This document shows positions 1 to 64,000 of a stretch of 64,000 nucleotides of DNA, piece after piece (positions within the stretch are counted from its first letter, which is position 1; the number at the start of each line of letters is the position of its first letter). The notes beneath the pieces are model-generated. The model saw only the letters and a list, made by a program, of their open reading frames with translations, did no database searches and was not told the origin of the DNA. The translations under genes and the position numbers were made by a program. This stretch comes from Escherichia phage QL01: sequence record NC_028847.1, one strand, 5' to 3'.

Positions 1-52
1 GGGAAACTACTTTCTCTTGTTCAGATTCAGATAGACATTTAATATTGAACAT
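1..52 (-). CDS. rIIB: rIIB, N-terminal fragment (gene runs off the window start)
   Basis: Minus-strand ATG near 50-52 with AAGGAAA SD; translation MFNIKCLSESEQEKVV resembles T4 rIIB N-terminus (MYNIKCL...); lies directly downstream of rIIA stop. Hand-called. Confidence 0.6.
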   Translation of the reverse strand, partial: MFNIKCLSESEQEKVVS

Positions 53-66
53 AATATTTCCTTAGA

Positions 67-2277
67 TTAAGCCGCTTCCACGGCTTTCATGAATTTAACA
101 ATTTGAGCTACAGAAGCCTCGGTAATGGATGTTCCACGACGATACATGTAGTCTGAAACTAAATGGTAATCAGATTCAAACTGTACAGTCATTTTATCAT
201 TGTTGCTTGAAGCATTATCAGTCAACTTAAAAAAAGTATTGTTACAAATTTTCTTGATAACGGAAAGCTTGTCATCAGTGATATAACCATGGAAATTCAT
301 ATAACGGAATATATCATAGAAATTACTCAGACGAGTATATGCTTCAGTCACAGGTTTATCACTGAAATACTTGGTCATGAAACCGAGCTCAGGGAACTTG
401 GCAATAATTTCAAGGTAATACCGAGCACGGGTATTACTACCAAGGTAATCATCAACATCTACCGCATCTAGAGCTTCGGCATAGGCTTCTAATGTAGCTT
501 CCATCAAGCATTCACACTGGCCTAACTTTTTAATCTTTTTGGCAATCTGAGGGCGAATGATATGGAATTCGGTAGCACCAATCAAATTAGCCATACGACA
601 CATGGTAGTGGTATTGATGTCAAAGATACCATAAGCTTCATCCATTCCCATGATATCAGAACGGCTACCAAACAGAACATAACCTGTAATTTCTTCTGCT
701 TCGGCAGCAGTCAAATACATGGTCTCTTGTTGCCAGCGCCCGTCTTTAATAAACCAACGATAAGCACTTGGTGTTTTAGGGCGCGGTTCTGATGAACGGA
801 CAGTAACCGGAATCCATGGCTTAACAATTTTATTCAGTTCAGAGACTTTATAAAAATGAATTGTGTCACCTTTAAAAAGTTCTTTAACCTTTTCAAGTTG
901 TTGCATTTGCAACATTGAATTTGGGTCGACAAAAATAAGGTCAGTTCCGTATTTAGGAATATTGTTCTCTTTAACAATTTTCTTAGCCGAAGCACTGTTG
1001 TCCATTGCCAGAGCCCAAAGACCTCGAACTAATGGCACACGACCTTTTTCATCATCATAAACAACATGGATTTCTTTCTTATTAATGCCTAATAAATTAC
1101 TAAGTCCTGCTACCGAAGAAGTATTACCACTTGACTTAATTCGTTTCAAACGTGGGTCTGAAACGACTTCGTAAACCACACCTAAATTAATAAGGTCGTT
1201 TTGAAGGGTATAACGCTGGTATAATTTCTCATATGTCAATTTTTCTGTAGTAAACAGGCTAGTTCCACCTTTTTTGGTAAGATAGTCACGAGCACTGTAA
1301 CCAAGGTTAGAAAGGTCACGATAAACATGGCGTGGATTATCAGATTCAACCCATTCCTGTGTATCGTTTTTAAAGACCACTGCATCCAGTGCTTCGATAC
1401 GGGTTGCAATATTTTCCATCGTACGTTTATCAAGAGACAACACTTCACGAGAAGGAGCAATATCCAGTGAACCCATAGGGAACTTAATATAAACTACATC
1501 ATGGCGAGTACGCATCCATGTGCCTTTATTATAGGCAGAATCCAATGGATAAACAATACCACCATAAACTGCATAAAGTCCTGAACGTTCGAAGCTGCCA
1601 TAATTTGTAGTGGTTACAGGATGGTAATCGTCAAATTCAGGGAAATAATCAACTTCAACACCGTCTACATCACCAAGACCAATGAAAGGCCGCATGATAT
1701 AACGAACTTCAGTTTCAAACTTACGGAAATCTTCTTCATCAACAGGAACCGTGATTTCGATACCTGTTTTATCACCTGGCTGCATAGGTTCTACGAAAGT
1801 AGGTTTAATCTGCGGGCCATCACCATCCATATATGCTACATAACCGCGAACTTCGCCATTGTGCCATGAGGTGATATTAAACGTTTCGGTATAACTGAAC
1901 GGAGATTTTGAACCAAGGCCAAAGCCACCGATGAAATCGTTAGAAGCCGTTTTGGATGATGCGAAATAAGAGTTGTACAAACCTGTTTCGTTTTCATCAC
2001 CACGAATTTGGAAATCACTCATACCCGGACCGAAATCACGACATACAAAGCGAGGGTCTAGTTTACCAGGAACCTGTACTTTCCAACGTTCTTTATTACC
2101 ATTTAGAATATGGGCATCAATCATGTTGGTAATTAGTTCACGAACTACGGCACGTACTTTATTACTATAAAGGTCTGATGACAAAATTTTAAAGACCTTA
2201 GGCGATGCCTGAATAGTAAAGCCTGTGGACTTAGCACCATTACCAATGATTTGTTCTTTTTCGGTTTCAATAATCAT
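67..2277 (-). CDS. rIIA: rIIA membrane-associated protein
   Basis: 736 aa ORF; N-terminus MIIETEKEQIIGNGAKS...KVFKILSSDLYSNKVRAVVRELITNMIDAH matches T4 rIIA pattern and GHKL-ATPase-like motifs; position upstream of rIIB. Confidence 0.85.
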   Translation of the reverse strand: MIIETEKEQIIGNGAKSTGFTIQASPKVFKILSSDLYSNKVRAVVRELITNMIDAHILNGNKERWKVQVPGKLDPRFVCRDFGPGMSDFQIRGDENETGLYNSYFASSKTASNDFIGGFGLGSKSPFSYTETFNITSWHNGEVRGYVAYMDGDGPQIKPTFVEPMQPGDKTGIEITVPVDEEDFRKFETEVRYIMRPFIGLGDVDGVEVDYFPEFDDYHPVTTTNYGSFERSGLYAVYGGIVYPLDSAYNKGTWMRTRHDVVYIKFPMGSLDIAPSREVLSLDKRTMENIATRIEALDAVVFKNDTQEWVESDNPRHVYRDLSNLGYSARDYLTKKGGTSLFTTEKLTYEKLYQRYTLQNDLINLGVVYEVVSDPRLKRIKSSGNTSSVAGLSNLLGINKKEIHVVYDDEKGRVPLVRGLWALAMDNSASAKKIVKENNIPKYGTDLIFVDPNSMLQMQQLEKVKELFKGDTIHFYKVSELNKIVKPWIPVTVRSSEPRPKTPSAYRWFIKDGRWQQETMYLTAAEAEEITGYVLFGSRSDIMGMDEAYGIFDINTTTMCRMANLIGATEFHIIRPQIAKKIKKLGQCECLMEATLEAYAEALDAVDVDDYLGSNTRARYYLEIIAKFPELGFMTKYFSDKPVTEAYTRLSNFYDIFRYMNFHGYITDDKLSVIKKICNNTFFKLTDNASSNNDKMTVQFESDYHLVSDYMYRRGTSITEASVAQIVKFMKAVEAA

Positions 2278-2284
2278 ATTTTTC

Positions 2285-2488
2285 TCAATTCAGGTTACGT
2301 TTAAAAATGTCTGCCACTTCAAGGAGCTCGTCCTTAGTAGCGATGTCGTTGAGTATTTTATATCTGATTTCTTTAAAGCGTTCTTTAAAATCCTCAGCCG
2401 CATTGATATCAAAAAATCGTTGGATTAACCGGAATTCTTTATGGACGGCTTTATCGAACAAATCAATATTCACTTTAAAGTTTGACAT
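2285..2488 (-). CDS. hypothetical protein (rIIA.1 position)
   Basis: 67 aa ORF immediately upstream of rIIA, overlapping next ORF; synteny with T4 rIIA.1. Confidence 0.45.
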   Translation of the reverse strand: MSNFKVNIDLFDKAVHKEFRLIQRFFDINAAEDFKERFKEIRYKILNDIATKDELLEVADIFKRNLN

Positions 2489-2798
2489 TTTTAACTACCT
2501 CATGTTGAACATATTCTCTGGTAGAACCTAGTTCAGCCAGAATTCTTCTCATAGAACCCATTGTACTTTTGTGCTCTCTGTGGCGATACATTATCTCTAA
2601 AACCTTTTCCTGGACCACAGGAGAGAGCGCCTGGTTATCTTTAATCTTTAAGGCAATAGATTTTACAGCCTTAAGGTATTCAAGTCCCTTACCGCTTGTA
2701 GTCACTACTCCTTCGTCCTTACAGTTACGAATGGCTGTTTCCATAAAGGATAGAGCCAGGTTGTCAGTGTTCACTATACTGTTATCTTGCATAATCAT
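2475..2798 (-). CDS. hypothetical protein
   Basis: 107 aa ORF with GAGGTGA SD; preceded by early-type promoter and terminator. Confidence 0.5.
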   Translation of the reverse strand: MIMQDNSIVNTDNLALSFMETAIRNCKDEGVVTTSGKGLEYLKAVKSIALKIKDNQALSPVVQEKVLEIMYRHREHKSTMGSMRRILAELGSTREYVQHEVVKNVKL

Positions 2799-2816
2799 AT
2801 TCTCACCTCTTAGAGA

Positions 2817-2846
2817 ATCGTATCATACTTTTAATCAGTTGTAAAC
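2817..2846 (-). promoter_or_regulatory. early-type sigma70 promoter (GTTTAC -35, TACGAT -10)
   Basis: Minus-strand GTTTAC, 18 nt spacer, TACGAT; follows terminator. Confidence 0.45.
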
Positions 2847-2852
2847 CCCGAA

Positions 2853-2870
2853 AAGGGCCCGAAGGCCCTT
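2853..2870 (-). terminator. intrinsic terminator (UUCG tetraloop)
   Basis: GC stem AAGGGCC/GGCCCTT, loop UUCG on mRNA, U-tract follows. Confidence 0.6.
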
Positions 2871-2876
2871 ATTAGT

Positions 2877-3077
2877 TTAGTTACTTGAATCGACCTTATA
2901 GACTTGTCCGCGGGTTTGGTAAACTTCGCCGTCCCATGTTTCAACTGTGATAGTAACGTACTCTGCAAAAAGAGGACGTGTATCTGTCCAGAGATAACCA
3001 TATTCACCTGTGACGAGCGTAACCCAGTACTTTCTCATAAAGTCTCCTTTTGTATGGCACCAATTAGTACCATACAT
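2877..3077 (-). CDS. hypothetical protein
   Basis: 66 aa ORF directly downstream of gene 39, before terminator at 2853-2870. Confidence 0.4.
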   Translation of the reverse strand: MYGTNWCHTKGDFMRKYWVTLVTGEYGYLWTDTRPLFAEYVTITVETWDGEVYQTRGQVYKVDSSN

Positions 3078-3082
3078 ATTTA

Positions 3083-4900
3083 TTACGACATCCAGGCCTT
3101 ACGGAGTTGAGGGTCATTACCAAGGAGCATTTCGAACTGTTCTTTCCAATCTTCAGGTAATTGAACAACATCAAATTTAGGGTCTTGAATCATTCGGCGG
3201 TATTCAGCTTTCTCAAGAGAACCTAGTCCTTTGATATACCGAATAGAATGTTTTGGTAGAGAGTCCTTAGCTTTGGTATAACTAGGAACATCATAGAACC
3301 ATTCCTGTTCTTTACCGACCTGGGCAATAATTACCGGAGTTTTACAGAAACGTACTCGGCCTTGTTCGAACAATTCAGGCCATTGACTAAAGAAGGCTAG
3401 CAATGATGGATAAATCGAACCAGTACCATCCACATCGGCATCGGTCATAATAGCAATATTACGATAGTTGGTTTTCTCTGCGGGTTCACCAATAACCAAT
3501 CCAGTGATTGCACAGATATCAAATAGTTCCTTGTTCTTCATGATATCTGTTGCTGTCATTCCCCAGGTATTCATAACCTTACCACGTAATGGATAGCCAC
3601 CTTGAAGGTCTTTATTACGGACTTCAATGAAAGGACCCATAGCGGAATCACCTTCGGTTAGGAACAGGGTTGTATCAGCATCTTTGCCGTATAAGTTAGC
3701 TTTAATATGCTTATGGACCTTGGCTTTAGAAGCTTTCTTAGCGGCTTTAGTTTCAGCGGCCTTTTCAGCTGCTAATTTACGTGCTAAAGCAGCTTCAACG
3801 ATAGGCATAATCAACCCATCGACCTTAAGAATAGCTGTGGCAATTTTCTTAGCATCAATTTGGATATGATTGCGAATCTCACCAAAAGGAGAGGTCAAAC
3901 GTTCTTTAGTCTGTGAATCAAAACGCATGTTGCTCATATCACGAATGAACATCACCATCGTAAGGCATTCTTTAACACGAGCTTTAGTTACTTCAATTCC
4001 ACGGTATTTCTTTTTAATGCCTGGCAGAAGGTGTTCACAAATATCATCGAATACACATTCAACGTGGTGGCCACCGTTCTTGGTATGGATATTGTTTACA
4101 TAAGTCAGTTGACGGAATCCATCCGGAGAAGGAGTAAATGCCATCGAAACATTATCAGTTTCTTGGATTACAAAGTCTTCACCAAATTGCTTAGCATACT
4201 TTTTAAAGTTGCCATCTACTTTTTTACCATTAAAAGTAAATTGAATATCAGGATAAACTACGGCCAGAGTTTGCAATCGGTCTAATGTAATATCCAGATA
4301 AATTTGTGACAGGCTATTTTCTTCGAAATGATTAAAGTCTGGGGTGAATATAACCGAAGTACCCTTACCTTTAGATTTCTTAGTAGACCAACCTTTGTTT
4401 TCCATTCCGTTTGAACAGTTAACAGTAATCTCATTCTCACCATCAGAGGTGATGCCTGTGAACAAAACAGAGAAGATATTAGTTAAACTACTACCGACAC
4501 CGTTCATGCCGCCTGTCTTACGCTCAGCGTCATCTCCAAAGTTACCACCTGCCTTTGGAATAGTCCATGCAGCTACAGGACCTGGAATCTGTTCACCATT
4601 TTGGTCGGTGACCATTGCTTGTGGAATACCACGACCATTATCAGAAACTGAAACCTGGTTATTCTTAATTTGAACATCAATTTTATTTGCGAATTTAAAA
4701 TTGGTACGAATAGCTTCATCGACAGAGTTATCAATGATTTCATCAATTAATTTAACCAGTCCAGGAACATAGTTTACCTGTGTAAAATTGCCAAACAGGA
4801 ATCGACCGTGAGCTTCATTAGCACTGGAGCCAATATACATCCCACTACGTTTTTTGATATGTTCAATGTCGGACAGTACTTTAATTTCATTCTTAATCAT
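3083..4900 (-). CDS. 39: DNA topoisomerase II large subunit (ATPase; single 605 aa ORF, gene 60 part fused)
   Basis: GHKL/GyrB-type motifs (SGMYIGS, IDEIIDNSVDEA, DNGRGIP); 605 aa, i.e. not split as in T4. Confidence 0.9.
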   Translation of the reverse strand: MIKNEIKVLSDIEHIKKRSGMYIGSSANEAHGRFLFGNFTQVNYVPGLVKLIDEIIDNSVDEAIRTNFKFANKIDVQIKNNQVSVSDNGRGIPQAMVTDQNGEQIPGPVAAWTIPKAGGNFGDDAERKTGGMNGVGSSLTNIFSVLFTGITSDGENEITVNCSNGMENKGWSTKKSKGKGTSVIFTPDFNHFEENSLSQIYLDITLDRLQTLAVVYPDIQFTFNGKKVDGNFKKYAKQFGEDFVIQETDNVSMAFTPSPDGFRQLTYVNNIHTKNGGHHVECVFDDICEHLLPGIKKKYRGIEVTKARVKECLTMVMFIRDMSNMRFDSQTKERLTSPFGEIRNHIQIDAKKIATAILKVDGLIMPIVEAALARKLAAEKAAETKAAKKASKAKVHKHIKANLYGKDADTTLFLTEGDSAMGPFIEVRNKDLQGGYPLRGKVMNTWGMTATDIMKNKELFDICAITGLVIGEPAEKTNYRNIAIMTDADVDGTGSIYPSLLAFFSQWPELFEQGRVRFCKTPVIIAQVGKEQEWFYDVPSYTKAKDSLPKHSIRYIKGLGSLEKAEYRRMIQDPKFDVVQLPEDWKEQFEMLLGNDPQLRKAWMS

Positions 4901-4927
4901 GTTATTTCCTCATGTAGTAGGAGAATA

Positions 4928-4954
4928 TTATCCCATTTCACTTAAAGCATAAAA
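4928..4954 (-). promoter_or_regulatory. MotA-type middle promoter upstream of gene 39
   Basis: Minus-strand aTGCTTTA, 12 nt, TAATAT. Confidence 0.45.
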
Positions 4955-4955
4955 G

Positions 4956-4971
4956 GGCCGAAGCCCTTAAT
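4956..4971 (-). terminator. intrinsic terminator (UUCG tetraloop)
   Basis: Stem AAGGGC/GCCCTT, U-tract. Confidence 0.55.
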
Positions 4972-5227
4972 CAAATCGAATGGTCGACTTTTTAAAGAAT
5001 AATCCAGAACAAACAGTTCCTTCAACCCTTTTACCTGTCGGACCCACAGCAATAAAGCCTGTACGTTGGAAATCATCTTCAGAGCAGCCAAATAGGTTGT
5101 ATCCTGTGATTTGGATTTGTTCGTAGCCATTTGCATCCAATACACGGGTAGCATTATCGGCATCAGTACATCCAACCAAAGAAACTGCTAATACGAGAGC
5201 TGCAATAGAACGATTAATATATTTCAT
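4967..5227 (-). CDS. putative lipoprotein
   Basis: 86 aa; N-terminal signal peptide with lipobox LVGC; terminator immediately after stop. Confidence 0.5.
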   Translation of the reverse strand: MKYINRSIAALVLAVSLVGCTDADNATRVLDANGYEQIQITGYNLFGCSEDDFQRTGFIAVGPTGKRVEGTVCSGLFFKKSTIRFD

Positions 5228-5233
5228 AATTTC

Positions 5234-5410
5234 TCACTTAGTCAGCAGGTCGTAAAAACCGCCATTAACATGTTTAGGAGCCGAGACTAACCGAACAGCC
5301 AGCCGATGGCAATCAGGACAAACATCATTATCTCTTTCAGAGATTTTCTTGATTTTTTCGTATTCTTTTGCACAGTCTTCAGATTGGCATTTGTAATCAT
5401 AAAGTGGCAT
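5234..5410 (-). CDS. small zinc-ribbon protein (CxxC...CxxC)
   Basis: Hand-called 58 aa ORF MPLYDYKCQSEDCAKEYEK...CPDCHRLAV; two CxxC pairs; fills gap between track ORFs. Confidence 0.4.
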   Translation of the reverse strand: MPLYDYKCQSEDCAKEYEKIKKISERDNDVCPDCHRLAVRLVSAPKHVNGGFYDLLTK

Positions 5411-5411
5411 A

Positions 5412-5849
5412 TTATTCCTTAAAGTGAGCTTTCAACATCTGGAAAACTGACCAGGCTTCAGAATTATTAGAGATAGTGATTTTAGTTAAAGGAAAATCAC
5501 TCGGTTCGAATGGAGCTGCATCTTCAGACCGGTCTTCGTCTTCAGAGAAACCATCTTCAGCCCATTCGTCTTCACTGTCAACTACAACCATTTCTGTAAA
5601 GAATTTACGCTCGCTTGGATATAAAACCATATCAGTGTTATCACCATAAGCCAAGTCCACGTTCATCACATAACCTGCCGCTAATCTAACAGGGCAAAAA
5701 CCTTCAGAATTGACAATAATATCTGCTATAGAAGAATTATCAAGACTCCTAATATTACTGGAATTCAGGTTACGGAATTCAGCTTCTGCCGCATCATCTT
5801 TAAAATAATACCATTTACCTTTTTCAAATTCAAGTTCTTTATTAAGCAT
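5412..5849 (-). CDS. hypothetical acidic protein
   Basis: Track ORF trimmed to Met32 so it abuts the upstream gene (TAA/ATG overlap); acidic C-terminus. Confidence 0.5.
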   Translation of the reverse strand: MLNKELEFEKGKWYYFKDDAAEAEFRNLNSSNIRSLDNSSIADIIVNSEGFCPVRLAAGYVMNVDLAYGDNTDMVLYPSERKFFTEMVVVDSEDEWAEDGFSEDEDRSEDAAPFEPSDFPLTKITISNNSEAWSVFQMLKAHFKE

Positions 5850-6060
5850 TGTAAGTTTCCTTCCAGAAGTCGGTGCCTTCAGCAGTGATTTCACGGAACA
5901 CTGCATAGATAGGATTTTTATCGCCTTGATTTTCGTATACATAAACTGACGATAAATGAGAAAACGTATCAGAATGTTCCTTTTGAACCACGATTAAATC
6001 AGGGTTGAACAGAACATCTTCAAATTCTTCACGAGTAGAGTTCACAGTAACTTTAGCCAT
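5842..6060 (-). CDS. hypothetical protein
   Basis: 72 aa ORF downstream of promoter cassette 6091-6120. Confidence 0.45.
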   Translation of the reverse strand: MAKVTVNSTREEFEDVLFNPDLIVVQKEHSDTFSHLSSVYVYENQGDKNPIYAVFREITAEGTDFWKETYNA

Positions 6061-6090
6061 TTTATTTTCCTCTCATTTGTTGATAGGGTA

Positions 6091-6120
6091 ATAGTATCAC
6101 ACTACTACCCTGTTGTATAC
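6091..6120 (-). promoter_or_regulatory. early-type promoter cassette
   Basis: GTATAC -35 variant, 18 nt, TACTAT; conserved CCTATCAAC leader. Confidence 0.45.
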
Positions 6121-6132
6121 TGTTTTTAAACT

Positions 6133-6699
6133 TTATGCAAAATGAATATCAGCATACTCAACAATAAAACTTTCAGGAACTACTTTAAAGGTGCCAAGGA
6201 ACACGATGTTATACAGCTTAACACCTTCTTCAACCCATTGGTCTGTGATGTAACCGGACATACTAGTGGTTTCATAAGTCGGACCATACTTGCAATTGTA
6301 TTCAAACGGTTTAGGTGAAACGAAAAAGACACCTTTACCTAATTTCCATTTGAAATCAACACCAACATGAGATTGGTCAATAGTTTCAACGTCTTGAGCT
6401 ACTACGCCACGGATATCATTGCTTTCACATACATACCCATCATGGGATTCAACTTCTTCAACTACAGGAGCGATGTATCCGGTAAATTCAGTCGATTCCA
6501 AGAATTTAGCACGCACATAAGCGAATTGAGTTTCAGTTTGACCATTTTTAGGAATGATACGCACTTTTACTTCAGAATTTTCTACACTGACACCTTCTTT
6601 AAGTTGGATACTAACAACTTCAACTAAACAGCCTGCAGCTTTTGAACGAGACTTTTTGGATACACGAACAATACCGCCGATATCGGAAATAGTAATCAT
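6133..6699 (-). CDS. hypothetical protein, paralog of 6773-7321
   Basis: 188 aa; C-terminus GYITDQWVEEGVKLYNIVFLGTFKVVPESF shared with neighbouring ORF; own early-type promoter. Confidence 0.55.
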   Translation of the reverse strand: MITISDIGGIVRVSKKSRSKAAGCLVEVVSIQLKEGVSVENSEVKVRIIPKNGQTETQFAYVRAKFLESTEFTGYIAPVVEEVESHDGYVCESNDIRGVVAQDVETIDQSHVGVDFKWKLGKGVFFVSPKPFEYNCKYGPTYETTSMSGYITDQWVEEGVKLYNIVFLGTFKVVPESFIVEYADIHFA

Positions 6700-6741
6700 A
6701 ATTTTTCTCTCTTGGTTAAAGGTTTATTCTCCATGAGAGCC

Positions 6742-6770
6742 ATTATAACATGGCCCTCGATAAAGTAAAC
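6742..6770 (-). promoter_or_regulatory. early-type promoter cassette
   Basis: GTTTAC, 17 nt, TATAAT. Confidence 0.55.
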
Positions 6771-6772
6771 TA

Positions 6773-7321
6773 TTAATTCAATACATTAACCACTGCACTA
6801 CGAGGTACTACACTAAAATCACCAGCATGTACAACGTTCAGAAGCTCAACACCGTCTTCAACCCACTGGTCTGTTACCCAACCACAGATAGGATTATCAA
6901 AAGGACGACGGATAGACACAGCAGCACACAGAAGGTCGGTAGGGTCTTGTTCTTCAACTTCTTGGAACAGGATGAACTCATCTTCATAAACCAGGGTTTG
7001 CTCAATTTTGTTATTGTCTAAACGACGGCCGTGGAGAATATAGGCTTTAGAGAACCACTCACTTTTGGCAAATTCTTCAACAATAAATTCGCCTTCACCA
7101 AAAACATCAGTCAGGGTTTTATGGCCGGAAATCAAGGCCTTAGTTTTAATTTCAGGTTCAACCAGTTTGTAGGTTTTGCCGATTTCGATAGTCTGAGTAG
7201 TCATAGTGGTTTCCTTAATTTCCAGTGGTTTAACAGGGCATACATAAGTGCTTAAAACATCAAAATCAATCAGTTTAGCTGCAGGATTTGGTGTATATTC
7301 AGGGTTATAATTAAATTTCAT
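6773..7321 (-). CDS. hypothetical protein, paralog of 6133-6699
   Basis: 182 aa; C-terminus CGWVTDQWVEDGVELLNVVHAGDFSVVPRS. Confidence 0.55.
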   Translation of the reverse strand: MKFNYNPEYTPNPAAKLIDFDVLSTYVCPVKPLEIKETTMTTQTIEIGKTYKLVEPEIKTKALISGHKTLTDVFGEGEFIVEEFAKSEWFSKAYILHGRRLDNNKIEQTLVYEDEFILFQEVEEQDPTDLLCAAVSIRRPFDNPICGWVTDQWVEDGVELLNVVHAGDFSVVPRSAVVNVLN

Positions 7322-7827
7322 AATTTTCTCATTTCAATAAAATCTACGAGTTCGGCATAGGATTTGCGGAACATTAATTGACGGCTACCAATGACAACCT
7401 CATCTTCAGGGATTTCGTAAACAGCAAGATAGAATCCTTTAGAAGATAATTCTTCACGCTCTTCACGAGTGAACCAGCGCATCATATCATACTCGCTGGC
7501 AAAAGCAAAATGGTAGAGATTAACAAACCAACCTGGAATATAATCATCGCAGCCTTCATAATCAGGCTGGTCCCACTTAGTTCGAATGGTTTTATTAGAA
7601 TTTTCCACCAACAACTTGTCTTGACCTGGTAGCGGAATATTTTTATTATTGGTATGGTGGTGTCTAAAATTAGGTTTGTCGAAACCTACTTCTAATAACC
7701 AACCTTCGCTCCATTCATCAAACGAGCCTCTATACGGTGTTAATTGGCGGCACTGTTGGTGAGTGATTGCTATAACATCGCTGTTATCTAAGATACTGAA
7801 CGATGACTCCACTCGATAAATTTTCAT
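7318..7827 (-). CDS. hypothetical protein
   Basis: Track ORF trimmed to Met15 (MKIYRVESS) because the longer start lies inside promoter 7855-7883; GAGGAG SD. Confidence 0.5.
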   Translation of the reverse strand: MKIYRVESSFSILDNSDVIAITHQQCRQLTPYRGSFDEWSEGWLLEVGFDKPNFRHHHTNNKNIPLPGQDKLLVENSNKTIRTKWDQPDYEGCDDYIPGWFVNLYHFAFASEYDMMRWFTREEREELSSKGFYLAVYEIPEDEVVIGSRQLMFRKSYAELVDFIEMRKL

Positions 7828-7854
7828 TTTGTTCTCCTCATGTTGATAGGGTAG

Positions 7855-7883
7855 ATAATAACATGTCATGAGGAGAAGTAAAC
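7855..7883 (-). promoter_or_regulatory. early-type promoter cassette with 9-bp inverted repeat
   Basis: GTTTAC, 17 nt, TATTAT; arms CTCCTCATG/CATGAGGAG flank the -10. Confidence 0.55.
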
Positions 7884-7887
7884 ACTT

Positions 7888-8562
7888 TTATCGATTTTTT
7901 ATACTTAATGGGTCCGGATTCTCAGGGACATCTTCCAGGCCTAAGGCATAACGTTGGGCATATTTCAGCATCAAGATATCCTTAGCACAGTCATGGATGG
8001 AGTCATGAGCAACAAAGCCGTTCAATGTTCCGTTAGGCAGAGGACACATGCTCAATCCACGAGTTAGTGAATATGCTTCAATAGCTGTACGGATGTCACG
8101 TTGGTTCCAGAATTTAACCGGTTCTAATTTACTGGTATCGATTTCATTCTCAGGAACCCCTTCAGAACGATAAGCATCACGAATAAGGTCGACTAAGATA
8201 GGAAAGTCAAAGGACATTCCACGACACCACATCTGGGATTTCCATTGGTCTACTTCGTTTTTACGGCAGTATTCCAGGAAATTACCGAGACCAATAGAAG
8301 TGGACACATCAATTTCAGATGGAGCCAGGTTTTTACGCGCTTCAGGCCCTTGCTCTTTCCACCACTGCAACGTGCTTTTAGAAAACAGTCGTTTATCACG
8401 TTGAGAAGCGAGGTCAAATTTAATACGAAGGCCTCGTTGAGTAAGCTCTTCAAACGTTTCTACAACCTCTGGATTAGGGTCGTAAGCAATTACGGCTAGG
8501 TCGATAACCGCTGCATTTTGAGTAGTGGCAAAGGTTTCAAAGTCAATAATTATATCTTTCAT
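7888..8562 (-). CDS. dexA: exonuclease A (DEDDh 3'-5' exonuclease)
   Basis: 224 aa; N-terminal IIDFETF and C-terminal H-x4-D motif (AHDSIHDCAKD); synteny next to dda. Confidence 0.8.
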   Translation of the reverse strand: MKDIIIDFETFATTQNAAVIDLAVIAYDPNPEVVETFEELTQRGLRIKFDLASQRDKRLFSKSTLQWWKEQGPEARKNLAPSEIDVSTSIGLGNFLEYCRKNEVDQWKSQMWCRGMSFDFPILVDLIRDAYRSEGVPENEIDTSKLEPVKFWNQRDIRTAIEAYSLTRGLSMCPLPNGTLNGFVAHDSIHDCAKDILMLKYAQRYALGLEDVPENPDPLSIKNR

Positions 8563-8798
8563 TTAACGTACCTCATAAGGTCTCGGATTTGACCGACGGT
8601 GTAGTCTTCAATATAAACTGAAGAGATATTGTCGTCCAATAGACGCTGTACAGCAATAAAATCACTCTCAATCTCTTTAAGAGAGTTCAGGACAGTATGG
8701 GCCTTTTGCCTAATGCTGATATTATTTTGGTTGACTTTAATAATATGTTCGGTTTCAAATTTCAACTTATAAAATTGGTCTTTAGTTACTTTAATCAT
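8559..8798 (-). CDS. hypothetical protein (dda.1 position)
   Basis: Trimmed to Met18 with GAGGAA SD; sits between dda and dexA. Confidence 0.45.
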   Translation of the reverse strand: MIKVTKDQFYKLKFETEHIIKVNQNNISIRQKAHTVLNSLKEIESDFIAVQRLLDDNISSVYIEDYTVGQIRDLMRYVK

Positions 8799-8805
8799 AT
8801 TTTCC

Positions 8806-10137
8806 TCAAACGTAGTAGGCGTCAGTACGAGCACGAGTAATACTAACATAAGCCAGCTGTGAAGCTAAATTCGCATCAGCCATATGCATGCATGGAGTAT
8901 AGATGAAACTGTTTTGGACTGTAAGTCCTTGGGATTTATGAACAGTGCTCACAGGAAGAGCTCGAACCTTACTGAACATTCGCTTGGCTTTCCAGAAATC
9001 AGCCCACTTAGGTTTCTTACCACTACCACGCATGGCTTTGTACTCTGTAGCAACCTTAGCCAAGAAATAATGGAACTTCTCAACTGAAGCCTCATCGATA
9101 ACCTTTAAATGCTCTACATAGTACTCGTCGTCTTCATCAACAGATTCTACTTGCAGGTCCCAGTAATTAATCATTTGACGAGTGCCTACATCCTTAGCAG
9201 ACAAAAACAACGAGGTATGGTTCACATCCAGAATACGAACCATTTGTCCATTATTAAAAATGGTTTCAGAGAATTTCTTACCATCGTATTCAAGTTCCTT
9301 CATAAAAGGCTCTTGCATCACTAGGATTTCGCCCTTGATATAAGGTGCATCGGTTTCATAAAGCTTTTTACGAATAATGCTATTCAGCTTTTCAACCGAT
9401 TTATTGGTATAAGCAAACATCCTATTTTCAAATAAGGCATCAGCATCTTTTACAATGGAAAAATAATTCATCATAAAATCTTTTAATGCTGTTTGGGATT
9501 TAAAACCATGGACACCATGTCCTTCGAATACACAATCTCTAAACCATCCGCCATTACGGATTTCAGTAGCAACCTCAATGATTGGAGCATTGCTACGCAT
9601 TACTTCGGTCAAATGCAATTGCTTGATTTTTGGATGGGTAAAGAACGGAGACAACTGTGGACTACCATCACTTCCAGGTTCCACTGGCTGTAGCTGAGCT
9701 CTGTCGCCAATCCCTAATACAGTACACCATGGTGGCACTGAAGATTCGATAATCTTAAACAGCTTACCGTCAATCATCGAGCCTTCATCAACAACCAGAA
9801 CGTTACATTTGCTCAAGTCAGGAGCTTCGCGTTGTTCAAAGATGTCCTGGTCTTCGTACGTAGTAGGGTTAATTTTTAGAATTCTATGAATTGTTGATGC
9901 TTCTTGACCTGCGAGTTTCGACAATACCTTTTTGGCCGCATGAGTAGGCGCAGTCAAAATAACTCCGAGTTCACCATTCTTGACTAGATGGTCAAGAATA
10001 AATTTGGTAAGGGTTGTTTTACCTGTACCAGCAGGACCGTTCAATGTAATCCATTCACCCTTACGTCGTTTAATAGCTTCAATGATTTCTTTAAAGGCCG
10101 TCCTCTGGCCGTTGTTCAAGTCTTCAAATGTAATCAT
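8806..10137 (-). CDS. dda: Dda SF1B DNA helicase
   Basis: 443 aa; Walker A GPAGTGKTT, AAPTHAAKK, VVDEGSM; close match to T4 Dda N-terminus. Confidence 0.9.
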   Translation of the reverse strand: MITFEDLNNGQRTAFKEIIEAIKRRKGEWITLNGPAGTGKTTLTKFILDHLVKNGELGVILTAPTHAAKKVLSKLAGQEASTIHRILKINPTTYEDQDIFEQREAPDLSKCNVLVVDEGSMIDGKLFKIIESSVPPWCTVLGIGDRAQLQPVEPGSDGSPQLSPFFTHPKIKQLHLTEVMRSNAPIIEVATEIRNGGWFRDCVFEGHGVHGFKSQTALKDFMMNYFSIVKDADALFENRMFAYTNKSVEKLNSIIRKKLYETDAPYIKGEILVMQEPFMKELEYDGKKFSETIFNNGQMVRILDVNHTSLFLSAKDVGTRQMINYWDLQVESVDEDDEYYVEHLKVIDEASVEKFHYFLAKVATEYKAMRGSGKKPKWADFWKAKRMFSKVRALPVSTVHKSQGLTVQNSFIYTPCMHMADANLASQLAYVSITRARTDAYYV

Positions 10138-10433
10138 GCCAATTTTACTCGCTTAACATATAAAGTGTCTAAAACTAATTTAAGTTCTCGGGCTCGTTCT
10201 TCGGTAGGATATACTGTTTTAGTTTCCCACTTATCAAACCACCATTTTCTAGGTGTGCACACCGTTTCAAGGCGTCCAAGCCGAAGATATCTTTTTGTTG
10301 ACATTTCATAAACGGATAGAGCGGTATCGGCTCCAATCTTTGTCGAATACAAAGTCACTTCACCGGCCTCTTCTAATGGAATTTCGTACCCGTCTTTGTC
10401 CTTGTGAACTAATACGTATGCATAGTACATCAC
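10134..10433 (-). CDS. hypothetical protein
   Basis: 99 aa ORF translationally coupled to dda. Confidence 0.45.
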   Translation of the reverse strand: MMYYAYVLVHKDKDGYEIPLEEAGEVTLYSTKIGADTALSVYEMSTKRYLRLGRLETVCTPRKWWFDKWETKTVYPTEERARELKLVLDTLYVKRVKLA

Positions 10434-10434
10434 G

Positions 10435-11184
10435 TTAACCTCTAATCAGTGAAAAAATTGAAGCATTCAGCGGAAGACCTTTTTTCAACTTCATTTTGTC
10501 AATAAAAGAAAGGTGTTCTAAACGCTCCAGACCTTGAATAATTTTATCATACATATCGTAACGCGTTTCTGCTTCAGACAATTTAAACTTGACACGCCAA
10601 TCAGGCCCACCAATTAAAGATTTAAGACCCTTTTCCATAGTACCTATTGAAGCGTTAGAACCATGGATACGGGCCTTAACCGCGATGACAGAAGGGGTCT
10701 TATCAGTAGCTCCTGATTTAATAAGGTCCTTAAGACGTTTTTCACGCTTTTTAAGACCTCTTTGGGTATCTTTAATATTTTTAACTATTTTACGAATTTT
10801 ATAATAATTATCTGGGGTAACTTTAAAACTATTAGGCATTTTAGAACCACCTGAAATACGGGACGCTAAACGAGTCTGTGCACGTTTCAATTCATCTAAA
10901 GACAAATCAGCTCGCAACCCGTTGTACTTAACTTTAACCGGGATTACATTACCTTCGATATAACCTATATCGTTGTTAAAGCGTTCAAACGAAATCTTAT
11001 CTTTATCTGAATTCTCATCAAAGCGCTCGCCCGAATATGCACACACTTTTTGTTCAAGAAGTCTACGAACGTACTTACTAGACAGGTTAAAGTCCTTACC
11101 ACGTTTTTTGGCAGAGGCTTTAGTGTGTTCGCGACGTTTGTAAACCTTTAACTCAAATTCATCGTTAGTTTTAATAGTAGGCAT
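10435..11184 (-). CDS. Srd-position protein, lysine-rich (possible degenerate HNH-like segment)
   Basis: 249 aa basic protein at the T4 srd locus between dda and modA/B; identity by synteny and size only. Confidence 0.4.
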   Translation of the reverse strand: MPTIKTNDEFELKVYKRREHTKASAKKRGKDFNLSSKYVRRLLEQKVCAYSGERFDENSDKDKISFERFNNDIGYIEGNVIPVKVKYNGLRADLSLDELKRAQTRLASRISGGSKMPNSFKVTPDNYYKIRKIVKNIKDTQRGLKKREKRLKDLIKSGATDKTPSVIAVKARIHGSNASIGTMEKGLKSLIGGPDWRVKFKLSEAETRYDMYDKIIQGLERLEHLSFIDKMKLKKGLPLNASIFSLIRG

Positions 11185-11224
11185 AATATTTTTCTCATCT
11201 TACGGACGATTAGCTGATAGGTCT

Positions 11225-11253
11225 ATAGTATCATGTTGCTCGGTAAAGTAAAC
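11225..11253 (-). promoter_or_regulatory. early-type promoter cassette
   Basis: GTTTAC, 17 nt, TACTAT. Confidence 0.5.
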
Positions 11254-11322
11254 ACTTTTTTGCTTTAAATTTTCGACAGTATAATGAATCAAGGACTTTG
11301 CCTTTCAATTAAACCGGGTGGT

Positions 11323-11937
11323 TCAGTAAGAAAGAACGGAAAGATTCCAAATGGTGTAATTATTCCATTTAGGATTTCTCTCAATAGAGTCTACGCGCAG
11401 CGTAGTTCCCGCAGGGAACATCATCTCATCTTCATCATTGATTAATTGTAAGTTTGCTACACGGGTAGATTCAGGAAATGCACCTGGGAACTCTTCAGGG
11501 GGCGCGGCACATAACATTTTAAAGATTTCTTCCTGATAATTGTACACAAATGGTGCATCATTAATACAAAAGATATTAAATGTGCCGTAGAAGTTATAAG
11601 ATGCGAAGTTACGAGCTACATTGAAATCTTTTGAGAAGCTCATTACTCGGTCGAATTCAATTACGGCACCTACACACATAGTAGATTCAAGATATGCCAT
11701 AGTCTTCTTAGAAATCCCACGGTACAACTTGTCAGGCACTACAGAAGTCAGGTTCTTACGAATAATTTTGTTCAGAGTTTCCTGGATAGTATCCGGTTTA
11801 TTTTCCATACACTGCCAGAGGGTACTCTGTTCTAAATCAGAATACACCTCATCAATTTCTATCTGAGTATTCTCACGGAAATCATCGCATTTGGCATTGT
11901 TGATAAATTCTGCTAATTTATGGCTTGGATATAACAT
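11323..11937 (-). CDS. modB: ADP-ribosyltransferase, ModB-like
   Basis: 204 aa; R-S-ExE signature (LYRG with Arg73, MSFSKD, NDEDEM); tandem with a paralog. Confidence 0.6.
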   Translation of the reverse strand: MLYPSHKLAEFINNAKCDDFRENTQIEIDEVYSDLEQSTLWQCMENKPDTIQETLNKIIRKNLTSVVPDKLYRGISKKTMAYLESTMCVGAVIEFDRVMSFSKDFNVARNFASYNFYGTFNIFCINDAPFVYNYQEEIFKMLCAAPPEEFPGAFPESTRVANLQLINDEDEMMFPAGTTLRVDSIERNPKWNNYTIWNLSVLSY

Positions 11938-11962
11938 ATTATTCTCCTCAGTTGATAGAAAG

Positions 11963-11992
11963 ATAGTACCACAAGCTTCCTTGCCTGTAAAC
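11963..11992 (-). promoter_or_regulatory. early-type promoter cassette
   Basis: GTTTAC, 18 nt, TACTAT. Confidence 0.5.
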
Positions 11993-12561
11993 TAAAAATC
12001 CAACATTTTTAAATGAATTGTTTTGTACTCGATTTCGTACGGGTCCCTTTTGACGGTTTCGATTTCAACAATCTCAAATCTTGATAGGCTGGAGACCATG
12101 AACTCACATTCAGTTTCAACCATATCATAGAGGTCAATACGGGTTTCATCTATTTCAAGCTCATCCACATTCCCTGCAAGAACAAGGTCGATAGCATGAT
12201 TGTAGTAGTCGAAAATGAACGGTGCATTCCTGAGACTTAAAATGGTTTTGGTTCCATATTCCCATGCCCCTGCGAATTGACGAGCCTGAGAGTATTGTGT
12301 ACTAAAAGAAGTAACTCGACCAGGAGACCATTGACAACCTACTGAAAGGAGCTCTAATTGCTCAAGTTCTCTGGTGGTAATCCCACGATACAACTCTACT
12401 GGAACCGCTGAAGTAACATGCTTGCGAACCAGTTTGTCAAGGTCGTAATGGAAGTTAGGGTCTTTTTTAGCATCCAGACATTTTTCTAAAAGATTCTGTT
12501 CGTGTTTTGAGAATTTGGAATTGATTCGGTCTTGATAAAGACATTTTTGTTCGATGTTCAT
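11992..12561 (-). CDS. modA: ADP-ribosyltransferase, ModA-like
   Basis: 189 aa; LYRGIT, SFSTQ and acidic ExE-like region; upstream member of the pair. Confidence 0.55.
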   Translation of the reverse strand: MNIEQKCLYQDRINSKFSKHEQNLLEKCLDAKKDPNFHYDLDKLVRKHVTSAVPVELYRGITTRELEQLELLSVGCQWSPGRVTSFSTQYSQARQFAGAWEYGTKTILSLRNAPFIFDYYNHAIDLVLAGNVDELEIDETRIDLYDMVETECEFMVSSLSRFEIVEIETVKRDPYEIEYKTIHLKMLDF

Positions 12562-12585
12562 ATGACCTCCGGTGATTTAGAGGTC

Positions 12586-12615
12586 ATTATAACATGAAGG
12601 GAGGAGGTGTAAAAC
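12586..12615 (-). promoter_or_regulatory. early-type promoter with inverted repeat
   Basis: GTTTTAC, 17 nt, TATAAT; arms GACCTC/GAGGTC. Confidence 0.45.
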
Positions 12616-12616
12616 T

Positions 12617-12805
12617 TTATTTTACCCAAGGGGCCCAGGGTGGAGGGTCTAAGTAATAAGAAGCAAGGTCGCTAAGAGCATCTTTAGGCAACTTAAAACC
12701 GTGCTTCTGTATAATCATATCAAGTTCATTGACAAGGTCAACAGGCGGCTCCTGAGTTGTTTCAGGCTCAGGGTCCGGAATGACGAACATATCAAACAAG
12801 TCCAT
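12617..12805 (-). CDS. hypothetical protein
   Basis: 62 aa acidic ORF, coupled to next gene. Confidence 0.4.
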   Translation of the reverse strand: MDLFDMFVIPDPEPETTQEPPVDLVNELDMIIQKHGFKLPKDALSDLASYYLDPPPWAPWVK

Positions 12806-13293
12806 TAGTAACCACCGATAGGACCGTAGCCATACATACGAGCTCGCGCCTTAGCATCACGAATAGCGTCTTCAGTCATGGTAAAGCGCAATCCGATATC
12901 AAAGTGCTTCCAAATCTGACGTTCAACTTCATTAAGGTCTTCGGTAGCGGAAATAAGATAAGTACTACCTTTAAGACGTTCGTTGGACATTCTATCGGTA
13001 TCTTTATAGAAAATGTCCATTGTTCCTTCGCCATACGGGTCTGGATAACGATAACCCTTGATATGTAATGCTTCAGCCAGGCTAAAAGGACAACCTTCAG
13101 CAACATCAACATTTTTATTATGATACGCCTTCATCATAATATTTTCTGGAAGCTTAATATCTTTTAATCGTGTTTCTAACTGGGTTATAGAATTCGTGCC
13201 ATTATCGACAAGGATAAGACATGCCGTAGCATCATAAGGTCGCGTTTGTCCGGCAGAATCACGTACATGGAATTCGAGTTCATAGACTTTCAT
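12805..13293 (-). CDS. hypothetical protein (Mrh position)
   Basis: 162 aa; size and position match T4 mrh; no motif confirmation. Confidence 0.4.
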
Positions 13294-13443
13294 TATATTT
13301 TCCTCTTTTTAGTTTACCTACTAAAGGACCATCCGGAATTTTATTTTCTTGGATGTATTTCTCGTTTTCTTCCATCATTTTACTACCAATTTTAAGAAGC
13401 AAATCCAGTGCCTCTTTAGCTTGTTTTTCGGCCTCTTCAGTAG

Positions 13444-13644
13444 TCATGATTTATCCCCATAGATGTCACGCATAATTCTAAGAGCTTCGCGTTCTAATTT
13501 CTTTTCGCGTTCTTCACGGATACCTTTAAGAATCCATTCTTCGGACTCGCGTTTCATTTCTGCATTAGCTTGGTCCAACCACCCGTCATCAAGATAATCA
13601 CCAGGACGGTCTAGCCAATCTTTAAGCCATGATAAAGGTTTCAT
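13444..13644 (-). CDS. hypothetical protein
   Basis: 66 aa ORF, coupled. Confidence 0.4.
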
Positions 13645-13979
13645 TAATCACACGAGCCGGACGATGAGTCACAGCTTCCTGAGTCATAAGACGAATAAGA
13701 AGAATCACCAGTCCAAGAACTGACAGCAGCCGCAACCATAATAGGAGTAGTATCAATATGGCTTGTGCGACGAGCTTCTAGATGCTCTTTAAACTTTTTA
13801 GAATTCAAAGGAAGGGCACCCGGGCCTACATTACCGGCTTTTTCAGGTTGACGGATAACTTCTTCCATCATACCATCGCCCACATAAACATATTCCCTTA
13901 ACTTAACGTCTGATGGACTAATAGGAACCGGCCCTTCGCCAGGGGTAATCTTGAAAAAATTCTTAAGCCAACGAATCAT
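13644..13979 (-). CDS. hypothetical protein with Ser/Cys/Asp-rich tail
   Basis: 111 aa; C-terminal SSYSSYDSGSCDSSSGSCD low-complexity tail. Confidence 0.45.
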   Translation of the reverse strand: MIRWLKNFFKITPGEGPVPISPSDVKLREYVYVGDGMMEEVIRQPEKAGNVGPGALPLNSKKFKEHLEARRTSHIDTTPIMVAAAVSSWTGDSSYSSYDSGSCDSSSGSCD

Positions 13980-14185
13980 AGGAAACCTCGTTTAAATTCA
14001 ACTTTATCAATATCATCAGTCTCGTGACGGATTTCGGCATTAAATTCGATAGAACCGTCTTCATGCATCATAAATGAATGGACAATAACTTCGGTATACC
14101 AAGGCGTATAAAAGTACTTTTTCAATACGTGGTTAGCGATAATTTCATCCAAAGTTTTATTAGGTTTAATCCAACGATTTAACAT
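13976..14185 (-). CDS. hypothetical protein
   Basis: Trimmed to Met13 with GAGGAGA SD. Confidence 0.45.
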   Translation of the reverse strand: MLNRWIKPNKTLDEIIANHVLKKYFYTPWYTEVIVHSFMMHEDGSIEFNAEIRHETDDIDKVEFKRGFL

Positions 14186-14256
14186 AGCATTCTCCTCTAT
14201 AAGATAAGACCATCTTAACATAACCTTCTTAGAAAGTAAACCCTTAAAACCAAAAA

Positions 14257-14276
14257 AGGAACCCGAAGGTTCCTTA
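14257..14276 (-). terminator. intrinsic terminator after soc
   Basis: Stem AAGGAACC/GGTTCCTT, UUCG loop, U6 tract. Confidence 0.65.
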
Positions 14277-14279
14277 TAA

Positions 14280-14513
14280 TTAAACTACTGGGGTAGGCGT
14301 AAACATCGCCGCGTTCTTAGTTCGCCAATCGGCTGCATCAGTTACTACAGTAGTGTATGCCGCCTTTTCAGAAGGAAATGTCTGATAGTGTGCATTCGCA
14401 ATACGATGCTCGTTTGAATAGATTTCAAACGGGACAGATACTTCAACACCTTTAACTTCTTTACCTTCACCAGCCGGATGCGTAAAGGTTTTAATATTAA
14501 CGAAACCACCCAT
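14280..14513 (-). CDS. soc: small outer capsid protein
   Basis: 77 aa; VNIKTF and AHYQTFPSEKAAY motifs as in T4 Soc; late promoter upstream, terminator downstream. Confidence 0.85.
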   Translation of the reverse strand: MGGFVNIKTFTHPAGEGKEVKGVEVSVPFEIYSNEHRIANAHYQTFPSEKAAYTTVVTDAADWRTKNAAMFTPTPVV

Positions 14514-14544
14514 AATTAACTCCTTTGTTGTTTAATTACAGGTG

Positions 14545-14552
14545 TATTTATA
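14545..14552 (-). promoter_or_regulatory. late promoter (TATAAATA) for soc
   Basis: Exact TATAAATA on minus strand about 30 nt upstream of soc ATG. Confidence 0.6.
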
Positions 14553-14554
14553 AC

Positions 14555-15076
14555 TTAATAACCTCGGTCCTGGCGAGCAAAGTTCTCGGCATTTTTCAGG
14601 TAATACAGTTTAAAGATTTCTTCAGCAGTCAGTCCAAGACCTTGGAACATATTCAGAACAAAGTGCAGAATATCAATCATTTCGAATTTAATTTCGAGCT
14701 GGTCTTCAGGAGACAAATCGTTAATCAGGGTTTCACGACGTTCAGCATGTTGAGCTTTCCAAGGCTTCCATACAGCGCTCGCATCTTTTTCGCCATTGCT
14801 CATGCCACCAAGAGAAGTCAGAAGTTCGCGGAATTCATCATCAATATAATCTTTCTGATTGCGCAACCAATCAACAACTTCACCTGCAGTAGCCAAGTCA
14901 TCAGGATGACGGTTATATTCAGGTTTATCTTTAGCCAAACGGACCTGTAATGATTTCTGCATATCAAGCATAACCTGCAGAGGGTCTTTATCTTCGTGAA
15001 TCAGAGCATTAAAATAAGCTTCCTCAGCTTTATCAACACCAGCAATAAGTTGTGAGCATTCGTTAAAGTGTGCCAT
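14555..15076 (-). CDS. 56: dCTP pyrophosphatase (MazG-like)
   Basis: 173 aa; size, position between soc and 61; MazG-like helical NTP-PPase pattern. Confidence 0.8.
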   Translation of the reverse strand: MAHFNECSQLIAGVDKAEEAYFNALIHEDKDPLQVMLDMQKSLQVRLAKDKPEYNRHPDDLATAGEVVDWLRNQKDYIDDEFRELLTSLGGMSNGEKDASAVWKPWKAQHAERRETLINDLSPEDQLEIKFEMIDILHFVLNMFQGLGLTAEEIFKLYYLKNAENFARQDRGY

Positions 15077-15167
15077 TATATTTTTTCCTTTTCAATTCAT
15101 TAGTAAGTTAGATAATTATAAACTGTTAGATTAAAGCGAATAAATATTAATTTAACAGGAGGATAAC

Positions 15168-15368
15168 ATGGGCAGTATTTTTTACCAAATCTGGAAATTG
15201 GCCGAAAAGAAAGACAAGAAAATGATGTTAGGTTTTCTTGCGCTAGACGTATTCCTTTGGAATCTTCTAGTAGTCCCTGTAGCCGCTAGCCAAGGGATAA
15301 TTTTACCAGCGGTTACAATGGAACACGTATTAAGCATAATTGGATTCTTTAGCGGAGTTCCTGCCTAA
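15168..15368 (+). CDS. small hydrophobic membrane peptide, plus strand
   Basis: 66 aa; AGGAGG SD 5 nt before ATG; predicted TM segments; only well-supported plus-strand ORF in window. Confidence 0.4.
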   Translation: MGSIFYQIWKLAEKKDKKMMLGFLALDVFLWNLLVVPVAASQGIILPAVTMEHVLSIIGFFSGVPA

Positions 15369-16393
15369 ATTTTAGAATATTTTGAAAGTCTCATTTTTGC
15401 CATTAAACCTTGGGCTATATTAGCTTTCATATATGCCAGTACATCATTTATATCAGCTTTATCTTTCATAATCATATCATTTATATCTTTAGAAGGCCAT
15501 GGAGCCTTGTCCCAGAATAGAACCCTTTCGCCAGCATCAACTAATCGTTGCATACGCTTAATTGTGTCAGGATGGCGGGGTTCATTGTCCATTACCCAGG
15601 CACGAGTTTCTTTACATGGAACCATAGCCAAGTCCAACGACCCGCCAGTAATTGCTATTGCATTCGGAACAAACAAAGAGTCAATAGGGCCTTCCATTAC
15701 CCACACCAACTGACGTTCGTCAACTGTATCCATTCCATATATTTTTGTAGCTTGGTCATGAGCTTTTATTGTAATATATTTTTGTGGAGCATCTTTACGT
15801 AAGGCTCGACCCTGAAAACTTTCAATTTGTTTATTCTTATTGAAAATTGGAATAACCAAACGAGGCTCAGGCATTTCTTTAGAATAGGTCCCTGGATTGA
15901 CAGAGTTCACCAATGCCGGCCATTCTTTAGTAAACCATAAGCGATTCCATTTGTTTTCAGGAATGCAACGTAGTGTTACATATTTGATAATAGGATGGTC
16001 CTTTGGCATTCTATCCAGACGTTCACAGAAATTAAGCTTTTCGATGACAGGCATCTTGGCTTTAATCTTTTCTGATATCTCCACCTTAGGTGCAGCTTGT
16101 CTCCCGAACGATTGCTCTTTATGTTTCTCAAGAATATATTCTCGATATAAATCAGGCTCATATTCGTATAGATACTTCTTAATTCCTGCTGAATAGTCAC
16201 AGTTAAAACAGTGCAGCATTACGGAGCCGTCATTGGCCGGATAGGCCCAAAAACGAGCTTTGTTCTCATCTTTTAGGGAGTCGCCACATACACGACAACG
16301 ACAGTTTAATTTAAAATCACTACCAGTTACTTGTCTGAATTTAGGTTGATAATTCAAGGCACGTACAGCAAATTCTCTATCGACATATGACAT
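15365..16393 (-). CDS. 61: DNA primase
   Basis: 342 aa; zinc-binding CRCRVCGD...CFNC and TOPRIM-like region; matches T4 gp61 size. Confidence 0.9.
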   Translation of the reverse strand: MSYVDREFAVRALNYQPKFRQVTGSDFKLNCRCRVCGDSLKDENKARFWAYPANDGSVMLHCFNCDYSAGIKKYLYEYEPDLYREYILEKHKEQSFGRQAAPKVEISEKIKAKMPVIEKLNFCERLDRMPKDHPIIKYVTLRCIPENKWNRLWFTKEWPALVNSVNPGTYSKEMPEPRLVIPIFNKNKQIESFQGRALRKDAPQKYITIKAHDQATKIYGMDTVDERQLVWVMEGPIDSLFVPNAIAITGGSLDLAMVPCKETRAWVMDNEPRHPDTIKRMQRLVDAGERVLFWDKAPWPSKDINDMIMKDKADINDVLAYMKANIAQGLMAKMRLSKYSKI

Positions 16394-16609
16394 TATTTTT
16401 CCTTGGGCTCTAAATTAATAGAGCCATTATATCATTCGTTTTCGGATTTTTCTTTACGCTTTTTAGATGGGATTTGTTCAGGCCCTTTGTTGACGACTGC
16501 GCCTGAGGTAGTTCCGGAGGCAATATTAGATGGGTTTCCACCTGCATCGCCTGCGACCATATCTTCGTTCATAACTTCTTTAAAAGATTTCATAGGCTCC
16601 TGGCCTTAT

Positions 16610-16801
16610 TTATATTACGAAAATAGCTTTATCACCATTTGCATCAGTGACTTCGTACGTATCTTCGTGGTAAAGTGGAATAATCCAAGTCACACCATCA
16701 CCGGCAATAATATGGATAGCTTCTTGGTCCTTTGATACGATTTCATACTCTTCGAATAATTCGAATACAGAAATCTTAGAGCCCGTACACATTGCACTCA
16801 T
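16610..16801 (-). CDS. hypothetical protein
   Basis: Trimmed to Met7. Confidence 0.35.
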   Translation of the reverse strand: MSAMCTGSKISVFELFEEYEIVSKDQEAIHIIAGDGVTWIIPLYHEDTYEVTDANGDKAIFVI

Positions 16802-16997
16802 ATTGTTCCCTTCTCTCAATCAGTTGGCGATGGGCCTTTTTAAGTTTACGAAGCTGGCGCTTAGTCGGCCGTGCGACATAAGCTTGAGTAGTTACTCGTC
16901 CAAAAACACCATACTTAGGTGAAGGAGAATCGATAAAGACTTCCCACTGACAAGAGTAACTATACACGGCTTTAGAGAATTGAGTTAAGACAAACAT
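16776..16997 (-). CDS. hypothetical protein
   Basis: 73 aa ORF, basic. Confidence 0.4.
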   Translation of the reverse strand: MFVLTQFSKAVYSYSCQWEVFIDSPSPKYGVFGRVTTQAYVARPTKRQLRKLKKAHRQLIERREQYECNVYGL

Positions 16998-16998
16998 A

Positions 16999-17439
16999 TT
17001 AACCTCGATTCATAAAGGCATTAAAAATCTGGTCATCTATTGAATAAACCGGAGCTTCCAGAATTTTCAACAGACTGTTTTTGATATACTTGCTAGGGAT
17101 GTCCATATTAACGCGGTCGTTCAATTCGTTGTCTGGGAGGATGTCTTTAAATTCGAATCCATCAAACTCAACCTTGTCAGGAATACCTTCGGCGAAAAAA
17201 TAAACCAATTGGTGCATTGTATTGCGAGAAAATAATTTAGACCTCACCGCAATAAGTTCTTGCCAATGGTTTAATTCTCTGTTAAGAAGTTTATGAGCCA
17301 TTGTAATTCGATCATCGCTATCAACAAGAAAATAACCTAGGTATTGGTGGTCGTCGCTCCAAAACATCCTGTATGCTTGTGCATTTGGATTTTTACAACG
17401 AAGTTTTTTGATAACTAAATTTCTGTTAATCTTATTCAC
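16999..17439 (-). CDS. hypothetical protein
   Basis: 146 aa ORF coupled to neighbours. Confidence 0.45.
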   Translation of the reverse strand: MNKINRNLVIKKLRCKNPNAQAYRMFWSDDHQYLGYFLVDSDDRITMAHKLLNRELNHWQELIAVRSKLFSRNTMHQLVYFFAEGIPDKVEFDGFEFKDILPDNELNDRVNMDIPSKYIKNSLLKILEAPVYSIDDQIFNAFMNRG

Positions 17440-17725
17440 CTGTCACCTCTTTAACGATATTTTTGTTATCGAAATTGGCATCGCAATACAAAACATAGTT
17501 ATATTGCATAACACCGCTTGAAGCCAATTGGTCTGACACTTCTTTAACCATATCAGGGCGGTCGCGTTTAGTGATGTTCATGATATCAGCATAAATCTGA
17601 TGCTCAACCGCTTCTTGATCGGCAGTCATAGACCATTCACAAAGGTCTTTATCCAATCCAGCCGTAACTGGAGCCGTGCCACATGACGCTACTGTAAGGA
17701 TTGCTGCGATTAATAACTTTTTCAT
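17432..17725 (-). CDS. sp: periplasmic protein, Spackle-like (superinfection exclusion)
   Basis: Trimmed to Met11 giving 97 aa with signal peptide MKKLLIAAILTVASCG; position between 61 and dmd as T4 61.3. Confidence 0.5.
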   Translation of the reverse strand: MKKLLIAAILTVASCGTAPVTAGLDKDLCEWSMTADQEAVEHQIYADIMNITKRDRPDMVKEVSDQLASSGVMQYNYVLYCDANFDNKNIVKEVTGE

Positions 17726-17753
17726 AATGTTCTCCTCGGTAGTTGATAGGTCC

Positions 17754-17783
17754 ATAGTATCACTACCATAGACCGTTGTAAAC
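17754..17783 (-). promoter_or_regulatory. early-type promoter cassette
   Basis: GTTTAC, 18 nt, TACTAT. Confidence 0.5.
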
Positions 17784-17784
17784 T

Positions 17785-18024
17785 TTATTTTAATGAATCT
17801 TCCAAATAAATTTTACGGAATTTACGTTTTGTCTGACGAATCTGACGCTTAGTGGGCTTCACAGGAAATTCGAAGAACTCTACGTATTCTTGTTCATAAT
17901 CGTTGTGGCCCACTGAAAGAACTAGTTCCCAGTTGTTTACGGTACGTTGGATAAACATATTATGCTTACCGAAAGATTTATTCCAAAAAGAGCTAGGAGT
18001 TGGTTTCATTAGTACGATATTCAT
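17785..18024 (-). CDS. hypothetical protein
   Basis: 79 aa basic ORF. Confidence 0.4.
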   Translation of the reverse strand: MNIVLMKPTPSSFWNKSFGKHNMFIQRTVNNWELVLSVGHNDYEQEYVEFFEFPVKPTKRQIRQTKRKFRKIYLEDSLK

Positions 18025-18165
18025 TTATTCCTCGCCTTCATGTTTATGAGCAATTTCTTCGAATTCGCTGTCACAGTCTAAACAGGTTGCGTTGTCCCAA
18101 GCATCAAATACTGCCTGGTCTTCACAGACCGAACAACCACATACTACACATTCAAATTCTTCCAT
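18025..18165 (-). CDS. Cys-rich micro-protein (CxxC...C...CxxC)
   Basis: Hand-called 46 aa MEEFECVVCGCSVCEDQAVFDAWDNATCLDCDSEF; exactly fills gap between two track ORFs. Confidence 0.4.
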   Translation of the reverse strand: MEEFECVVCGCSVCEDQAVFDAWDNATCLDCDSEFEEIAHKHEGEE

Positions 18166-18360
18166 TTAGATTTCCTCAATACGGGCATCATGTTCATAAA
18201 CTTCTACGTCGTCGACATACGCCTTAACCAAAATATTATTGACTTCAGCGAATTGGGTAGTCACCCACACGATATCGTTTTCACGCACTGAAGCTTCTTT
18301 GGTAGCGGTATCACCGTTGGCGAAATGGCCGACAAATTTTACTTTAATTGATTCAGACAT
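18166..18360 (-). CDS. dmd: Dmd-like antitoxin (inhibitor of RnlA/LsoA)
   Basis: 64 aa; VKFVGHF...VTTQFAEVNNILVKAYVDD resembles T4 Dmd; position 61.5. Confidence 0.55.
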   Translation of the reverse strand: MSESIKVKFVGHFANGDTATKEASVRENDIVWVTTQFAEVNNILVKAYVDDVEVYEHDARIEEI

Positions 18361-18690
18361 TTAGATTTCCTCACAGAAGGCCCATTCAGCATGATAAACC
18401 GTAGCGCCTTTAGTATCATTTAAACAAACCACATCTACCGGAGCAATTACACGATAAAGACGAGGTTCTCCTCCCACTGAACGAGCTGCACGTCCAGCAT
18501 AAATCTTAGCCAAACCGATATCTTCAGTAAAGAACACACGATTTAGGTTTTTCTTACGACCGGTTTCAGACAGAACTCCTGTTTCCTCAGGAGGACAAAG
18601 CATATTACCGATATTAGCGACACTACAACTTCCATGGTAATACACTTTATATTCTGCTTTACAGTCGATGGTTTTCATTTTGTTCTCCAA
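18361..18690 (-). CDS. hypothetical protein
   Basis: 109 aa; own early promoter cassette upstream. Confidence 0.45.
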   Translation of the reverse strand: MENKMKTIDCKAEYKVYYHGSCSVANIGNMLCPPEETGVLSETGRKKNLNRVFFTEDIGLAKIYAGRAARSVGGEPRLYRVIAPVDVVCLNDTKGATVYHAEWAFCEEI

Positions 18691-18702
18691 GTTGATAGGT
18701 CT

Positions 18703-18731
18703 ATAGTATCACGCCTACAGGAGATGTAAAC
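18703..18731 (-). promoter_or_regulatory. early-type promoter cassette
   Basis: GTTTAC, 17 nt, TACTAT. Confidence 0.55.
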
Positions 18732-18746
18732 CCTTAAAAACAAAAA

Positions 18747-18764
18747 AGGAGCCGAAGCTCCTTA
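18747..18764 (-). terminator. intrinsic terminator after gene 41
   Basis: Stem AAGGAGC/GCTCCTT, UUCG loop, U-tract. Confidence 0.6.
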
Positions 18765-20201
18765 AAATTTGATAGATGCTGCTAAATCGTCCAAATCACT
18801 TCTATTAACACGCGTCTGTCGATTGACCTCGGCCTGGCGATTCATCTCACCTGTAGCCTCACGAACAGTGTTCACTGGGCCTGGGTTGGAATCATCTTCA
18901 ACTTCGTACCAACGTTGATTTCCTTTCTTAACGCCAATCTTAAATTTGTTGTAGTAGCTCTTATCGCCATAACGAGATTTAAGCTGCTTAACCATCTGCA
19001 TACCCATCTGAGCGAACTCTTCTGTCTCGACCACACCCAACATGAAGTCTGCAGTATGTGCAATACCAAAGGATTCAGCAATATCGGCCATATCGATTTC
19101 GGCTGCAACGTTCGCACCACGAGTAGTCTGGGCTGCAGTCCACAACAGTAATTTCTTCTCTACTGCAAGTCCACGTAGTTCTTCAGCAACCATCTTAATC
19201 AATCCGTAACTGTTTTCAGAGAAAACTTTCGTACGAGACGATGCACAGATAGCCAAGTAGTCAACGATAACGACCTGTGGGACAAAGTTTTGTTTGAGCT
19301 TGTATTCGTTTAATAATGCACGGAATGTATCGGCATTAGCACCGCCAGTAGGATACTGTTTAATCTTTAAACGACCTAAAGTAGCAGTTGAACGCCATTT
19401 ATCCATCTTAGCTTTATATTCAGGCCACGAGACGTGACCATCATCGATATCATCCAGCGACACGTCCAGAAGGTTGGCATCGATACGCTTAGCACATACT
19501 TCCTCTGCCATCTCCATGGAGATATAAAGAACATCGTAACCAGATTGAAGGTAATCAGCAGCCAATGAACAAAGACCAAGAGACTTACCTACGTTTGTTC
19601 CTGCCAACAATACGTTTTCAGTACCAAACTCAGCACCACCCTTGGTAATCTTATTCAGAATATTAAGACGGAATGGAACCTTACGTGCTTTATCGGAATA
19701 ACTTTTGAATCGTTCTTCATAGTCATCCATCCAGTCATGACCTAATTCAGAATCGAAACAAATCGATAATGCATCACGCATGATATCTGGGATAGCACCA
19801 ATACCTGGAAGTTTTCTATTTTGTTGCTCAACTGGAAGGTCGGCATTAGTTTGGATTTCAATGATTTTTGAAGTTGCATTATACATCGCTGCTTTCTGAA
19901 CGTATTTCTCCGTCTCTTTAACCAACCATTCTTGGTCTTCAGGCCCGGCGTTCAGCGAACTTAAAAGCTCTTTAGCGCCTTGGTGTTCAACTTCTGAAAG
20001 CGTACTGTTATCTAATGCAATGCTCAATGCGTTCTTAGAAGGCACTGCATTATATTCATTGACATGTTTTTTAATTTCTTTGAAAAGGGTCTTTGCAGGA
20101 CCCTGGTCAAAATAAGAATCATTCATATAAGGCCAGACCTTAGTGAAATAATCACTATTGCCTAGCAGTTGAGCCAAAATAGTTTCTACCACTTCCACCA
20201 C
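18762..20201 (-). CDS. 41: replicative DNA helicase (DnaB family)
   Basis: 479 aa; Walker A GTNVGKS, DnaB-like C-terminal RecA fold; terminator after stop. Confidence 0.9.
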   Translation of the reverse strand: MVEVVETILAQLLGNSDYFTKVWPYMNDSYFDQGPAKTLFKEIKKHVNEYNAVPSKNALSIALDNSTLSEVEHQGAKELLSSLNAGPEDQEWLVKETEKYVQKAAMYNATSKIIEIQTNADLPVEQQNRKLPGIGAIPDIMRDALSICFDSELGHDWMDDYEERFKSYSDKARKVPFRLNILNKITKGGAEFGTENVLLAGTNVGKSLGLCSLAADYLQSGYDVLYISMEMAEEVCAKRIDANLLDVSLDDIDDGHVSWPEYKAKMDKWRSTATLGRLKIKQYPTGGANADTFRALLNEYKLKQNFVPQVVIVDYLAICASSRTKVFSENSYGLIKMVAEELRGLAVEKKLLLWTAAQTTRGANVAAEIDMADIAESFGIAHTADFMLGVVETEEFAQMGMQMVKQLKSRYGDKSYYNKFKIGVKKGNQRWYEVEDDSNPGPVNTVREATGEMNRQAEVNRQTRVNRSDLDDLAASIKF

Positions 20202-20515
20202 CTCTTAGATTTAATTTTATCCAGTTCTTCTTGTATTTGCATTGTAACACATTTTTCTACATGAAGCGCCAGCTCTTCTTTTCGGTCTTCGGAAGGTGTT
20301 CCGAAATCAACCGACACTTTTCCATCTTTCTCAATAACAATATTCATCACATAAACGATGTGAGCAGTGCCATCGGGTAAAGTAAGCATAATTTCCTGCT
20401 TAACCGATCCCATTGACTTACGGATTATATCTAATGATTTCTCATAATAACGAGGGTCACTAGGACCCTCTTCGGTATCTTTAACAAAATTATCTAAATC
20501 AGATAAATCAGTCAT
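20186..20515 (-). CDS. hypothetical protein (gene 40 position)
   Basis: 109 aa between uvsX and 41. Confidence 0.4.
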   Translation of the reverse strand: MTDLSDLDNFVKDTEEGPSDPRYYEKSLDIIRKSMGSVKQEIMLTLPDGTAHIVYVMNIVIEKDGKVSVDFGTPSEDRKEELALHVEKCVTMQIQEELDKIKSKRWWKW

Positions 20516-21680
20516 CTAAATCCATCTCTTCTAAATCGCTTTCGATGTCAGCGGCGCTTTGGGTATTTCCGCCTAATTTAACAGCAACGTTCTTAGAGAC
20601 ACGAGAGTTAATAAGGTCATTTACCGCATCGTCAACTTCTTTAATAGAATTAATTGCACCAAGCTTATACTTATTCTCGATTGCTTCACGGAACGGGGCA
20701 TGTTTAAACAGCGGTCCCCAGAACTCGACACAATCGGTAGCTTTAGCACGCCATGCTTTTTCTTCTTGAACCATTTCGCCTGTGGTTTCGTCAAGGAATG
20801 CACGATTATACCAGCCAGCTTTAGGTTTCACGACAAAGCCAATATCAGTAGCCATTTCAAGCAATCCACTGAATGGGTCGATACCACCTTCGAAGTTAAC
20901 GGTGATAGGGAACGTTGATTTCTCTTTAACCGTACGAGATTTCTCAGCCTTCAGTGTGAAGTCATAACCAGTGAGCTCGGTACCATCTTTAACCTGACGT
21001 TTAGAGATAAAGAACACGGTAGAAGCAGAGTACAGAATACCAGTACCACCACCCATAATCTCTTTAGGATACATTCCACCAATTTCCATAGCCGTGTGGT
21101 TAATTGCTACACAAGGGATATCCTTGATGGTCAGATAAGGTGTTACGATACGGAACAGAGATTTCAGTGATTTAGCACGAGTCATATCACCTACAACTTT
21201 CTCGTTCAAAGCATCTTCGGTTTCTTTCTTAGAAGCAGTGTTACCGATGGAGTCGATAAAGATAATAACCTTTTCGCCACGAGTAATTTCTTCTAACTGG
21301 TTAGTCATATCAACTTTAAGCTGTTCGACTGACTGGATTGGTGTATGAACCACACGTTCCAAATCAACACCCATCGAACGGAAATAAGATTCTGAAGCAC
21401 CAAACTCAGAGTCATAGAACAAACAAATTGCGTCTGGATATTTCTTCATATATGCCGCAACCATGGTAAGTCCAAACAACGTTTTAAAGTGTTTAGATGG
21501 AGCAGCAAAGATTGTCAAACCTGATTGTAAGCCTGCATTCAACGCACCGCCCAATGCAATATTCAGCATAGGGATACGAGTAGGAACTTCGTCACGACCA
21601 TTAAACAATTTAGATTTGGTCAGGTCGGCGGTCATTTTAGAAGTAGAAGCTTTAATCAAACGGGATTTTAAATCAGACAT
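20508..21680 (-). CDS. uvsX: UvsX RecA-like recombinase
   Basis: 390 aa; RecA-fold motifs; N-terminus as T4 UvsX. Confidence 0.9.
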   Translation of the reverse strand: MSDLKSRLIKASTSKMTADLTKSKLFNGRDEVPTRIPMLNIALGGALNAGLQSGLTIFAAPSKHFKTLFGLTMVAAYMKKYPDAICLFYDSEFGASESYFRSMGVDLERVVHTPIQSVEQLKVDMTNQLEEITRGEKVIIFIDSIGNTASKKETEDALNEKVVGDMTRAKSLKSLFRIVTPYLTIKDIPCVAINHTAMEIGGMYPKEIMGGGTGILYSASTVFFISKRQVKDGTELTGYDFTLKAEKSRTVKEKSTFPITVNFEGGIDPFSGLLEMATDIGFVVKPKAGWYNRAFLDETTGEMVQEEKAWRAKATDCVEFWGPLFKHAPFREAIENKYKLGAINSIKEVDDAVNDLINSRVSKNVAVKLGGNTQSAADIESDLEEMDLDD

Positions 21681-21757
21681 TATATTTTTCCATAGGCATC
21701 ATTATATTTTACTCACGTTTTAAGATAGGGTAATTATATCACTTCACATTTACAGCG

Positions 21758-22651
21758 TTAAAGGACCACGTCCTCATAACTTGGCATTTCGTGCTCAGAA
21801 TGGATGTGGGCACCGAAATAAATGAATTCAGCTAGACCAGGATGGAATACTAAACCGGGATTCTCATGATAAATGATATGAGGTCTTGATTTCAGAATCT
21901 GATAATATTCAACCTTACTCGGTTTGAATTTAATAATCTCTACATCAGGACGATAGTCTTCACGCTTAAATGAATCATTCGGATCGGTGATATAAAGGCG
22001 AGAACCTTCAGCCGCAGCTTGGTCTACAACTCTTTCGAATTGATAACATTTATCAGAGATACGGAATGGATGGAAAATACCATCAATTTTAATAGGCGCT
22101 AGGCCTTCAGAGTAACGCTCAATTACTGCCGGATTAATTACCTTTTGGTCTACAAAAATCTTATCAGAGGACGCACCTCGTGACACCAGGACGTCTTTCT
22201 GGCATTGATTCAGGACTGTGGTATAAATCGAACGTTCAACTGAGGACACGTCGGTATCAATAAACTCGTCGATATAATAACGAGGAACTTCAGGGTCCAT
22301 TGTAATGTTAAAGTTGAATTGTACAGTCTGAGTGCCATCATAACCTGTGATATCGGTTACCAATCCTGAGCAGTCATAGTATTCGATTAACGAATCAACA
22401 ACGAACTCGTTTTCAGACCAAAAATGTTTACGAGTTTCATAAGCATTTTCTTTATACCAAAGCGGTACAAAATTCAGTTCAGGAAATAATTCAATGCATT
22501 CTTTGATATCGCTCGAATTTCTAGGATAAGCCAGATAATCACCTGGGCAAGCACGGTTTAAATGGAGTTGAAAATTACCGTCCTTAAGGACGGCATATTC
22601 ACCTGTTTCGTAACTACGCATACTGAAAATAGGAACGATAAACAAACTCAT
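21758..22651 (-). CDS. hypothetical protein at beta-gt locus; candidate DNA glycosyltransferase
   Basis: 297 aa between uvsX and 42; does not resemble T4 beta-gt as remembered; function inferred from locus only. Confidence 0.35.
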   Translation of the reverse strand: MSLFIVPIFSMRSYETGEYAVLKDGNFQLHLNRACPGDYLAYPRNSSDIKECIELFPELNFVPLWYKENAYETRKHFWSENEFVVDSLIEYYDCSGLVTDITGYDGTQTVQFNFNITMDPEVPRYYIDEFIDTDVSSVERSIYTTVLNQCQKDVLVSRGASSDKIFVDQKVINPAVIERYSEGLAPIKIDGIFHPFRISDKCYQFERVVDQAAAEGSRLYITDPNDSFKREDYRPDVEIIKFKPSKVEYYQILKSRPHIIYHENPGLVFHPGLAEFIYFGAHIHSEHEMPSYEDVVL

Positions 22652-23346
22652 TTCAGGAATCCTCGAACGTAGTCAAAATCACGTTCAAATACGTGTGCAC
22701 TAACCATAGTATGGGAATACGTACCCAGACCAACACCACACTGTTCAGCAATAAAGGCCATCAGTTTACCCTGCAGATAGAAATCCAGCTGCATAACAAT
22801 AGCACAGTTCTGTGAACGCATATGGGTATGTGCATAAAGACGTCCATCACGAATATAATATGTCACTGAATCAGTACATGGATATTCTAAGGATTCGTCA
22901 GAATCAAGGAGGGCTTGGTCTTGTTCTTGGAGAATTTGGAACACAACTCGTCTTGAGTTAGGCTTCTCTTTAAGCTCTTTAAGTAAGGCTGGGAGTTGGG
23001 CCACAATTCTAGGTCCATAGAAAGTGTTGAAGTTTGCAGGCAATACGTCACTTTTCGGCTTATCAATGAACTTAGCAACATTAGGGTATTCCTTAAATGC
23101 TTCGGCGGCGTCAGTACCACCAGAAATCATAAACTTCCAGAAAGATTCGGCATAATCATAGTTGATACGATTAATACGAGGGTCGGTGAATTTATAGGTG
23201 CTTGCATCCAGTACTTCTACCGAAGCAGAACCAATTTCATAACAACGGCCGATACGAGAATCAACTGCAAACTGTGGAGCTTCCAGGATTTCTTCGTTCA
23301 TTTGCTTAAACGCGTTTTCAAAACTAACAGCGGTAATGTGTTTCAT
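22648..23346 (-). CDS. 42: dCMP hydroxymethylase
   Basis: 232 aa; thymidylate-synthase-like motifs SRRVVFQ and YPCTDSVTYYIRDGRLYAHTHMRSQN. Confidence 0.8.
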   Translation of the reverse strand: MKHITAVSFENAFKQMNEEILEAPQFAVDSRIGRCYEIGSASVEVLDASTYKFTDPRINRINYDYAESFWKFMISGGTDAAEAFKEYPNVAKFIDKPKSDVLPANFNTFYGPRIVAQLPALLKELKEKPNSRRVVFQILQEQDQALLDSDESLEYPCTDSVTYYIRDGRLYAHTHMRSQNCAIVMQLDFYLQGKLMAFIAEQCGVGLGTYSHTMVSAHVFERDFDYVRGFLK

Positions 23347-23879
23347 TTATTCACCTTATTTTCAATATATTCATTCAGACGTTTTAATTCTACCATATCG
23401 ACGTTAAGCAAGTTATTATGGCCGTCGTGATTTAAGATTTTAAACACGTTTTCAAAACATGTTTCATATTGCCGGATAGTTAGGTTGAACTCATCTTTGG
23501 TTAATTTAATAAGGTCATCTTCAAAGTCTTTATCCAGTGGATTACGGGTTAAAATAACCTCAATAATATTGAATTCAGATTTAAACCCTTTCCAATCTTC
23601 CAGTTCTACATAAGGGTCCATTTCACCACGAAGGAATCCAGAGTAAACAATATTACTAGGATACCCACGGTCTAAGATGTAGACAAAATTAGGGTCTAAA
23701 AACTTATACAACGTCTCGACTAAAGCCTTGTCATTATCAGTCCCTAATGAAATGCATTTGCCATTAATCTTTTTAGGGAAATCAATAAGACGATATTTCT
23801 TATCAGATAAAAGTGATTCAATTAAAGTAGACTTCCCGGAATTATCCGGGCCGTCGATAACAATGATTTTTGGTTTCAC
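23343..23879 (-). CDS. P-loop nucleoside/nucleotide kinase-like protein
   Basis: 178 aa; Walker A IIVIDGPDNSGKST at N-terminus, dNK/dTMP-kinase-like. Confidence 0.55.
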   Translation of the reverse strand: MKPKIIVIDGPDNSGKSTLIESLLSDKKYRLIDFPKKINGKCISLGTDNDKALVETLYKFLDPNFVYILDRGYPSNIVYSGFLRGEMDPYVELEDWKGFKSEFNIIEVILTRNPLDKDFEDDLIKLTKDEFNLTIRQYETCFENVFKILNHDGHNNLLNVDMVELKRLNEYIENKVNK

Positions 23880-24250
23880 GGATGATATGCCTTATAGGTT
23901 TCAAGAGTTCCTTCACGAACCATTTCTTTAAAGTGGTCAGGACGGATTGCTCGGTCATCGATGATAAAAGTATAACTCGGCTTATGTGTAAGCAGATTGT
24001 GATATTTCAATCCAATCTTTTCAAGGTTCTTAACTAATGCAGGAACTACTTCAACCAAGATTCGACCCGGGCCGCATGAAGTCATACCACGGGCAGTGAA
24101 CAAGGTAATCTCGTACCCTTCATCATAAAGCTTATTAATCATAGACACCATTTCGGTGTCCGGTTTAAAGTTTTCGTAATCACGGTCATCTTGCCAGTGA
24201 GTAATGGTATTATCGATATCAAAACACAGATGCATTAAATTTTCTTCCAT
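23876..24250 (-). CDS. HAD-superfamily phosphatase (small)
   Basis: 124 aa; HAD motif I FDIDNT, motif II LFTARG, motif IV IIDDRA. Confidence 0.55.
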   Translation of the reverse strand: MEENLMHLCFDIDNTITHWQDDRDYENFKPDTEMVSMINKLYDEGYEITLFTARGMTSCGPGRILVEVVPALVKNLEKIGLKYHNLLTHKPSYTFIIDDRAIRPDHFKEMVREGTLETYKAYHP

Positions 24251-25908
24251 TGTTTGTGGAGTTCGGTAGAACCTGTAGGTTTATATTTTACACCAGTTTC
24301 CTGGTCAAGCAAAACCCACTTATCAGGACAACGAGTGATAATTTGAGCCGTGATAGGGTCGCGAACTTCATCAACGAATTCACCTGTGATAAGCTTACGC
24401 TTACGAGGATGCCGCTTCAGCAGCACACTCAGTTGATATAGCCCATTGTAATAAGCGCCCAGAGCTTTCAGAGGGTTATTTTTAAAGTAACCTGCCAATG
24501 CCATCCAGATAACAGCAATCCAGAGCTTGTGCTTAAATGTACACATCGGAATATCATCTAAAGGCATAACCTTTTCAATATCAACGAATACACGAGTTCC
24601 GTTACGAGTTAAGCCACCCCATAGAGGGTCAGAGTTAAATTTGTCATAACCATCGATAGAATAAAGCACCTTAGCTTCATCATAAATCGCAGGGCCTTTA
24701 GAACTATTACCAAAATAACCACGTGGGTCGATGATTTTAATATTACCTTCGTCCGACAACATAATATTACTGTAGTGCGGGTCGCCATGAATAAGTTGGT
24801 ACGGTTCTTTATGTTCAGACAGAATTTCTAAGGCGTGACGAAGAAGTTTTTCTGGGTCGCCTACCTTGAAGTCGTTAACATGGGTAATACCCTGTGGAGC
24901 AAAGCCTTCAATCAATCCGGCAATAGAAGCATTACGAATAAGGACCTTGTCCAATACTTCTTTCTTAACATCAGAATACCATTGCTCATCGGACGGATTA
25001 TCGATAGTTCCACCGAACGAACGTAATGCACTAATAACCTTATAAACCATTAGGACTTTAGTTTCTTTAGACATAAACCGGTAGGCATCTGCCATGGTTC
25101 GACCAAAGATACGTTCCATTTTAATGAATTCACCTGGAGCAAAGTCTACAATGCTAGGAACGAATTCAGAATCAATAGAATTGTACCAATTGATTTCTTT
25201 AGATTGGATTTCTTTACCTAATTCGTTTGTAGGTACTTTAATAGCTAGATTCTCAGTGAACTCTAATTTATTAAATTCACGGTTAATTTCAGAATCTTCA
25301 TGGGCCTTAGCCAGTTTCAGTTTGTCACCAACATCAACTACAAAGTCTAACTTACGTTCAGTCAAATGGACCATTGAATCCAGGTTGTCAGCAAGGTCTT
25401 CACCATAATTAGAACGGTCGAAACCTGTCCAATTAGCCACCTGATACAAGCCAACTACGCCACCACCGGTACCAATTTCACGCAAGTACGGTTCTTCAAA
25501 TGTAAAACGGCAGTCAGTCCCATAGGTATAACAGTAGTCGTTATCCCACTCAACTTTATGACCTTCAGGAATAATATCACACCAGTTAAACAAGACATTG
25601 TGCCCAATGATATCTTCGGCAATGCAATCGATAGCATGAGCCGAACCATTGGCAACATCAACGTTACGAATAGTGAATTTAGGCTTATCACTATTAATCA
25701 TGTTAATGGATTTAATATAGCCTTTAACGAGGTCGTTAAATTTGCTGTGAATAACCAGAATAATTTCATCTGATTGATTACTATACAAATCATACAAATG
25801 TTTTAATACAGTATGTTGTTTGTAGTTAACCAGTACCTTCGGGATTTCGTTGGTAATTGGATACAACCGTGAGCCAAGACCCGCGCCTAAAATAACAACC
25901 TTTTTCAT
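24235..25908 (-). CDS. bifunctional sugar-1-phosphate nucleotidyltransferase / APH-like (anomeric) kinase
   Basis: Start set at Met11 (GAGGAA SD); N-terminal VVILGAGLGSRLYPIT...PKVLV, C-terminal LIHGDPHYSNIM and IIDPRGYFG. Confidence 0.65.
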   Translation of the reverse strand: MKKVVILGAGLGSRLYPITNEIPKVLVNYKQHTVLKHLYDLYSNQSDEIILVIHSKFNDLVKGYIKSINMINSDKPKFTIRNVDVANGSAHAIDCIAEDIIGHNVLFNWCDIIPEGHKVEWDNDYCYTYGTDCRFTFEEPYLREIGTGGGVVGLYQVANWTGFDRSNYGEDLADNLDSMVHLTERKLDFVVDVGDKLKLAKAHEDSEINREFNKLEFTENLAIKVPTNELGKEIQSKEINWYNSIDSEFVPSIVDFAPGEFIKMERIFGRTMADAYRFMSKETKVLMVYKVISALRSFGGTIDNPSDEQWYSDVKKEVLDKVLIRNASIAGLIEGFAPQGITHVNDFKVGDPEKLLRHALEILSEHKEPYQLIHGDPHYSNIMLSDEGNIKIIDPRGYFGNSSKGPAIYDEAKVLYSIDGYDKFNSDPLWGGLTRNGTRVFVDIEKVMPLDDIPMCTFKHKLWIAVIWMALAGYFKNNPLKALGAYYNGLYQLSVLLKRHPRKRKLITGEFVDEVRDPITAQIITRCPDKWVLLDQETGVKYKPTGSTELHKQWKKI

Positions 25909-25968
25909 TATCTGTTCCTCAAGTGAATGTAGGTACATTATACACTATTTTTAATAAATTGGTATTGC

Positions 25969-26469
25969 TTAAATCTTATCTTTACCGATTTCAATACACT
26001 GTTCTATTGCCGCCGGTGCTTTGGTCTTGAGCTTATCGATTTGTTTCTTATAATCACGAGCTTTACCGAAGCTCTCGGTTTCGAGCATTTCGTAATAACG
26101 AGCCTCGTGGATGGAAATCTGTAGATTGATATGGTTTACGCACATCGCATACAGTTTCTGCTTTTTGTACAAATCATCTTGACGCTTCATTTCTGCCTGG
26201 TGTTTGGCTAGTACCGCTTCACGCTTAGACTCTTGTTCACGTTGGAATTCGATTTCCCTTTGAGCATATTTTGCACAGTTATTACCACATTGATTATTGG
26301 CTCGGGTGTACACAAGTCCAGAACCTGCACGGAATTTCATTTCGCCATCGAATTGTTTCTGTTCAGCTGCGATACGAGCTTTACCAACTTCATCAGCCGA
26401 AACTGCATCACCATATTGGACCGCGCAACCTGATAGGAGCATACTCATTGCGATAATTAACTTTTTCAT
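25969..26469 (-). CDS. putative lipoprotein with coiled-coil region
   Basis: 166 aa; signal peptide with lipobox LLSGC. Confidence 0.5.
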   Translation of the reverse strand: MKKLIIAMSMLLSGCAVQYGDAVSADEVGKARIAAEQKQFDGEMKFRAGSGLVYTRANNQCGNNCAKYAQREIEFQREQESKREAVLAKHQAEMKRQDDLYKKQKLYAMCVNHINLQISIHEARYYEMLETESFGKARDYKKQIDKLKTKAPAAIEQCIEIGKDKI

Positions 26470-26476
26470 AATATCC

Positions 26477-26614
26477 TCAATTAAAACAGTTATACTTAAT
26501 TTGTGCTATAAGAATAATCCATCCGATGATTAGTGTCGGAATCATTGGCGGAATTGCCACTGCCCAATAAATGGTAAAGGCAGTCATTATAAGAAATAAA
26601 ATAATTATTTTCAT
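26477..26614 (-). CDS. small hydrophobic membrane peptide (imm.1-like)
   Basis: Hand-called 45 aa MKIIILFLIMTAFTIYWAVAIPPMIPTLIIGWIILIAQ; ATGA overlap with upstream gene. Confidence 0.4.
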   Translation of the reverse strand: MKIIILFLIMTAFTIYWAVAIPPMIPTLIIGWIILIAQIKYNCFN

Positions 26615-26847
26615 TGCTTAACAATAATGATTTGTGCATTTGATTTACGTTCAGCGACGATAGCCCAGATTAAAGCCACTACCCAACCAATCATCGTCCA
26701 GCCTAACAGGAGATTAAGGAAGAAAATTCCGACATTACTACGAGTGCCTCGCAGAAGAGCCAGAATCCATGGTAAAAAGTAACCGATGAACATAATAACC
26801 AGAGAACCGAATCCTAAAACACCAGCACTAACGATTAAAGCTTCCAT
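26611..26847 (-). CDS. imm: Imm-like membrane protein (superinfection immunity)
   Basis: 78 aa, two predicted TM helices; immediately upstream of gene 43 as in T4. Confidence 0.5.
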   Translation of the reverse strand: MEALIVSAGVLGFGSLVIMFIGYFLPWILALLRGTRSNVGIFFLNLLLGWTMIGWVVALIWAIVAERKSNAQIIIVKQ

Positions 26848-26877
26848 TGTAATTTCCTCATGTAGTTGATAGGAAGG

Positions 26878-26907
26878 ATACTACCACGTTCCTTGTGGTA
26901 TGTAAAC
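26878..26907 (-). promoter_or_regulatory. early-type promoter cassette
   Basis: GTTTAC, 18 nt, TAGTAT. Confidence 0.5.
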
Positions 26908-26909
26908 AC

Positions 26910-29621
26910 TTAAAAGTCGAACATATCAAATAATGTTGCTTTTTTCTCGTAGTCGATTTTAGCAGACTCAGTAAAACCGGTCAGAGGTTTGATAAAGGTC
27001 TTTTGGAACAGTACGTTGTAGTCCATCCAACGGAGGACTTGGTCACGAATCTGAACCGGAAGTTCAATACCTGACGGCCATGCCATACAAGCTTCACCAA
27101 ACGGGTTGCCTTCTTTAAGTGGCAGTACATATACCTTTTCACCATCAACGATACGAGGCATAGTCAAATCACCTGCAGAAGCACGCATGTAAGCTAAGCA
27201 ACCTTTGATGTGGTATGGACATTTAGAACCCGGGAATCCACCTTCATTATATTTCTCGATGTTGTTAGCACTGGATACTGCTGCAATGCTTACATAATCG
27301 AGTTCGTTAAATTCCTTATTAAACTGTTTGAAATATTCTTGCAAAGATGCCTCGCCTTCCTGAAGCATACGACGGATACATTCCTTCAGAGCTTTCTGAA
27401 CTGCTTTAGGTGTACTTGATTTCTGAGTTTCGAGACCCATGATTTTCAAGTGTGGTTCAGCATAACGAGTACCTTCCATGTCCCAAACGTTAAGTGCATA
27501 ACGTTTCTTGCCTGTCCAGAATCCACCAAGGCCTTTAGAACCAAGTGGAGGACCTGCGATAGCTTCTCGGTCCATGAACATCAAGTGTTGTTTGTTGTTC
27601 ATGTATTCGCACATCTCACGGAAGCCTGCATCAATAGCTGGTTCCATACGTTCACGTGCAAATTTATCTAAGAAGTCGACCCAGTGGTTAGTATCACGGA
27701 ATTTATCTTCGCCTACTTTATTGATGATTGCATCTGCCTTAACATAAATGGAGTCAGTATCACCGTAGAGCACGAACTTCTGGTTTTCAGTCTTACACAC
27801 GCTATTCAGATATTCGTTAACCTTACGTTCAATCCATTGGAGGGCCATTTGACCAAACAATGTGATTGCAGTTGCGTTCCTGAGGTCATAGTAACGGAAC
27901 CATACGTTACCAAGTGCACCATAAAGGGAGTTGATAAGCAACTTACGGTTAATCTGAGCAGTGTTACCTGCAACTTCAGTGAGCTCGGCTTTCTTCAACA
28001 TTTCTCTTAAAGAAGGCGCTGACAGTGCTTTAATCTGGGCTTTGATTTCGTCAGAGAAGTCAAAACGATAATCGATATCCAGTGGACTATCAACTGAGAG
28101 ATTAGGATTTTCCAATGCTTCTTTAATTAACTCACCATTACGTTGAGCTGCAAGCATGTAACCTTTATGTTCTTTACGCTGCAAGAATACCTTGGTGATT
28201 TCTGTCGGAATCACACCTTCACGGTCTTTATAGTACATCATGCCGTTAGGAGAGCAACTGTAGGTGTCGCTAGGACGCTGAGCAGTTCCGGCAATATATT
28301 CATGTATCGGTGCGTTAGCGAATGTCCCTGCGATGGTCTCTGGGCTTATATTCACTTGTCGAATGATACTCGGATACAGAGATGTAAGGTCGAAACTCAT
28401 TACATATTTGTAAGCGTTAGGAATCGGTTCCTTAACGAAAGCACCAGGATAAGGTTGGACCACGTGTGAGCGAGCTTGTGGAATTACCTTGCCTTGTTCT
28501 TTAAGGCTATTAAAGATAATAGCGTCCCAAGTCTTAATTGGGCTGAACACCGACTGAATCTGCATCTTGGCATAATAACCCATGTCCAAACTCAGAAGAA
28601 TGAACTGACGCTTCATATCAATCTGCACTACACGATATACGTCGATAATGTTATAGGAAATATATCGTTGGTGGTTCGTCTCACGTAACTTGGAGATTGG
28701 GCCATCATATTTCAACTTACCTACTTTCAATTCATATTCAGAAACATAATCCAGAGAATAAGAAGGCTGGTTGGTGAAGCTGAATTTTTTATAGAGGTCG
28801 ATATAATCCAGAACAGAGATACCGAACAATGTAATGATTTCACGAGCACCGTACATGTTCTCAATAACTTTAACACGAGTTTTACGATGTGGGCTTAATC
28901 GCTTAGCAGTGTTCTCACCGAACAGATTTTTCAGACGGTTATAAACGTACGGTACGTCAAACGACTCAACGTTCCATCCAGTCAAAATCACAGGAGTTTT
29001 CTGTTGCCAGAAATTCAAGTACTCAAGCATCATTTCTTCTTCAGAATTAAACGGAAGATAAACGATTTTGTCAATGATTTCTTGTGGAACTTCGTCACCG
29101 CCTTCGTCTTGGAGTTTCTCAGCGATTTTAATCGACCACTCTTCGACAGTACCATAAGGCGAAACTAAAAGGTCGAATACATAGAATTTATCGTCAATCG
29201 AGTCGTAGTGGGTAATGGCATCGATAGGATGTTTAGCCTGAGCTGGTTCAGGGAATCCATCAGGAGATGTTACCTCGATGTCGAAGTTAGCAATACGAAT
29301 CTTAGAAGAATCATATTTGATTTCTTTACGATAGGTATCAGACAAATAGGCTAATTTATAGTCGTCCATACCCAGGGCTTCGAGACCCATATCATCCATA
29401 CGTTTCATCCATTGGGATGCATCACGCATAGAATCGAATTCTTTCTTAACACAACCCTTACCATAGATATCAATGTATTTTACGGCTTGCTCTGGATTAG
29501 CATGCATAAACATTGTAGGCTTGTAAGGAACTTCACGACTACGTTCGTTACCATTTTTATCGATGTAACGTTCGAGAATATTATCACCGATTTGTTCGAC
29601 TGTCAAATAGAATTCTTGCAT
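26910..29621 (-). CDS. 43: DNA polymerase (family B)
   Basis: Start at MQEFYLTVEQIGD (AAGGAA SD), 903 aa; exonuclease FDIEV and polymerase YGDTDS motifs; very close to RB69 gp43 as remembered. Confidence 0.95.
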   Translation of the reverse strand: MQEFYLTVEQIGDNILERYIDKNGNERSREVPYKPTMFMHANPEQAVKYIDIYGKGCVKKEFDSMRDASQWMKRMDDMGLEALGMDDYKLAYLSDTYRKEIKYDSSKIRIANFDIEVTSPDGFPEPAQAKHPIDAITHYDSIDDKFYVFDLLVSPYGTVEEWSIKIAEKLQDEGGDEVPQEIIDKIVYLPFNSEEEMMLEYLNFWQQKTPVILTGWNVESFDVPYVYNRLKNLFGENTAKRLSPHRKTRVKVIENMYGAREIITLFGISVLDYIDLYKKFSFTNQPSYSLDYVSEYELKVGKLKYDGPISKLRETNHQRYISYNIIDVYRVVQIDMKRQFILLSLDMGYYAKMQIQSVFSPIKTWDAIIFNSLKEQGKVIPQARSHVVQPYPGAFVKEPIPNAYKYVMSFDLTSLYPSIIRQVNISPETIAGTFANAPIHEYIAGTAQRPSDTYSCSPNGMMYYKDREGVIPTEITKVFLQRKEHKGYMLAAQRNGELIKEALENPNLSVDSPLDIDYRFDFSDEIKAQIKALSAPSLREMLKKAELTEVAGNTAQINRKLLINSLYGALGNVWFRYYDLRNATAITLFGQMALQWIERKVNEYLNSVCKTENQKFVLYGDTDSIYVKADAIINKVGEDKFRDTNHWVDFLDKFARERMEPAIDAGFREMCEYMNNKQHLMFMDREAIAGPPLGSKGLGGFWTGKKRYALNVWDMEGTRYAEPHLKIMGLETQKSSTPKAVQKALKECIRRMLQEGEASLQEYFKQFNKEFNELDYVSIAAVSSANNIEKYNEGGFPGSKCPYHIKGCLAYMRASAGDLTMPRIVDGEKVYVLPLKEGNPFGEACMAWPSGIELPVQIRDQVLRWMDYNVLFQKTFIKPLTGFTESAKIDYEKKATLFDMFDF

Positions 29622-29636
29622 TTCATTTCCTTTATA

Positions 29637-29652
29637 GACGAGTGATTGTCTT
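29637..29652 (-). promoter_or_regulatory. gene 43 translational operator-like hairpin
   Basis: mRNA hairpin AGAC-AAUCACUC-GUCU (8-nt loop) just 5' of UAUAAAGGAAAUG... resembles the gp43 autoregulatory operator of T4/RB69. Confidence 0.45.
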
Positions 29653-29681
29653 TTGTTTGTTGATGAATCATTATACTCCAA

Positions 29682-29699
29682 AAGGGACCGAAGTCCCTT
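29682..29699 (-). terminator. intrinsic terminator upstream of gene 43 leader
   Basis: Stem AAGGGAC/GTCCCTT, UUCG loop, U-tract. Confidence 0.55.
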
Positions 29700-29702
29700 T
29701 GC

Positions 29703-29918
29703 TTAAATTTCTATTGTAAAACGTTTAATGGATGGATTGCCATATTCGTCTTTAGTTCTAATCATAGCCTGGAAGACTTGCTGGCCAGGATGTAGTAACT
29801 TTTGGAGGTCCTTTTGAAATTCTATTTGGAGCTCTTCGGAAAGGTCAAAAACAGTTTGAGTTGGAGAAAGTCCGTATACCTCTTTAAGACGTTCACACGT
29901 TTCAATTTCAAGAATCAT
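29703..29918 (-). CDS. hypothetical small protein
   Basis: Track ORF trimmed to Met23; between regA and the gene 43 leader. Confidence 0.35.
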   Translation of the reverse strand: MILEIETCERLKEVYGLSPTQTVFDLSEELQIEFQKDLQKLLHPGQQVFQAMIRTKDEYGNPSIKRFTIEI

Positions 29919-29919
29919 A

Positions 29920-30282
29920 TTAATTACCAATGGTGTACTTAGACAGTAGTTCCCAGTCATTTTTCTGCTTAAAGGAAATGACACGGAAGTTATTGGTGAT
30001 TTCGAACAGTTCAGAGTCGTCTACGATATCAATCAGTCCCCACTCCTTAAGAAGCTGGGCAATTGAATCACGACGTTGGTAGTCTTCACCATCGATATCA
30101 ACTTGGCGGCCATCCATACGCAACATCTCTTTAAAGTGGACGATATAGTATAGCCCTTGCTTTTGCAGAATGTGGCAGGATTGATATAGTTTCTTTTCTT
30201 TATTATTAGCGATACCCATACGAGTTAGGGTCTCTTTCACTTTCAAGAAGTCTTCAGGTTGTTTCAGAGTAATTTCAATCAT
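29920..30282 (-). CDS. regA: RegA translational repressor
   Basis: 120 aa; near-identical to T4 RegA (MIEITLK.PEDFLKVKETLTRMGIAN...). Confidence 0.95.
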   Translation of the reverse strand: MIEITLKQPEDFLKVKETLTRMGIANNKEKKLYQSCHILQKQGLYYIVHFKEMLRMDGRQVDIDGEDYQRRDSIAQLLKEWGLIDIVDDSELFEITNNFRVISFKQKNDWELLSKYTIGN

Positions 30283-30288
30283 TTTAAT

Positions 30289-30861
30289 TTACCATTCCAA
30301 TGCTTTCTTTTTCAAGTCTTTTTGTTCTTTAACATTTTTAGTTACGGATTTCAGGAATTCGTCCGTAACCAACCCTTTCATCTTCTTAAGCACTGCCGGA
30401 AGATGGCCTTTAATTTTATAAGTCTCGAGATAACGATAAGCGTCATCATTATTAATTGAATGGTATTTCATCAATAAACGAGTAATAAAAACTACACTAA
30501 CTTCATCATCATGGGCCTTAGCCCATTTACCAAACCTCTTACCCTTAGGAACAGTGTGTAAAAGATAGTTGAAATGACTTTGGTCATCAAGTTTCAGACA
30601 GTTAACCATTGCAGCCTGCATAATACAATCCACATGTTGGCTCAAACTATTATCGAGCCAAAATTGATTGTAGTTTTCCGACTGAGCCAAGTTACGTTGG
30701 TTCTTACCATATGTGATATCGTTCATAATGGCGAACAGTTCGTTTTCAGCCTTTTCTTTAAATGAATCGGCCAAGGCTTGAATTGCAGCGTCGTTACGTG
30801 ATTTCCAAGCAACTTCATGTTCGTTCAGTTCAACGTCATCATCAAAAAGACTTATAGCCAT
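30289..30861 (-). CDS. 62: clamp loader small subunit
   Basis: 190 aa; matches T4 gp62 (NEHEVAW, FKEKAENE, VTKNVKEQK.LKK.ALEW). Confidence 0.9.
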   Translation of the reverse strand: MAISLFDDDVELNEHEVAWKSRNDAAIQALADSFKEKAENELFAIMNDITYGKNQRNLAQSENYNQFWLDNSLSQHVDCIMQAAMVNCLKLDDQSHFNYLLHTVPKGKRFGKWAKAHDDEVSVVFITRLLMKYHSINNDDAYRYLETYKIKGHLPAVLKKMKGLVTDEFLKSVTKNVKEQKDLKKKALEW

Positions 30862-31811
30862 TGGAGCTCCAGAGCAAGTTGGATGAACAGATAAGTCATG
30901 TGAATTTCTGGGTTAGCCGCAATACCGTGGTATTGGTTATTTTCACCGACAATTTCGTACATTCTAACAATGCTTGGCCCAGGCAATTTACCATAGAGTT
31001 CGTTAGCCAGCGACATAATAAAGTTGGAATAATCGTTGACATGACGTGGAGCTAATGCACGGAGTTCTTTAAAGTTTTTATCTTTAAGTGCAGCCACTAC
31101 TTCATCGATAGGCGAATTGGTATTCATTACAATACTCAAAATGCCTGTATCGATTTTACCACTGGATGAGTAACGGTCCAGTTGGTTAACTGTTTTACGG
31201 AAGTCAGGAAAGTTTTGTTTAACTAAGGCAGCAATAACTTTAAGGTCTTCGGCTTCGATATTTTCGTTTTTACAGATTGCTACAGCACGATGAATCATTT
31301 CTTTCATCATGGATGTTTGGTCGGCCGGGGTGGCTTCACCAAATTTAATAACACGACAACGGGATTGAAGTGGACCGATAATACCATCAATATTGTTTGC
31401 TGTAATAATTACAGAACAGTTTGAGGAATAGGCTTCTAAGAACGAACGAAGGTGACGTTGAGCTTCAGCAACACCGGCGCGGTCGAATTCGTCGATAACA
31501 ATTACCTTACGCTTACCTTCGATAGATTTGGAAGATGCAAAACGAGTAAGTTCATTACGAACGAAATCAATACGGCAGTCAGAACCGTTAACAAACAACA
31601 TGTCTGAATTTGTATCAGCACACAATGCTTTAGCTACGGTAGTTTTACCTGTGCCTGGTGAAGCAGAGACTAGGATAATGTTAGGGATTAGGCCCTTATT
31701 AACAATGGCTTGGAGGGTTTCTTTATCATGCGCAGGCAGAATACACTCAGATAAAGTACCTGGACGATATTTCTGTTCCCACATGAATTCATTATTGTTT
31801 ACTGTAAGCAT
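30852..31811 (-). CDS. 44: clamp loader large subunit (AAA+)
   Basis: 319 aa; Walker A SPGTGKTT, Walker B VIDEFD; stop overlaps gene 62 start. Confidence 0.9.
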   Translation of the reverse strand: MLTVNNNEFMWEQKYRPGTLSECILPAHDKETLQAIVNKGLIPNIILVSASPGTGKTTVAKALCADTNSDMLFVNGSDCRIDFVRNELTRFASSKSIEGKRKVIVIDEFDRAGVAEAQRHLRSFLEAYSSNCSVIITANNIDGIIGPLQSRCRVIKFGEATPADQTSMMKEMIHRAVAICKNENIEAEDLKVIAALVKQNFPDFRKTVNQLDRYSSSGKIDTGILSIVMNTNSPIDEVVAALKDKNFKELRALAPRHVNDYSNFIMSLANELYGKLPGPSIVRMYEIVGENNQYHGIAANPEIHMTYLFIQLALELQWL

Positions 31812-31872
31812 ATTAATTTCCTCAGGTTTGTTTTTACATTATACTCCAAGGGAGGAATTTCCTCCCTATGCT

Positions 31873-32571
31873 TTAGAACGAGTGGCTTGAGCCTGCTTCC
31901 ATAGCCAATACATAAGAAGCTTGTGAACCTTCAAACTTGGCTGCGAAACGAGCGTCCTGGCCTTCACCACGGGCCCATAACAATACATGGTAATCGGCAG
32001 GCATCATTTTCATATTAGTTTTGTTGATAATGAATTTGAATTCAGGGCCATCATGATCTGCAACCACTAAGGAATACAATGGACGGGCCAGGTCCTTATC
32101 ATCAACTTGTTTGTAGCCATTGATTACAATTTTACCATTGTCTACAGTAATAGCAAATGTATCAATACTCAGTCCAGAGGACACACGCATCAACTGCTGG
32201 TAATCTTCGGCTTTAAGGTCAAAAATAACTTCAGCCACCGGGAACGGAATAGCTTTGCTTGGGAATGCAATTGTGCTTGGGTCGGCAATAGGCCACTTAA
32301 TAGTTGAACGTTGGTCTTTAATAATTAAAGTGGTTTGGTCTTCACTTACCGAAACTTCAGCACTTTCAGATACCAATGACAGAATACTTAAGAAGCCGTT
32401 CAGGTCGTAGATTGCGGCTTCGATATCAAAGGTGTCATTTACAGTAGCTTCACCATAACTTGCACCCGTTACTGAACGAGTTAGAATAGTGTTACCAGGT
32501 TTAAGCATGATACCTGGGTTAATACCGGAGAAGTTTTTCAGAATGTTCAGAGTTTCTTTAGAGAATTTCAT
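31873..32571 (-). CDS. 45: sliding clamp
   Basis: 232 aa; high similarity to T4 gp45 along full length. Confidence 0.9.
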   Translation of the reverse strand: MKFSKETLNILKNFSGINPGIMLKPGNTILTRSVTGASYGEATVNDTFDIEAAIYDLNGFLSILSLVSESAEVSVSEDQTTLIIKDQRSTIKWPIADPSTIAFPSKAIPFPVAEVIFDLKAEDYQQLMRVSSGLSIDTFAITVDNGKIVINGYKQVDDKDLARPLYSLVVADHDGPEFKFIINKTNMKMMPADYHVLLWARGEGQDARFAAKFEGSQASYVLAMEAGSSHSF

Positions 32572-32599
32572 AATGTTTCCTTATCAAGTCAAAAATTAA

Positions 32600-33013
32600 T
32601 TAAGCAATAACGATCATTTGTTTACGAATGGATTCAGGCAGAGATTCAATATACTCTGGAATCTGGGAAGCAACAATAGCACCAGCTTCAAGCAGTTGTT
32701 CGTCAAAATCTACACAATAATCATCTTCGAGACGTTCAGAACCATCACGGTCGATAACCAGTTTAGCACCTGCGGCCAGTGAATCATTATAGTGGCGACG
32801 CATAATTTCTACCCACTTATCGGATACGTCGTTATCAATGATACCGTAGAGCATGAACTTAGTTTCTTGTGGAAGAGACTGCAGACGACGTGCAGAGTCG
32901 GTATCAATATTCAGTACCCATGATTTACGGATACGGTTTTGATTATGTGGGTTGGAATCAGTACGAATGGTTTTAACTTGGATATCTTTAACAGTAATAG
33001 CGTTAGCAAACAT
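32600..33013 (-). CDS. rpbA: RNA polymerase binding protein A-like
   Basis: Start at MFANAI; position downstream of 46/45.2 and upstream of 45; MotA-type promoter upstream. Confidence 0.5.
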   Translation of the reverse strand: MFANAITVKDIQVKTIRTDSNPHNQNRIRKSWVLNIDTDSARRLQSLPQETKFMLYGIIDNDVSDKWVEIMRRHYNDSLAAGAKLVIDRDGSERLEDDYCVDFDEQLLEAGAIVASQIPEYIESLPESIRKQMIVIA

Positions 33014-33043
33014 AATATTTTCTCTCATTTGGTTGGTAGATGT

Positions 33044-33067
33044 ATTATAAATCAATATTTTAAAGCA
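33044..33067 (-). promoter_or_regulatory. MotA-type middle promoter upstream of rpbA
   Basis: Minus-strand TGCTTTA, 11 nt, TATAAT. Confidence 0.45.
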
Positions 33068-33073
33068 CTTAAT

Positions 33074-33265
33074 TTAATCAAAGTATTCATAAACGAACCA
33101 GGCAGGATTCCTGTTCGACATGATTCTATCATACTCTGACTTAAAAGCATTTCGGAGATAATCTTCAGTAACAAGATGTTCGTCTCCAGAGAAGTTATTA
33201 ACTAAAACATACCGCTTTAGTTCAGGAACGGCCAACAAATGCTGGCCTGTTATAAAATCACTCAT
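33074..33265 (-). CDS. hypothetical protein (45.2 position)
   Basis: 63 aa ORF coupled to gene 46. Confidence 0.45.
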   Translation of the reverse strand: MSDFITGQHLLAVPELKRYVLVNNFSGDEHLVTEDYLRNAFKSEYDRIMSNRNPAWFVYEYFD

Positions 33266-34944
33266 TCCATCACCGTGAATCGTCCAACTTTCTTCATTTG
33301 AAGATGTTGGCCATAAGCTTGTGGGTCATGGTCTCGGTGAGAGATAATGAACACGTTCGTATCCTCAAGGCTATTCAAGATGGTTGCAATGGTCTTAACG
33401 CCTTCAGCGTCAGTAGCACTGTCAAATACCTCATCAAGAATTAACGTGCTGATATTAACACCTGATACCTTAGAAGCAATATCGCGCCATGTAAAAAGTA
33501 GTGCGATATCAATACGTGCTTTCTCACCCTGTGAAAATGAAGCATAACTAAAGTCTTCACGTCCACGTGATTTAATCGTCTCATTGAACTCTTCGTCTAG
33601 TGTAAAGACGTAGTCGGCTTCCATAATCTTCAAATAAGAATTTATCTGCTTATTAAAGATAGGAATGTATTTCTTAATAATGGAACCTTTAATACCAGTA
33701 TCCTTCAACATTTCTGTCAGAATTCCACGATGGTATTTTTCCATTACCAAGGACGATTTGGTAGAGACGATTTTATCAAGCTCTGCTTGAAGCGCGGCAA
33801 TCTCTTCGGCATTACTTACGAACTCAGCAGCTGCTTGGTCGATTAATACTTTAACTTTTTTAGCTTTCTCTACGGCAGTAATGGCTTGTTGCTTATGAGT
33901 AGCTATCTGAGATTTAATAGCCAGAGCTTTATTACGTTGTTCGGTTACTTGGTCCTTAATGAGCTTGAGTTCTTGGTACTGTTCGTTAATCTTATCCAAA
34001 GATTTTTGAAGCTCAAAGTTCTTATCCTTAATTTTAGTAAGGATATTTCCATGCTCTTCCAGTCCTTGCATACATGTAGGACAACTACCACCGGTTTCGT
34101 ATAATTTCACGACCTTAGTAAAGGTTGCCATATCATTCTTGATTGCAAATCCTTTATTGCTCAGGTCACTCATAGAGTTGCTAGGGTCATCATCGACGAT
34201 GACATTGAGTAATTCATCAGTCAGTTTTTCTATATTGCCCTTCGCAGTCCTGGCTTCTTTAACGAGCTCATCGTACATTGTTTGTAGACGTGCTGCGTTC
34301 TCACCTGATAATTTACGCTGACGTTCTTCGTTGTCATTATAAATTTTAATTTGCTGGATAATAGAATCCTGTTTAACGTCGATTACTTGGATTTGGCTAT
34401 TAGTCTCACGAATCAAAGATTTGTTCAACTTGTCCATATCCGCTAATACAGAAACCTCTAAGAGGTCTTCCACAAGCTTTCGGCGCGCAGGGGTCGACAA
34501 ACCCATGAAAGGGGTATACCCTGCTGTACCAAGTACGACAATCTGTTTGAAACTGGTATATGACATTCCGATAAGCTGTTCAAATTCTGCTTGGAAGTCT
34601 TTACTGCTGGCAGATTCATCAAGACGTTCACCGCCACAAGAGATTTCAAAAACGTTCGGTTTTTGCCCGCGCTTGATATAGTATTCTTTGCCATCATATT
34701 CCATCCACAGTTCGACCAAAAGGTCTTTCTTATTACTTGAGTTAATCAACTGCCCTTTCTTAACATCACGAAAAGGCTTACCGAACAGAGCAAATGTAAC
34801 GGCTTCAAGGAACGTAGATTTACCAGCGCCGTTTTTACCGGTGACTAAGGTCTTTTGGACCTTATCAAGTTGGATTGTAATAGGTTGCTGGCCTACCGAC
34901 ATAATATTTTTATACGTTACTTTCTTTAACTTAAACGTTTTCAT
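33262..34944 (-). CDS. 46: recombination endonuclease subunit (Rad50/SbcC-like)
   Basis: 560 aa; Walker A GKNGAGKST, long coiled coil, C-terminal LILDEVFD signature. Confidence 0.9.
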   Translation of the reverse strand: MKTFKLKKVTYKNIMSVGQQPITIQLDKVQKTLVTGKNGAGKSTFLEAVTFALFGKPFRDVKKGQLINSSNKKDLLVELWMEYDGKEYYIKRGQKPNVFEISCGGERLDESASSKDFQAEFEQLIGMSYTSFKQIVVLGTAGYTPFMGLSTPARRKLVEDLLEVSVLADMDKLNKSLIRETNSQIQVIDVKQDSIIQQIKIYNDNEERQRKLSGENAARLQTMYDELVKEARTAKGNIEKLTDELLNVIVDDDPSNSMSDLSNKGFAIKNDMATFTKVVKLYETGGSCPTCMQGLEEHGNILTKIKDKNFELQKSLDKINEQYQELKLIKDQVTEQRNKALAIKSQIATHKQQAITAVEKAKKVKVLIDQAAAEFVSNAEEIAALQAELDKIVSTKSSLVMEKYHRGILTEMLKDTGIKGSIIKKYIPIFNKQINSYLKIMEADYVFTLDEEFNETIKSRGREDFSYASFSQGEKARIDIALLFTWRDIASKVSGVNISTLILDEVFDSATDAEGVKTIATILNSLEDTNVFIISHRDHDPQAYGQHLQMKKVGRFTVME

Positions 34945-35165
34945 GTATTGTTCTCACGAATTGTTTGTTCAGCATATTCTAGCATTTCTTCGGAAGAAGC
35001 AAACACGTCGTCAAGTTCCATGGCCCATGAAACACCTTCAGAATATTCAGAAGTGACATACATAGTTCCGGTATACCAAGAACCATCCACGTCCCATTCT
35101 ACATTACCGAACCAGCCATCGCCAATATGAAAATCATGTTTATACATTTTCATCATTATAAGCAT
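34941..35165 (-). CDS. hypothetical protein
   Basis: 74 aa ORF between 47 and 46. Confidence 0.4.
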   Translation of the reverse strand: MLIMMKMYKHDFHIGDGWFGNVEWDVDGSWYTGTMYVTSEYSEGVSWAMELDDVFASSEEMLEYAEQTIRENNT

Positions 35166-35403
35166 CCTTGATGCATGATTCAGCCATATGAATTAATGTT
35201 TCTGGAGTATCATCTACCATTACATTAAAGCTAAATTCCACAGCCCAATCAGTAGCAACATAAACTTTAATAAGCTCGTTGGTATCGCGAGTGCTCACGG
35301 CTTCAAACCAGAACTTAATGATATTCGTTTGGTTATCGTCATCAATAACGATGCAGTCGTGTTCTAGTTCAAGGCCTGATTTTTTGAATTCATCTAAAGT
35401 CAT
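35140..35403 (-). CDS. hypothetical protein
   Basis: 87 aa ORF between 47 and 46. Confidence 0.4.
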   Translation of the reverse strand: MTLDEFKKSGLELEHDCIVIDDDNQTNIIKFWFEAVSTRDTNELIKVYVATDWAVEFSFNVMVDDTPETLIHMAESCIKDAYNDENV

Positions 35404-36422
35404 CGTGTAACCTCATTATAAAGTTGTGCGGTCATAGTCTTAAGGGCTTTAACATCGTCTTCAGTGTGGCCATCAGGAAGGGCATCGATATAATCATACA
35501 TCATATCCAAGAGGGACTTAACTTCATCTTCCTCTTCAGAATCATCGATATCAACACTGTTATCTACCTTAGACACAATACGTAAAGAGTGAACAACCTT
35601 TTCAAGTTCAGATTCGAACTTGGTAAGCCCGTCATCAATTTTATCGACTATAACACGAACCGCAATATTTGTAAAATCTTTGTAATCGATAGTCGCATTC
35701 GGATAATGAATCTTACGATGCCAACAAGTTTCATTGATGATGAAATCCATTTTATGGGTTTCTGTATCGAAAATCCAGAAGCCACGAGGGTCGTTCTCAT
35801 CACCTGCAGTCAGGGTCCATGGCGTACCAATATACTTGACGTTTGCTGCATCAGAAATGGTGTGGAAGTGACCAGACCATACTTGCTTATACTTCTTAAG
35901 GAAATCAGGTTCTAAACCATGTGATTTCATTCCTTTATAGAAATAGAAACCATTTAATTCCCAGTGGCCAATACAGAAATCGGCAGTAGTATTTTTGATA
36001 TGGTCCATGATATCAGTCGTGTTTTCTTCACACATCCATGGAATCAAATCAATTTCTGTACCATCAAAGTTAACCGTAGTAGGTTTCTCAATAACCTTGA
36101 TATGGTCGTATTTACCCAGAACTTCAGAAGCAGCGTTCGGTGTCAAGGTATTTTTGTAGTGTGCATCATGGTTACCAACAACAGTATACATGGTAATGCC
36201 ATTTTCTTTAAGCAAATCTGAAATATGTCTGGCAAATTCCATGCACTTATGAGTAATTGCTTTACGAACATCAAAAATATCACCATACTGAATCCAGACA
36301 GTGATACCATTTGCTTTAGAATAATTGATGGCGTCTTTAATGCCTGCCAATTGAATATTTTGCACCCAAGGGTCGTCGTTCTTCACTCCAAGGTGCCAGT
36401 CACCCGTATTAAGAATTTTCAT
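35400..36422 (-). CDS. 47: recombination endonuclease subunit (Mre11/SbcD-like)
   Basis: Start at MKILNTGDWHLG (340 aa); calcineurin-like phosphoesterase motifs GDWH, GNHD, GHFH. Confidence 0.85.
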   Translation of the reverse strand: MKILNTGDWHLGVKNDDPWVQNIQLAGIKDAINYSKANGITVWIQYGDIFDVRKAITHKCMEFARHISDLLKENGITMYTVVGNHDAHYKNTLTPNAASEVLGKYDHIKVIEKPTTVNFDGTEIDLIPWMCEENTTDIMDHIKNTTADFCIGHWELNGFYFYKGMKSHGLEPDFLKKYKQVWSGHFHTISDAANVKYIGTPWTLTAGDENDPRGFWIFDTETHKMDFIINETCWHRKIHYPNATIDYKDFTNIAVRVIVDKIDDGLTKFESELEKVVHSLRIVSKVDNSVDIDDSEEEDEVKSLLDMMYDYIDALPDGHTEDDVKALKTMTAQLYNEVTR

Positions 36423-37026
36423 TACGTATCCGTTCCCACATTTTGGAGGCTGCTTTAGAAGCAGAGCCAGGAAGTTTACCTTTGACCCACCCATCAGGAA
36501 TATTAGATGGGTTAATCAGTTTATGTTCTATTCCGTTATTATACCACTTCCTGCCCTTATTATGACTAGATGCTTTATAATTAGGTGAACGACCTTCTAC
36601 ATATCCTTCGGGGACTGTAGGTGCAAAGGTTTGTTCTAATGTAATAGGATTATAGGAATGAATATACCCTTTAGCATTATGAGAGCCGTAAAGAGGGTGT
36701 TGCTCTTTAGGTAGCGAAAGCCCAAAGAATCCTTTAGGAGCTGCGACAGCCCTATTAAAGAATAGAGGATTTTGGGCCGCATTGGTTCTTAACTGGTACA
36801 TTCTTTCAGCTTCTAAAGCCTCTTCTCTTGTAGGGTGTTCACTTACAATACATGAGTCAAATAATTCTGGATGCTCTAAAAGCTCATTTTTATAGATTTC
36901 TTTATATGCTTTAGAAAGGACACTCCCGTGATATCCTTTTAAATGCTTCTCTAAAGTGGTAGACCCTATATAAAACGGTGGAAGCTTAGTCCCGGAATAT
37001 ATTGTCAGGTATGTGATGTATTTCAT
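36409..37026 (-). mobile_element. GIY-YIG homing endonuclease gene (Seg-like) with NUMOD3-like C-terminus
   Basis: 205 aa; KYITYLTIY...FYIGST (GIY/YIG), conserved R/E/N block (CIVSEHPTREEALEAERMYQL); C-terminal KWYNNG...PDGWVKG; overlaps 47 start; weak RBS. Confidence 0.7.
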
Positions 37027-37058
37027 AGATTTATTTTATCATCCGAATATAAAGCAAA

Positions 37059-37078
37059 AAAGGAGCCTAAGCTCCTTT
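37059..37078 (-). terminator. intrinsic terminator
   Basis: Stem AAAGGAGC/GCTCCTTT, U6 tract. Confidence 0.55.
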
Positions 37079-37240
37079 ACCAACTAATACACCGTACAGA
37101 GGTTCGTGATTAGACCTGAACTTGATAGGCTTATAGGTAATAGTACCTTCATTTTCTGCTTTAATACGAGCGGCTTCAAATTGAAGTATCATCTCATTTT
37201 TGTCAGATTTAATCTTATCAAAATCCATCGAATTCGTCAT
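37067..37240 (-). CDS. hypothetical small protein
   Basis: Hand-called 57 aa ORF with AAGAGG SD; stop lies in terminator loop. Confidence 0.35.
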   Translation of the reverse strand: MTNSMDFDKIKSDKNEMILQFEAARIKAENEGTITYKPIKFRSNHEPLYGVLVGKGA

Positions 37241-37298
37241 TCATACAACCTCTTAAACTTTTTCGTATTCGTCTTTCATTAGCCGCCTGTCCACGTTA

Positions 37299-37499
37299 TC
37301 ATCGTTGCCACCATTTCTTAAGTTGATGAGAATCTACCCAAACCTTGGCTACGGGCTCAATCCGAAAAATTCCATCGGAATACTGGCCGACCATTTTATA
37401 TTCGGTTTCGGACTGCTTAATACAGATATTACCGTATGAGCGAAGTCTAAAGGCGGCTCCAATAAGAAGCCGTTTAAAGGGTTTATTTACTAGGGCCAT
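37299..37499 (-). CDS. hypothetical protein
   Basis: 66 aa ORF. Confidence 0.4.
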   Translation of the reverse strand: MALVNKPFKRLLIGAAFRLRSYGNICIKQSETEYKMVGQYSDGIFRIEPVAKVWVDSHQLKKWWQR

Positions 37500-37794
37500 T
37501 GACGATTTCCCAAATTTGTTTGCGGGTAGATTCCCACATCAATTGAACAAGTTCATCAGTAACAGGTTGACGGTAAATACCACGTAATTTAATTAAAGCG
37601 TACTTATATGCTTCAAAGTTGTTTTCAAGTACAGCGCCTTGGGCATGGAGATTTAAACGACGGATTTCACGAGCATTCTTCTTAAGAATCTTAGCCGCTT
37701 GAGAATTAGCTTCTTTAATATTGTGCTCTTCTAAACGTTGCTGGGCTTCTTCAATTTGCTCATCAGTCAATTGAGAAATGTCATGGCTTTGCAT
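37483..37794 (-). CDS. hypothetical protein
   Basis: 103 aa helical, basic ORF. Confidence 0.45.
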   Translation of the reverse strand: MQSHDISQLTDEQIEEAQQRLEEHNIKEANSQAAKILKKNAREIRRLNLHAQGAVLENNFEAYKYALIKLRGIYRQPVTDELVQLMWESTRKQIWEIVNGPSK

Positions 37795-37795
37795 A

Positions 37796-38026
37796 TTAAT
37801 CCTTTGGAGTCAATTCAATAGTGAAGTAGAAATTAGCGTTCTCAACATGATAACGGTAATCTACGTTATTGTCAGGAGAAGTGAATTCAATATTCCTGAC
37901 GTTAAGTGGGTCAATATCAATAGGAAGACCTTTAACATCCCGTAATATCAATTTAATAAAATAAGGGAGTGCTTCGAAGTCTTCCATTCCATCTAAAAGT
38001 GGAGTGATATTAATCTGATGTTCCAT
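37796..38026 (-). CDS. hypothetical protein
   Basis: Trimmed to Met13; overlaps 3' end of gene 55. Confidence 0.4.
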
Positions 38027-38567
38027 ATAAAAAATCCAGTTCACCAACTTTAGGTTCGGCACTCTTATCAGACCCTGGTGCTTTAGTTAAAGAGGTTTCA
38101 TACTGAGTCATTTTGTCGTAGATATCTTGGATAAAGGTTTCATCTGCAATACCTACCATGTCGTCATCATTACTGTCATAGACATTATGGACGAAGTAGC
38201 TATATTTCTTTGCCATTTCTTTACGTTCTTTTTTGATACGCTGAACGAAGGCATTAAAACAAGCCATAGTGATATATGCATGTGGGTTGTCGTATTTTGT
38301 TTCGTCGAAGTTGTGAAGACCTTTAATCGAAGCTTCGATTCCATCAGCAATCATTTCTTGCTTCCAAGATTGGGTATATCCTGAGAAGTTGAAACGTTTA
38401 CTTAGTCCTTCAGCAATGAGCATAATAGCCAAGCCGATAACGTCGTTCTGGCGAACTATTTTATTAGGATCGGTATTTTCTCTGAGTTCTGTTTTCCATT
38501 GGGTGATAGCTTTCAGAAGCTCCTTATTATTTACATAGTTATTTTTAGTCAGTTTAATTTCGGTCAT
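38010..38567 (-). CDS. 55: late-transcription sigma factor
   Basis: 185 aa; size and sequence pattern of T4 gp55 (sigma region-2-like segment). Confidence 0.85.
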
Positions 38568-38633
38568 TGTTACCTCAGATAACTCAAATCATAGGTCTAT
38601 TATATCATAGTATTTGAAGACCCTTTTAAAGCA

Positions 38634-38897
38634 TCAACGGAGTAAGCAATAAGCCTGAAATACGGTTTCAAGGATTTGTGTGAACTCGGAATAAGAAATT
38701 GTATCAGTACATCCATGTTCAGACATATATCCACAAAATTCTTTAAAAAGACCTGGATATTCGCGATGGTTGTATTTGGAAATATGAGACTTCCATACTA
38801 AAGAAGTCTCACCACAAACAAACTCAACATCCATACAGTTATCTATTAAGAAAAATCCGAGACCTTCGTAGGCGAGGGTAGTGGATACAGGGGTCAT
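38634..38897 (-). CDS. hypothetical protein
   Basis: 87 aa ORF. Confidence 0.4.
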   Translation of the reverse strand: MTPVSTTLAYEGLGFFLIDNCMDVEFVCGETSLVWKSHISKYNHREYPGLFKEFCGYMSEHGCTDTISYSEFTQILETVFQAYCLLR

Positions 38898-39160
38898 TGT
38901 AGGAATCGAGCTCCTTCTAGTGCGTCATCAAGATTATCAAACTCGTCGACATAATCAACACCGCCAACTTCGTCCTTCGCATAAAGCCAGTACTGTTTAA
39001 ATTCGTATTCGATGATGAAGTGGTCACCCTCAATCTGGAGAGCCCCATCACCATTAAATTGAACTGCATAACCGGTAAAGCGGACATCATTCAAGAGTTC
39101 TTCTTTCATAGCAATCATTTCCAAGTTTTTATCGTAATTAGAGAGTTTTATTTTAATCAT
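38894..39160 (-). CDS. hypothetical protein
   Basis: 88 aa acidic ORF. Confidence 0.4.
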   Translation of the reverse strand: MIKIKLSNYDKNLEMIAMKEELLNDVRFTGYAVQFNGDGALQIEGDHFIIEYEFKQYWLYAKDEVGGVDYVDEFDNLDDALEGARFLQ

Positions 39161-39486
39161 TTCGCTGCCTTAACAATTTTCAGGTCAACGAATTTTTTCT
39201 TACGTTGGTTTTTCATACGACGGATAGTTTTATCCGTGATTTCGCCAGGGCACCAAGCTTTGGATTCAACACCAAAGGCAGCGACATCGAATTCATCAAG
39301 GATATATTGAACCAGGATTTCACGAATACCGTTCTTACCAATTTTCTGGTCTTTAGAGTGCATGATTGGTAACAGTTCAGCAACCCATTGGTCAAGAACC
39401 TGAGGAGTTACAAAACCTGTTTTCATCAGTTCGTTTACTTTATCGAAAGCGAAAGAGTTCAGTACGTTTTTAATAGCTTGTGACAT
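39157..39486 (-). CDS. hypothetical protein
   Basis: Start at MSQAIKNV; leader nearly identical to that of gene at 45854-46696. Confidence 0.45.
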   Translation of the reverse strand: MSQAIKNVLNSFAFDKVNELMKTGFVTPQVLDQWVAELLPIMHSKDQKIGKNGIREILVQYILDEFDVAAFGVESKAWCPGEITDKTIRRMKNQRKKKFVDLKIVKAAK

Positions 39487-39554
39487 AATAATTTCCTCAG
39501 TTTTAAAGTTATAATCCGTAGGACCATTATACTCTGGTCCCAAGAGTTTGTAAA

Positions 39555-39755
39555 CTATTTTTGACTCATTGCACCTTTCCAGCCTTCGTACATAGATGCA
39601 GCTGAAATTAATAAAGCGCCTGAACAACTTGAATATTTGTGGTTCCAAAACCAGTTCAGAAAAACTTCGTCATCAATACCTTGGGCTATCATATTTTCAA
39701 AGAACTGACGACGAGCTTCAGCAATTCGCTGTGATAATTTAGATTCAGGATTCAT
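39555..39755 (-). CDS. hypothetical protein
   Basis: 66 aa ORF. Confidence 0.4.
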   Translation of the reverse strand: MNPESKLSQRIAEARRQFFENMIAQGIDDEVFLNWFWNHKYSSCSGALLISAASMYEGWKGAMSQK

Positions 39756-39894
39756 TTAAATTTTCCAATTGCCATTTTCATCAATGAATTTAACCCAGTC
39801 ATTTACCGACCACTTGGTTGTATCGCCTTTTGGAGCAACATTTAAGGTATATAACCCCTGCTTAAAAAGCATTCGTTTGATATTCATATTTTCC

Positions 39895-40188
39895 TCAGCT
39901 ATAACGATAACATTCGTTTGATTTACGTTTTGCAACTCGATGAGAAGTATTGTAATCAGGTTCATCGTCATTGTAAACATCTTTTTTCAGCTTTCTCACT
40001 TCTTTACGAAGCTGGCGGTTCATTTCGTTCTTAACTTCAGAATCAACACCGCGCATACGTTTCCACTTGTCGGAACGGAAGATATTTTCTTCAACCAGTT
40101 CCTGACTTACGCCGTCCGGTGCTTTACGACGTCCGGAATAATAAAAATCTTTTACAGACAATTCTTTACGACGAATAGTTTTACCCAT
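39895..40188 (-). CDS. hypothetical highly basic protein
   Basis: 97 aa, Lys/Arg-rich. Confidence 0.45.
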   Translation of the reverse strand: MGKTIRRKELSVKDFYYSGRRKAPDGVSQELVEENIFRSDKWKRMRGVDSEVKNEMNRQLRKEVRKLKKDVYNDDEPDYNTSHRVAKRKSNECYRYS

Positions 40189-40190
40189 AG

Positions 40191-40445
40191 TTACCTCAGC
40201 AGTTTGTATCCAATAAGATTTTTAATGTATTGGACATCTTTGACATCCAAATCTAACTTAATATCTTTCAGGCGGTCGCACAGGGTCAAAAAGGTTACAT
40301 GTTTCCAATTCTTCACTGGGCAGCAATAAGTTTTCGGGCCGTTGGCGATTTCAATATTCTTATCAGTGACGGTGAGAAAAATCAGGCGCTCATCATCCAG
40401 ATTAAGGGTAATGATATTTTTCATTGAATGTAATTTCAGACTCAT
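40191..40445 (-). CDS. hypothetical protein
   Basis: 84 aa ORF. Confidence 0.4.
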   Translation of the reverse strand: MSLKLHSMKNIITLNLDDERLIFLTVTDKNIEIANGPKTYCCPVKNWKHVTFLTLCDRLKDIKLDLDVKDVQYIKNLIGYKLLR

Positions 40446-40624
40446 GATTTGATTTCCTTAGCTATTGAACAAAACACGCTACGGTCACATACCATCATTG
40501 GAATATTTCTATGGTCCAGTACACGATACCATACGTCTGAATCGCTAGCAGCAATTACACGAACCGCACGCCCATTCACCAAATAATACTGGTCGGCTTT
40601 AATTTCTTTATCTTGGATAGTCAT
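40442..40624 (-). CDS. hypothetical protein
   Basis: 60 aa ORF downstream of promoter cassette 40654-40682. Confidence 0.4.
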   Translation of the reverse strand: MTIQDKEIKADQYYLVNGRAVRVIAASDSDVWYRVLDHRNIPMMVCDRSVFCSIAKEIKS

Positions 40625-40653
40625 AATGTTCTCCTCATGTGTTGATAGGATAG

Positions 40654-40682
40654 ACTATAACACGTGAGGAGAGGAAGTAAAT
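40654..40682 (-). promoter_or_regulatory. early-type promoter cassette with inverted repeat
   Basis: ATTTAC, 17 nt, TATAGT; arms CTCCTCA(C/T)GTG. Confidence 0.45.
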
Positions 40683-40683
40683 A

Positions 40684-41001
40684 CTAATCTTCAATTAAAT
40701 CTTGGTCATAACCAAGTTCAATCAAAAGCGATTTGAAGGCAGGAATATTTTCTATTTTCTTATTATCGACAAATATGACAGGATAGCGTATCGCTAAGCT
40801 CTTGAAGCCTGCACGTTTGGCCAATGATACTATAAGAGGCTTGTCGTATACTGCGCCTGACGGCGTCTGGTTAATCACAGGATAGAAAGTATGTGGGATA
40901 GAAAGGGAATTTAGGAGCGATAGAACAGCAATGCACCCTGGACAGCGCATGACTGTCTCAGGGATACCGTAAATCTCAATTTTAGTTAACTTTTGGTCCA
41001 C
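40684..41001 (-). CDS. nrdH: glutaredoxin/NrdH-like redoxin
   Basis: 105 aa; CPGC active-site motif near N-terminus; thioredoxin-fold length; T4 nrdH position after 55. Confidence 0.5.
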   Translation of the reverse strand: MDQKLTKIEIYGIPETVMRCPGCIAVLSLLNSLSIPHTFYPVINQTPSGAVYDKPLIVSLAKRAGFKSLAIRYPVIFVDNKKIENIPAFKSLLIELGYDQDLIED

Positions 41002-41278
41002 AGGAAATAACTCCTTGGTAGTCCCAGGTTTTTAGAACTTCGTCCTCATTAGTTCCATACGGGACGTAAATCTGGATAAGGAACCCGGTGTCATCAAAAG
41101 AGAAGTAGACAGTCGGTTTAATACCATGAATCTCTGACAGAGCATAGATGTCCTTGAGGTCGTCTTCCTTACCTTTAAAGAATTCAGGGTTCAGGTCACA
41201 GTCATGGAAGTACCAATCATCACCAAACTTGTCCCAAGCGGTCCAATTCAAAGCTACATATTCTTCAAAACGTTTCAT
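40982..41278 (-). CDS. hypothetical protein
   Basis: 98 aa acidic ORF. Confidence 0.4.
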   Translation of the reverse strand: MKRFEEYVALNWTAWDKFGDDWYFHDCDLNPEFFKGKEDDLKDIYALSEIHGIKPTVYFSFDDTGFLIQIYVPYGTNEDEVLKTWDYQGVISCGPKVN

Positions 41279-41502
41279 TCTTTCACCTTCATCATTTTTG
41301 CAATAACACTATGAACAGCCTGGATTCGTTTGTCGAACTCGGACCCTTCAAGACCTTTTTCAGTACTCAGAGCACCAATAATCATGAACAGCAATCCAAA
41401 CGGAATAGCCAGGATTAAAAGGCATACGATAAACAGAACCAATGTTATATTAGCCAGGATATCAGAAACAGCATTACGAAATTTATTCATTAAAGAACCC
41501 AC
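41275..41502 (-). CDS. small membrane protein
   Basis: 75 aa with hydrophobic core. Confidence 0.4.
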   Translation of the reverse strand: MGSLMNKFRNAVSDILANITLVLFIVCLLILAIPFGLLFMIIGALSTEKGLEGSEFDKRIQAVHSVIAKMMKVKE

Positions 41503-41611
41503 ATGTTAGTTACAACAAATAACCATTGAGCAGGATACTCAACACCCATAATACGCACCGCATCATTCAGAGATTCGGCTAAAGCATAAAATGTGTAGCC
41601 ATAAAAATTAA

Positions 41612-42085
41612 TCATTTAAGCGATTTCCTCAGTTGTTTTTTAAATGAATCGACCATTTGTTTCTTAGTGTCAGATTCATTATAAGTCATTCCATGTGAAA
41701 GCATTTCAGCAATCATTTCTTCCTTACCTAACCTGCTGAACTCTTTGGTTTTATCAGGAACGAAATTAGGATGGATATTGTTTTCAGTATAATCAGCTTT
41801 CAGATAGACCAGCAAATTCTCTAACCATTCGAGGTAGTCAACGTTTTGACCTTTAAGACCAGAACGGTTGAACTTATGCTTCATTTGTCCTTCTGCAGCA
41901 TTGCACAGATTACATAGTAAACCACGAACCTTACCGGCTTTTGGCCCGTTCAATTCATGGTCGTGGTCAAGGTGGTTACTTTGAACATCAGGGTTTAATT
42001 CACGTTTACAAATCAAACACTTACCACATTGTGCATCATAAAGTTTTTGTTTTTCTTCTTTGTATAATTTGCCGGTCAACAACAT
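41612..42085 (-). CDS. 49: endonuclease VII (Holliday junction resolvase)
   Basis: 157 aa; near-identical to T4 gp49 (MLLTGKLYKEEKQK.YDAQ, zinc motif, HLDHDHELNGPKAGKVRGLLCNLCNAAEG). Confidence 0.95.
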   Translation of the reverse strand: MLLTGKLYKEEKQKLYDAQCGKCLICKRELNPDVQSNHLDHDHELNGPKAGKVRGLLCNLCNAAEGQMKHKFNRSGLKGQNVDYLEWLENLLVYLKADYTENNIHPNFVPDKTKEFSRLGKEEMIAEMLSHGMTYNESDTKKQMVDSFKKQLRKSLK

Positions 42086-42120
42086 AATAAACCCTTACCA
42101 TTATTAGATAAGGGTATTTA

Positions 42121-42330
42121 TTATTTTTCAAATGTACTATAAAACGAGCGATGCAACCGTTTAAATTGACGAATCATCTTTTTAGTAGGACGGGTGTATA
42201 ACCCTACACAAGTGGCCATAAACTGATCAGTAGGACTTCCTTTAATAAGAAGTTTCCAGACTTTACCGCCATTTAACTTTTCAGTATAAATCAGTTCAGT
42301 TTTCATAGTAAAACCCATATTCCATATCAA
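42121..42330 (-). CDS. hypothetical protein
   Basis: 69 aa basic ORF. Confidence 0.4.
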   Translation of the reverse strand: MIWNMGFTMKTELIYTEKLNGGKVWKLLIKGSPTDQFMATCVGLYTRPTKKMIRQFKRLHRSFYSTFEK

Positions 42331-42437
42331 TTAAATCATTGTTTGAAGGTTCATTATACTCTATTTCGGAATCGTTGTAAACGGGTTCCTCTGGCTCGGT
42401 AGGTTCTATCGTATCCCACCGAGCGACATACCATGGC

Positions 42438-42815
42438 TTAACGGTCACACCACCAACTACTTACTTCAAAATCAGGTTCACCGTGTTCCCAGTACCAAGG
42501 ACCGACTGGATGCCAATCACCGTGTTCATCTTCTTCAAATTCTTCAGATTCAAGGCCAACGTATTGCCATTGGACTTCATAAGCAGTGCCGCCGATTACA
42601 ACAGTGTTCTCGCCATATGGATGGGCTACAGCAAAGTCTATACCTTCTGCTTTAGCCAACCAAACCATATATTCGTATAGTTTATATTCCAGGTCATCTT
42701 CGGTACCATCACCTAGAAAAATGGTTTGTTCGTTTAATTCAATCATTTGAAGTTCCAGAATGAAGCACCAACCAGAAATAAAGGCCAACAAATCATAGAC
42801 GTCAACCACCAACAA
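42438..42815 (-). CDS. hypothetical acidic Trp-rich protein
   Basis: 125 aa; track start appears to be TTG with AGGTGA SD; start uncertain. Confidence 0.35.
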   Translation of the reverse strand: MLVVDVYDLLAFISGWCFILELQMIELNEQTIFLGDGTEDDLEYKLYEYMVWLAKAEGIDFAVAHPYGENTVVIGGTAYEVQWQYVGLESEEFEEDEHGDWHPVGPWYWEHGEPDFEVSSWWCDR

Positions 42816-42900
42816 AAGTCACCTGAATCATCTAATTTAGCTAGGGTCTTAGCATAACCAATACCGATGATAAGATACAAAACAACCAACATTAATTCAA

Positions 42901-43164
42901 TCATTTGAAATACGCTCGCAGTTGGTCAAAGCCACCAATATGACTTCCATCAGGGGCAAATACTTGCGGCATGGTCAAACCGATTTGAGATTCGCGACCA
43001 AGCGCAGCCAGGAGTTGAGCAATCTTCTCATCATCAAATACGCCTTTTTCCGGCATCACGTTAATGAATTCGTAAGGTTGTTTCTTAACATCAAGCAGAC
43101 GTTTGGCATTATCACAGAAAACACAACGGTGAATATTTGAATCATAACCATAAACTTTAAACAT
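42901..43164 (-). CDS. nrdC: thioredoxin (glutaredoxin-like) NrdC
   Basis: 87 aa; near-identical to T4 NrdC, CVFC active site. Confidence 0.9.
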   Translation of the reverse strand: MFKVYGYDSNIHRCVFCDNAKRLLDVKKQPYEFINVMPEKGVFDDEKIAQLLAALGRESQIGLTMPQVFAPDGSHIGGFDQLRAYFK

Positions 43165-43165
43165 T

Positions 43166-43402
43166 TTAAATTCCTAATATTTGTTTGAATGCTTCAGAAC
43201 GGTCAAGTTCTGTTCCATATTTTTCCATGTGCTCATATTTTAAATTATACACATCAGATAGTATATTATTATACGAGCGAGTTAAAGCAGATTTCAATAC
43301 TGAATAACTGTCCGGAAATTTACCATGCTCTTTATAATAAGCTAAAGTAAGTTCGCGGACTGCCTTATCGGCAGCCTCTACATATTCTTTACGCTTTGCC
43401 AT
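43166..43402 (-). CDS. hypothetical protein
   Basis: Trimmed to Met39 to remove overlap. Confidence 0.4.
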
Positions 43403-43700
43403 TTTCTTCTCGCTCAAATTTATGTTTACAATGGCGGCATTTGTAACGAAGATTACTAGTCTGCCAATGGACCAATTGAACCTGTTCTGTGCCGCACTTA
43501 GGACAGTTAGGAACATTCTTAGAAGCTTGTTCTCGTCGTGCGACCATAGCCATTACAGCATCCCAATTAACGGCATCATCATAATCATCACAACCATGAA
43601 TTTTACCAACCAATTCAACTTCAACATCCGCGGCTTTAATAAATTTCAATAAACCAGTATTAGATGCTGAAGCAATATCTTCAGCTAAACGTTGTTTCAT
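43389..43700 (-). CDS. zinc-ribbon protein
   Basis: 103 aa; C-terminal CPKCG...CRHCKHKF. Confidence 0.45.
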
Positions 43701-44707
43701 TTCAGCAGCTCCAGAGCCTGTTCAAGACGGTCTAAACGATTGGTAGACTCTTCCCAAAGTTTCTTGGCAGCAGTATATTGGCCAGTCAGTTTTTTGTTGA
43801 TAGCAAGGGCGTCTTTATACGCTTTTTCCAAGGCAACGACTTCCGGTAACTTGGATTTAGTAATTGGTGTAGGGGCCATGATAGGGCTGTTCAAGTCGTT
43901 AATCAAATCTTCTAATGTAGCAGGCTCTTTATCAGTGTTCACAATTTCCTCACATTTTTCTTTGTAAATTTCAGCATCAGTTTTTGGAACGGTACATTTG
44001 ATTTCACGGACTGTTACTAAGACCTCATATCCTTTCCAGCCTAAGTGGTGTTTAACTTCTTGGGTCTCATATTTCTCTACGGTATCCATCAGAGCTAAAG
44101 CTTGTTCGATAGTATTCAAGGTATCGTAAGCAATATCTTGATACTTTACAACTTCCGCATCATCTTTAGGTTTCCTATTAGGTGACCAAATAACAGAAAT
44201 AATAGCTTTTCCTTTATAACTATTTGTTTTAATCATGCAATTAGCCATCGGGTGAATAGTACGACAATCACCGGAAACTATAGTTTTAGAGGCCGCTTTG
44301 AGAATTAATGCAGAGTTAGCCTTGAATTCGCTAACCCAACGTTGCGGAAATAAACTATTAGGGTCCATACCTTTAATTTTGATATAACCTTTTATGGTAT
44401 CACCAAACCATTTGTAGCTAACAACACGGTTGGAACCTGGATATTTCTCTTTACCGAACTCAGAAAGGATGTCCTTATTGACCAGGCGCGAAAGCAGTCG
44501 AGAACCTTTAAATGTTTTAATGATATCATGAATGCACAAACGGCCTGCAATCTTTTCGATTTCAGCTTTGAAACAGCGCGATAATGCATCATCAATTTGG
44601 TCGACCCATTTATTGATATTAGAAACTATTACCTCGTATGGGGTTAACGGAGGGGTGTTGGTAGTGATATACGTAGTAAAGGCATTGATGTATTCAGTAC
44701 GAGTCAT
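43697..44707 (-). CDS. hypothetical protein with C-terminal coiled coil
   Basis: 336 aa; own promoter cassette 44734-44763. Confidence 0.5.
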   Translation of the reverse strand: MTRTEYINAFTTYITTNTPPLTPYEVIVSNINKWVDQIDDALSRCFKAEIEKIAGRLCIHDIIKTFKGSRLLSRLVNKDILSEFGKEKYPGSNRVVSYKWFGDTIKGYIKIKGMDPNSLFPQRWVSEFKANSALILKAASKTIVSGDCRTIHPMANCMIKTNSYKGKAIISVIWSPNRKPKDDAEVVKYQDIAYDTLNTIEQALALMDTVEKYETQEVKHHLGWKGYEVLVTVREIKCTVPKTDAEIYKEKCEEIVNTDKEPATLEDLINDLNSPIMAPTPITKSKLPEVVALEKAYKDALAINKKLTGQYTAAKKLWEESTNRLDRLEQALELLK

Positions 44708-44733
44708 GATATTCTCCTCAGTAGATTTAAAAG

Positions 44734-44763
44734 ATTATACTCCATCCATCCTTGGATGTAAAC
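44734..44763 (-). promoter_or_regulatory. early-type promoter cassette
   Basis: GTTTAC, 18 nt, TATAAT. Confidence 0.55.
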
Positions 44764-44764
44764 A

Positions 44765-45658
44765 TTATTTTAGAGCTAATACTGCCGCGCGGAGCTTGTC
44801 ACGCTGGAGTTCCATGTTCTTGATGCGAATCAATACGTCTTGAATACTCTTTTTCTCATCTTCGATCTGGCCGTTTAAACGGTGGATTGATTCCTGGAGG
44901 TGGTCCTCATGATACTTCTCGATAGGTTTCATCGTAGGGTTAGTAACCACCAAAGAATTCTCGGGTTTAATTTTCCAATGATACGGTTCAGAATTGAATG
45001 GACTCGGTACAGCCGTGGTTTTGAATCTGTCATAGGCTGCATACTGGCCTACGCTGTCACATGATACTGCAGAGATACGACGTTCCATTTGTGGTTCCTT
45101 TTGTTGGGATTGATAAGGGGCATAAGACAAAAGATATTCACGAGTTAGTTTAATATTAAAATAAACTGCATCAGCCCGCTCAAAACAATCAGCATATTCA
45201 TCGGTTGTAACTTTATATGATTCTACTGCCTTAATACGGGTCATTGCCTCTCTGAATAAGGTTTCGAATGCTTCACGAAGAGCCTTATTGCCTTTTGAGG
45301 TGGGACGGAAACGAACTTGAATACCGTCAGGCAGAATATTAATGACTAGGTTACGAGCCGTAAAATTAATATTCTTGATATTGACAGGAACCGTAGAAAT
45401 ACGTCCTGCGGTAGCCAAGAGGTCTTTGATATTAGCTCGCAGTGTTGCACCAAATAAATGAGCAGGGCAACGGCAATAATCGTTCAAAGAACTAATATAA
45501 GTCCCTTTACGACCTACACCATAAGTATAATTACCATTACAAATATGGCCAAAGTCTGCCAGCCGATCGATAGCGATACGACGAGTCGTGTCATGGTCAT
45601 AGATGGAATATTCTTTACGTGTTTTAATGTTCATATCAGAGTCCAAATAATTTTTCAT
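44765..45658 (-). CDS. hypothetical protein with C-terminal coiled coil
   Basis: 297 aa. Confidence 0.5.
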   Translation of the reverse strand: MKNYLDSDMNIKTRKEYSIYDHDTTRRIAIDRLADFGHICNGNYTYGVGRKGTYISSLNDYCRCPAHLFGATLRANIKDLLATAGRISTVPVNIKNINFTARNLVINILPDGIQVRFRPTSKGNKALREAFETLFREAMTRIKAVESYKVTTDEYADCFERADAVYFNIKLTREYLLSYAPYQSQQKEPQMERRISAVSCDSVGQYAAYDRFKTTAVPSPFNSEPYHWKIKPENSLVVTNPTMKPIEKYHEDHLQESIHRLNGQIEDEKKSIQDVLIRIKNMELQRDKLRAAVLALK

Positions 45659-45851
45659 AGAGTTTAGCGATAGGCCACAGAATTAGCATACATAACCAGG
45701 CAAAGCAAAATACTGGCCATACAAATGTAATGAATACCGCATCATAGCTTGATTCAATTTTAACCGGGTTCCACGCGCCTGTTTTATGCGCAATCAAAGC
45801 AGTAATAAATCCTATCACAAGATAAGCAAGAATAAAACCAATAATTTCCAT
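45636..45851 (-). CDS. small membrane protein
   Basis: 71 aa, two hydrophobic helices. Confidence 0.45.
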   Translation of the reverse strand: MEIIGFILAYLVIGFITALIAHKTGAWNPVKIESSYDAVFITFVWPVFCFAWLCMLILWPIAKLYEKLFGL

Positions 45852-45853
45852 AA

Positions 45854-46696
45854 TTAATCCTTAAGAAGATTTAGGATATCGATATATTTTTGACGTTCAG
45901 CCTTGGCTTTAGCATTCAGACCAGAGAGTCGGAAAATCTCATCATCTTGTTGTTGAATTGTAACATTCAAGCAAGTAAGCAAATTGCTAAAATACTCAAT
46001 CTGGGCTTGATGCTTCTCATTGCTGCGCACTGGCACAGGTTCCGGTTTAGGAGCTTGTTCTGAATGCTCTTCAGCCAGGTCTTTAATTTTATAAAGTTTA
46101 ATACGCTGACCCACCCCAGTTTCGGCATCACCAAAACTAAGAACACCGTGCTGTTCTAATTCGGACAAGGCTAATCGGAGATGGAACTTCCAGTTGTCAT
46201 ATTGACAACCACTAAAAGTTGAAATGGTATACTCATTTTCATTTCTGGGGTGGTTAACAATACTAAAGATAATCCAATCACCTGAACCATTAGTCTTAAA
46301 GGTCATTTGTTTATCTTGACCTTTTGCAAGGCGAGCACCTAGTGCTAGTAGACGTCGTTGGTTGGCATGAAGGTCTTGAACCACTTCGTCAAATGACATC
46401 GCCGGGATTAAACGACCATAGAGGTCGTAGCCTTTGTTATAATTTTTAAGAATAATTTTGGCATTAGCACGAGACAACATACCTGTTTTACGAAGAGTTT
46501 TCATGACCCGGTCTTCTAAGGTAAACGACCTGGTCTTGTCAAAGATTTTAGTGAAGTCATCTTTAACAGTACAAACGTTGAACTTGTCCCACATCATATA
46601 TAGAACCTTTTCAACCACTTCTTTAGAACTCGGAATACGACCAAATTTAACAACTTTTTTAACTTCAGAACGAATTTGATTAATTGCCTGTGACAT
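45854..46696 (-). CDS. hypothetical protein with C-terminal coiled coil
   Basis: 280 aa; starts MSQAI with same leader as 39157-39486. Confidence 0.5.
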   Translation of the reverse strand: MSQAINQIRSEVKKVVKFGRIPSSKEVVEKVLYMMWDKFNVCTVKDDFTKIFDKTRSFTLEDRVMKTLRKTGMLSRANAKIILKNYNKGYDLYGRLIPAMSFDEVVQDLHANQRRLLALGARLAKGQDKQMTFKTNGSGDWIIFSIVNHPRNENEYTISTFSGCQYDNWKFHLRLALSELEQHGVLSFGDAETGVGQRIKLYKIKDLAEEHSEQAPKPEPVPVRSNEKHQAQIEYFSNLLTCLNVTIQQQDDEIFRLSGLNAKAKAERQKYIDILNLLKD

Positions 46697-46759
46697 AATA
46701 ATTTCCTCAGTAAGTAATTAAGAACCTAGAACCATTATACCATCCTTGGTATAAAGCGT

Positions 46760-47284
46760 TTATGCGAGAACCGTCTTTAAACGCTCTTCAAATTTCTGAA
46801 GCAGAGCTTGGCGTTCAGCTCGTTGTGATTTGTACTGCTCGATACGACCTGAAGTGAGGGCGTACTGTTCGTTTACTGATTCCCGCATGAATTCAGGAAT
46901 CTCTTTACAAGCTTTGATTTCGTCAAACTTATCAATAACAGCTTGTTGTTCAGCAATCAGATTATCGAAATAAGCGATATCAGATTTAACGTTTGCCAGG
47001 TCAGATTCGGTAGGCATTAAACGTTTGTTACGTTCAGCTTGATAAGCTTGATTGGTTTCACGACTCCAGTGAAGAGTACGTTTTTTGTTAGTGTTTTTAT
47101 AGAGCTCTACAATACCAACTGAATCGATGACAACAATCCAGTTCCAACGGCTTTTGTAAATCTCTCCTCCAGATACAGTAATCTCATTACCACAAGCAAC
47201 GTCGTTAAAGAACTTGCTTTGTTTTTCGGATTTGAAATTACCATTGTTATAATTGATGAGTGAAAAAATATCTTTAGCGTTCAT
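46760..47284 (-). CDS. hypothetical protein with C-terminal coiled coil
   Basis: 174 aa; promoter cassette 47311-47339. Confidence 0.5.
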   Translation of the reverse strand: MNAKDIFSLINYNNGNFKSEKQSKFFNDVACGNEITVSGGEIYKSRWNWIVVIDSVGIVELYKNTNKKRTLHWSRETNQAYQAERNKRLMPTESDLANVKSDIAYFDNLIAEQQAVIDKFDEIKACKEIPEFMRESVNEQYALTSGRIEQYKSQRAERQALLQKFEERLKTVLA

Positions 47285-47310
47285 GTTAACCTCCAGTAGT
47301 TGATAGGTCT

Positions 47311-47339
47311 ATAGTATCATTTCTACTGGAGATGTAAAC
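47311..47339 (-). promoter_or_regulatory. early-type promoter cassette with inverted repeat
   Basis: GTTTAC, 17 nt, TACTAT; arms CTCCAGTAG/CTACTGGAG. Confidence 0.55.
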
Positions 47340-47341
47340 AA

Positions 47342-47683
47342 CTAATAGAAACTTTTTTCACCGGCTTGACCACTAAACCATGCGGATTGAGTGTTCTCTT
47401 TCCGTTGGTGTTCAATACGAATGCGATATTCATTCCTGATGGCGCAGAGTTCATCTCGGAAGTCGCCTGCCAACTTTACCTGCTTGCGGTCTAGATTTAT
47501 TAAGGCCTGGGTGTTAACGGCCAAGCGCAGTCTCCTGAAGTCTCCTCCACTACACGGATTTTTATAGAATTTCTCAGAAAACTTAGTACTACATTCATTA
47601 GTATAGTCTTCAACAGACTGTTTCATAGCTTTGGAAAAAGTCTGACCTGCGTTATAAAGATTGTAAATAAATTGTTCAAACAT
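47342..47683 (-). CDS. hypothetical protein
   Basis: 113 aa. Confidence 0.45.
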   Translation of the reverse strand: MFEQFIYNLYNAGQTFSKAMKQSVEDYTNECSTKFSEKFYKNPCSGGDFRRLRLAVNTQALINLDRKQVKLAGDFRDELCAIRNEYRIRIEHQRKENTQSAWFSGQAGEKSFY

Positions 47684-47692
47684 AATTCACCC

Positions 47693-48673
47693 TTATTTCA
47701 GAAGTGTAACTTCAGCGATTTCGCTCCAGTCATTTTTATCGGTGGCAATGAAGTCCGCCAGATAAAGAGCTGTACGTAATGATACGTTACGAAGACGAGA
47801 TACATTAGCCTTCATCCATGCTAAAGCTTGGTAAGTCTCGGCATCAGTCAGACCACGGTTTTGCATCATATCAGTGGACAGGATAACGTCTTCAACACGA
47901 ACCATAATCTCTTCGTTCGAGTGAACTCCGAGGTCTAAGTAAACTGAACGCGATACTAAAGCCTGGAGGTGTGGAGCAAGTTTAGTTCCACGCTCTAATT
48001 CACGGTCAATATCAACGTTGGTGATGAACACGATGGTGCCTTCATACTCAAATTCTTTATCGATATTTTTATCATCAAGATAAGAACTTGAAGTGCTCCA
48101 GCACACCTTACGTTTTTCACCAGTATCCAATGCTGCTTTTAACAGGTTCAGGATATCCATATCAGAGAATACATCAACATCATCAATAAGAAGAACACTA
48201 TTAGGGCCGCGGTTATTCCAAAGCTGCTCGTAAAGACCGATTCCACTAATCTTTCCGTTGATTGATTTATATTCGATAGTTTCATTTTCGTGGGCATTCT
48301 GTAATGCTTTATCCAAAGAATATGTTTTACCAATACCTGCGGCACCAGAGATGATAAGGGAACGAATTTTACCATCGATGATTCCATTAGTCATCATGTT
48401 CATTACTTTAAAACGTTTGTTAATGCGATGTTTCATTTCTTCAGCGGATTCAGTAACAACTGCAGGAGCTTCAGCACCTTCCATTTCAACGTCACATTTG
48501 AACACCCATACACCACGTTCAACACCATCAATCTGTACAAATACCTTACCATCACCGAGGTGAGCTTCGGATTCATGAATTTTATTAGGGAACCAGGTTT
48601 TACCTGAACTCATGAACGTACCGGAGATTACATTACCGCGATAGATACCTTTGTTGATTTTGATAGTTAACAT
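47693..48673 (-). CDS. AAA+ ATPase with N-terminal extra domain
   Basis: Start at Met49 because the longer ORF covers promoter 48711-48739; Walker A GAAGIGKT, Walker B LLIDDVD. Confidence 0.55.
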   Translation of the reverse strand: MLTIKINKGIYRGNVISGTFMSSGKTWFPNKIHESEAHLGDGKVFVQIDGVERGVWVFKCDVEMEGAEAPAVVTESAEEMKHRINKRFKVMNMMTNGIIDGKIRSLIISGAAGIGKTYSLDKALQNAHENETIEYKSINGKISGIGLYEQLWNNRGPNSVLLIDDVDVFSDMDILNLLKAALDTGEKRKVCWSTSSSYLDDKNIDKEFEYEGTIVFITNVDIDRELERGTKLAPHLQALVSRSVYLDLGVHSNEEIMVRVEDVILSTDMMQNRGLTDAETYQALAWMKANVSRLRNVSLRTALYLADFIATDKNDWSEIAEVTLLK

Positions 48674-48710
48674 TATATTCTCCATTTCACTCAGTAGATT
48701 TGATAGGTCC

Positions 48711-48739
48711 ATAATAACATGCTCTACGAAGGTGTAAAC
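48711..48739 (-). promoter_or_regulatory. early-type promoter cassette
   Basis: GTTTAC, 17 nt, TATTAT. Confidence 0.5.
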
Positions 48740-48762
48740 TCTTTTTTGCACTAAACCCAAAA

Positions 48763-48782
48763 AAGGAACCCGAAGGTTCCTA
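48763..48782 (-). terminator. intrinsic terminator
   Basis: Stem AAGGAACC/GGTTCCT, UUCG loop, U6 tract. Confidence 0.6.
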
Positions 48783-49022
48783 AATTGCGCTCCAAAAATT
48801 ATGGAAGCGTATATCATTTATAGCCCAGTTAACAAATTGTCTTGTCTGTTTAGGCGTAGGTTTGCACACGTACTTGATATTGACTCGACGTCCGGTTTCT
48901 TTACAGACAGCTTCAAGATACCAACGTCGGGTTTTATGGGGTCTTCCATATGATAAAAAGACCTTCATTTCTTCGTTATCGATAATAAGAGTTGTGGTTG
49001 TCAAGGTATACCTCTTCAACAA
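48780..49022 (-). CDS. hypothetical protein
   Basis: 80 aa; stop lies inside terminator stem. Confidence 0.4.
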   Translation of the reverse strand: MLKRYTLTTTTLIIDNEEMKVFLSYGRPHKTRRWYLEAVCKETGRRVNIKYVCKPTPKQTRQFVNWAINDIRFHNFWSAI

Positions 49023-49986
49023 ACTTGTCCCAGAACTTCATATCTACCTTAGCAGGCATACCGTTCTTAGATGCCTGGATGGCCAGGACTTCAACCAGGT
49101 CAACAGTGTCTTCAAGAAGTTCTTGGACCTCTTTAAATGGAAGTTCACCGGCCTTAATCAGCTTAATGATAGAGGCTTCGCGCAATGGGAATACCAGGTC
49201 GCCTGTTTGGTAGATTTCCAACAATTGATATCCAGCCCGATAAGCATGGCTCAGAGCTTTCCAATCGATACCTTCATTAGCTTCAGCCTTACGAGCACGT
49301 TCGCCATATTCAGCATCAAGCTTATTCAGAGATTGCTTGAGCTCGATTAAAGACAAAGTAGTTTGGTACTTACGTCCTAGAACAGTATAGAACGTTTGAG
49401 GGCCTGTTTTCTCATGGTTATGGAATACCCATTCACAGAACTCATTTTCAGGGAGTCTGTGTTTGATATCTTCTACCTTAGTACGACGAAGTCTATCAGG
49501 GATTCCTTCTTGATAGTCAACCCACTGTTCAGGAATCTGGTTAACGATTGCCAGTACACCACGCAGAGCAGCCAGACGAGAACCTTTAACACCATATTTA
49601 GAAGCTTGCTTACGGACGTACCCTAAATAGGCTTTCATGTTGGTTGTATAGAACCGTGAACGATTGTCTTGGATAAATTTCCATACATCAGGTAAATCAG
49701 ATTTAACCACCATTTCAGGTGGAGTGTGGAGCATATCCAGAGCAACGGTTTCGCCTTCAGCAGCCAGTTTAAAGAAATATTTCAGACTGTAAAGCTCGTG
49801 GTCAACATCATCTTTAGTGTTTTTGGAAGCAGTGTTATTCGTATTCAGGTTGGTATGGTTCATAGCCGTACCTAACAGAATATCACGCGGATGTGGAACA
49901 AAGATTTCTTTAAAATCAACATCAGATTCTGGAGTACTTGTTCCATAAAGGTGGCTACCGAAGTAGCCTTTCATAACTGTTCTCAT
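48976..49986 (-). CDS. Pol-beta-superfamily nucleotidyltransferase-like protein
   Basis: 336 aa; N-terminal GSHLYGTSTPESDVDF fits the G[GS]-x(9-13)-DxD nucleotidyltransferase signature. Confidence 0.5.
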   Translation of the reverse strand: MRTVMKGYFGSHLYGTSTPESDVDFKEIFVPHPRDILLGTAMNHTNLNTNNTASKNTKDDVDHELYSLKYFFKLAAEGETVALDMLHTPPEMVVKSDLPDVWKFIQDNRSRFYTTNMKAYLGYVRKQASKYGVKGSRLAALRGVLAIVNQIPEQWVDYQEGIPDRLRRTKVEDIKHRLPENEFCEWVFHNHEKTGPQTFYTVLGRKYQTTLSLIELKQSLNKLDAEYGERARKAEANEGIDWKALSHAYRAGYQLLEIYQTGDLVFPLREASIIKLIKAGELPFKEVQELLEDTVDLVEVLAIQASKNGMPAKVDMKFWDKFVEEVYLDNHNSYYR

Positions 49987-50441
49987 TCTTTGTCCTCGAA
50001 GTGGATTACCGGACAGACCTTAGATTTACGAGCTTTAATGTATTGAATAACGATATTTTCTTTAGTTTCTCGGCCTTCACGCTCAGCTTGAATACGTTGC
50101 CATTCCTTTTCTTCTCTACGGGCATCATACCATGCGTGTAAATTCATCGCACCGAATGCCAAACCAATGGATAGCGCAATAATAAGAGCTATTGCAACCA
50201 ATCCTAAAACAAACCCTAGACTCAACAGAACAGGGGTACTTAATACAAAGAAATGCTCTAATACACCAACACCTGCAACAGTTAATCCAAAAAGCGTACT
50301 ACCTGCAACAACAGCACAAGCAAAACAAGCCCAAACCATTTTCCAGAAGTAAGCACATAAAGAGTGCGGTCGAGAATGACTGTCATAAAAACGGTCATGA
50401 AGTTTAGCGTGCCAAGAGTTTGCATTGATAATCATAATCAT
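49983..50441 (-). CDS. integral membrane protein
   Basis: 152 aa with 3-4 hydrophobic segments. Confidence 0.5.
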   Translation of the reverse strand: MIMIINANSWHAKLHDRFYDSHSRPHSLCAYFWKMVWACFACAVVAGSTLFGLTVAGVGVLEHFFVLSTPVLLSLGFVLGLVAIALIIALSIGLAFGAMNLHAWYDARREEKEWQRIQAEREGRETKENIVIQYIKARKSKVCPVIHFEDKE

Positions 50442-50451
50442 AATATTTTCC

Positions 50452-51012
50452 TTAAGAGTTCATAGTTGGGATAACAGAGTTCAGATAAGAGACTAAAACT
50501 TTTAGTTCGTCTTTAGTAAATACCACTTCACTTTCACCATCGTGTCTTTGGGTCAAGGATAACAAATCACGGCCCTGATGTTGATACACGGTTAATTCAG
50601 TATCATAATTCAGTTCTTCTTCATCACCTTCAAAGGTTTCACTAGAACGAATCACGGCATCTTGGCCAGGGACTTTCCATTCAACTTCCGGCTTGCATTC
50701 TTCCTGGAACAGTTTGAAAATACAATCAAAGAATTTATCAGAATCGCTGATGCTCAGACATTCAATACCATTTTCCAGATTAAACCCGGTTTCATTTTTA
50801 TAGATATAGGCAAACATATCATCATTGATATCGATAGGAGCACTAGCCCGACCGTTAAGATAATCGTGTCTATCTAAAACCATTAAATCATAAAGCGGTT
50901 TAATATCAGCGATAGTCAGTACGATTTTATCGTCTTCTTGTGAAAGCTCAATTGCGTTATTAACTACTTCAGCGGACAGTTCGCCAAACAATTCAGTTGT
51001 TTCAATAATCAT
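50452..51012 (-). CDS. hypothetical acidic protein
   Basis: 186 aa. Confidence 0.45.
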   Translation of the reverse strand: MIIETTELFGELSAEVVNNAIELSQEDDKIVLTIADIKPLYDLMVLDRHDYLNGRASAPIDINDDMFAYIYKNETGFNLENGIECLSISDSDKFFDCIFKLFQEECKPEVEWKVPGQDAVIRSSETFEGDEEELNYDTELTVYQHQGRDLLSLTQRHDGESEVVFTKDELKVLVSYLNSVIPTMNS

Positions 51013-51022
51013 TTTCTATTCC

Positions 51023-51220
51023 TCAACGGTTATGTTTTAAAATACTATAAAGCTCTTCGACTTGGTCTGCATTCAGACAAATCATATCATTTTCTTGTTG
51101 GAGCGTGATTCCACCTTTTTCTTCCCAATCTTTAACAAAGACGTCATCGTCAGATTCTTCAACATCTGCTAAAAGGGCAATCACACCATCTTCAGAACAA
51201 CCATTTGGATCGTATAACAT
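51023..51220 (-). CDS. hypothetical acidic protein
   Basis: 65 aa. Confidence 0.4.
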   Translation of the reverse strand: MLYDPNGCSEDGVIALLADVEESDDDVFVKDWEEKGGITLQQENDMICLNADQVEELYSILKHNR

Positions 51221-51341
51221 TTACAATTTCCTCACTAACCATGAAAAGAATAAACCGATTAAAATAGGGCCTATAATCATTGTTGACCAAGCCCAAGGTT
51301 CAAGATAGTAAATCATCTTCAGGCTCCTGTGCCATCAGCCA

Positions 51342-51524
51342 TTATGCTTTCAACTCATTAAGATACTCAACCAAGGCCGCTTTAGAATTAGCCAAATCTC
51401 GTTTACACTGCTCTATTCCGGAATATGAATAGCCTTCGCAATGTTCTACTGCACTATCATAAGAATCACGTTCAATAGCAGTAGCTAGTTTAAGGATTTG
51501 TTCAATCTGTTCAGTAGTTAACAT
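51342..51524 (-). CDS. hypothetical protein
   Basis: 60 aa. Confidence 0.35.
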   Translation of the reverse strand: MLTTEQIEQILKLATAIERDSYDSAVEHCEGYSYSGIEQCKRDLANSKAALVEYLNELKA

Positions 51525-51528
51525 AATA

Positions 51529-51765
51529 TCACCAGTATTTGTTGATAGTAGAAATTAATTCTTGGGCTTGGGTAGTCTTCAGTTTACATCCACAACCCTT
51601 TAATGTGTCTTTAAGGAGCCACGGTTCCTTGAGCTCGTCCTTTTCTAGACGAATTCTGTATCCTCGATAATCAGCGAAGATACTTCGGTCGTCGAATATC
51701 TTAATCTCAAGGATACGACCGTTGATTTCATATTCTAATGAAACCGTAGTACTTGTAAGTTTCAT
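51529..51765 (-). CDS. hypothetical protein
   Basis: 78 aa; promoter cassette 51794-51822 upstream. Confidence 0.45.
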   Translation of the reverse strand: MKLTSTTVSLEYEINGRILEIKIFDDRSIFADYRGYRIRLEKDELKEPWLLKDTLKGCGCKLKTTQAQELISTINKYW

Positions 51766-51793
51766 ACTGTTCTCCTCATTAGTTGATAGGTCT

Positions 51794-51822
51794 ATAGTAT
51801 CATGTTCCTAGAGGATGTAAAC
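51794..51822 (-). promoter_or_regulatory. early-type promoter cassette
   Basis: GTTTAC, 17 nt, TACTAT. Confidence 0.5.
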
Positions 51823-51844
51823 ACCTAAACGAAAAAAGGTCCCA

Positions 51845-51870
51845 CCGAAGTGAGACCTTTGATTATTCTA
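51845..51870 (-). terminator. intrinsic terminator
   Basis: Stem GGTCCCAC/GTGAGACC (one mismatch), UUCG loop, U-tract. Confidence 0.5.
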
Positions 51871-52246
51871 ACGTCAGCAAATACTTAGTCTGGTAAAAGA
51901 CGCCAGTGATATCGTCCAAAGTCGACTGGATGGCCTTAGGAAGTGTATCATAGATTTTATCAGATGCTTTAAGAAGCTCGTCAAGGAAATCTACAGGGTC
52001 CTTAGGCAAGTCTGAAGCAGACGGTAATGATGCTTTATATTCTTTGCCACTGAATCCAAGATATTGCTCACTAAATTGGTCCAGCGGTCCTTGAACTTCT
52101 ACATAATAGAAGTCATACGCTTTGTGTCTTGCATAGCTTTTGGTTTCTAAATGGGCTGACTTAAAATAGGCTAAAGAAACCAGTAGCCAACCAATATAAG
52201 AATCCACTTCAGACCCTCGACTGGGTACGAAATCATTGAACTTCAT
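51863..52246 (-). CDS. hypothetical protein
   Basis: 127 aa; terminator after stop. Confidence 0.45.
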   Translation of the reverse strand: MKFNDFVPSRGSEVDSYIGWLLVSLAYFKSAHLETKSYARHKAYDFYYVEVQGPLDQFSEQYLGFSGKEYKASLPSASDLPKDPVDFLDELLKASDKIYDTLPKAIQSTLDDITGVFYQTKYLLTLE

Positions 52247-52526
52247 CTTCCACCTTCATTAGTTTTACATAACGCTCTCCGATGGCCCGACCTTCAATTG
52301 AGCACGCTTCTATAGTCCGACAACTTGAAATCTTCCAGGAAGCCGTAACATAGGCCCAATAGTCTTCGGAGGCCTTTACGCTGGGTCTACTCATTTGCGC
52401 ATAAACAGGCATCGCACTACTAGCAAATGCATCCATCAATTTATCATTGGCACCATTTGCTAGTGAAACTGTAGGGCTTAAACATCCCGCCATAAGGATA
52501 CAAGCCGCTGTACGGAAAATATCCAT
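52233..52526 (-). CDS. putative secreted/lipoprotein
   Basis: 97 aa; N-terminal hydrophobic signal with AGC. Confidence 0.4.
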   Translation of the reverse strand: MDIFRTAACILMAGCLSPTVSLANGANDKLMDAFASSAMPVYAQMSRPSVKASEDYWAYVTASWKISSCRTIEACSIEGRAIGERYVKLMKVEDEVQ

Positions 52527-52618
52527 ACAAAAGTCCTTTGTTGTTTTATACTATTTGCCTTTCGGCCTTAACCGATAGCGATTACCAAAAGCTAAAGCTC
52601 TACGGTTAGTATTATTAT

Positions 52619-52897
52619 TTATAGCTTTTTAAGCTTACGACAATAAGAATAGAACACGTCGTTAAAATTATATTCAACCCAATTCCTCTGTATAGGCGAG
52701 GTAATGGAAAGCATATAATGCGCTTTAATTAAATCCATCCCGTTTTTATTAGGACACTCTTTATTATTAGCATTATACGTCGCTGCTACAACCTCTATCT
52801 CTCTTTTGTAAGCCACATCATCCATGATAGGCGAAAGAACAATATAAGAAATAGCCACAGCGAACGCTAGAATTAAAATCTTTGAATTTAGGTCCAT
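52619..52897 (-). CDS. signal-anchored periplasmic protein (rI-position candidate)
   Basis: 92 aa; N-terminal TM/signal anchor; immediately upstream of tk as T4 rI; no motif confirmation. Confidence 0.3.
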   Translation of the reverse strand: MDLNSKILILAFAVAISYIVLSPIMDDVAYKREIEVVAATYNANNKECPNKNGMDLIKAHYMLSITSPIQRNWVEYNFNDVFYSYCRKLKKL

Positions 52898-52904
52898 AAT
52901 ACCC

Positions 52905-53477
52905 TCAACTCGTTATTTCTATCCAGTGCTTCCTGCACAATGACACGTAAGAATCGTTGCCACCTATAGAAACTTGGGCGCCGTCCTTAATTGCGATACC
53001 ATCCTGGACCCTAGCAGTCATAGTAGCTTTACGGCCACAATGGCACACACCTTTGTACTCAACGAGTTTATCTGCCGTAGCGAGTAATTCAGCAGAGCCA
53101 GGAAACAGTTTACCCTGAAAATCAGTTCTTAGCCCATAGCACATAACCGGAACATTATAATTGTCTACTATCTTTGCCAGTTGTTTTATCTGTGCAGGTT
53201 CTAAGAACTGTGCTTCATCCACAAATACACAGTGGATATCTTTTTGAGATTCAGCCCAACGATAGAACTCGTATAGGTCCATATCCGGAGTCACGGCATT
53301 AGCCTCTTGACTAATCCCTATACGAGACGAAATGCTATGGCTTGATTCTCTATTGTCTATCGCAGGCTTTAAAAGGAGTACACCCATACCGCGTTCTTTG
53401 TAGTTATGAGCGGCCGTTAGCAATGAAGCAGTCTTCCCGGAATTCATCGCCGCATAATGAAAATAAAGTTGAGCCAT
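52905..53477 (-). CDS. tk: thymidine kinase
   Basis: 190 aa; P-loop MNSGKT, FVDEAQF, C-terminal zinc motif CHCGRKA...C. Confidence 0.9.
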   Translation of the reverse strand: MAQLYFHYAAMNSGKTASLLTAAHNYKERGMGVLLLKPAIDNRESSHSISSRIGISQEANAVTPDMDLYEFYRWAESQKDIHCVFVDEAQFLEPAQIKQLAKIVDNYNVPVMCYGLRTDFQGKLFPGSAELLATADKLVEYKGVCHCGRKATMTARVQDGIAIKDGAQVSIGGNDSYVSLCRKHWIEITS

Positions 53478-53486
53478 ATTACCTTC

Positions 53487-53681
53487 TTAAAGACTATTTA
53501 CATAAGCAATTAATTCATTTTCCTTTTTAGAAAACTCATCCTCTTCACCACCTCTCCAATCCCAATCCAGAGAGTTATCAAATTCACATTCTATGTTGAG
53601 TTCCATAAGCTCATGGATAAGCTCAAACAATTTATCTTTCTGTTCTTTACTCAGACTCATAACCATTGCACCTTTAAGCAA
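53487..53681 (-). CDS. hypothetical protein
   Basis: 64 aa acidic. Confidence 0.4.
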   Translation of the reverse strand: MLKGAMVMSLSKEQKDKLFELIHELMELNIECEFDNSLDWDWRGGEEDEFSKKENELIAYVNSL

Positions 53682-53869
53682 TATTCTTCTACATGCTGTT
53701 TACGTTTATTTTTATCTATAAAAGTATATTCAACATATTCACCAATATACCATTTATCGGTGTTGTGTTGACTTTTTATAGGGCATTTAGTTACTCGTGT
53801 TTCGGTCCAGCGTCGAATAATTTCCGCTTTGTTTTTAGGGTCAAACGGATGCGGGTAATGGGCTTTCAT
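53657..53869 (-). CDS. hypothetical protein
   Basis: 70 aa. Confidence 0.4.
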   Translation of the reverse strand: MKAHYPHPFDPKNKAEIIRRWTETRVTKCPIKSQHNTDKWYIGEYVEYTFIDKNKRKQHVEEYCLKVQWL

Positions 53870-54308
53870 AATCTACCACCACTAAATTAATATCAGGAGT
53901 AAACAAATTAATCAATTGGTAAACCTTGTCCCAATCACCACCAGCAATACCACAACCAATGCGAGGGATATAAATTCTTGGTTTAAACAAAAGACCTTTT
54001 GCTTGTTGATTTAATTCTATCATACAGTTTACTAAAGCACCATAATCAAGATTAGGGCCTGGTTCGTATTGGGTATATAAATTATAGCAAATTTGGCCAT
54101 TATTACCTGTGGCTTGAGTAAACGTGCCAAGTTTTGCCAAATTACCTAAATAAGTAGTTTTATCGATAGCGAGAATAGGCGGATAAGCCTTAGCTAATTG
54201 TCCAGCTACACCTGAACCCATTGTGTGGAAACAGTTGCACCCGTGTGCAACATTATTACCTTGAAGAAACAGGGCGACGATATCGCCCTTAATATAATCA
54301 ATAATCAT
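53841..54308 (-). CDS. macro-domain-like protein (possible ADP-ribose binding/hydrolase)
   Basis: 155 aa; N-terminal IKGDIV then G-rich stretch MGSGVAGQLAKA resembling macro-domain GDIT...GGGV motifs; tentative. Confidence 0.35.
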   Translation of the reverse strand: MIIDYIKGDIVALFLQGNNVAHGCNCFHTMGSGVAGQLAKAYPPILAIDKTTYLGNLAKLGTFTQATGNNGQICYNLYTQYEPGPNLDYGALVNCMIELNQQAKGLLFKPRIYIPRIGCGIAGGDWDKVYQLINLFTPDINLVVVDYESPLPASV

Positions 54309-54661
54309 TTAGAGTTTAATCCTCGATTGTATGAGTCAACGAGTCTGTCTACCATAGACGCGCACATTTCTTTGTACTTTTTATCAGATGGAATACATTC
54401 AGTAACGTTTAGACGTTGCTCGTATCTTTTAGAAAGAGTTTTCTCTTTCATTCGGCGATGCTCTACGTCATTCTGGCCATCTTTAAAAGCAGCTGTGATT
54501 TTTGAACTGAATTCGATAATGCATTCAGTATTGCTCGGATGACAATAATCTTTTGCTGTACGGGTAGCATACTCGACAATTGAATTATTACTATCATCAA
54601 CTTGTGACGCTAATACTCCCGGAGCAATCAACATAAGCGCTATAGTCATCTGCTTAATCAT
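54305..54661 (-). CDS. secreted Cys-containing protein
   Basis: 118 aa; signal peptide MIKQMTIALMLIAPGVLASQ. Confidence 0.45.
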   Translation of the reverse strand: MIKQMTIALMLIAPGVLASQVDDSNNSIVEYATRTAKDYCHPSNTECIIEFSSKITAAFKDGQNDVEHRRMKEKTLSKRYEQRLNVTECIPSDKKYKEMCASMVDRLVDSYNRGLNSK

Positions 54662-55201
54662 TTAATACACCGCCTCAAACATCTTTTTAGATTTTAGGTA
54701 ATTGGCCTTTTCTAGAACTTCAGAAGCATATTTACTGCCTGCTTTGGCGTTCCAGCCCGCATTATAAGAAGCAATCGCTTTTCTCAGGTCACCTTTGTGA
54801 ACATCAATCCAATAAGACAGTTCAATGTAGGCCCAAGAGGCACTGTTCTGTCGTTTTTGGACCATACGAATTATTTCTTTGTCAGACATCTTCCAACCTA
54901 CCTGTTGAACACGACTTCTTAACGTAGGCAAGTAATTTTGGAACATGCCATAAGCATGGTGCTTATCTTTATTTAAACCCTGATTAATTCCGGCAGATGA
55001 TTCCTGCCATAGTAATCCGGCCATAATATATCCTAATCCTTTTTGATTAGGGTTTTCTTTGAACTTTCCCGACTTTTGGTATTGTTCACCGAAAGCATAC
55101 GCATAATGTAAATTATCGAGTTGTTCATTACTGAAAGTAGGCTCTACGCTATGGGCAGACATACTAACTGTCAATAGTAAAGTGGCTAATACTTTTTTCA
55201 T
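54662..55201 (-). CDS. periplasmic lytic transglycosylase-like protein (SLT domain)
   Basis: 179 aa; signal peptide; GLLWQESS (catalytic Glu-Ser) and AYNAG-like ASYNAGWN motifs. Confidence 0.5.
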   Translation of the reverse strand: MKKVLATLLLTVSMSAHSVEPTFSNEQLDNLHYAYAFGEQYQKSGKFKENPNQKGLGYIMAGLLWQESSAGINQGLNKDKHHAYGMFQNYLPTLRSRVQQVGWKMSDKEIIRMVQKRQNSASWAYIELSYWIDVHKGDLRKAIASYNAGWNAKAGSKYASEVLEKANYLKSKKMFEAVY

Positions 55202-55213
55202 GAGACCTCATTA

Positions 55214-55672
55214 TTAAAGATAGATTACTTTCGTGCTGGTTTTACCTTCTAAACGTTTAGAGTTAACAAATGCCATACGACATTTAAGGGAATATCCTTT
55301 ATCAGGATGTTTACGGTCTACTGTCATACCTAGCCATAAGGTTTTATCGGTAATTTCGAGACGCAATGGACGATACACTTTACCAGGGACAATTTCGGAT
55401 TCTACATCAGGTAGAGGTTCCTGGATTAAAAATTCATGAATTTCTTTAACATGGTTATGGAGTTGCTTGAATAAAGCAAAAACGTATTTTTCGTCGATTT
55501 CACGTTGGATAGCACGGTCCAACAAGTGATTAGAGTACTTAATAAAGAAGGCTGGGACTCCGCTCTTGATGGCGGCTTTTTTGATGGACGTATTCAGTTC
55601 ACGGAATTCGGTTTCGAACTGACGACGTAATTTATTGCGGCGGATGAATACTTCTGAATTAATTTCTGACAT
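55214..55672 (-). CDS. regB: RegB site-specific endoribonuclease
   Basis: 152 aa; strong match to T4 RegB (EVFIRRNKLRR.FE.EFR, YSNHLLDRAIQREIDE). Confidence 0.85.
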   Translation of the reverse strand: MSEINSEVFIRRNKLRRQFETEFRELNTSIKKAAIKSGVPAFFIKYSNHLLDRAIQREIDEKYVFALFKQLHNHVKEIHEFLIQEPLPDVESEIVPGKVYRPLRLEITDKTLWLGMTVDRKHPDKGYSLKCRMAFVNSKRLEGKTSTKVIYL

Positions 55673-55700
55673 TTTGTAATCTCCTGTAGTTGATAGGTCT

Positions 55701-55729
55701 ATAGTACCACGTCTACAGGAGATGTAAAC
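55701..55729 (-). promoter_or_regulatory. early-type promoter cassette with inverted repeat (regB)
   Basis: GTTTAC, 17 nt, TACTAT; arms CTCCTGTAG/CTACAGGAG. Confidence 0.55.
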
Positions 55730-55733
55730 TGCT

Positions 55734-55985
55734 TTATTCTTGGAATGGGGTAAGTTTTCCAGCAGCTGAACAAATTTCTACCAGTACAGGGTAAAACTCT
55801 TTCACTTGTTCAAGGCGTTGGGCTGCATACTGTACTTCACCTTCTTCGAGACAAGCCATTTGGTCGTCAAGCAAGTATTTGTGGTAGCCAGTACAGGCTT
55901 CACCGATGATACGCTGGAAATCTTGTAAACTTTCAATTTTCATCAGTATTTTTCCTCGGGTTGGAAAACGGAACGACACGCCCAC
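55734..55985 (-). CDS. hypothetical protein
   Basis: 83 aa. Confidence 0.4.
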   Translation of the reverse strand: MGVSFRFPTRGKILMKIESLQDFQRIIGEACTGYHKYLLDDQMACLEEGEVQYAAQRLEQVKEFYPVLVEICSAAGKLTPFQE

Positions 55986-56221
55986 ATGCTTGCTTCTTTC
56001 AGACGGTCAATTGCATTACGAATCTGGGTGATGCGTTCATGAGCCTGGTCTAGTTCTTGTTCAGAAACCTCTTCGGTATCTAAGTTCATATAATGAGTAA
56101 CATGTTCTTCTTCCAGAGCTTTAAACATTAACCCAAGACGAACTTCAGCATCTTTGATAGCGTTTACTTTACCGATTTTATCGTCGGTATGCGGCTTATA
56201 ACCCTTGATATCTTCAATCAT
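55943..56221 (-). CDS. hypothetical helical protein (vs.4/Acb2-position candidate)
   Basis: 92 aa; MIEDIKGYKPHTDDKIGKVNAIKDAEVRLG...KEASMWACRSVFQPEEKY; T4 vs.x region downstream of regB; tentative. Confidence 0.35.
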   Translation of the reverse strand: MIEDIKGYKPHTDDKIGKVNAIKDAEVRLGLMFKALEEEHVTHYMNLDTEEVSEQELDQAHERITQIRNAIDRLKEASMWACRSVFQPEEKY

Positions 56222-56436
56222 TTCACTTCCTCGCCAGTTGCGATATCATATTCTACCAAACGAAGGCCTTCAGTCCAACCTTGCACGGAGATATAGGTAG
56301 TCGGGTAAATCATTTCTTTACCATTCCACCGACCGCCATCCCAGACTTCCAGAAAGTCTTGTTCACCTGGTCCATTAAGCCATTCAACAAATCTTTTCAG
56401 AGCTTCTTCAGAACCTTCAATTGTCAATTTAGACAT
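56218..56436 (-). CDS. hypothetical protein
   Basis: 72 aa. Confidence 0.4.
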   Translation of the reverse strand: MSKLTIEGSEEALKRFVEWLNGPGEQDFLEVWDGGRWNGKEMIYPTTYISVQGWTEGLRLVEYDIATGEEVK

Positions 56437-56773
56437 ATTTTTTCCAATCAGAAATCATATGAATCTCTTGGTCATAAGTCAAGAGACTACGAGCAATAAT
56501 ACCCTTACAAGGCCCTGAGATGAACTCGAGAGTGAAGTAAGGAACCTGTTTCATTAATCGGATACTAGGAGCATGACATCTAAAACGAGAGCCCTTAAAG
56601 GGCCCTGTCATGAATACATATTCCAATGGGTAGAAATAAGCATATTCGAAATTTGCAGTAAGGTCCTCTCTTCGAACCTTACGTGAGAAATAACAGAACT
56701 CAAAAAGTTCTTCATCAGTCATCATTGCATTCCTATCACAAAGAACAGAGGCAAAGGCTTGTCGCCTTGGCAC
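56429..56773 (-). CDS. hypothetical protein
   Basis: 114 aa. Confidence 0.4.
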   Translation of the reverse strand: MPRRQAFASVLCDRNAMMTDEELFEFCYFSRKVRREDLTANFEYAYFYPLEYVFMTGPFKGSRFRCHAPSIRLMKQVPYFTLEFISGPCKGIIARSLLTYDQEIHMISDWKKYV

Positions 56774-57249
56774 ATAAATTTATTAATCATTACCTGGTAA
56801 GCTTCATAGAACTTATCCATCGCTGGAAGGCGCATTGGCTCTTCGATAATAATCAATAATCGAGTAACAGATAGTCCACGATACTTATGGAAATTGTCTT
56901 CATCAAGGAAACTGCGCACAGTATCATAGACAACAAAACCAGGACCTTCGACTTGGAGATGTGGGTGTGCCTTAGAAACCTGTTTTATTACATTACAAAT
57001 TTCTCGCGAGCGATGCGAAGAACTCGACATAACAATCACATCATTACCCTTGGAAACCCAATCAGCGGCGAACTGAGCAAGGGCACTTGTTTTACCTGTT
57101 TGGCGTCCGCCATCAAGTCGAAGAGTACCAAACTCTTGCATTCTTGAAGTAGGTTCATACCATGTGTATTGGTCTGAGTCTAAACGTTCAATGGCGCGTT
57201 CAGCGAAGGCGTGCATTAAGGTTAGATAAATGGGAGTTAAAAATTTCAT
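56722..57249 (-). CDS. P-loop NTPase-like protein
   Basis: 175 aa; Walker A GGRQTGKTSA, hydrophobic Walker B-like IIIEEP. Confidence 0.45.
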   Translation of the reverse strand: MKFLTPIYLTLMHAFAERAIERLDSDQYTWYEPTSRMQEFGTLRLDGGRQTGKTSALAQFAADWVSKGNDVIVMSSSSHRSREICNVIKQVSKAHPHLQVEGPGFVVYDTVRSFLDEDNFHKYRGLSVTRLLIIIEEPMRLPAMDKFYEAYQVMINKFMCQGDKPLPLFFVIGMQ

Positions 57250-57409
57250 AGTAGTCTCTTAGTGGTGGGGCCATTCCTTGGCACATAATTCGTCCATGTA
57301 TCCGTATGTAAACCCTTTACCGCACTTGGGCTCGACCTTATTACAGGTAGGGAAAGGTCCATCACTCAGAGGACGCGACGTTCATGAGGAGAGGGCCGGC
57401 TTGCCTTTA

Positions 57410-57709
57410 TTAGAAAGAACCAGAACCTCTAATTGTGTTCTGGCGACCTTTATTTTCTAATTCGGAGTGGTCGATTTCATATGCTTGTGCTACGCCAAAG
57501 GCCTTTTTAACTTTAGCTAAAGAACCTTTAGATGTAACAATATTAAAAGTATTACCTTTGGTAAAATCAACAAAATCGACTTGTACGCCCTGTTTACCGA
57601 GGCTTGCTACAATAGCATCAACATATTCTTGGTCTAAATTGCCTTGAACTCCAATTTGAAATGCTTTAGGAGCTTTGGCTTCTGTGATAAATTCTTGATA
57701 AGTTTTCAT
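57410..57709 (-). CDS. internal protein (capsid-targeting sequence)
   Basis: 99 aa; N-terminal CTS MKTYQEFITEA typical of T4 internal proteins. Confidence 0.6.
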   Translation of the reverse strand: MKTYQEFITEAKAPKAFQIGVQGNLDQEYVDAIVASLGKQGVQVDFVDFTKGNTFNIVTSKGSLAKVKKAFGVAQAYEIDHSELENKGRQNTIRGSGSF

Positions 57710-57752
57710 TGTTATTCCTTAAGTTGATAGAAGTATTCTATCACGGATTTAA

Positions 57753-58169
57753 TTAAGCGTAAATAGCCTTGCCATAATGTTTGTACCAGGTAGGACGCTG
57801 TGCAATTTTTTCATCCAAACGGGTCTGAGATATAGCAATAGAAGCTTCGTGTGGAGTATAGTCACCACGGAATTCCTGAGGAATGTCACTAATGTCCTGG
57901 ACAGTAGTATCCTTGATATTAAAACCACGTTTTAAACATTCGGCTATAAGCTCAATTTGTCGCTTACGTAAAAATTCAAGCTTATCGTAAAAGAATGTAA
58001 CATGGCCTGTGCCAAGGATAAAAGTAGGACTGATTTTGAAATCACGGACACGTTTACCATTAGCAACATGCTTACGAACTGCACCGAAAACACGTGGTAA
58101 TTCACGATATTCAGCCATTAAGTGTTGGTCAGCCAATTCAGATACTAAGGTAAGGTTGATACGAGTCAT
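57753..58169 (-). CDS. denV: endonuclease V (pyrimidine dimer DNA glycosylase)
   Basis: 138 aa; essentially identical to T4 DenV ([29 protein letters not shown]...). Confidence 0.95.
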
Positions 58170-58196
58170 TTTTAATCTCCTGTAGTTGATAGGTCT

Positions 58197-58225
58197 ATAG
58201 TATCATGACTACAGGAGATGTAAAC
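58197..58225 (-). promoter_or_regulatory. early-type promoter cassette with inverted repeat (denV)
   Basis: GTTTAC, 17 nt, TACTAT; arms CTCCTGTAG/CTACAGGAG. Confidence 0.55.
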
Positions 58226-58249
58226 AACTTTTATCAAGTATAGGCTTTA

Positions 58250-58846
58250 TTAATTACCACGGGCTGCATTAGCAACGGCGTAAGCGTACTGAATATTAGC
58301 GTCTTTAAACGTACCTTTAGAGGTATCTATCTCTGCCTTAAAGCCGCCTTTAACCATAACATCAGCAAATTCTTTACGGAAAGTCATTGCATCAAGACCT
58401 TTCCATGCGGATTTATGCTTGGCAAATTCAAGACCGGCGAAGTTAACTGCTTTAGCCAATTTATTATCAATAGTCCATTTACCTGCTTTAGGTACAAACA
58501 CCGGGCCTTTCTGTTTAGAGAACAGTTTTAAATTCCAGCGACGAAGGTCACCGTCAGCTTTAACAAAAGCTGCGTCCAAGTTACTAGCAACAACATCTTG
58601 GATATGGGCAAATTTAAGTCCATCAGCTTCAATATTTAGGTCGTTACGCCAGCGAAGTCCTTCCCAGGCGAAAGCTTTAAAATCAGAAGCTTTTGTAGCC
58701 AAGTACCGTTCAATAGGAGCTGTTTTAGCGTCAAAACCGTTTCCTGGGTTGTCAACGCCGTTTCCTTTGTAAGTCCACTCATCTTTATTAATGCCTTGGA
58801 CCTTTCCTACAGAAGCTTCGGCGATAAATTCTTTATACGTTTTCAT
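58250..58846 (-). CDS. internal protein (capsid-targeting sequence)
   Basis: 198 aa; N-terminal MKTYKEFIAEA. Confidence 0.6.
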   Translation of the reverse strand: MKTYKEFIAEASVGKVQGINKDEWTYKGNGVDNPGNGFDAKTAPIERYLATKASDFKAFAWEGLRWRNDLNIEADGLKFAHIQDVVASNLDAAFVKADGDLRRWNLKLFSKQKGPVFVPKAGKWTIDNKLAKAVNFAGLEFAKHKSAWKGLDAMTFRKEFADVMVKGGFKAEIDTSKGTFKDANIQYAYAVANAARGN

Positions 58847-58899
58847 ACGGGTTCCTTAAAGGAAAATATTTTAATTGGTCTGTTCAAGTAACTGTAGAT

Positions 58900-58928
58900 A
58901 TACTATCACAATTCTAGGAGATGTAAAC
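58900..58928 (-). promoter_or_regulatory. early-type promoter cassette
   Basis: GTTTAC, 17 nt, TAGTAT. Confidence 0.5.
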
Positions 58929-59327
58929 TTATTTATAGGTCTTCATCCAATTCTTGAACAAAGCCGCGACGTCTTTCTCTTTAACGTTCAGTTTAATGTC
59001 CAACATTTTACCACCCGCTGCTCTGGTTTGGCGAATCTTAGCAGTACCGGTTTCGCCATTCCACTCAACATAATACTGTCCAGTGTTCATTGCAATACCA
59101 TCACCGTAGTCTTCATTTTTAGAAGTGGTGAATGCTAGCTTCATAGTCTTAGATACACGAGCCTGCATGCCTGTCTGAAGGGCATTACGAACGCGAATAA
59201 CCTGAGGAGTGGCCTGGGTCAAGTTCTCATTCAGTTCTTCAGTGAACTCTTCAGATTCAAACATCGCCAAAAGTTCTTTAGATGCAGGAATTACATTCTC
59301 TGCGATAAATTCATTATAAGTTTTCAT
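58929..59327 (-). CDS. internal protein (capsid-targeting sequence)
   Basis: 132 aa; N-terminal [11 protein letters not shown]. Confidence 0.6.
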
Positions 59328-59808
59328 ATGCTTTCCAAGTACCTGTTTTAAATGTTGAAATCACGCGCTTAGCACGATTAGGAGTTTGTTTATACCAACG
59401 GGATTGAGCCAGGTTAACTGCCGCATCGTTCCAACGTTTCTGTTGGAGCATACGTAAAGAGTTAGTGAACCCTGCTACGCCTGCTTCACCCATTTGGAAG
59501 ACCATGTTAATTAAAGCACAACGACGAACTTCGTCCAGTACATCATAAACAGGTTTCAATTTAGGATTACGCAGAATAGCTCTACGAGCATTTTCAACCG
59601 ATTGGTTAAAGAGTTGTTCAGCTTCAGCCATAGTAATACGACCATTACAAACTCGACCCATAAGCTTATCAAGTTCAGCACGAGCAACATCTTTAGAAGG
59701 GTTCTTAGTAATCAATTGGCCAATACCAATAGTCCAATAACCTTCAGTGTCTTTATAAAGATTTAAATCAAGACCTTCGTCTTGACGTAACATATCAAAA
59801 ATATCCAT
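59314..59808 (-). CDS. e: lysozyme (endolysin)
   Basis: 164 aa; T4 lysozyme match incl. catalytic E11/D20/T26 context ([21 protein letters not shown]). Confidence 0.95.
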
Positions 59809-59812
59809 AATA

Positions 59813-59838
59813 CCTCCTGAGTATAGGAGGTATTTATA
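59813..59838 (-). promoter_or_regulatory. late promoter (TATAAATA) plus SD-sequestering hairpin for gene e
   Basis: TATAAATA on minus strand; CCUCCU...AGGAGG inverted repeat pairs the SD; late start falls inside the hairpin. Confidence 0.6.
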
Positions 59839-60288
59839 TCAAAAGAGCGAATCTAAAACCTTAAACATCGACGGGCCCATGACATATTCCCATTGCGGAC
59901 GTTTAATCAAAGCGAACGCATCGAATTCAGGAATAGTACGACCATCAGGGAACGTATGGTAAGCCGTACATTTGCAATCCTTGAACTGCTCGTGTTCCAC
60001 AGGCACTGTATATAAGAACAGATGTAGATTCTTATTGCTTGAATATTTGAACTCACCTAGGTCTTTCAGGAACGCAGGATCGTATGCTGTGAATCCAATC
60101 TCTTCTTCGGTTTCGCGCATTGCCGCTTGAATGGGCTCTTCGCCTGGTTCGACATGACCCTTAGGAATGTCCCATTTATGACGCATATTCTCTGGATTAC
60201 GAGAGCCTGTTACACGGCCCATGACCAGTTCTTTATCAACGGTCATGAATAAAATACCGGCAGATAGTTCTTTCACTTTCTTACTCAT
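59839..60288 (-). CDS. nudE: Nudix hydrolase
   Basis: Start at MSKKVKEL; Nudix box GHVEPGEEPIQAAMRETEEEIG. Confidence 0.8.
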   Translation of the reverse strand: MSKKVKELSAGILFMTVDKELVMGRVTGSRNPENMRHKWDIPKGHVEPGEEPIQAAMRETEEEIGFTAYDPAFLKDLGEFKYSSNKNLHLFLYTVPVEHEQFKDCKCTAYHTFPDGRTIPEFDAFALIKRPQWEYVMGPSMFKVLDSLF

Positions 60289-60517
60289 CGTCTCGTTCCC
60301 ATGATTGTTTAAAAATATCTTGCATAATAATTTGAAGTCTATTTTCTGATGATGGACTTTCACTATCAGACACTTGAAGCATATAGTCACCAATAGGACA
60401 GAACATATCCATATCGCTTTCTAAGTCTTCTTTAATTTTCTCTTCTGATGTTCCGGTATCATAGGAATACAGGTAAGAATCACATGACTCAGATTTAATA
60501 TAAATTGCAATACTCAT
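60281..60517 (-). CDS. hypothetical acidic protein
   Basis: 78 aa. Confidence 0.4.
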   Translation of the reverse strand: MSIAIYIKSESCDSYLYSYDTGTSEEKIKEDLESDMDMFCPIGDYMLQVSDSESPSSENRLQIIMQDIFKQSWERDDE

Positions 60518-61107
60518 TTACGGCATTCCTCAATAAACTCATTTAAATTCTGTTTGATTTTACCTTCGTCGTAAAGACGTTGTTGACGACGTAAACGCCA
60601 TGGCATTTCAATAGCCAAGCACCAAATACTTAAAGCAGCGCCAGCGGCGGCAAGGTTCATTAATCCAGCGCCAATAATAGTTCGTTCTAGCGCATCATTC
60701 CAGTTGGCATCGATTAAAAATGAACTCAGCACTAACATTGGAAGTAAAGTAATAAAATACGCTACAACATATCGTCCGAACGTAAGCCATTCAGTATCAA
60801 TGAGCCTGGCCTTTCCATCTTGGAGACAAATATACTTATCGTCAGTGCGAGTGATTTTCTTTACTGGTTGCCAGCCGTTTACAATATAGCCCATTTTATA
60901 TTCCTCAATTAAAAGCTGTTTCATTTCGGCAGTACAACCTGACCAATCTATTGTACTGGCTGAAATTCCTTCATCACCATCATCAATATTTCGCCAGGAC
61001 TTTTTAATAATCATAGTCTCACCACTTGGGATAATAATTCCAGCATTTTCCGACCGACGGATGAAGTTTGTATCAATACCCATACAACCAGGTTCATAAA
61101 GGGCCAT
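60514..61107 (-). CDS. membrane protein
   Basis: 197 aa; C-terminal TM helices. Confidence 0.45.
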   Translation of the reverse strand: MALYEPGCMGIDTNFIRRSENAGIIIPSGETMIIKKSWRNIDDGDEGISASTIDWSGCTAEMKQLLIEEYKMGYIVNGWQPVKKITRTDDKYICLQDGKARLIDTEWLTFGRYVVAYFITLLPMLVLSSFLIDANWNDALERTIIGAGLMNLAAAGAALSIWCLAIEMPWRLRRQQRLYDEGKIKQNLNEFIEECRK

Positions 61108-61793
61108 TACCAGCCCTCCATAGGGAATTCCAGATATACTTGAGCATTAACGCGGATTTCATTTGTAATCTTTTTAACACGGTCTGTATTACGAGACACA
61201 CGACCAAACCAGCGCCACCCGTTACTTACTGCACGAGAACCTGTATGCCATGTTTGCCAATCAAACTGGAGTAACGTGCGGTCAGGAGCATCCCACTTGG
61301 TTAATTCATTGGACTCAATTTTTTCCAGAACTTCTTTATGCCACTGGCGATAGATAAGTTCGCCTTCAGGAATCTGACTGAACTGTGCAGTTCCGGTTGC
61401 AAAATGAGTAGGACACACATCAGCGTTAACAAGACCAAGAATATGTTCAGAATGGTATCGAGGATTATCATAATCAGGTTGCCCTGCGGTAATAAAGTGT
61501 TGACCCACCGGAATATCCGGACGTGGTACATCATCATGGTGATAACCTGGGATAGCAGGATACCAGCCAGGCATTAACATGTGTACACGGGAATCAAATA
61601 CTACATCCGAGTCTTTCCAATCGTCAGGAAGATTTTGGATAAAGCTACGAGTAATTGGGCCGCCATTATCAAAAGCAAAATTCAAATCACAGTTAAAGAA
61701 CATAGGCTCGTTTTTAATCTGGTCGTTTTTAATTGCATGAGCAAAACCGCCTACTGCACGAGCTTGACTATTAAACACTTTAGAACTATTCAT
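61107..61793 (-). CDS. hypothetical protein
   Basis: 228 aa, Trp/His-rich. Confidence 0.45.
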   Translation of the reverse strand: MNSSKVFNSQARAVGGFAHAIKNDQIKNEPMFFNCDLNFAFDNGGPITRSFIQNLPDDWKDSDVVFDSRVHMLMPGWYPAIPGYHHDDVPRPDIPVGQHFITAGQPDYDNPRYHSEHILGLVNADVCPTHFATGTAQFSQIPEGELIYRQWHKEVLEKIESNELTKWDAPDRTLLQFDWQTWHTGSRAVSNGWRWFGRVSRNTDRVKKITNEIRVNAQVYLEFPMEGW

Positions 61794-61807
61794 AATATTT
61801 TCCTCAC

Positions 61808-62020
61808 TTACTTTTTGTTGAAAAAGTACATTTTACCTTTAGGGGATAAGGATACACGAAGTGCGTTACCAATACCAACTGAACATTTAACCAGGTCAGC
61901 AGATTTCAATTCACCAAATGCTTGACGAAGGTCACCGTCACGAGTGTTAACCATCAGGCATTTAGCACCAGCTGCACGAACTTCGTTTAACATGTTGATT
62001 GCTTGGTTAGAAAGTTTCAT
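61808..62020 (-). CDS. hypothetical protein
   Basis: Trimmed to Met27 because the longer ORF overlaps promoter 62057-62085. Confidence 0.4.
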   Translation of the reverse strand: MKLSNQAINMLNEVRAAGAKCLMVNTRDGDLRQAFGELKSADLVKCSVGIGNALRVSLSPKGKMYFFNKK

Positions 62021-62056
62021 TTTATTCTCCATTTCACTCTGTTGTTTTGATAGGTC

Positions 62057-62085
62057 TATAGTATCACACCTATAGACCTTGTACA
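62057..62085 (-). promoter_or_regulatory. early-type promoter cassette (variant -35) with palindrome
   Basis: GTGTAC -35 variant, 17 nt, TACTAT; GGTCTATAG...CTATAGACC. Confidence 0.4.
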
Positions 62086-62098
62086 CTGTTTTGTGCAA

Positions 62099-63058
62099 TT
62101 ATTTTTCGAAAGGACGAATTAAATGTTGGTTACGCTTAAACCGTTCAATGTAGTCGTTTTCACCTAAAGTCTTATACATATTCACTACAGCTTGGTAGTT
62201 TTCCCATGCATAAGTGCGGAACCAACCTGAAGTGATTGAGGTGCACACTTTCTCAAGGGCCATATAGAAACTTAATGATGGTGAAATATTGAAGTCATTA
62301 GGAACCTGTGAACGTTCTAGTGCCAGGACACAAGTTTCTTCATACACACCAGCCAGTTTAATAGCTTCAGGCAAAGCCTCGAACTTCTCACGAGAGGTCA
62401 TGACTTCAGAACCTTCCTTCATATAAAAGGTATATGCAGGGCGCCCTGCCAATGCCACTGCTTCATGAATAGAGTCATGGTCCAGCGTATAAATGGTATC
62501 ATTAAAGAACGATGATTTGTTTACGTCCAATTTAGGGTGAGAATAGCTCAACGTTTCTTTTTGACGTTGCAGCATAATTTCCTGGAGTTCTTCGTTAAGG
62601 GTGATACCTTTATTACGAAGGTATTTGATGTGTGACATAGTTTTCAAGAAGAACGGATTATTCTTAAGGAAACGATGAGAGGTTTTGATAGCCAGACAGA
62701 TATCAGGGGTGGCCCAATAGAAACCAGTAAGACGGTCCTTTTTAATATGATTTTCAGCATATTTCAGGAGACGATAGCTTGAAGTGAAATCTTCGTCTTG
62801 AAGCTCACCGGTAATTTCTCGTACGTTAGTCAGAGCACGAACGATATAAGCTTCAAAATAGGTTTCTTTACCATTATGCATACATTTGAAAGCCTGGACA
62901 TCAGGATTGTCAACGTGTACATGGGCGCCGAACATACGTGCTTTAAAGTGATTCCATGAGCCTTGGTCGGCAATGAAATCCCAATCAGAATTTTCGATAT
63001 GCTTACTTTCAATCAGACCAGCGTGGTGCAGTGCACGAGAACCAATAACTAACATCAT
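62099..63058 (-). CDS. hypothetical protein
   Basis: Start at MMLVIGSRALHH with GAGGAAA SD. Confidence 0.45.
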   Translation of the reverse strand: MMLVIGSRALHHAGLIESKHIENSDWDFIADQGSWNHFKARMFGAHVHVDNPDVQAFKCMHNGKETYFEAYIVRALTNVREITGELQDEDFTSSYRLLKYAENHIKKDRLTGFYWATPDICLAIKTSHRFLKNNPFFLKTMSHIKYLRNKGITLNEELQEIMLQRQKETLSYSHPKLDVNKSSFFNDTIYTLDHDSIHEAVALAGRPAYTFYMKEGSEVMTSREKFEALPEAIKLAGVYEETCVLALERSQVPNDFNISPSLSFYMALEKVCTSITSGWFRTYAWENYQAVVNMYKTLGENDYIERFKRNQHLIRPFEK

Positions 63059-63077
63059 AATATTTTCCTCAGTAAAC

Positions 63078-63317
63078 TTAAATTTCAGCGACGTAATCGT
63101 TATGCAATTCCCACATATCATCAGAATTATTCTTAATGATAGGAATTATCTCATTAGAGATTTCTTCAGCATAAGGGTCATTGATACAGTGGGCATCTTC
63201 AAAACGAACACCGTAATCAGACTTCTTATAAGAGAAGCCATAAATCTTTTTAAACTTGGCGCGAGTAATGCGTACCGGTTCATTAGACTTATCGGACATC
63301 GGAGCGTAATACCACAT
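63078..63317 (-). CDS. hypothetical protein
   Basis: 79 aa. Confidence 0.4.
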   Translation of the reverse strand: MWYYAPMSDKSNEPVRITRAKFKKIYGFSYKKSDYGVRFEDAHCINDPYAEEISNEIIPIIKNNSDDMWELHNDYVAEI

Positions 63318-63360
63318 ATGTTCTCCTCATGTTTGTGTAGGGTAATAGTAACATGATTTT

Positions 63361-63711
63361 CTAGAGTTGTACATCACTTCTGCAATATTCTAAAAATAAT
63401 TTATCATTGTCTACTGTATCCCAACGACGCCAAGACGGGTTCCAGACCAAAGCGTTGTCACCACAATCATTGAGCTTAAAATGGTCGTAGTACATAGCTA
63501 TGTGTCTAGTCTCGTCACCAGAGAACCCCAGTATAGGCTCACCGCGGGTGTGATACATATGATGGTGCATTGAGAGGTCGCATTTGTAAAACATCTCACG
63601 TTTACCACGAACGAACAAGAAGGCCTGTCCATTCATATAGAATTCTTTATTTGTTTTCAAAAGATATTTGAATACTGAATCTTTATGCATAAGTCCTCCT
63701 ACCACATCCAT
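63361..63711 (-). CDS. hypothetical His-rich protein
   Basis: 116 aa. Confidence 0.4.
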   Translation of the reverse strand: MDVVGGLMHKDSVFKYLLKTNKEFYMNGQAFLFVRGKREMFYKCDLSMHHHMYHTRGEPILGFSGDETRHIAMYYDHFKLNDCGDNALVWNPSWRRWDTVDNDKLFLEYCRSDVQL

Positions 63712-63720
63712 GTGGTTAAA

Positions 63721-63948
63721 TTATTTTCCTAACGAAATACGAGTAGGTTTTTTACCGAAATAGTCTTCATAAGAACCATCTAAACGACCTGCTTTAGACC
63801 GACAATATGAATCGTACTTTTTGTAATAAGTCATCTCAGTATTATAACGCGGGTGTCTATCAGCCATAATAATACTTAACGGCCAACCTTTGGCATAATC
63901 GCGAAGACCATTTATTTTACGAATGTATCTTTTCTTTAATTTTAGCAT
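63721..63948 (-). CDS. hypothetical basic protein
   Basis: 75 aa. Confidence 0.4.
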   Translation of the reverse strand: MLKLKKRYIRKINGLRDYAKGWPLSIIMADRHPRYNTEMTYYKKYDSYCRSKAGRLDGSYEDYFGKKPTRISLGK

Positions 63949-64000
63949 GAGCTCGGATACCAGATTTTACCATCGGCCTGAGCAACGAAGGTGCGACCAG

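What the first reader, a model, noticed from the sequence alone, without database searches (positions are those of the whole stretch)
36409..37026. Seg-like GIY-YIG homing endonuclease gene at the position where T4 carries alpha-gt
The 205 aa product has GIY-YIG catalytic motifs (YITYLTIY, FYIGST, conserved Arg/Glu/Asn block) and a NUMOD3-like C-terminal DNA-binding motif (KWYNNG...PDGWVKG). It overlaps the gene 47 start and has a weak RBS, typical of free-standing homing endonuclease genes. Its presence between 47 and 55 where alpha-gt is absent suggests mobile-element-mediated locus turnover.
Basis: partly seen in the sequence, partly recalled or inferred. Interest (0 to 1): 0.5.

Follow-up and report, generated by a model that had tools for sequence, protein, structure and literature searches.

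The report
Seg-like homing endonuclease beside gene 47
This is a selfish, free-standing GIY-YIG homing endonuclease gene, a distant relative of phage T4 SegE, sitting directly in front of the recombination-nuclease gene 47 of a JS98/IME08-type coliphage; it is an uncharacterised member of a well-known kind of element, not a new kind, and it is unrelated to the missing alpha-glucosyltransferase gene.

Summary
The 205-aa ORF at 36409..37026 (-) is real, intact and conserved. Its N-terminal ~95 residues fold as a GIY-YIG nuclease: the best structural matches are I-TevI, UvrC-N, EndoII, Eco29kI and SLX1. The Pfam GIY-YIG score is below the cut-off, but so is that of proven SegE. The closest characterised relative is T4 SegE (28% identity, same length, same two C-terminal motifs). 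The C-terminal motif is not NUMOD3.

The window is a Dhakavirus. The gene fills the slot of gene 47.1, not of a-gt. a-gt is absent from the whole genus, including phages without this gene. In T4-type phages a 61% homologue sits between a-gt/47.1 and 47.

The gene is sporadic: 5 Dhakavirus phages carry this form and 4 carry a form with a longer C-terminus. Others have 47.1 or a deletion scar. About 69 of ~540 Tequatrovirus records carry the homologue.

The window is near-identical to HEG-less phage WG01 for several kb on both sides, except a ~0.96-kb patch holding the gene plus the first ~354 nt of gene 47. A cluster of gene-47-synonymous changes at nt 9-18 is found only with the gene. This fits intronless homing.

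Verdict: new member of a known kind, moderate interest.

The parts
36409..37026 (-). Free-standing homing endonuclease gene (HEG), 205 aa, ATG start, TAA stop
   Evidence: ORF list. phrog_10820 E 1.4e-92 and phrog_314 'homing endonuclease' E 5e-16. Intact in 5 phages with synonymous changes far exceeding non-synonymous.
36742..37026 (-). N-terminal GIY-YIG nuclease domain (aa 1-95): ITY 4-6, YIG 19-21, GYHGS 31-35, E74, N91
36673..36741 (-). Flexible linker (aa 96-118). HPLYGSHN (aa 110-117) aligns with the start of NUMOD3 units in relatives.
   Evidence: pLDDT 61-72 here. Alignment A1 places it opposite the NUMOD3 repeats of homologues. The query itself has no NUMOD3 hit.
36412..36672 (-). 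C-terminal putative DNA-binding region. Two beta-hairpin repeats, GYIHSYNP..VPEGYVEGR (aa 119-146) and KWYNNG..IPDGWVKGK (aa 159-184), then a terminal helix (aa 187-204).
   Evidence: Secondary structure of the model. Both repeats align with SegE of RB3. No Pfam model covers them. The DNA-binding role is inferred by analogy with other GIY-YIG homing endonucleases.
36409..36422 (-). 14-nt overlap of the HEG 3' end (..N E N S stop) with the gene 47 start (ATGAAAATTCTTAA)
   Evidence: Sequence. The same reading-frame register relative to the gene 47 ATG is seen in Tequatrovirus homologues and in the homologue tails (KMWERIRNENS...).
36405..36414 (-). Cluster of five changes at gene 47 nt 9, 10, 12, 15 and 18, synonymous in gene 47, found only in HEG-carrying phages. 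Candidate target-immunity changes or right edge of the mobile cassette.
   Evidence: Window, IME08, IME540, NC-G and Esco_phi_B-01 read ATTCTTAATAC(G/A). Every 47.1-type or empty Dhakavirus locus examined reads ATA(T/C)TAAACACA, including MX01, dhaeg and dhabil, whose tract body is class A. A parallel four-change cluster exists in Tequatrovirus.
36069..36422 (-). First ~354 nt of gene 47 (Mre11-type motifs I-III), which entered with the HEG: inferred co-conversion tract
   Evidence: 53 of the 80 mismatches to WG01 within 30000-36422 fall here, binomial p 7e-47. Identity to WG01 is ~85% here and 99.7% in the rest of the gene.
35400..36422 (-). Gene 47 (SbcD/Mre11-like recombination nuclease subunit), 340 aa. 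The 364-aa ORF reaching 36494 is an over-extension.
37033..37056 (-). T4 middle-promoter-like site (MotA box TGCTTTA, 11 nt, TAAAAT). Its -10 ends 7 nt before the HEG ATG. HEG-less phages share it, where it precedes 47.1.
   Evidence: Pattern match, 9 in the window against 2.25 expected. Conserved in WG01, JS98 and Bp7. Function is inferred from the consensus only.
37059..37078 (-). Terminator-like hairpin AAAGGAGC-TTAG-GCTCCTTT plus T-run, containing the a-gt.2 stop codon
   Evidence: Conserved in all Dhakavirus loci.
36069..37032 (-). Whole foreign patch (~0.96 kb) in a background otherwise near-identical to WG01
   Evidence: The left edge lies within 37033-37044, because HEG-carrying relatives IME08 and IME540 already differ from the window at 37045-37050.

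Best explanation
The ORF encodes an active or recently active free-standing GIY-YIG homing endonuclease, distantly related to T4 SegE. It has an N-terminal nuclease domain, a flexible linker, and a C-terminal DNA-binding region made of two SegE-type beta-hairpin repeats and a helix.

Proposed mechanism (inferred). When this phage co-infects a cell with a relative that has 47.1 or an empty site at this locus, the enzyme cuts the rival genome at or near the 47.1/47 junction or the first tens of bases of gene 47. The break is resected and then repaired from the HEG-carrying genome. This copies in the HEG together with a variable length of the 5' end of gene 47 (intronless homing, or localized marker exclusion). 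The carrier's own copy would be protected by the insertion itself and by the changes at gene 47 nt 9-18.

Expression is probably low. The ATG has no Shine-Dalgarno sequence. It lies about where transcripts from the conserved middle-type promoter of the 47.1-47 operon would start. Gene 47 is then read through the HEG.

Shown here: the fold, the relationship to SegE, the sporadic distribution, the exact insertion site, the foreign patch and the purifying selection. Inferred: the cleavage activity, the target, the homing and the promoter use.

For: Sporadic distribution. The short form is in 5 distinct phages and the long form in 4. Others have 47.1, a 52-nt junction or a deletion scar. In Tequatrovirus there are 69 HEG-carrying records and about 462 HEG-less ones.

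Patch. The window is near-identical to HEG-less WG01 over 31859-36014 (6 mismatches) and 37046-38836 (1 mismatch), but has 53 mismatches in 36069-36422 next to the HEG.

Linkage. The nt 9-18 cluster is HEG-linked in all 16 distinct Dhakavirus phages examined plus the window. In Tequatrovirus, 68 of 69 HEG-carrying junctions are >=97.8% identical to the HEG-type junction.

Selection. Synonymous to non-synonymous codon changes are 33:8 and 33:5.

Precedent. SegE homes with near 100% efficiency, cuts in the HEG-less allele of its own intergenic region, and co-converts the flanks (PMC2330249). Seg enzymes cause marker exclusion (PMC2988022).
Against: There is no biochemical or genetic test. The Pfam GIY-YIG score is below the gathering cut-off, and profile-profile alignment to I-TevI is weak (E 0.028). 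No Arg sits at the canonical I-TevI R27 position.

The ~354-nt gene 47 tract is not strictly tied to the HEG. HEG-less MX01, dhaeg and dhabil carry a class-A-like tract body. The patch could therefore come from ordinary recombination, which is very frequent in T4-type phages.

The nt 9-18 cluster overlaps the HEG's own last codons and stop. It may reflect HEG coding constraints rather than target immunity. The exact donor is not in the database: the tract is 96% identical to IME08, while the HEG is 99.3% identical.
Confidence: 0.7

Rival explanations
1. The gene is a passenger: an inactive, decaying or domesticated endonuclease. The patch around it arose by ordinary homologous recombination between co-infecting Dhakavirus phages, not by an endonuclease-made break.
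For: T4-type phages recombine intensely, and other small divergent patches exist between the window and WG01 (30555-31252, 38837-38893, 39226-39298, 39768-39858). Class-A-like gene 47 tracts occur without the HEG. Decayed or deleted copies exist: KPV15 and KNP5 match in two pieces, and Bp7 and PSD9 carry a deletion scar. The canonical Arg was not found.
Against: The ORF is intact in every short-form carrier, with strong purifying selection. The catalytic Glu and Asn are invariant across 60 homologues. The patch starts exactly at the HEG cassette edge, and the HEG lies at its end. The same family keeps the same insertion point and frame register in at least two genera, with a patchy distribution.
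Confidence: 0.17
2. It is a GIY-YIG nuclease used mainly as a weapon against competing phages, or for another role such as host or rival DNA degradation. Its own mobility would be incidental.
For: Seg enzymes cause marker exclusion of rival phages (PMC2988022). The presumed target lies in or beside gene 47, an essential recombination and replication nuclease gene, so a cut would harm the rival. Fold matches include non-homing GIY-YIG nucleases such as EndoII and PD-T4-3.
Against: The outcome cannot be told apart from homing in comparative data. The closest relatives by sequence are homing endonucleases (SegE and the NUMOD3-bearing Seg-like proteins). The gene does spread together with its flank.
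Confidence: 0.08
3. It is an HNH endonuclease, as RefSeq and PHROG 10820 label the homologues.
For: Only the database labels 'HNH endonuclease'.
Against: There is no Pfam HNH hit. The fold matches are GIY-YIG nucleases. GIY and YIG motifs are present. 20 of 60 homologues give sub-threshold PF01541 hits and none gives an HNH hit.
Confidence: 0.01
4. The endonuclease gene displaced a-gt.
For: The gene lies between the a-gt.2 homologue and gene 47, the interval where T4 has a-gt and 47.1.
Against: HEG-less JS98, WG01, MX01, Bp7, AnYang and others also lack a-gt. alpha-gt is restricted to T-even-type phages (PMC2993671). In Tequatrovirus the homologue sits downstream of an intact a-gt and 47.1.
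Confidence: 0.02

Closest known systems
T4 SegE (free-standing GIY-YIG homing endonuclease, hoc.1/uvsW locus)
   Same: Same length (205 aa). 28% identity over aa 19-192. Shared YIG...GY(H/L)GS...E motifs, and both C-terminal repeats (VPEG(Y/F)V(E/K)G and W(Y/V)NNG...IPDG(W/F)(V/I)KG). Both are free-standing and sporadic. SegE cuts the HEG-less allele at its own locus and co-converts the flanks (PMC2330249).
   Different: The genomic site differs (upstream of gene 47, not hoc.1/uvsW). The query does not match the Pfam SegE_GIY-YIG model PF19835, whereas SegE scores 36.5 bits. SegE matches TIGR01453 weakly and the query does not. The query's activity is untested.
I-TevI catalytic domain (PDB 1LN0/1MK0), the prototype GIY-YIG nuclease
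   Different: I-TevI is intron-encoded with a Zn-finger, NUMOD3-type helix and HTH DNA-binding domain. The query is free-standing with a different C-terminus. No Arg is found opposite R27. Sequence similarity is marginal (hhalign E 0.028).
NUMOD3-bearing Seg-like proteins of T4-type phages (e.g. IME281 P0031, Yersinia phage TG1 'GIY-YIG homing endonuclease' P0085, a Bp7 paralogue)
   Same: Same nuclease domain, 52-68% identical over aa 1-115.
   Different: They carry NUMOD3 repeats plus a C-terminal helical module, and they sit at other loci. The query keeps at most a vestige of one NUMOD3 unit.
T4 SegF and SegG (intronless homing with co-conversion of a neighbouring essential gene)
   Same: Same logic: a free-standing GIY-YIG gene beside a conserved gene (56 or 32), whose adjacent part is co-converted or excluded (PMC2988022).
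   Different: No detectable close sequence relationship was found here. For the query, the cleavage site and its distance are unknown.
Long-C-terminus allele of the same gene (vB_EcoM_005 251 aa, KIT01 284 aa)
   Same: The first 164 aa are ~98% identical at the DNA level. Same insertion site.
   Different: The C-terminal DNA-binding modules differ after KWYNNG. It is linked to a gene 47 5' allele only ~67% identical in DNA and 65% in protein.

Membership tests
GIY-YIG nuclease superfamily | GIY-type and YIG-type motifs on the first two beta-strands, 10-13 residues apart | tested here: met
   ITY at 4-6 (Y6 conserved >=90%) and YIG at 19-21 (>=90%) in 60 homologues. Both lie on strands E3-10 and E18-24 of the model.
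GIY-YIG nuclease superfamily | Catalytic Glu (I-TevI E75) and conserved Asn (I-TevI N90) | tested here: met
   E74 and N91 are invariant. hhalign pairs E74 with E75. The N91 assignment rests on spacing (17 against 15 residues), because the alignment stops before it.
GIY-YIG nuclease superfamily | Conserved Arg on the first helix (I-TevI R27) | tested here: inconclusive
   hhalign places a gap opposite I-TevI 22-30. The short helix at 25-29 carries K27 (the majority residue) and no Arg. R67 is ~90% conserved, but its spatial role could not be examined. SegE also lacks an obvious Arg at this position.
GIY-YIG nuclease superfamily | alpha/beta fold of the catalytic domain | tested here: met
GIY-YIG nuclease superfamily | Pfam PF01541 score above the gathering threshold | tested here: not met
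   18.4 bits against a cut-off of 22.6, E 0.0027. 20 of 60 homologues give sub-threshold hits. The experimentally active SegE also falls short (21.5 bits), so this criterion is weak for this branch.
Seg-type free-standing homing endonuclease genes of T4-like phages | Own ORF between genes, not inside an intron or intein | tested here: met
   The ORF lies between a-gt.2 and gene 47, with its own ATG.
Seg-type free-standing homing endonuclease genes of T4-like phages | Patchy presence among close relatives, with HEG-less alleles of the same locus | tested here: met
   (Dhakavirus). (Tequatrovirus: 69 against ~462 records).
Seg-type free-standing homing endonuclease genes of T4-like phages | Flanking sequence transferred with the gene (co-conversion) | tested here: met
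   Comparative evidence only. The patch 36069-37032 lies in a background near-identical to WG01. The nt 9-18 cluster is strictly linked to the gene, while the wider tract is only partly linked.
Seg-type free-standing homing endonuclease genes of T4-like phages | Site-specific double-strand cleavage of the HEG-less allele, and super-Mendelian inheritance in mixed infection | not testable with these tools
   Requires purified protein and phage crosses.
SegE subfamily (Pfam PF19835 SegE_GIY-YIG) | Match to the PF19835 model | tested here: not met
   The query has no hit at E<=10. 1 of 60 homologues hits at E 0.0021. RB3 SegE scores 36.5 bits. It is a relative of SegE by BLASTP, but not a member of the modelled subfamily.
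NUMOD3-containing nucleases (PF07460) | NUMOD3 motif detectable | tested here: not met
   No hit in the query. 23 of 60 homologues do have it.
HNH endonucleases (database label of the homologues) | HNH / beta-beta-alpha-metal motif or profile match | tested here: not met
   No HNH family among the Pfam hits of 60 members. Fold matches are GIY-YIG nucleases.

The most novel reading that the evidence does not exclude
The endonuclease may target the very start of gene 47, the Mre11-like nuclease that T4-type phages need to resect double-strand breaks, and so to support homing itself. Each C-terminal (DNA-binding) variant of the endonuclease would travel with its own version of the gene 47 5' end. 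One of these versions changes 35% of the residues in the catalytic N-terminal third of gp47. On this reading the element is an engine of modular exchange inside an essential recombination enzyme, and endonuclease specificity and target allele diversify together.
Probability: 0.3. Interest if true: 0.55.

Novelty: new member of a known kind. Interest (0 to 1): 0.35.

Why it matters
It adds an uncharacterised homing endonuclease family to the T4-type repertoire. Members sit at one fixed site, the start of gene 47, in at least two genera of T4-type phages plus an unclassified Klebsiella phage.

It corrects database labels. The homologues are called 'HNH endonuclease' or 'hypothetical', the gene is unannotated in IME08, and gene 47 is over-extended there.

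It also offers a clean natural before/after pair. WG01 and this phage are near-identical for several kb on both sides of a ~0.96-kb patch. The target site, the length of the co-conversion tract and the immunity changes could therefore be tested directly with existing phages.

Practically, such elements explain local mosaicism and marker exclusion in the Dhakavirus and Tequatrovirus phages used for therapy.

Tried and rejected
1. Sequence search of the PDB with the protein and with a 60-sequence profile found nothing meaningful. Fold comparison was needed.

2. hhalign of the family profile against I-TevI was only marginal. I used it for residue correspondence, not as proof.

3. NCBIfam gave no family for the query.

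4. I searched for a paralogue of the gene elsewhere in the window and found none.

5. I searched for a T4 late promoter (TATAAATA) near the gene and found none within the locus. The sigma-70-type scan was at background level.

6. IMG/VR scans added few HEG-carrying loci. They served mainly to show that HEG-less Tequatrovirus loci share the ATTTTAAATTTA start.

7. My first idea was that the whole 370-nt gene 47 tract is strictly HEG-linked. I weakened it after MX01, dhaeg and dhabil showed class-A-like tracts without the HEG. Only the nt 9-18 cluster remains strictly linked.

8. I rejected the idea that a-gt was displaced (PMC2993671).

9. A literature search found no paper describing an endonuclease at the 47 locus. 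Subscription journals are not covered.
Full report
WHAT IS THERE

The window is part of a T4-type phage of the genus Dhakavirus (the JS98/IME08 group). The 3.2 kb around the finding is 97-98% identical to phages IME540 and IME08.

The ORF at 36409..37026 on the minus strand exists as described. It has an ATG start, encodes 205 aa and ends in TAA. Downstream lies gene 47, the SbcD/Mre11-like recombination nuclease subunit. Its true start is the ATG at 36422, as in JS98, WG01 and Bp7. The 364-aa ORF that reaches 36494 is an over-extension, and the IME08 and IME540 records annotate it that way.

The endonuclease ORF therefore overlaps gene 47 by 14 nt. Its last codons (N-E-N-S-stop) are read from gene 47's own ATGAAAATTCTTAA. 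Upstream lie, in order:
- the a-gt.2 homologue (37067..37240);
- a terminator-like hairpin (37078..37059);
- a match to the T4 middle-promoter pattern, TGCTTTA-11 nt-TAAAAT, at 37056..37033 (9 matches in the window against 2.25 expected).

The -10 element ends 7 nt before the ORF's ATG, and there is no Shine-Dalgarno sequence. No late promoter is nearby.

WHAT THE PROTEIN IS

Profile evidence is weak but consistent.
- Pfam GIY-YIG (PF01541) matches at E 0.0027 and 18.4 bits, below the 22.6-bit cut-off.
- 20 of 60 homologues give similar sub-threshold hits, and none matches an HNH family.
- T4-type SegE, a proven endonuclease, also scores below that cut-off (21.5 bits). The sub-threshold score is therefore typical of this branch.
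- PHROG 10820 (E 1.4e-92) is labelled 'HNH endonuclease', and PHROG 314 is labelled 'homing endonuclease'.

An AlphaFold model built on 60 homologues has mean pLDDT 85.9, with 88-98 over residues 1-90.
- By Foldseek against the PDB, its three best matches are the I-TevI catalytic domain.
- Against predicted viral structures there are 77 matches at E<=0.001. Nearly all the named ones among the 50 listed are GIY-YIG, Seg-like or intron endonucleases.

Across the homologues Y32, G34, E48, F56, A70, E74 and N91 are invariant. Y6, Y19-I20-G21 and R67 are at least 90% conserved. A profile alignment pairs E74 with the catalytic E75 of I-TevI and GYHGS with GCH40SS, but it places no Arg opposite I-TevI R27.

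The closest characterised relative is SegE. tblastn reaches segE of RB3, RB6 and others at about 28-30% identity. Pairwise BLASTP with RB3 SegE, also 205 aa, aligns residues 19-192. This span includes both C-terminal repeats, VPEGYVEGR and WYNNG...IPDGWVKG. The query does not match the Pfam SegE_GIY-YIG model.

Many homologues with the same nuclease domain do carry NUMOD3 repeats (23 of 60). The query's HPLYGSHN aligns with the start of such a unit.

THE LOCUS IN RELATIVES

In Dhakavirus the interval between the conserved hairpin/promoter and gene 47 exists in several states:
- gene 47.1, a 47-aa membrane protein (JS98, WG01, IME341, MN04, MX01);
- the 205-aa endonuclease gene (this window, IME08, IME540, NC-G, Esco_phi_B-01, Ec2-ASingh);
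- a longer allele of 251-284 aa, nearly identical over its first 164 aa but with different C-terminal modules (vB_EcoM_005, KIT01, SHP1, LQ5);
- a 60-nt scar (Bp7, PSD9);
- a 52-nt junction with neither gene (AnYang, dhaeg, dhabil).

The Bp7/PSD9 scar is exactly what a deletion between two copies of TGAAATACAT would leave. One copy is at the start of the long allele and the other is near its end.

None of these phages has a-gt. The literature says that alpha-gt occurs only in T-even-type phages, that JS98-type phages lack glucosyltransferases, and that JS98 and JS10 have no homing endonuclease genes (PMC2993671).

In Tequatrovirus a 61%-identical homologue sits between 47.1 and 47, downstream of an intact a-gt. 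It is inserted precisely at gene 47's ATGAAAA and keeps the same frame register into gene 47. A Klebsiella phage has a 66% homologue in the same place. So the gene occupies or abuts the 47.1 slot, and its presence is unrelated to the absence of a-gt.

SIGNS OF MOBILITY

Compared with HEG-less WG01, the window has 6 mismatches across 31859-36014 and 1 across 37046-38836. It has 53 mismatches in 36069-36422, the first 354 nt of gene 47. That is 53 of the 80 mismatches in 30000-36422 (binomial p 7e-47), and 47.1 is replaced by the endonuclease gene.

The carrier phages IME08 and IME540 already differ from the window at 37045-37050. The upstream junction of the patch therefore lies within the 12 nt next to the cassette. 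The patch (36069-37032, ~0.96 kb) thus has the endonuclease gene at one end and the gene 47 5' end at the other.

Among 14 genomes (13 relatives plus the window), the first 370 nt of gene 47 fall into three classes:
- A, ~85% identical to B;
- B;
- C, ~67% identical to A and B, and only 65% identical in protein.

These classes track the upstream state, while the remaining 650 nt are 94-100% identical with no such structure. The linkage is not perfect: HEG-less MX01, dhaeg and dhabil have class-A-like tract bodies.

One feature is strictly linked in every Dhakavirus locus examined. It is a cluster of changes at gene 47 nt 9, 10, 12, 15 and 18 (window 36405-36414), all synonymous in gene 47. Carriers read ATTCTTAATAC(G/A), and every 47.1-type or empty locus reads ATA(T/C)TAAACACA.

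Tequatrovirus shows a parallel four-change cluster at nt 9, 10, 15 and 18. 68 of 69 carrier junctions are at least 97.8% identical to the carrier-type junction. About 462 HEG-less records have the other type. At least 7 distinct HEG-less phages (9 records) carry the carrier-type start, as expected for resistant empty sites.

The ORF is intact in all short-form carriers, with 33:8 and 33:5 synonymous to non-synonymous codon differences.

HOW IT MOST LIKELY WORKS

The best reading is intronless homing, as shown for SegE, SegF and SegG. SegE cuts the HEG-less allele of its own intergenic region, homes at nearly 100%, and co-converts the flanks (PMC2330249). Seg enzymes account for localized marker exclusion (PMC2988022).

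Here the enzyme would cut HEG-less relatives at or near the 47.1/47 junction or the first bases of gene 47. Repair from the carrier genome would copy in the gene plus a variable stretch of gene 47.

The nt 9-18 cluster is a candidate for immunity changes. It also overlaps the endonuclease's own last codons, so the data cannot separate the two readings.

Expression is probably kept low. The start has no ribosome-binding site and sits at the predicted start of middle-promoter transcripts. This fits the tight down-regulation described for T4 endonuclease genes (PMC2988022). Gene 47 must then be transcribed through the endonuclease gene.

All steps involving cleavage, target choice, homing and promoter use are inferences.

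RIVALS

- Ordinary recombination with a passenger or decaying gene is possible, given the imperfect tract linkage and the other small divergent patches. It is less likely given the purifying selection, the invariant catalytic residues and the fixed insertion site across genera.
- A mainly competitive (exclusion) role cannot be told apart from homing with these data.
- The HNH label and the a-gt displacement idea are rejected.

VERDICT

This is an uncharacterised, SegE-related, free-standing GIY-YIG homing endonuclease gene at the start of gene 47. It is a new member of a known kind, of moderate interest. The WG01/window pair gives a clean experimental handle.

Noticed in passing
window 36423-36494 (-); IME08 locus L001:501-1604; IME540 locus L011:2001-3095: The longest ORF for gene 47 starts 72 nt upstream of the real ATG, inside the endonuclease gene. 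The IME08 and IME540 records annotate this over-extended gp47, and IME08 leaves the endonuclease gene unannotated.
   Followed up: yes
L003 (Bp7) 1523-1585; L015 (PSD9) 3023-3085; L005 (vB_EcoM_005) 1520-2275: Bp7 and PSD9 carry a 60-nt scar. It equals the long endonuclease allele deleted between two direct copies of TGAAATACAT (one at its start, one near its end). They keep the class C gene 47 5' allele. This is a clear example of loss of the element.
   Followed up: yes
gene 47 nt 1-370 in L003, L005, L013, L015 (window equivalent 36053-36422): The class C allele of the gene 47 5' end is only ~67% identical in DNA and 65% in protein to the other alleles over the N-terminal 123 aa, which hold the Mre11-type motifs (GDLHIG instead of GDWHLG). 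The rest of the gene is 94-100% identical in DNA. This makes a chimeric essential nuclease. The origin of the segment was not traced.
   Followed up: partly
L016 (AnYang) 3023-3075; L066 (dhaeg) 3023-3080; L067 (dhabil) 2862-2920: A fifth locus state: a 52-nt junction (..TAAAATAG(G/A)TTTAATTAAGCGAGGATATT-ATG) with neither 47.1 nor the endonuclease gene. 47.1 is therefore dispensable.
   Followed up: partly
window 33261-33460; L010 (Bp7) 17092-17867: Bp7, KIT01 and MX01 have a mob-like homing endonuclease gene, on the opposite strand, next to the 3' end of gene 46. The window lacks it. Beside the Bp7 insertion the window-Bp7 identity drops to 65-75% for ~200 nt. This looks like a second endonuclease-associated divergent tract, and gene 46 is annotated as split in Bp7.
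   Followed up: no
NC_019500 (Bp7) 62362-62700; MH791409 (EcWhh-1) 66332-66700; IME281 protein P0031: Other Dhakavirus phages carry a paralogue at a different locus, with the same nuclease domain (~61-63% identical over aa 1-115/131). In IME281 (P0031) it carries NUMOD3 repeats. The 64-kb window has no second copy.
   Followed up: partly
window 30555-31252, 38837-38893, 39226-39298, 39768-39858; alignment gaps to WG01 at 48754-48982, 55736-55945, 57351-57680: Further short divergent patches and gaps interrupt the otherwise near-identical alignment with WG01. They may mark other exchange events.
   Followed up: no
window, whole (e.g. 4925, 23387, 33044, 36190, 37033, 54014 on the minus strand): The T4 middle-promoter pattern TGCTTWA-N10-13-TANNNT occurs 9 times against 2.25 expected by shuffling. 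7 of the 9 are on the minus (gene) strand, which suggests real MotA-type promoters. One (36190-36214) lies inside the gene 47 5' tract.
   Followed up: no
Tequatrovirus records (e.g. Ec_YwIITB1, SHFML-26, UGKSEcP1, EPIMAM01): At least 7 distinct HEG-less Tequatrovirus phages (9 records) carry the carrier-type gene 47 start (ATACTAAACTTG). These are candidates for resistant empty sites left after loss of the element, or for co-conversion without it.
   Followed up: partly

What the first reader, a model, noticed from the sequence alone, without database searches (positions are those of the whole stretch)
43697..47284. Block of four consecutive genes each ending in a coiled coil and each with its own early promoter
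ORFs of 336, 297, 280 and 174 aa all end in heptad-like Lys/Glu/Leu-rich segments and are separately promoted. Two genes here and one at 39157-39486 share an identical leader and MSQAI N-terminus, suggesting duplication or recombination of 5' modules. The block lies in the nrdC-tk interval, which is hypervariable among T-even phages and a typical site for host-takeover or anti-defence cargo.
Basis: partly seen in the sequence, partly recalled or inferred. Interest (0 to 1): 0.5.

Follow-up and report, generated by a model that had tools for sequence, protein, structure and literature searches.

The report
T-even phage coiled-coil accessory gene family
The block is the Dhakavirus version of phage T4's nrdC.4, nrdC.5, nrdC.6 and nrdC.8 genes; three of them look like diverged copies of one protein design (variable head, floppy linker, conserved coiled-coil tail), and the T4 counterpart of one is known to disarm a bacterial immune protein, so the others are reasonable candidates for similar roles.

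Summary
The window is a Dhakavirus (T-even phage). The four ORFs are real and match T4 nrdC.4, nrdC.5 (Pfam DUF7235), nrdC.6 and nrdC.8.

The coiled-coil observation largely holds. Of the 51 large coding-strand ORFs, these four rank 1-4 for C-terminal heptad score. Heptad periodicity is significant for NrdC.4, NrdC.5 and NrdC.6, but not for NrdC.8. AlphaFold gives single 51- and 54-residue terminal helices for NrdC.5 and NrdC.6.

The other claims are only partly right:
- Only nrdC.8 and nrdC.4 have early-type promoters.
- nrdC.6 has the homologue of the mapped T4 middle promoter PnrdC.7.
- nrdC.5 has no promoter and follows an overlooked 71-aa membrane ORF.
- The MSQAI leader is shared by two genes (nrdC.6 and 55.2), not three.

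Profile, PHROG, bridging-sequence and Foldseek evidence together suggest that NrdC.3, 4, 5 and 6 are one fast-diverging paralogous family whose tail is at least as conserved as the head. NrdC.8 is a separate family.

T4 NrdC.5 counteracts the Dsr1 sirtuin defence (eLife 2022), so an anti-defence or host-range role is the best guess. It is untested here. The genes are known, the family view is a modest addition, and interest is moderate.

The parts
47311..47338 (-). Early-type promoter upstream of nrdC.8 (TTTACA-N16-TACTAT, with TG before the -10)
   Evidence: The cassette is conserved in T4 and Mosigvirus. In T4 the nrdC.8 Shine-Dalgarno GGAG is a mapped RegB cleavage site (PMC1702504).
46760..47284 (-). 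nrdC.8 (174 aa): conserved N-terminal domain of about 85-90 aa plus a helical tail; a separate family
   Evidence: phrog_2274 E 1.8e-102. 69% identical to T4 NrdC.8. 51 distant relatives share the N-domain motif SLxKxNNGxFKSEKQ...D..G...W.R. Relatives carry precomputed Pfam PF26901. Heptad periodicity is not significant.
46734..46758 (-). MotA-box-type middle promoter (CGCTTTA-N12-TATAAT); predicted start near 46727; homologue of T4 PnrdC.7
   Evidence: T4 PnrdC.7 start site 53325 is listed in PMC2988021 Table 1. That base is the A 7 nt after the same TATAAT, and the window core is 40/42 identical. The MotA box consensus and 12 +/- 1 spacing are given.
46680..46711 (-). 32-nt leader plus first codons (ACTGAGGAAATTATTATGTCACAGGCAATTAA; MSQAI) repeated at 39470-39501 in front of gene 55.2
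   Evidence: the repeat finder family D1, 94% identity. Exact 22-mer, chance expectation about 1e-4. Present in both genes wherever both were captured in the Dhakavirus loci, and only in nrdC.6 in Gaprivervirus.
45854..46696 (-). nrdC.6 (280 aa): helical N-region, beta-hairpin/helix/beta-hairpin unit, disordered linker, 54-residue terminal helix
   Evidence: phrog_2257 E 8e-126. AF2 mean pLDDT 78.9. Heptad period 3.45, p = 0.014. Foldseek cross-hits shared with the NrdC.5 model.
45857..46021 (-). NrdC.6 C-terminal coiled-coil helix (residues 226-280)
   Evidence: With the preceding cap (residues 220-280) it is the most conserved part of the protein: 66% identity against 24-51% for the rest, versus a Tequatrovirus orthologue.
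45636..45851 (-). orf71: small protein with two transmembrane segments between nrdC.6 and nrdC.5 (not in the finding)
   Evidence: phrog_7899. Two hydrophobic segments at 3-21 and 39-57. Only 49-69% identical among Dhakaviruses whose flanking genes are mostly far more similar. Its start follows the nrdC.6 stop by 2 nt, and its stop lies 1 nt before the likely nrdC.5 start.
44765..45658 (-). nrdC.5 homologue (297 aa as a mechanical ORF; likely start 45634, giving 289 aa): alpha/beta N-domain, long disordered linker, 51-residue terminal helix; no promoter of its own
   Evidence: Pfam DUF7235 E 3e-121. 25% identity to T4 NrdC.5, E 1e-17. AF2 model. Heptad period 3.45, p = 0.012. Most homologues start at MNIKTRKEY.
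44768..44923 (-). NrdC.5 C-terminal coiled-coil helix (residues 246-297)
   Evidence: AF2 helix 246-296 with pLDDT 73-91. Unbroken heptad register.
44734..44762 (-). Early-type promoter upstream of nrdC.4 (TTTACA-N17-TATAAT) with a CCAAGGATGG spacer
   Evidence: The same spacer recurs before the NrdC.3-, NrdC.4-, NrdC.5-like and NrdC.6/7 genes in T4, VR7 and Mosigvirus.
43697..44707 (-). nrdC.4 (336 aa): paralogue of T4 NrdC.3; terminal 48 residues are heptad-periodic
   Evidence: phrog_1435 E 1.7e-146, and T4 NrdC.3 falls in the same PHROG. hhalign NrdC.4 vs NrdC.3: 98% probability, E 6e-13. Heptad period 3.50, p = 0.002. No structure model was made.
43700..43843 (-). NrdC.4 C-terminal heptad segment (residues 289-336)
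   Evidence: 67% identity to T4 against 40% for the N-domain.

Best explanation
WHAT IT IS
The block is a conserved set of non-structural accessory genes of T-even phages, expressed before the late phase.

SHOWN
- The genes are orthologues of T4 nrdC.8, nrdC.6, nrdC.5 and nrdC.4.
- They are under purifying selection.

INFERRED FROM SITES (no RNA data for this phage)
- They are organised as three transcription units:
  - early promoter -> nrdC.8
  - MotA-type middle promoter -> nrdC.6, orf71, nrdC.5
  - early promoter -> nrdC.4 and the genes downstream of it

INFERRED FROM SEVERAL MODERATE LINES OF EVIDENCE
- NrdC.4, NrdC.5 and NrdC.6, together with T4 NrdC.3, are diverged tandem paralogues sharing one architecture:
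  - a fast-diverging globular N-terminal domain
  - a disordered linker
  - a C-terminal helix of about 50 residues with an unbroken heptad repeat. It is the best-conserved part of NrdC.4 and NrdC.6 and somewhat better conserved than the rest in NrdC.5.
- NrdC.8 is an unrelated family that merely has a helical tail.

PROPOSED MECHANISM (inference)
- The coiled coil makes each protein a homo-oligomer.
- The variable N-domains bind and neutralise particular host proteins.
- For T4 NrdC.5 the target pathway is the Dsr1 sirtuin (NADase) defence. The sister proteins would act on other host defence or host-range determinants.
- Copy number changes by recombination at the repeated promoter and leader cassettes.
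For: ORTHOLOGY

PURIFYING SELECTION
Omega is 0.05-0.3 for all genes, with gene-by-gene mosaic identities among Dhakaviruses.

TRANSCRIPTION UNITS

ARCHITECTURE
- AF2 models of NrdC.5 and NrdC.6.
- Heptad periodicity for NrdC.4, NrdC.5 and NrdC.6.
- The four genes rank 1-4 of 51 for C-terminal heptad score.
- The tail is more conserved than the head.

PARALOGY
- hhalign NrdC.4 vs NrdC.3: 98% probability, E 6e-13.
- hhalign N-domains of NrdC.5 vs NrdC.3/4: 75% probability, E 2.5e-5 over 137 columns.
- The three weak N-domain alignments agree in register.
- phrog_26858 is hit by NrdC.4 (6e-5), NrdC.5 (6e-4) and the Mosugukvirus protein PM2_b309 (9e-15). PM2_b309 also hits the NrdC.6 and NrdC.5 PHROGs.
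- BLASTP bridges through PM2_b309.
- The NrdC.5 and NrdC.6 models hit the same BFVD proteins: IME523 at 1.5e-7 and 1.7e-9, PM2_b309 at 3.6e-5 and 2.4e-8, plus fHe-Yen9-01 and PS2.
- A shared N-terminal TRxEY-type start in NrdC.3, NrdC.4 and NrdC.5.
- Tandem position with the same CCAAGGATGG promoter cassette.
- Copy number ranges from 0 to 4 across genera.

FUNCTION
- T4 nrdC.5 in trans restores plating of a deletion phage on cells carrying Dsr1 (PMC9391042).

CASSETTE-MEDIATED GAIN AND LOSS
- A 158-bp indel flanked by an 18-nt repeat.
- The PeSL literature.
Against: - Direct BLASTP among the four window proteins finds nothing.
- The first hhalign runs on shallow alignments were insignificant.
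- No link between NrdC.6 and NrdC.3/4 exceeds 20% probability.
- HMMs built from the last 22 residues of each family retrieve only their own family. The similarity of the tips (...L..A(L/I)..LK) is therefore not shown to be homology.
- Foldseek TM-scores are low (0.2-0.5) and can be inflated by the long helix.
- NrdC.4 was not modelled.
- The window's NrdC.5 is only 25% identical to the T4 protein that was tested, so anti-Dsr1 activity may not be conserved.
- No function is known for NrdC.4, NrdC.6 or NrdC.8.
- There is no gene-wide positive selection.
- The oligomeric state was not tested.
Confidence: 0.55

Rival explanations
1. The four proteins are unrelated phage ORFans. Amphipathic or heptad-like helical C-termini are common in small phage proteins. 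The adjacency reflects only the accumulation of accessory genes in a plastic region.
For: - No pairwise BLASTP similarity.
- Shallow-profile hhalign was insignificant.
- The tail-HMM test was negative.
- NrdC.8 is clearly a different family.
- Pfam and PHROGs keep the families separate.
Against: - NrdC.4 and NrdC.3 are related at 98% probability.
- Enriched profiles give 75% probability for NrdC.5 vs NrdC.3/4, with mutually consistent registers.
- There are bridging sequences and a hub PHROG.
- The two models share Foldseek targets.
- The domain order is identical, and the tail is the best-conserved part in NrdC.4 and NrdC.6 and modestly so in NrdC.5.
- The four genes rank 1-4 of 51.
Confidence: 0.15
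2. The family is real, but its job is not anti-defence. The proteins might instead be host-takeover or phage-physiology factors, for example modulators of host enzymes, nucleoid or envelope, or scaffolds for early phage complexes. On this view the Dsr1 effect of T4 NrdC.5 is indirect.
For: - The genes are conserved and syntenic in hundreds of genomes and are under purifying selection, without gene-wide positive selection.
- The T4 experiment shows genetic suppression only, not binding.
- The neighbours are nucleotide-metabolism and RNA-repair-type genes: nrdC, and the NrdC.10 ATPase and NrdC.11 nucleotidyltransferase.
Against: - The genes are dispensable in T4 on laboratory hosts. They were lost in evolved clones without loss of growth on MG1655.
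- Divergence between genera is extreme: NrdC.5 is about 23% identical while its neighbours are 76-82% identical.
- Copy number varies from 0 to 4 across genera. Both patterns are typical of host-range factors.
Confidence: 0.25
3. This concerns the sub-claim about the shared leader. The identical leader and MSQAI start of nrdC.6 and 55.2 may be kept alike because it is a shared translational operator, for example for the RegA repressor. It would then not be a footprint of 5'-module recombination.
For: - GAAAUUAUUAUGUCA matches the RegA SELEX consensus aaAAUUGUUAUGUAA at 12 of 15 positions and overlaps the AUG, as RegA sites do (PMC3014915).
- In T4, 55.2 is one of only two tested intergenic GGAU sites cut by RegB, which marks it as post-transcriptionally controlled.
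Against: - Matches at 3 or fewer mismatches are not enriched in the window: 11 found against 8.1 expected.
- Gaprivervirus 55.2 has a different leader and start (MTASI), so the identity is specific to the Dhakavirus lineage. That fits a conversion or recombination event better.
- An adjacent indel flanked by an 18-nt repeat shows that such microhomologies are used in recombination.
Confidence: 0.2

Closest known systems
T4 NrdC.5 (counter-defence against the Dsr1 sirtuin system; Srikant, Guegler & Laub, eLife 2022, PMC9391042)
   Same: - Same position in the nrdC-nrdC.11 interval.
- Same Pfam family (DUF7235, 405 bits).
- Alignable over about 90% of its length (E 1e-17).
- Same C-terminal helix.
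   Different: - Only about 25% identical.
- About 40-50 residues shorter at the N-terminus.
- Preceded here by a small membrane ORF.
- Activity against Dsr1 has not been tested for this variant.
- The mechanism is unknown even in T4.
T4 nrdC.3, nrdC.4, nrdC.6 and nrdC.8 (uncharacterised ORFs of the nrdC-mobD region)
   Same: - Orthologous by sequence and synteny: NrdC.4 44%, NrdC.6 49% over the core, NrdC.8 69% identical.
- Same promoter cassettes, including the mapped middle promoter PnrdC.7.
   Different: - Dhakavirus lacks nrdC.3 and nrdC.7 and instead has orf71 between nrdC.6 and nrdC.5.
- The T4 reference nrdC.6 is frameshifted and lacks the coiled-coil tail that this phage has.
PeSL regulatory cassettes of T4-type phages (Arbiol et al. 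2010, PMC2839356; Comeau et al. 2014, PMC4122927)
   Same: - Repeated early-promoter cassettes flank accessory genes in a plastic region.
- The T4/PST-type consensus is TTTACW-N17-TAYWAT. The nrdC.4 site fits it exactly; the nrdC.8 site has the same hexamers with a 16-nt spacer.
- Evidence of microhomology-mediated gain and loss next door.
   Different: - No stem-loop was found next to the nrdC.8 or nrdC.4 promoters. Only the promoter before nrdC.10 has an adjacent terminator-like hairpin.
- One cassette is a middle promoter.
T4 internal proteins IPI, IPII and IPIII (variable payloads sharing a common targeting module) - an analogy from my own knowledge, plus the IPIII result in PMC9391042
   Same: A small set of adjacent, fast-diverging, dispensable proteins that share one conserved module. 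At least one member counters a host defence.
   Different: - The shared module there is an N-terminal capsid-targeting sequence, and the proteins are packaged into the capsid.
- Here the shared module is a C-terminal coiled coil.
- The genes are expressed from early and middle promoters.
- No sequence relationship was tested.

Membership tests
NrdC.5 / Pfam DUF7235 (PF23882) | Match to the family HMM above the gathering score | tested here: met
   405 bits against a cutoff of 30, full length. phrog_2351 E 2.8e-111.
NrdC.5 / Pfam DUF7235 (PF23882) | Position between nrdC.6 and nrdC.4 in the nrdC-nrdC.11 interval | tested here: met
   (VR7 annotates the orthologue as nrdC.5).
NrdC.5 as an anti-Dsr1 counter-defence protein | Restores phage growth on cells expressing Dsr1 | not testable with these tools
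   Shown only for the T4 protein (PMC9391042). The window protein is 25% identical to it.
NrdC.4 family (phrog_1435; precomputed PF26897) | Full-length match to the family profile | tested here: met
   E 1.7e-146 over residues 1-336. All homologues carry PF26897.
NrdC.6 family (phrog_2257; precomputed PF26899) | Full-length match to the family profile | tested here: met
   E 8.3e-126. Homologues carry PF26899.
NrdC.8 family (phrog_2274; precomputed PF26901 Phage_T4_Y05D) | Full-length match to the family profile and the conserved N-terminal motif | tested here: met
   E 1.8e-102. The N-domain motif is conserved in 45 aligned relatives. PF26901 is recorded on relatives.
Coiled coil | Long uninterrupted alpha-helix | tested here: met
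   NrdC.5 helix 246-296 and NrdC.6 helix 226-279 in the AF2 models. NrdC.4 and NrdC.8 were not modelled.
Coiled coil | Hydrophobic repeat of period 3.5 (heptad a/d positions) beyond chance | tested here: met
   NrdC.4 p = 0.002, NrdC.5 p = 0.012, NrdC.6 p = 0.014. This used my own periodicity test, not COILS or Marcoil.
Coiled coil (NrdC.8 only) | Hydrophobic repeat of period 3.5 beyond chance | tested here: not met
   p = 0.78 (last 80 residues), 0.72 (last 27) and 0.27 (residues 95-127). Pro and Gly interrupt the tail.
Coiled coil | Forms a dimer, trimer or higher oligomer | not testable with these tools
   No multimer prediction or experiment was available.
T4-type early promoter | -35 (G)TTTAC(A/T), spacer 17 +/- 1, -10 TA(C/T)(A/T)AT, just upstream of the gene | tested here: met
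   Met for nrdC.8 (47338-47311) and nrdC.4 (44762-44734). Not met for nrdC.6 or the 297-aa gene. These are consensus matches only, with no transcript data for this phage.
T4 middle (MotA-dependent) promoter | MotA box (a/t)(a/t)(a/t)TGCTTtA placed 12 +/- 1 bp from an excellent -10 | tested here: met
   AAACGCTTTA-N12-TATAAT at 46761-46734, with one deviation (C in place of T). It is 40/42 identical to the element at the mapped T4 PnrdC.7.
PeSL cassette | Early promoter coupled to an adjacent stem-loop | tested here: not met
   The terminator scan finds a hairpin only at 48781-48764, next to the nrdC.10 promoter, and none next to the nrdC.8 or nrdC.4 promoters.
Proposed NrdC.3/4/5/6 superfamily | Significant profile-profile similarity of the N-domains | tested here: inconclusive
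   NrdC.4 vs NrdC.3: 98% probability. NrdC.5 vs NrdC.3/4: 75% (E 2.5e-5). NrdC.5 vs NrdC.6: 33%. NrdC.3/4 vs NrdC.6: 20%. The registers are mutually consistent.
Proposed NrdC.3/4/5/6 superfamily | Shared fold or shared structural neighbours | tested here: met
   The NrdC.5 and NrdC.6 models share four BFVD targets at E from 1e-9 to 1e-2. TM-scores are low, and NrdC.4 was not modelled.
Proposed NrdC.3/4/5/6 superfamily | Homologous C-terminal tip detectable by sequence profile | tested here: not met
   22-residue tail HMMs find only their own family. hhalign gives 87-90% probability over 15-25 columns for NrdC.5 vs NrdC.6/PM2_b309, but coiled-coil bias applies.

The most novel reading that the evidence does not exclude
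NrdC.3, NrdC.4, NrdC.5 and NrdC.6 form a tandem array of counter-defence proteins built on one scaffold. The conserved C-terminal coiled coil would oligomerise them, possibly into mixed assemblies of different paralogues. Each fast-evolving N-domain would neutralise a different host immune protein, with Dsr1 being the one target pathway identified so far. Phages would tune their host range by duplicating, swapping and losing these cassettes at the repeated promoter and leader sequences.
Probability: 0.2. Interest if true: 0.7.

Novelty: new member of a known kind. Interest (0 to 1): 0.42.

Why it matters
- **Candidates for screening.** T-even phages are the main model for phage-host arms races and a mainstay of phage therapy. 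About half of their genes have no known function.
- **A shared design.** One gene of this block is known in T4 to defeat a sirtuin-type immune system. If its neighbours share its design, that gives three or four concrete candidates per phage to screen against defence-system panels.
- **A structural hypothesis.** It also suggests how such inhibitors might be built: a constant oligomerising tail with a variable head.
- **Better use of the T4 reference.** The corrected transcription map and the frameshift in the T4 reference nrdC.6 help anyone using T4 as the reference for these genes.

Tried and rejected
- **All-vs-all BLASTP of the window proteins:** nothing significant.
- **hhalign on the first, shallow family alignments:** 8%, 0.5% and 0.7% probability. 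Signal appeared only after adding sequences from other genera.
- **Tail-only HMM search of all six-frame ORFs:** negative for cross-family detection. I therefore do not claim homology of the C-terminal tips.
- **Sequence search of the PDB with four family profiles:** nothing below E 0.004.
- **Pfam, NCBIfam and PHROGs:** only 'unknown function' families.
- **dN/dS:** no gene-wide positive selection, so I dropped that form of the arms-race argument.
- **Genomic context of distant NrdC.8 relatives:** one lies four genes downstream of ardA, but this did not recur in the other places examined, so I rejected it as evidence.
- **RegA-operator reading of the shared leader:** 12 of 15 positions match, but such matches are not enriched in the window. 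It is kept only as a low-confidence rival.
- **The DRT1 paper's mention of nrdC.8:** it reports only a transcript-level change and treats the gene as a nucleotide reductase, which the sequence does not support.

Full report
**Identity of the region**

The window is a T-even phage of the genus Dhakavirus. The 3.8-kb block is 99.4% identical to phage vB_EcoM-E33, 99.0% to WG01, and about 92% to JS10 and Bp7.

In JS10 the ORFs are annotated as nrdC.4, an unnamed gene, nrdC.6 and nrdC.8. They lie between nrdC and nrdC.10/nrdC.11, upstream of tk. T4 has the same order, plus nrdC.3 and nrdC.7.

BLASTP against the T4 proteins gives:

| Window protein | T4 counterpart | Identity |
|---|---|---|
| 336 aa | NrdC.4 | 44% |
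| 297 aa | NrdC.5 | 25% (E 1e-17, about 90% coverage) |
| 280 aa | NrdC.6 | 49% over the core |
| 174 aa | NrdC.8 | 69% |
| neighbour | NrdC.10 | 76% |
| neighbour | NrdC.11 | 82% |

The 297-aa protein matches Pfam DUF7235 at 405 bits. All four match PHROGs of unknown function along their full length.

**The coiled-coil observation**

All four ORFs exist as described.

- **Heptad score.** I fixed a simple heptad score before any other analysis. Applied to all 51 minus-strand ORFs of at least 150 aa, it ranks the four genes 1-4 for the best heptad window in the last 60 residues.
- **Periodicity.** On family alignments, the mean hydrophobicity of the terminal 48-54 residues peaks at a period of 3.50 (NrdC.4), 3.45 (NrdC.5) and 3.45 (NrdC.6). 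The corresponding p values against shuffles are 0.002, 0.012 and 0.014. The a/d register is unbroken.
- **Structure models.** AlphaFold2 predicts a globular N-terminal part, a disordered linker and one long terminal helix for both proteins modelled.
  - NrdC.5: helix 246-296.
  - NrdC.6: helix 226-279, mean pLDDT 79.
- **NrdC.8 differs.** Its tail shows no significant 3.5 periodicity (p = 0.27-0.78) and contains Pro and Gly.

I had no standard predictor such as COILS, no multimer modelling and no model of NrdC.4. The coiled-coil claim is therefore supported for three proteins and open for the fourth.

**The promoter claim**

Reading the coding strand together with the consensus scan:

- **nrdC.8 and nrdC.4.** nrdC.8 has TTTACA-N16-TACTAT and nrdC.4 has TTTACA-N17-TATAAT. 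The published T4/PST-type early consensus is TTTACW-N17-TAYWAT (PMC4122927). The nrdC.4 site fits it exactly; the nrdC.8 site has the same hexamers with a 16-nt spacer.
- **nrdC.6.** It is preceded by AAACGCTTTA-N12-TATAAT.
  - This fits the MotA box consensus and spacing of T4 middle promoters (PMC2988021).
  - The element is nearly identical in T4 and Gaprivervirus and slightly diverged, with a 13-nt spacer, in Mosigvirus.
  - The review lists a mapped T4 middle promoter, PnrdC.7, starting at coordinate 53325.
  - That base is the A located 7 nt after the same TATAAT, and the window's core is 40/42 identical.
- **The 297-aa gene.** It has no promoter in this phage, in VR7 or in T4. The orf71 stop lies 1 nt before the likely nrdC.5 start at 45634.

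The likely units are therefore nrdC.8 alone, then nrdC.6-orf71-nrdC.5, then nrdC.4 and the genes after it.

Early-type promoters are frequent here. There are 16 matches in the window, all on the coding strand. In T4 the nrdC.8 Shine-Dalgarno GGAG is a mapped RegB site, which fits early expression (PMC1702504).

**The shared leader**

nrdC.6 and gene 55.2 share a 32-nt stretch at 94% identity, covering the ribosome-binding site and the first codons (MSQAI). It is the longest direct repeat in the 10-kb region. It contains an exact 22-mer, with a chance expectation of about 1e-4.

It is present in both genes in every Dhakavirus locus that captured both. In Gaprivervirus it is found only in nrdC.6, and 55.2 there starts MTASI. 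MS(Q/V)(A/V)IN is ancestral to NrdC.6. The 55.2 copy therefore looks like a lineage-specific conversion or recombination event.

No second gene in the block has the leader. nrdC.4 shares only CTGAGGA and the CCAAGGATGG spacer.

A RegA-operator reading is possible, since 12 of 15 positions match the SELEX consensus. It is not statistically distinctive.

**Are the proteins related?**

*Negative results*

- Direct comparisons of the window proteins are negative.
- Shallow profile comparisons are also negative.
- HMMs built from the last 22 residues of each family find only their own family. The visible similarity of the tips (...ALELLK...AVLALK...ILNLLKD) is therefore not demonstrated homology. 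The simple terminal pattern is still rare: it occurs in 5 of 191 coding-strand ORFs and 0 of 264 ORFs on the other strand. That pattern was defined post hoc.

*Positive results after adding the same interval from other genera*

- **Profile comparison.**
  - NrdC.4 vs NrdC.3: 98% probability, E 6e-13.
  - N-domains of NrdC.5 vs NrdC.3/4: 75% probability, E 2.5e-5 over 137 columns.
  - The weaker NrdC.5-NrdC.6 and NrdC.3/4-NrdC.6 alignments place the same residues opposite each other.
- **Bridging sequence.** A 309-aa Mosugukvirus protein (PM2_b309) hits NrdC.6 proteins (E 1e-5 and 2e-6) and the Mosigvirus NrdC.5-like protein (E 1e-4) by BLASTP.
- **PHROG links.**
  - PM2_b309 matches the PHROGs of NrdC.6 and NrdC.5.
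  - It also matches phrog_26858, which is hit in turn by the window's NrdC.4 (6e-5) and NrdC.5 (6e-4).
  - T4 NrdC.3 falls in the NrdC.4 PHROG.
- **Foldseek.** The NrdC.5 and NrdC.6 models hit the same uncharacterised proteins of other T4-like genera. These are IME523, PM2_b309, fHe-Yen9-01 and PS2, with E values from 1e-9 to 1e-2.

I conclude, with moderate confidence, that NrdC.3, 4, 5 and 6 are diverged tandem paralogues. NrdC.8 is not one of them. It has an N-domain of about 85 residues with 51 distant relatives at E ≤ 0.001 and a variable helical tail.

**Evolution**

- **Distribution.** The genes are present and syntenic in about 570 (NrdC.5) to 745 (NrdC.8) phage records.
- **Copy number.** The count of 260-340-aa genes differs between genera.
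  - T4 has four.
  - Dhaka-, Gapriver- and Mosigviruses have three.
  - The Karam- and Mosugukviruses and a Klebsiella phage each have two such genes in the interval. Only the ~310-330-aa one showed any link to the family.
  - The Gualtar- and Pseudotevenviruses examined have none.
- **Selection.** All genes are under purifying selection, with omega 0.05-0.3.
- **Mosaicism.** Identities among close Dhakaviruses are mosaic gene by gene. orf71 is especially variable, at 49-69% aa identity.
- **Tail versus head.** Between this phage and T4-type orthologues, the terminal helix is at least as conserved as the rest of the protein. Identity is 67% against 40% in NrdC.4, 66% against 24-51% in NrdC.6, and 33% against 23% in NrdC.5.

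**Function**

The only experimental datum in the searchable literature concerns T4 nrdC.5. A T4 clone that had lost the gene could not infect ECOR17, or MG1655 carrying ECOR17 dsr1. Expressing nrdC.5 in trans restored infection (PMC9391042). Binding was not shown.

The other lines gave nothing:

- No family has a solved relative.
- NCBIfam has no names for these proteins.

My mechanistic proposal is an inference from the architecture, the conservation pattern and this single precedent. In it, an oligomerising tail carries a variable binding head directed at host defence proteins.

**Verdict**

These are known genes of unknown function in a well-studied phage group, and one orthologue has a published counter-defence role. 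The promoter and leader details are partly wrong. The family relationship and the conserved-tail/variable-head design are a modest new reading that makes the neighbours testable candidates.

Noticed in passing
window 42734-42751 and 42892-42909 (with L001 5270-5380 and L017 9700-9990): An exact 18-nt direct repeat (TTCAAATGATTGAATTAA on the coding strand) covers 5 nt upstream of the start codon plus the first four codons (MIEL) of two adjacent genes. It flanks a 158-bp segment encoding a 53-aa hydrophobic ORF between nrdC and 49.3. JS10 lacks exactly this segment and keeps one repeat copy; VR7 has the segment. This is a clear case of microhomology-mediated cassette gain or loss.
   Followed up: yes
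L010 (T4 NC_000866) 5997-6110, i.e. record about 51996-52109: The T4 reference nrdC.6 is frameshifted after ...NKQIEEL. The conserved tail ISIQQYDDEIFRLSGLSSKAKSEREKLIKIVDLLKS* is still encoded in another frame, running up to just before nrdC.5. It is identical to other Tequatrovirus NrdC.6 proteins (P0174, a cluster of 940 sequences). This is either a real mutation of the sequenced T4 strain or a reference error.
   Followed up: yes
window 47693-48817: The mechanical 374-aa ORF of nrdC.10 overruns its probable start (ATG at 48673; the family profile aligns from residue 49). The extension contains a terminator-like hairpin (48781-48764) directly followed by an early-type promoter (48738-48711), which is a PeSL-like composite element. 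NrdC.10 has AAA/STAND-type NTPase hits, and NrdC.11 is a nucleotidyltransferase conserved in about 1500 phage records.
   Followed up: partly
window 45636-45851: orf71, a membrane protein with two transmembrane segments, is 49-69% identical among Dhakaviruses whose flanking genes are mostly far more similar. It looks like a local exchange hot spot. T4 has a different membrane ORF (nrdC.7) at a different position in the block.
   Followed up: partly
protein P0173 (Shigella phage Sf25 NrdC.6 homologue, 378 aa): It carries an internal duplication of about 95 residues, including the linker and part of the core domain, as seen in the family alignment.
   Followed up: no
alignment A1, protein P0016 (phage NC-G NrdC.5): It is mosaic within the gene. 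The N-terminal half resembles the VR7/Gaprivervirus type, while the linker and tail resemble the Dhakavirus type. This suggests intragenic recombination between head and tail modules.
   Followed up: no
L018 816-3283 (metagenome contig with a distant NrdC.8 relative): A distant NrdC.8-family gene lies four genes downstream of an ArdA anti-restriction gene, within a run of small genes. This was not seen in the other places examined.
   Followed up: partly
window 39481-39495, 46691-46705 and 60320-60334: Start regions that resemble the RegA translational-operator SELEX consensus at 12 of 15 positions, with the ATG in register at the first two (the third was not checked). The overall number of such matches is not above chance.
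   Followed up: partly
proteins P0206 (533 aa) and P0222 (405 aa): The NrdC.8-type N-domain also occurs inside larger proteins. One is fused downstream of a region matching a PHROG annotated as a virion structural protein.
   Followed up: no

What the first reader, a model, noticed from the sequence alone, without database searches (positions are those of the whole stretch)
53841..54308. Possible macro-domain protein in a phage that also encodes two ADP-ribosyltransferases
The 155 aa ORF begins IKGDIV and has a glycine-rich segment (MGSGVAGQLAKA), reminiscent of macro-domain ADP-ribose-binding motifs. With ModA/ModB-like ARTs at 11323-12561, an ADP-ribose hydrolase or reader could tune phage ADP-ribosylation or counter host ADP-ribose or NAD-derived defence signalling. 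The assignment rests on short motifs only.
Basis: inference. Interest (0 to 1): 0.45.

Follow-up and report, generated by a model that had tools for sequence, protein, structure and literature searches.

The report
Known T4-type anti-DarT macrodomain gene (tk.4/adfM)
The ORF is a genuine macro-domain enzyme, the counterpart of phage T4 gene tk.4 (recently named adfM), which most likely strips ADP-ribose off phage DNA to defeat the bacterial DarTG2 defence; it is a correct call but an already described gene.

Summary

The window is a Dhakavirus (T4-like, 99.4% identical to phage E33). The ORF is the syntenic ortholog of T4 tk.4 (53% identity; order tk-tk.2-tk.3-tk.4-vs-vs.1-regB). A 2025 preprint shows that deleting T4 tk.4 sensitises T4 to DarTG2 and renames the gene adfM.

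The most likely function is therefore a glycohydrolase that removes DarT2-installed ADP-ribose from thymidine in phage DNA. One detail that preprint's tk.4 passages do not mention: the catalytic lysine of DarG/TARG1/PhiKZ AdfM is an invariant glutamine (Q80) here. SCO6735 has the same glutamine, and there it is essential for thymidine-ADP-ribose cleavage.

The suggested link to ModA/ModB is not supported. The macro family occurs in about 2,700 phage records, Mod-type transferases in about 1,060. Verdict: fold confirmed, gene already known, low novelty. A conserved RNA hairpin inside the 5' end of the ORF was noticed in passing.

The parts
53841..54308 (-). tk.4/adfM ortholog: 155-aa stand-alone macro-domain protein
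54276..54293 (-). IKGDIV (residues 6-11), first beta-strand; G8 is nearly invariant in the family
   Evidence: Aligns with YIKGD of BT1257 and YVKGD of TARG1.
54234..54248 (-). AHGCN (residues 21-25). H22 and N25 are invariant and correspond to SCO6735 H24/N27, DarG N22 and PhiKZ AdfM N23.
   Evidence: Invariant in 71/71 homologs. Alignment to SCO6735 'AHVCN'. hhalign to PhiKZ gp104. Residue roles come from PMC9411070 and PMC13309987.
54186..54221 (-). MGSGVAGQLAKA (residues 30-41): glycine-rich loop 1 plus following helix, by homology the ADP-ribose/phosphate-binding loop
   Evidence: G33 and A35 are invariant. Aligns with MGAGIA of TARG1. Helix 33-41 in the model.
54069..54083 (-). NLYTQ (residues 76-80). 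Q80 occupies the position of the catalytic Lys of TARG1 (K84), DarG (K80) and PhiKZ AdfM (K78), like Gln85 of SCO6735.
   Evidence: N76, Y78 and Q80 are invariant in 71/71 homologs. Profile alignment to TARG1 pairs T-Q with T83-K84. hhalign to PhiKZ gp104 pairs it with T77-K78. The residue equivalences and the essential role of Q85 are from PMC9411070.
53931..53966 (-). PRIGCGIAGGDW (residues 115-126): second glycine-rich substrate-binding loop. A122 sits where TARG1 has its catalytic Asp125.
   Evidence: P115, G118 and G120 are invariant. Aligns with PRIGCGLAGGKW of BT1257 and PRIGCGLDRLQW of TARG1.
54271..54289 (-). Conserved 8-bp GC-rich hairpin (AGGGCGAU-AUC-GUCGCCCU) at +20 to +38 of the ORF, followed by a U-rich tract. 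Possible attenuator or mRNA-stability element (inference).
   Evidence: Terminator-like hit. Identical stem in T4, HMD-9, pEB20 and Bp7, and a pair-preserving change in GEC-3S. All 4 stem codons are invariant at synonymous sites, against 7/44 elsewhere.
54305..54661 (-). Upstream gene vs (valyl-tRNA synthetase modifier). Its stop overlaps the tk.4 start (ATGA), which suggests translational coupling.
   Evidence: PHROG 1256 E=3e-34. Overlap read directly from the sequence. Same arrangement in Bp7 and T4.
53657..53869 (-). Downstream gene tk.3 homolog (70 aa), overlapping the 3' end of tk.4 by 29 nt
   Evidence: PHROG 2008 E=1e-38. Bp7 annotation.
11323..12561 (-). Two ModA/ModB-like ADP-ribosyltransferase genes (11323-11937 and 11992-12561).
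   Evidence: PHROG 832 E=1e-44 and 1e-37. Their distribution is narrower than that of the macro family.

Best explanation
The ORF is the Dhakavirus ortholog of phage T4 tk.4 (adfM, 'anti-DarT factor macrodomain'). It is a 155-aa stand-alone macro-domain ADP-ribosyl glycohydrolase, probably translationally coupled to vs since the vs stop overlaps its start. Its most likely job is to remove the ADP-ribose that the host toxin DarT2 attaches to thymidine in single-stranded phage DNA, so that replication and transcription can continue in cells carrying the DarTG2 defence system. ADP-ribose would be held between the two glycine-rich loops (MGSGVA and GCGIAGG). Catalysis probably follows the lysine-independent, water-mediated route described for SCO6735, with Q80, H22 and N25 positioning substrate and water. 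Shown here: the macro fold, the class, the orthology and synteny, and the conservation of these residues. Shown elsewhere for homologs: the T4 tk.4 knockout phenotype, the SCO6735 activity on thymidine-ADP-ribose and its dependence on Q85, and the PhiKZ AdfM activity. Inferred: that this particular protein has the same substrate and the same role.
For: Family and fold: Pfam Macro is above threshold. The AF2 model has pLDDT 94.5 and pTM 0.89.

Orthology: 53% identity over the full length to T4 Tk.4, with conserved order tk-tk.2-tk.3-tk.4-vs-vs.1-regB.

Function of homologs: a T4 transposon screen found tk.4 as the only significant hit under DarTG2, and a clean knockout sensitised T4 to DarTG2 (bioRxiv 10.1101/2025.11.20.689424). 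T4 lacking adfA and adfN stays DarTG2-resistant, which had predicted a further factor (PMC11825919). SCO6735 cleaves DarT-made thymidine-ADP-ribose and needs Gln85 (PMC9411070). Q80, H22 and N25 are invariant in 71/71 homologs.

Selection: purifying.
Against: No biochemistry exists for this protein or for T4 Tk.4; the T4 evidence is genetic and comes from a preprint. At 53% identity, substrate specificity could differ. The protein lacks the catalytic Lys of DarG and PhiKZ AdfM. It also lacks the 5-6-residue longer 'mobile loop' that characterises the SCO6735/BT1257 subclass, so transfer of the mechanism from either model is imperfect. The family's bacterial relatives are not encoded next to DarT. 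SCO6735 and TARG1 also act on protein-linked and uracil-linked ADP-ribose, so DNA thymidine may not be the only substrate.
Confidence: 0.75

Rival explanations
1. It is a housekeeping enzyme for ADP-ribose metabolites: an ADP-ribose-1''-phosphate phosphatase or O-acetyl-ADP-ribose deacetylase. That is what the database labels 'phosphatase' and 'O-acetyl-ADP-ribose deacetylase' imply. It would clear by-products of RNA repair or sirtuin reactions.
Against: These labels are inherited from the domain family and were never tested. The only phenotype known for the ortholog is DarTG2 sensitivity. From general knowledge, T4 RNA repair (Pnk/Rnl) does not produce Appr>p.
Confidence: 0.07
2. It is the eraser for the phage's own ADP-ribosyltransferases (Alt/ModA/ModB). 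It would reverse or tune ADP-ribosylation or RNAylation of host RNA polymerase and ribosomal proteins.
For: The same genome encodes two Mod-like transferases. Writer-eraser pairs are common in ADP-ribosylation systems (PMC9503650).
Against: The genes lie about 42 kb apart. The macro family is in 2,732 phage records across many host genera, against 1,060 records with listed genera all enterobacterial for the Mod family, so the two are not coupled. From general knowledge, Alt/ModA/ModB make arginine-linked ADP-ribose, which is normally reversed by ARH-type enzymes or special macros such as MavL, not by the TARG1/DarG class.
Confidence: 0.05
3. It is a broader nucleic-acid ADP-ribose eraser whose important substrate is RNA (uracil-linked ADP-ribose) or the product of another host transferase, with DarT2 reversal being only one facet.
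For: The nearest biochemically studied relatives, SCO6735 and TARG1, efficiently cleave uracil-ADP-ribose on ssRNA as well as thymidine-ADP-ribose on DNA (PMC13036486). The family is very widespread in phages and in bacteria with no DarT neighbour.
Against: No phage-defence system is yet known to make uracil-ADP-ribose. According to PMC13036486, the adenine modification made by CmdT has been described as irreversible. The T4 screen gave a phenotype specifically with DarTG2.
Confidence: 0.1
4. It is a non-catalytic reader or sponge, or a degrader, of NAD-derived immune signals such as Thoeris cyclic ADP-ribose isomers.
Against: The residues needed for hydrolysis in SCO6735 (Gln, His, Asn) are strictly conserved. 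The nearest relatives are all glycohydrolases or phosphatases. The T4 ortholog's phenotype is with DarTG2.
Confidence: 0.03

Closest known systems
Phage T4 Tk.4 = AdfM (anti-DarT factor Macrodomain; bioRxiv 10.1101/2025.11.20.689424)
   Same: Both are 155 aa, with 53% identity over the full length. Same PHROG 335. Same genomic slot between vs and tk.3. Same start/stop overlap with vs. Same NLYTQ, AHGCN and glycine-loop motifs. Even the same 5' hairpin.
   Different: Different genus (Dhakavirus against Tequatrovirus). 47% of residues differ; for example, the second loop is GCGIAGGDW here and GAGIGKGNW in T4. The anti-DarTG2 phenotype has been shown only for the T4 gene.
Streptomyces coelicolor SCO6735 / Bacteroides BT1257 (Gln-type ALC1-like macrodomains; PDB 5E3B, 2FG1/2AFC)
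   Different: Only about 25-29% identity. Tk.4 lacks the 5-6-residue longer mobile loop that defines that subclass. One is a bacterial chromosomal gene, the other a phage counter-defence gene.
DarG2 antitoxin macrodomain (T. aquaticus 5M3E, M. tuberculosis 5M3I)
   Different: DarG is about 330 aa, has a C-terminal DarT-binding domain, and is encoded next to DarT. This protein covers only the macro part, scores 20.6 bits against a cut-off of 250, has no DarT neighbour, and has Gln instead of the catalytic Lys80.
Chimallivirus AdfM (PhiKZ gp104; PMC13309987)
   Same: A stand-alone phage macrodomain that counters DarTG2 by removing ADP-ribose from DNA. Homologous by profile comparison (hhalign 96% probability).
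   Different: Only about 18% identity. The PhiKZ protein keeps the DarG-like Lys (K78) where this protein has Q80. PhiKZ AdfM is imported into the phage nucleus. The two share a name but belong to different macro lineages.
Human TARG1/OARD1 (PDB 4J5S) and yeast Poa1p (6LFQ)
   Different: The TARG1 catalytic dyad K84/D125 is Q80/A122 here. Poa1p is known as an ADP-ribose-1''-phosphate phosphatase.

Membership tests
Macro domain (Pfam PF01661) | Sequence match to the family profile above the curated threshold | tested here: met
   33.4 bits against a gathering score of 22, E=4.9e-8, covering profile positions 2-117 of 118.
Macro domain (Pfam PF01661) | Three-layer alpha/beta/alpha macro fold | tested here: met
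Macro domain (Pfam PF01661) | Binds ADP-ribose in the cleft between the two glycine-rich loops | not testable with these tools
   The loops MGSGVA and GCGIAGG are present, with invariant glycines. Binding itself needs ITC or a co-crystal.
T4 Tk.4/AdfM orthologous group (PHROG 335) | Full-length sequence similarity to T4 Tk.4 | tested here: met
   53% identity, E=8e-63, 155 aa against 155 aa. PHROG 335 E=6e-67.
T4 Tk.4/AdfM orthologous group (PHROG 335) | Conserved position between vs and tk.3 in the tk-regB early-gene cluster | tested here: met
   The neighbours match PHROGs for vs, vs.1, tk.3 and tk.2. The order is the same in Bp7 and T4.
T4 Tk.4/AdfM orthologous group (PHROG 335) | Protects the phage from DarTG2 | not testable with these tools
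   Shown only for T4. It needs a deletion mutant and plaque assays.
DarG2 antitoxin (NCBIfam NF048014, PADLOC DarG) | Two-domain protein of about 330 aa with a C-terminal DarT-binding domain, scoring above the equivalog cut-off | tested here: not met
   155 aa. Matches only positions 3-142 of 329 in the PADLOC model. NCBIfam gives 20.6 bits against a cut-off of 250.
DarG2 antitoxin (NCBIfam NF048014, PADLOC DarG) | Encoded next to a DarT toxin gene | tested here: not met
   The neighbours are vs and tk.3. Among the immediate neighbours of the top 80 bacterial homolog loci (126 ORFs scanned), DarT is not in the recurrent Pfam families listed.
DarG2 antitoxin (NCBIfam NF048014, PADLOC DarG) | Catalytic lysine (Taq DarG K80, equivalent to TARG1 K84) | tested here: not met
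   Q80 occupies that position, invariant in 71/71 homologs.
SCO6735/BT1257 subclass of ALC1-like macrodomains | Glutamine at the catalytic-lysine position, plus the His and Asn of the AH-x-CN motif | tested here: met
   Q80, H22 and N25 are invariant. They align with the Q of BT1257 and with AHVCN of SCO6735. Residue roles are from PMC9411070.
SCO6735/BT1257 subclass of ALC1-like macrodomains | Mobile loop five residues longer than in TARG1/DarG | tested here: not met
   BT1257 carries a 6-residue insertion relative to the Tk.4 family profile right after the Gln. TARG1 aligns without a gap.
SCO6735/BT1257 subclass of ALC1-like macrodomains | Hydrolyses thymidine-linked ADP-ribose on ssDNA | not testable with these tools
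   Needs an enzyme assay on a DarT2-modified oligonucleotide.

The most novel reading that the evidence does not exclude
The T4-type AdfM is not an 'orphaned DarG antitoxin'. It is a member of a separate, very large lineage of stand-alone Gln-type macrodomains: about 2,700 phage records and at least 480 loci in the bacterial and archaeal genome collection, with no DarT partner seen among the top 80. This lineage would use a lysine-independent mechanism like SCO6735 and may act as a general eraser of thymine- and uracil-linked ADP-ribose on DNA and RNA. It would have converged functionally with the Lys-type AdfM of chimalliviruses. In the E. coli T-even genera, its expression may additionally be gated by a conserved hairpin embedded in the first 40 nt of the ORF.
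Probability: 0.5. Interest if true: 0.35.

Novelty: already known. Interest (0 to 1): 0.2.

Why it matters
It confirms that this T4-like phage carries the recently recognised macrodomain counter-defence against DNA ADP-ribosylation by DarTG2. This adds to the layered anti-DarT arsenal of T-even phages (AdfA, AdfN, AdfM). For annotation, the inherited label 'phosphatase' or 'hypothetical protein' on this gene in related genomes should be replaced. The Gln-for-Lys active site and the breadth of the family suggest that the enzymology learned from SCO6735, rather than from DarG, is the right model for the T4-type protein. That matters for anyone designing catalytic mutants or inhibitors. Beyond that, the finding is ordinary.

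Tried and rejected
- The sigma-70 promoter scan of 52-57 kb was uninformative: 15 sites against 13.8 expected.
- An Rfam scan of 53.4-54.8 kb gave only chance-level eukaryotic snoRNA/lncRNA hits.
- A 5-sequence MAFFT alignment with BT1257, TARG1 and PhiKZ gp104 was unreliable in the central region. Residue equivalences were therefore taken from the profile alignments.
- DarG membership was rejected: too short, far below the equivalog cut-off, no DarT neighbour, no catalytic Lys.
- The 'phosphatase' annotation was treated as inherited, not as evidence.
- I looked in the window for the other anti-DarT genes. A tblastn with T4 gp61.2 (AdfA) found only a 14-aa C-terminal match. adfN (gene 30.3) was not searched for; I assume from T4 gene order that it lies outside this window.
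- I looked for a nudE Nudix gene close downstream, as in Bp7. It was not in the expected place, so I make no claim about it.
- One Python run failed because of a file-name assumption and was repeated.

Full report
**Observation.** The window has a 155-aa ATG ORF at exactly 53841-54308, on the minus strand. The start codon overlaps the stop of the upstream ORF (ATGA). The last 29 nt overlap the start of the downstream ORF. This packing is typical of T4-type early gene clusters. The two ORFs at 11323-11937 and 11992-12561 (minus strand) match PHROG 832, 'RNA polymerase ADP-ribosylase', at E=1e-44 and 1e-37. The ModA/ModB statement is therefore also correct.

**Where the window comes from.** A 2.8-kb stretch around the ORF is 99.4% identical to Escherichia phage vB_EcoM-E33 and 96-99% identical to WG01, Bp7, IME08 and others. 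These are members of the genus Dhakavirus (Straboviridae, Tevenvirinae). In Bp7 the equivalent gene is annotated 'tk.4: phosphatase; similar to bacteriophage T4 Tk.4'. It lies in the order tk, tk.2, tk.3, tk.4, vs, vs.1, regB. T4 has the same order, and the window's neighbours match the corresponding PHROGs. The protein is 53% identical to T4 Tk.4 over all 155 residues (E=8e-63). It is under purifying selection: dN/dS is about 0.11 against Bp7 and about 0.25 against T4.

**Is it a macro domain?** Yes.
- Pfam Macro (PF01661) scores 33.4 bits against a gathering score of 22.
- A profile of 71 homologs (alignment A1) hits solved structures in this order: BT1257 (75 bits, E=4e-20), TARG1 (67), SCO6735 (66), Poa1p (57), M. 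tuberculosis DarG (44.5), T. aquaticus DarG (41) and the Thermosipho DarTG fusion (32). Coronavirus macros follow far behind.
- The AlphaFold2 model built on that alignment is confident (mean pLDDT 94.5, pTM 0.89).

The protein therefore belongs to the ALC1-like/TARG1-DarG-SCO6735 class of macrodomains. That is the class known to reverse ADP-ribosylation of thymidine in DNA (PMC9411070).

**What is known about the ortholog.** A November 2025 preprint (HIDEN-SEQ, bioRxiv 10.1101/2025.11.20.689424) infected a DarTG2-expressing host with a T4 transposon library. It found tk.4 as the single significant hit. A clean tk.4 knockout sensitised T4 to DarTG2. The authors noted structural similarity to the M. 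tuberculosis DarG macrodomain and renamed the gene adfM, 'anti-DarT factor Macrodomain'. This fills a gap left by earlier work: T4 lacking both adfA and adfN remained fully resistant to DarTG2, so a further factor had been predicted (PMC11825919). Independently, a chimallivirus macrodomain (PhiKZ gp104, also named AdfM) was shown biochemically to remove DarT2-made ADP-ribose from DNA and to protect the phage (PMC13309987).

**Mechanism.** The best-supported reading is that the window's protein is a glycohydrolase that removes DarT2-installed ADP-ribose from thymidine in phage ssDNA.

One point emerged here that the tk.4 passages of the T4 preprint I read do not mention. TARG1 has its catalytic Lys84 at a position equivalent to Lys80 of DarG, and PhiKZ AdfM has Lys78 there. 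This family has a glutamine at that position (Q80 in the motif NLYTQ). The evidence is the profile alignment to TARG1 and the hhalign comparison to PhiKZ gp104. Q80 is invariant in 71 of 71 homologs down to 36% identity, as are H22 and N25 of the AHGCN motif. The residue equivalent to TARG1 Asp125 is Ala122.

This is the active-site pattern of SCO6735 and BT1257. In SCO6735, Gln85 replaces the lysine. Q85A and Q85E abolish activity on both DNA and protein substrates. H24 and N27 were also mutated in that study. [quoted passage not shown] However, the Tk.4 family lacks the 5-6-residue longer 'mobile loop' that defines the SCO6735/BT1257 subclass. BT1257 shows a 6-residue insertion relative to the profile, and TARG1 shows none. 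The phage protein therefore combines a SCO6735-like catalytic centre with a TARG1/DarG-length loop.

**Not a DarG.** The protein covers only the macro part of the DarG models: positions 3-142 of 329 in PADLOC, and 20.6 bits against a cut-off of 250 in NCBIfam. It has no DarT neighbour. A scan of bacterial and archaeal genomes found at least 480 loci encoding relatives. In the best 80, most ORFs are 146-190 aa (six are longer, up to 528 aa as called) and 78 carry the N-x-Y-T/S-Q motif. Their immediate neighbours (126 ORFs) fall into 138 different Pfam families. No recurrent partner appears, and DarT is not among the recurrent families. Only a few are NAD-salvage or NADAR genes. The T4-type AdfM thus looks like a member of a broad stand-alone Gln-type lineage rather than a recently orphaned antitoxin. 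It is only about 18% identical to the Lys-type PhiKZ AdfM.

The suggested coupling to ModA/ModB is not supported.
- tblastn finds Tk.4-type macros in 2,732 phage records. These include Pseudomonas (183), Vibrio (135), Acinetobacter (93), Aeromonas (86) and Campylobacter phages.
- The Mod-type transferase is found in 1,060 records, whose listed host genera are all enterobacterial.
- The genes are 42 kb apart.
- From general knowledge, Alt/ModA/ModB generate arginine-linked ADP-ribose. This macro class is not known to cleave that linkage; ARH-type enzymes and the unusual MavL macrodomain do.

**Noticed in passing.**

1. An 8-bp GC-rich hairpin, AGGGCGAU-AUC-GUCGCCCU (about -13 kcal/mol), lies at +20 to +38 of the ORF (54271-54289, minus strand). 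It is followed by a U-rich tract and was flagged as terminator-like.
   - The stem is identical in Bp7, T4, HMD-9 and pEB20. In Krischvirus GEC-3S the closing U.G pair becomes U-A, together with a Val-to-Ile change.
   - It is absent from the Karamvirus, Jiaodavirus, Marfavirus, Acinetobacter-phage and Aeromonas-phage homologs.
   - In a five-phage codon alignment, only 11 of 48 conserved-amino-acid degenerate codons are identical in all five. These include all four stem codons, against 7 of 44 elsewhere, roughly p=1e-3.
   - No Rfam family matches.
   - It may be an attenuator or an mRNA-stability element between vs and tk.4. This is inference only.

2. At the position of T4 gene 61.2 (adfA), the window has a 146-aa ORF (16999-17439, minus strand). 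It belongs to a different PHROG (8539 against 3781) and shares only an identical 14-residue C-terminus with T4 gp61.2. This suggests a cassette swap at an anti-DarT locus.

**Verdict.** The gene is the already annotated tk.4 ortholog, and its T4 counterpart has recently been assigned an anti-DarTG2 role. Novelty is low. The remaining interest lies in the Gln-type active site, the breadth of the stand-alone family and the embedded hairpin. None of these changes the basic classification.

Noticed in passing
window 54271-54289 (-), inside the 5' end of the tk.4 ORF: An 8-bp GC-rich hairpin (AGGGCGAU-AUC-GUCGCCCU, about -13 kcal/mol) followed by a U-rich tract. The stem is identical at the nucleotide level in T4, HMD-9, pEB20 and Bp7, and GEC-3S has a pair-preserving change. 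All 4 stem codons are invariant at synonymous sites, against 7/44 elsewhere. It is absent in more distant genera. It may be an attenuator, terminator or mRNA-stability element between vs and tk.4. There is no Rfam match.
   Followed up: partly
window 16999-17439 (-): At the position of T4 gene 61.2 (adfA, an anti-DarT1 factor), between the 61.1 and sp homologs, the window has a 146-aa ORF of a different family (PHROG 8539, against 3781 for T4 gp61.2). It shares only an identical 14-aa C-terminus (SIDDQIFNAFMNRG) with T4 gp61.2. This looks like a cassette replacement at an anti-defence locus.
   Followed up: partly
loci L005-L084 (bacterial genome contigs): At least 480 loci in the bacterial and archaeal genome collection, across many phyla (Rhodobacteraceae, Desulfobacterota, Verrucomicrobiota, Planctomycetota, Bacteroidota and others), encode Tk.4-like macros at 32-43% identity. 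In the top 80, most ORFs are 146-190 aa and 78 have Gln at the catalytic-Lys position. Their neighbours are heterogeneous, with no recurrent DarT; a few are NAD-salvage or NADAR genes.
   Followed up: partly
L003:12518-13006 (PhiKZ gp104) against window 53841-54308: Two unrelated-looking phage proteins have both been named AdfM in the recent literature. The PhiKZ protein is a Lys-type (K78) DarG-like macro. The T4/Dhakavirus protein is a Gln-type macro. They share only about 18% identity.
   Followed up: yes
window 53841-53869 and 54305-54308: Tight gene packing. The vs stop overlaps the tk.4 start (ATGA). The tk.3 start lies 29 nt inside the 3' end of tk.4, whereas T4 has only a 4-nt overlap there.
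   Followed up: no
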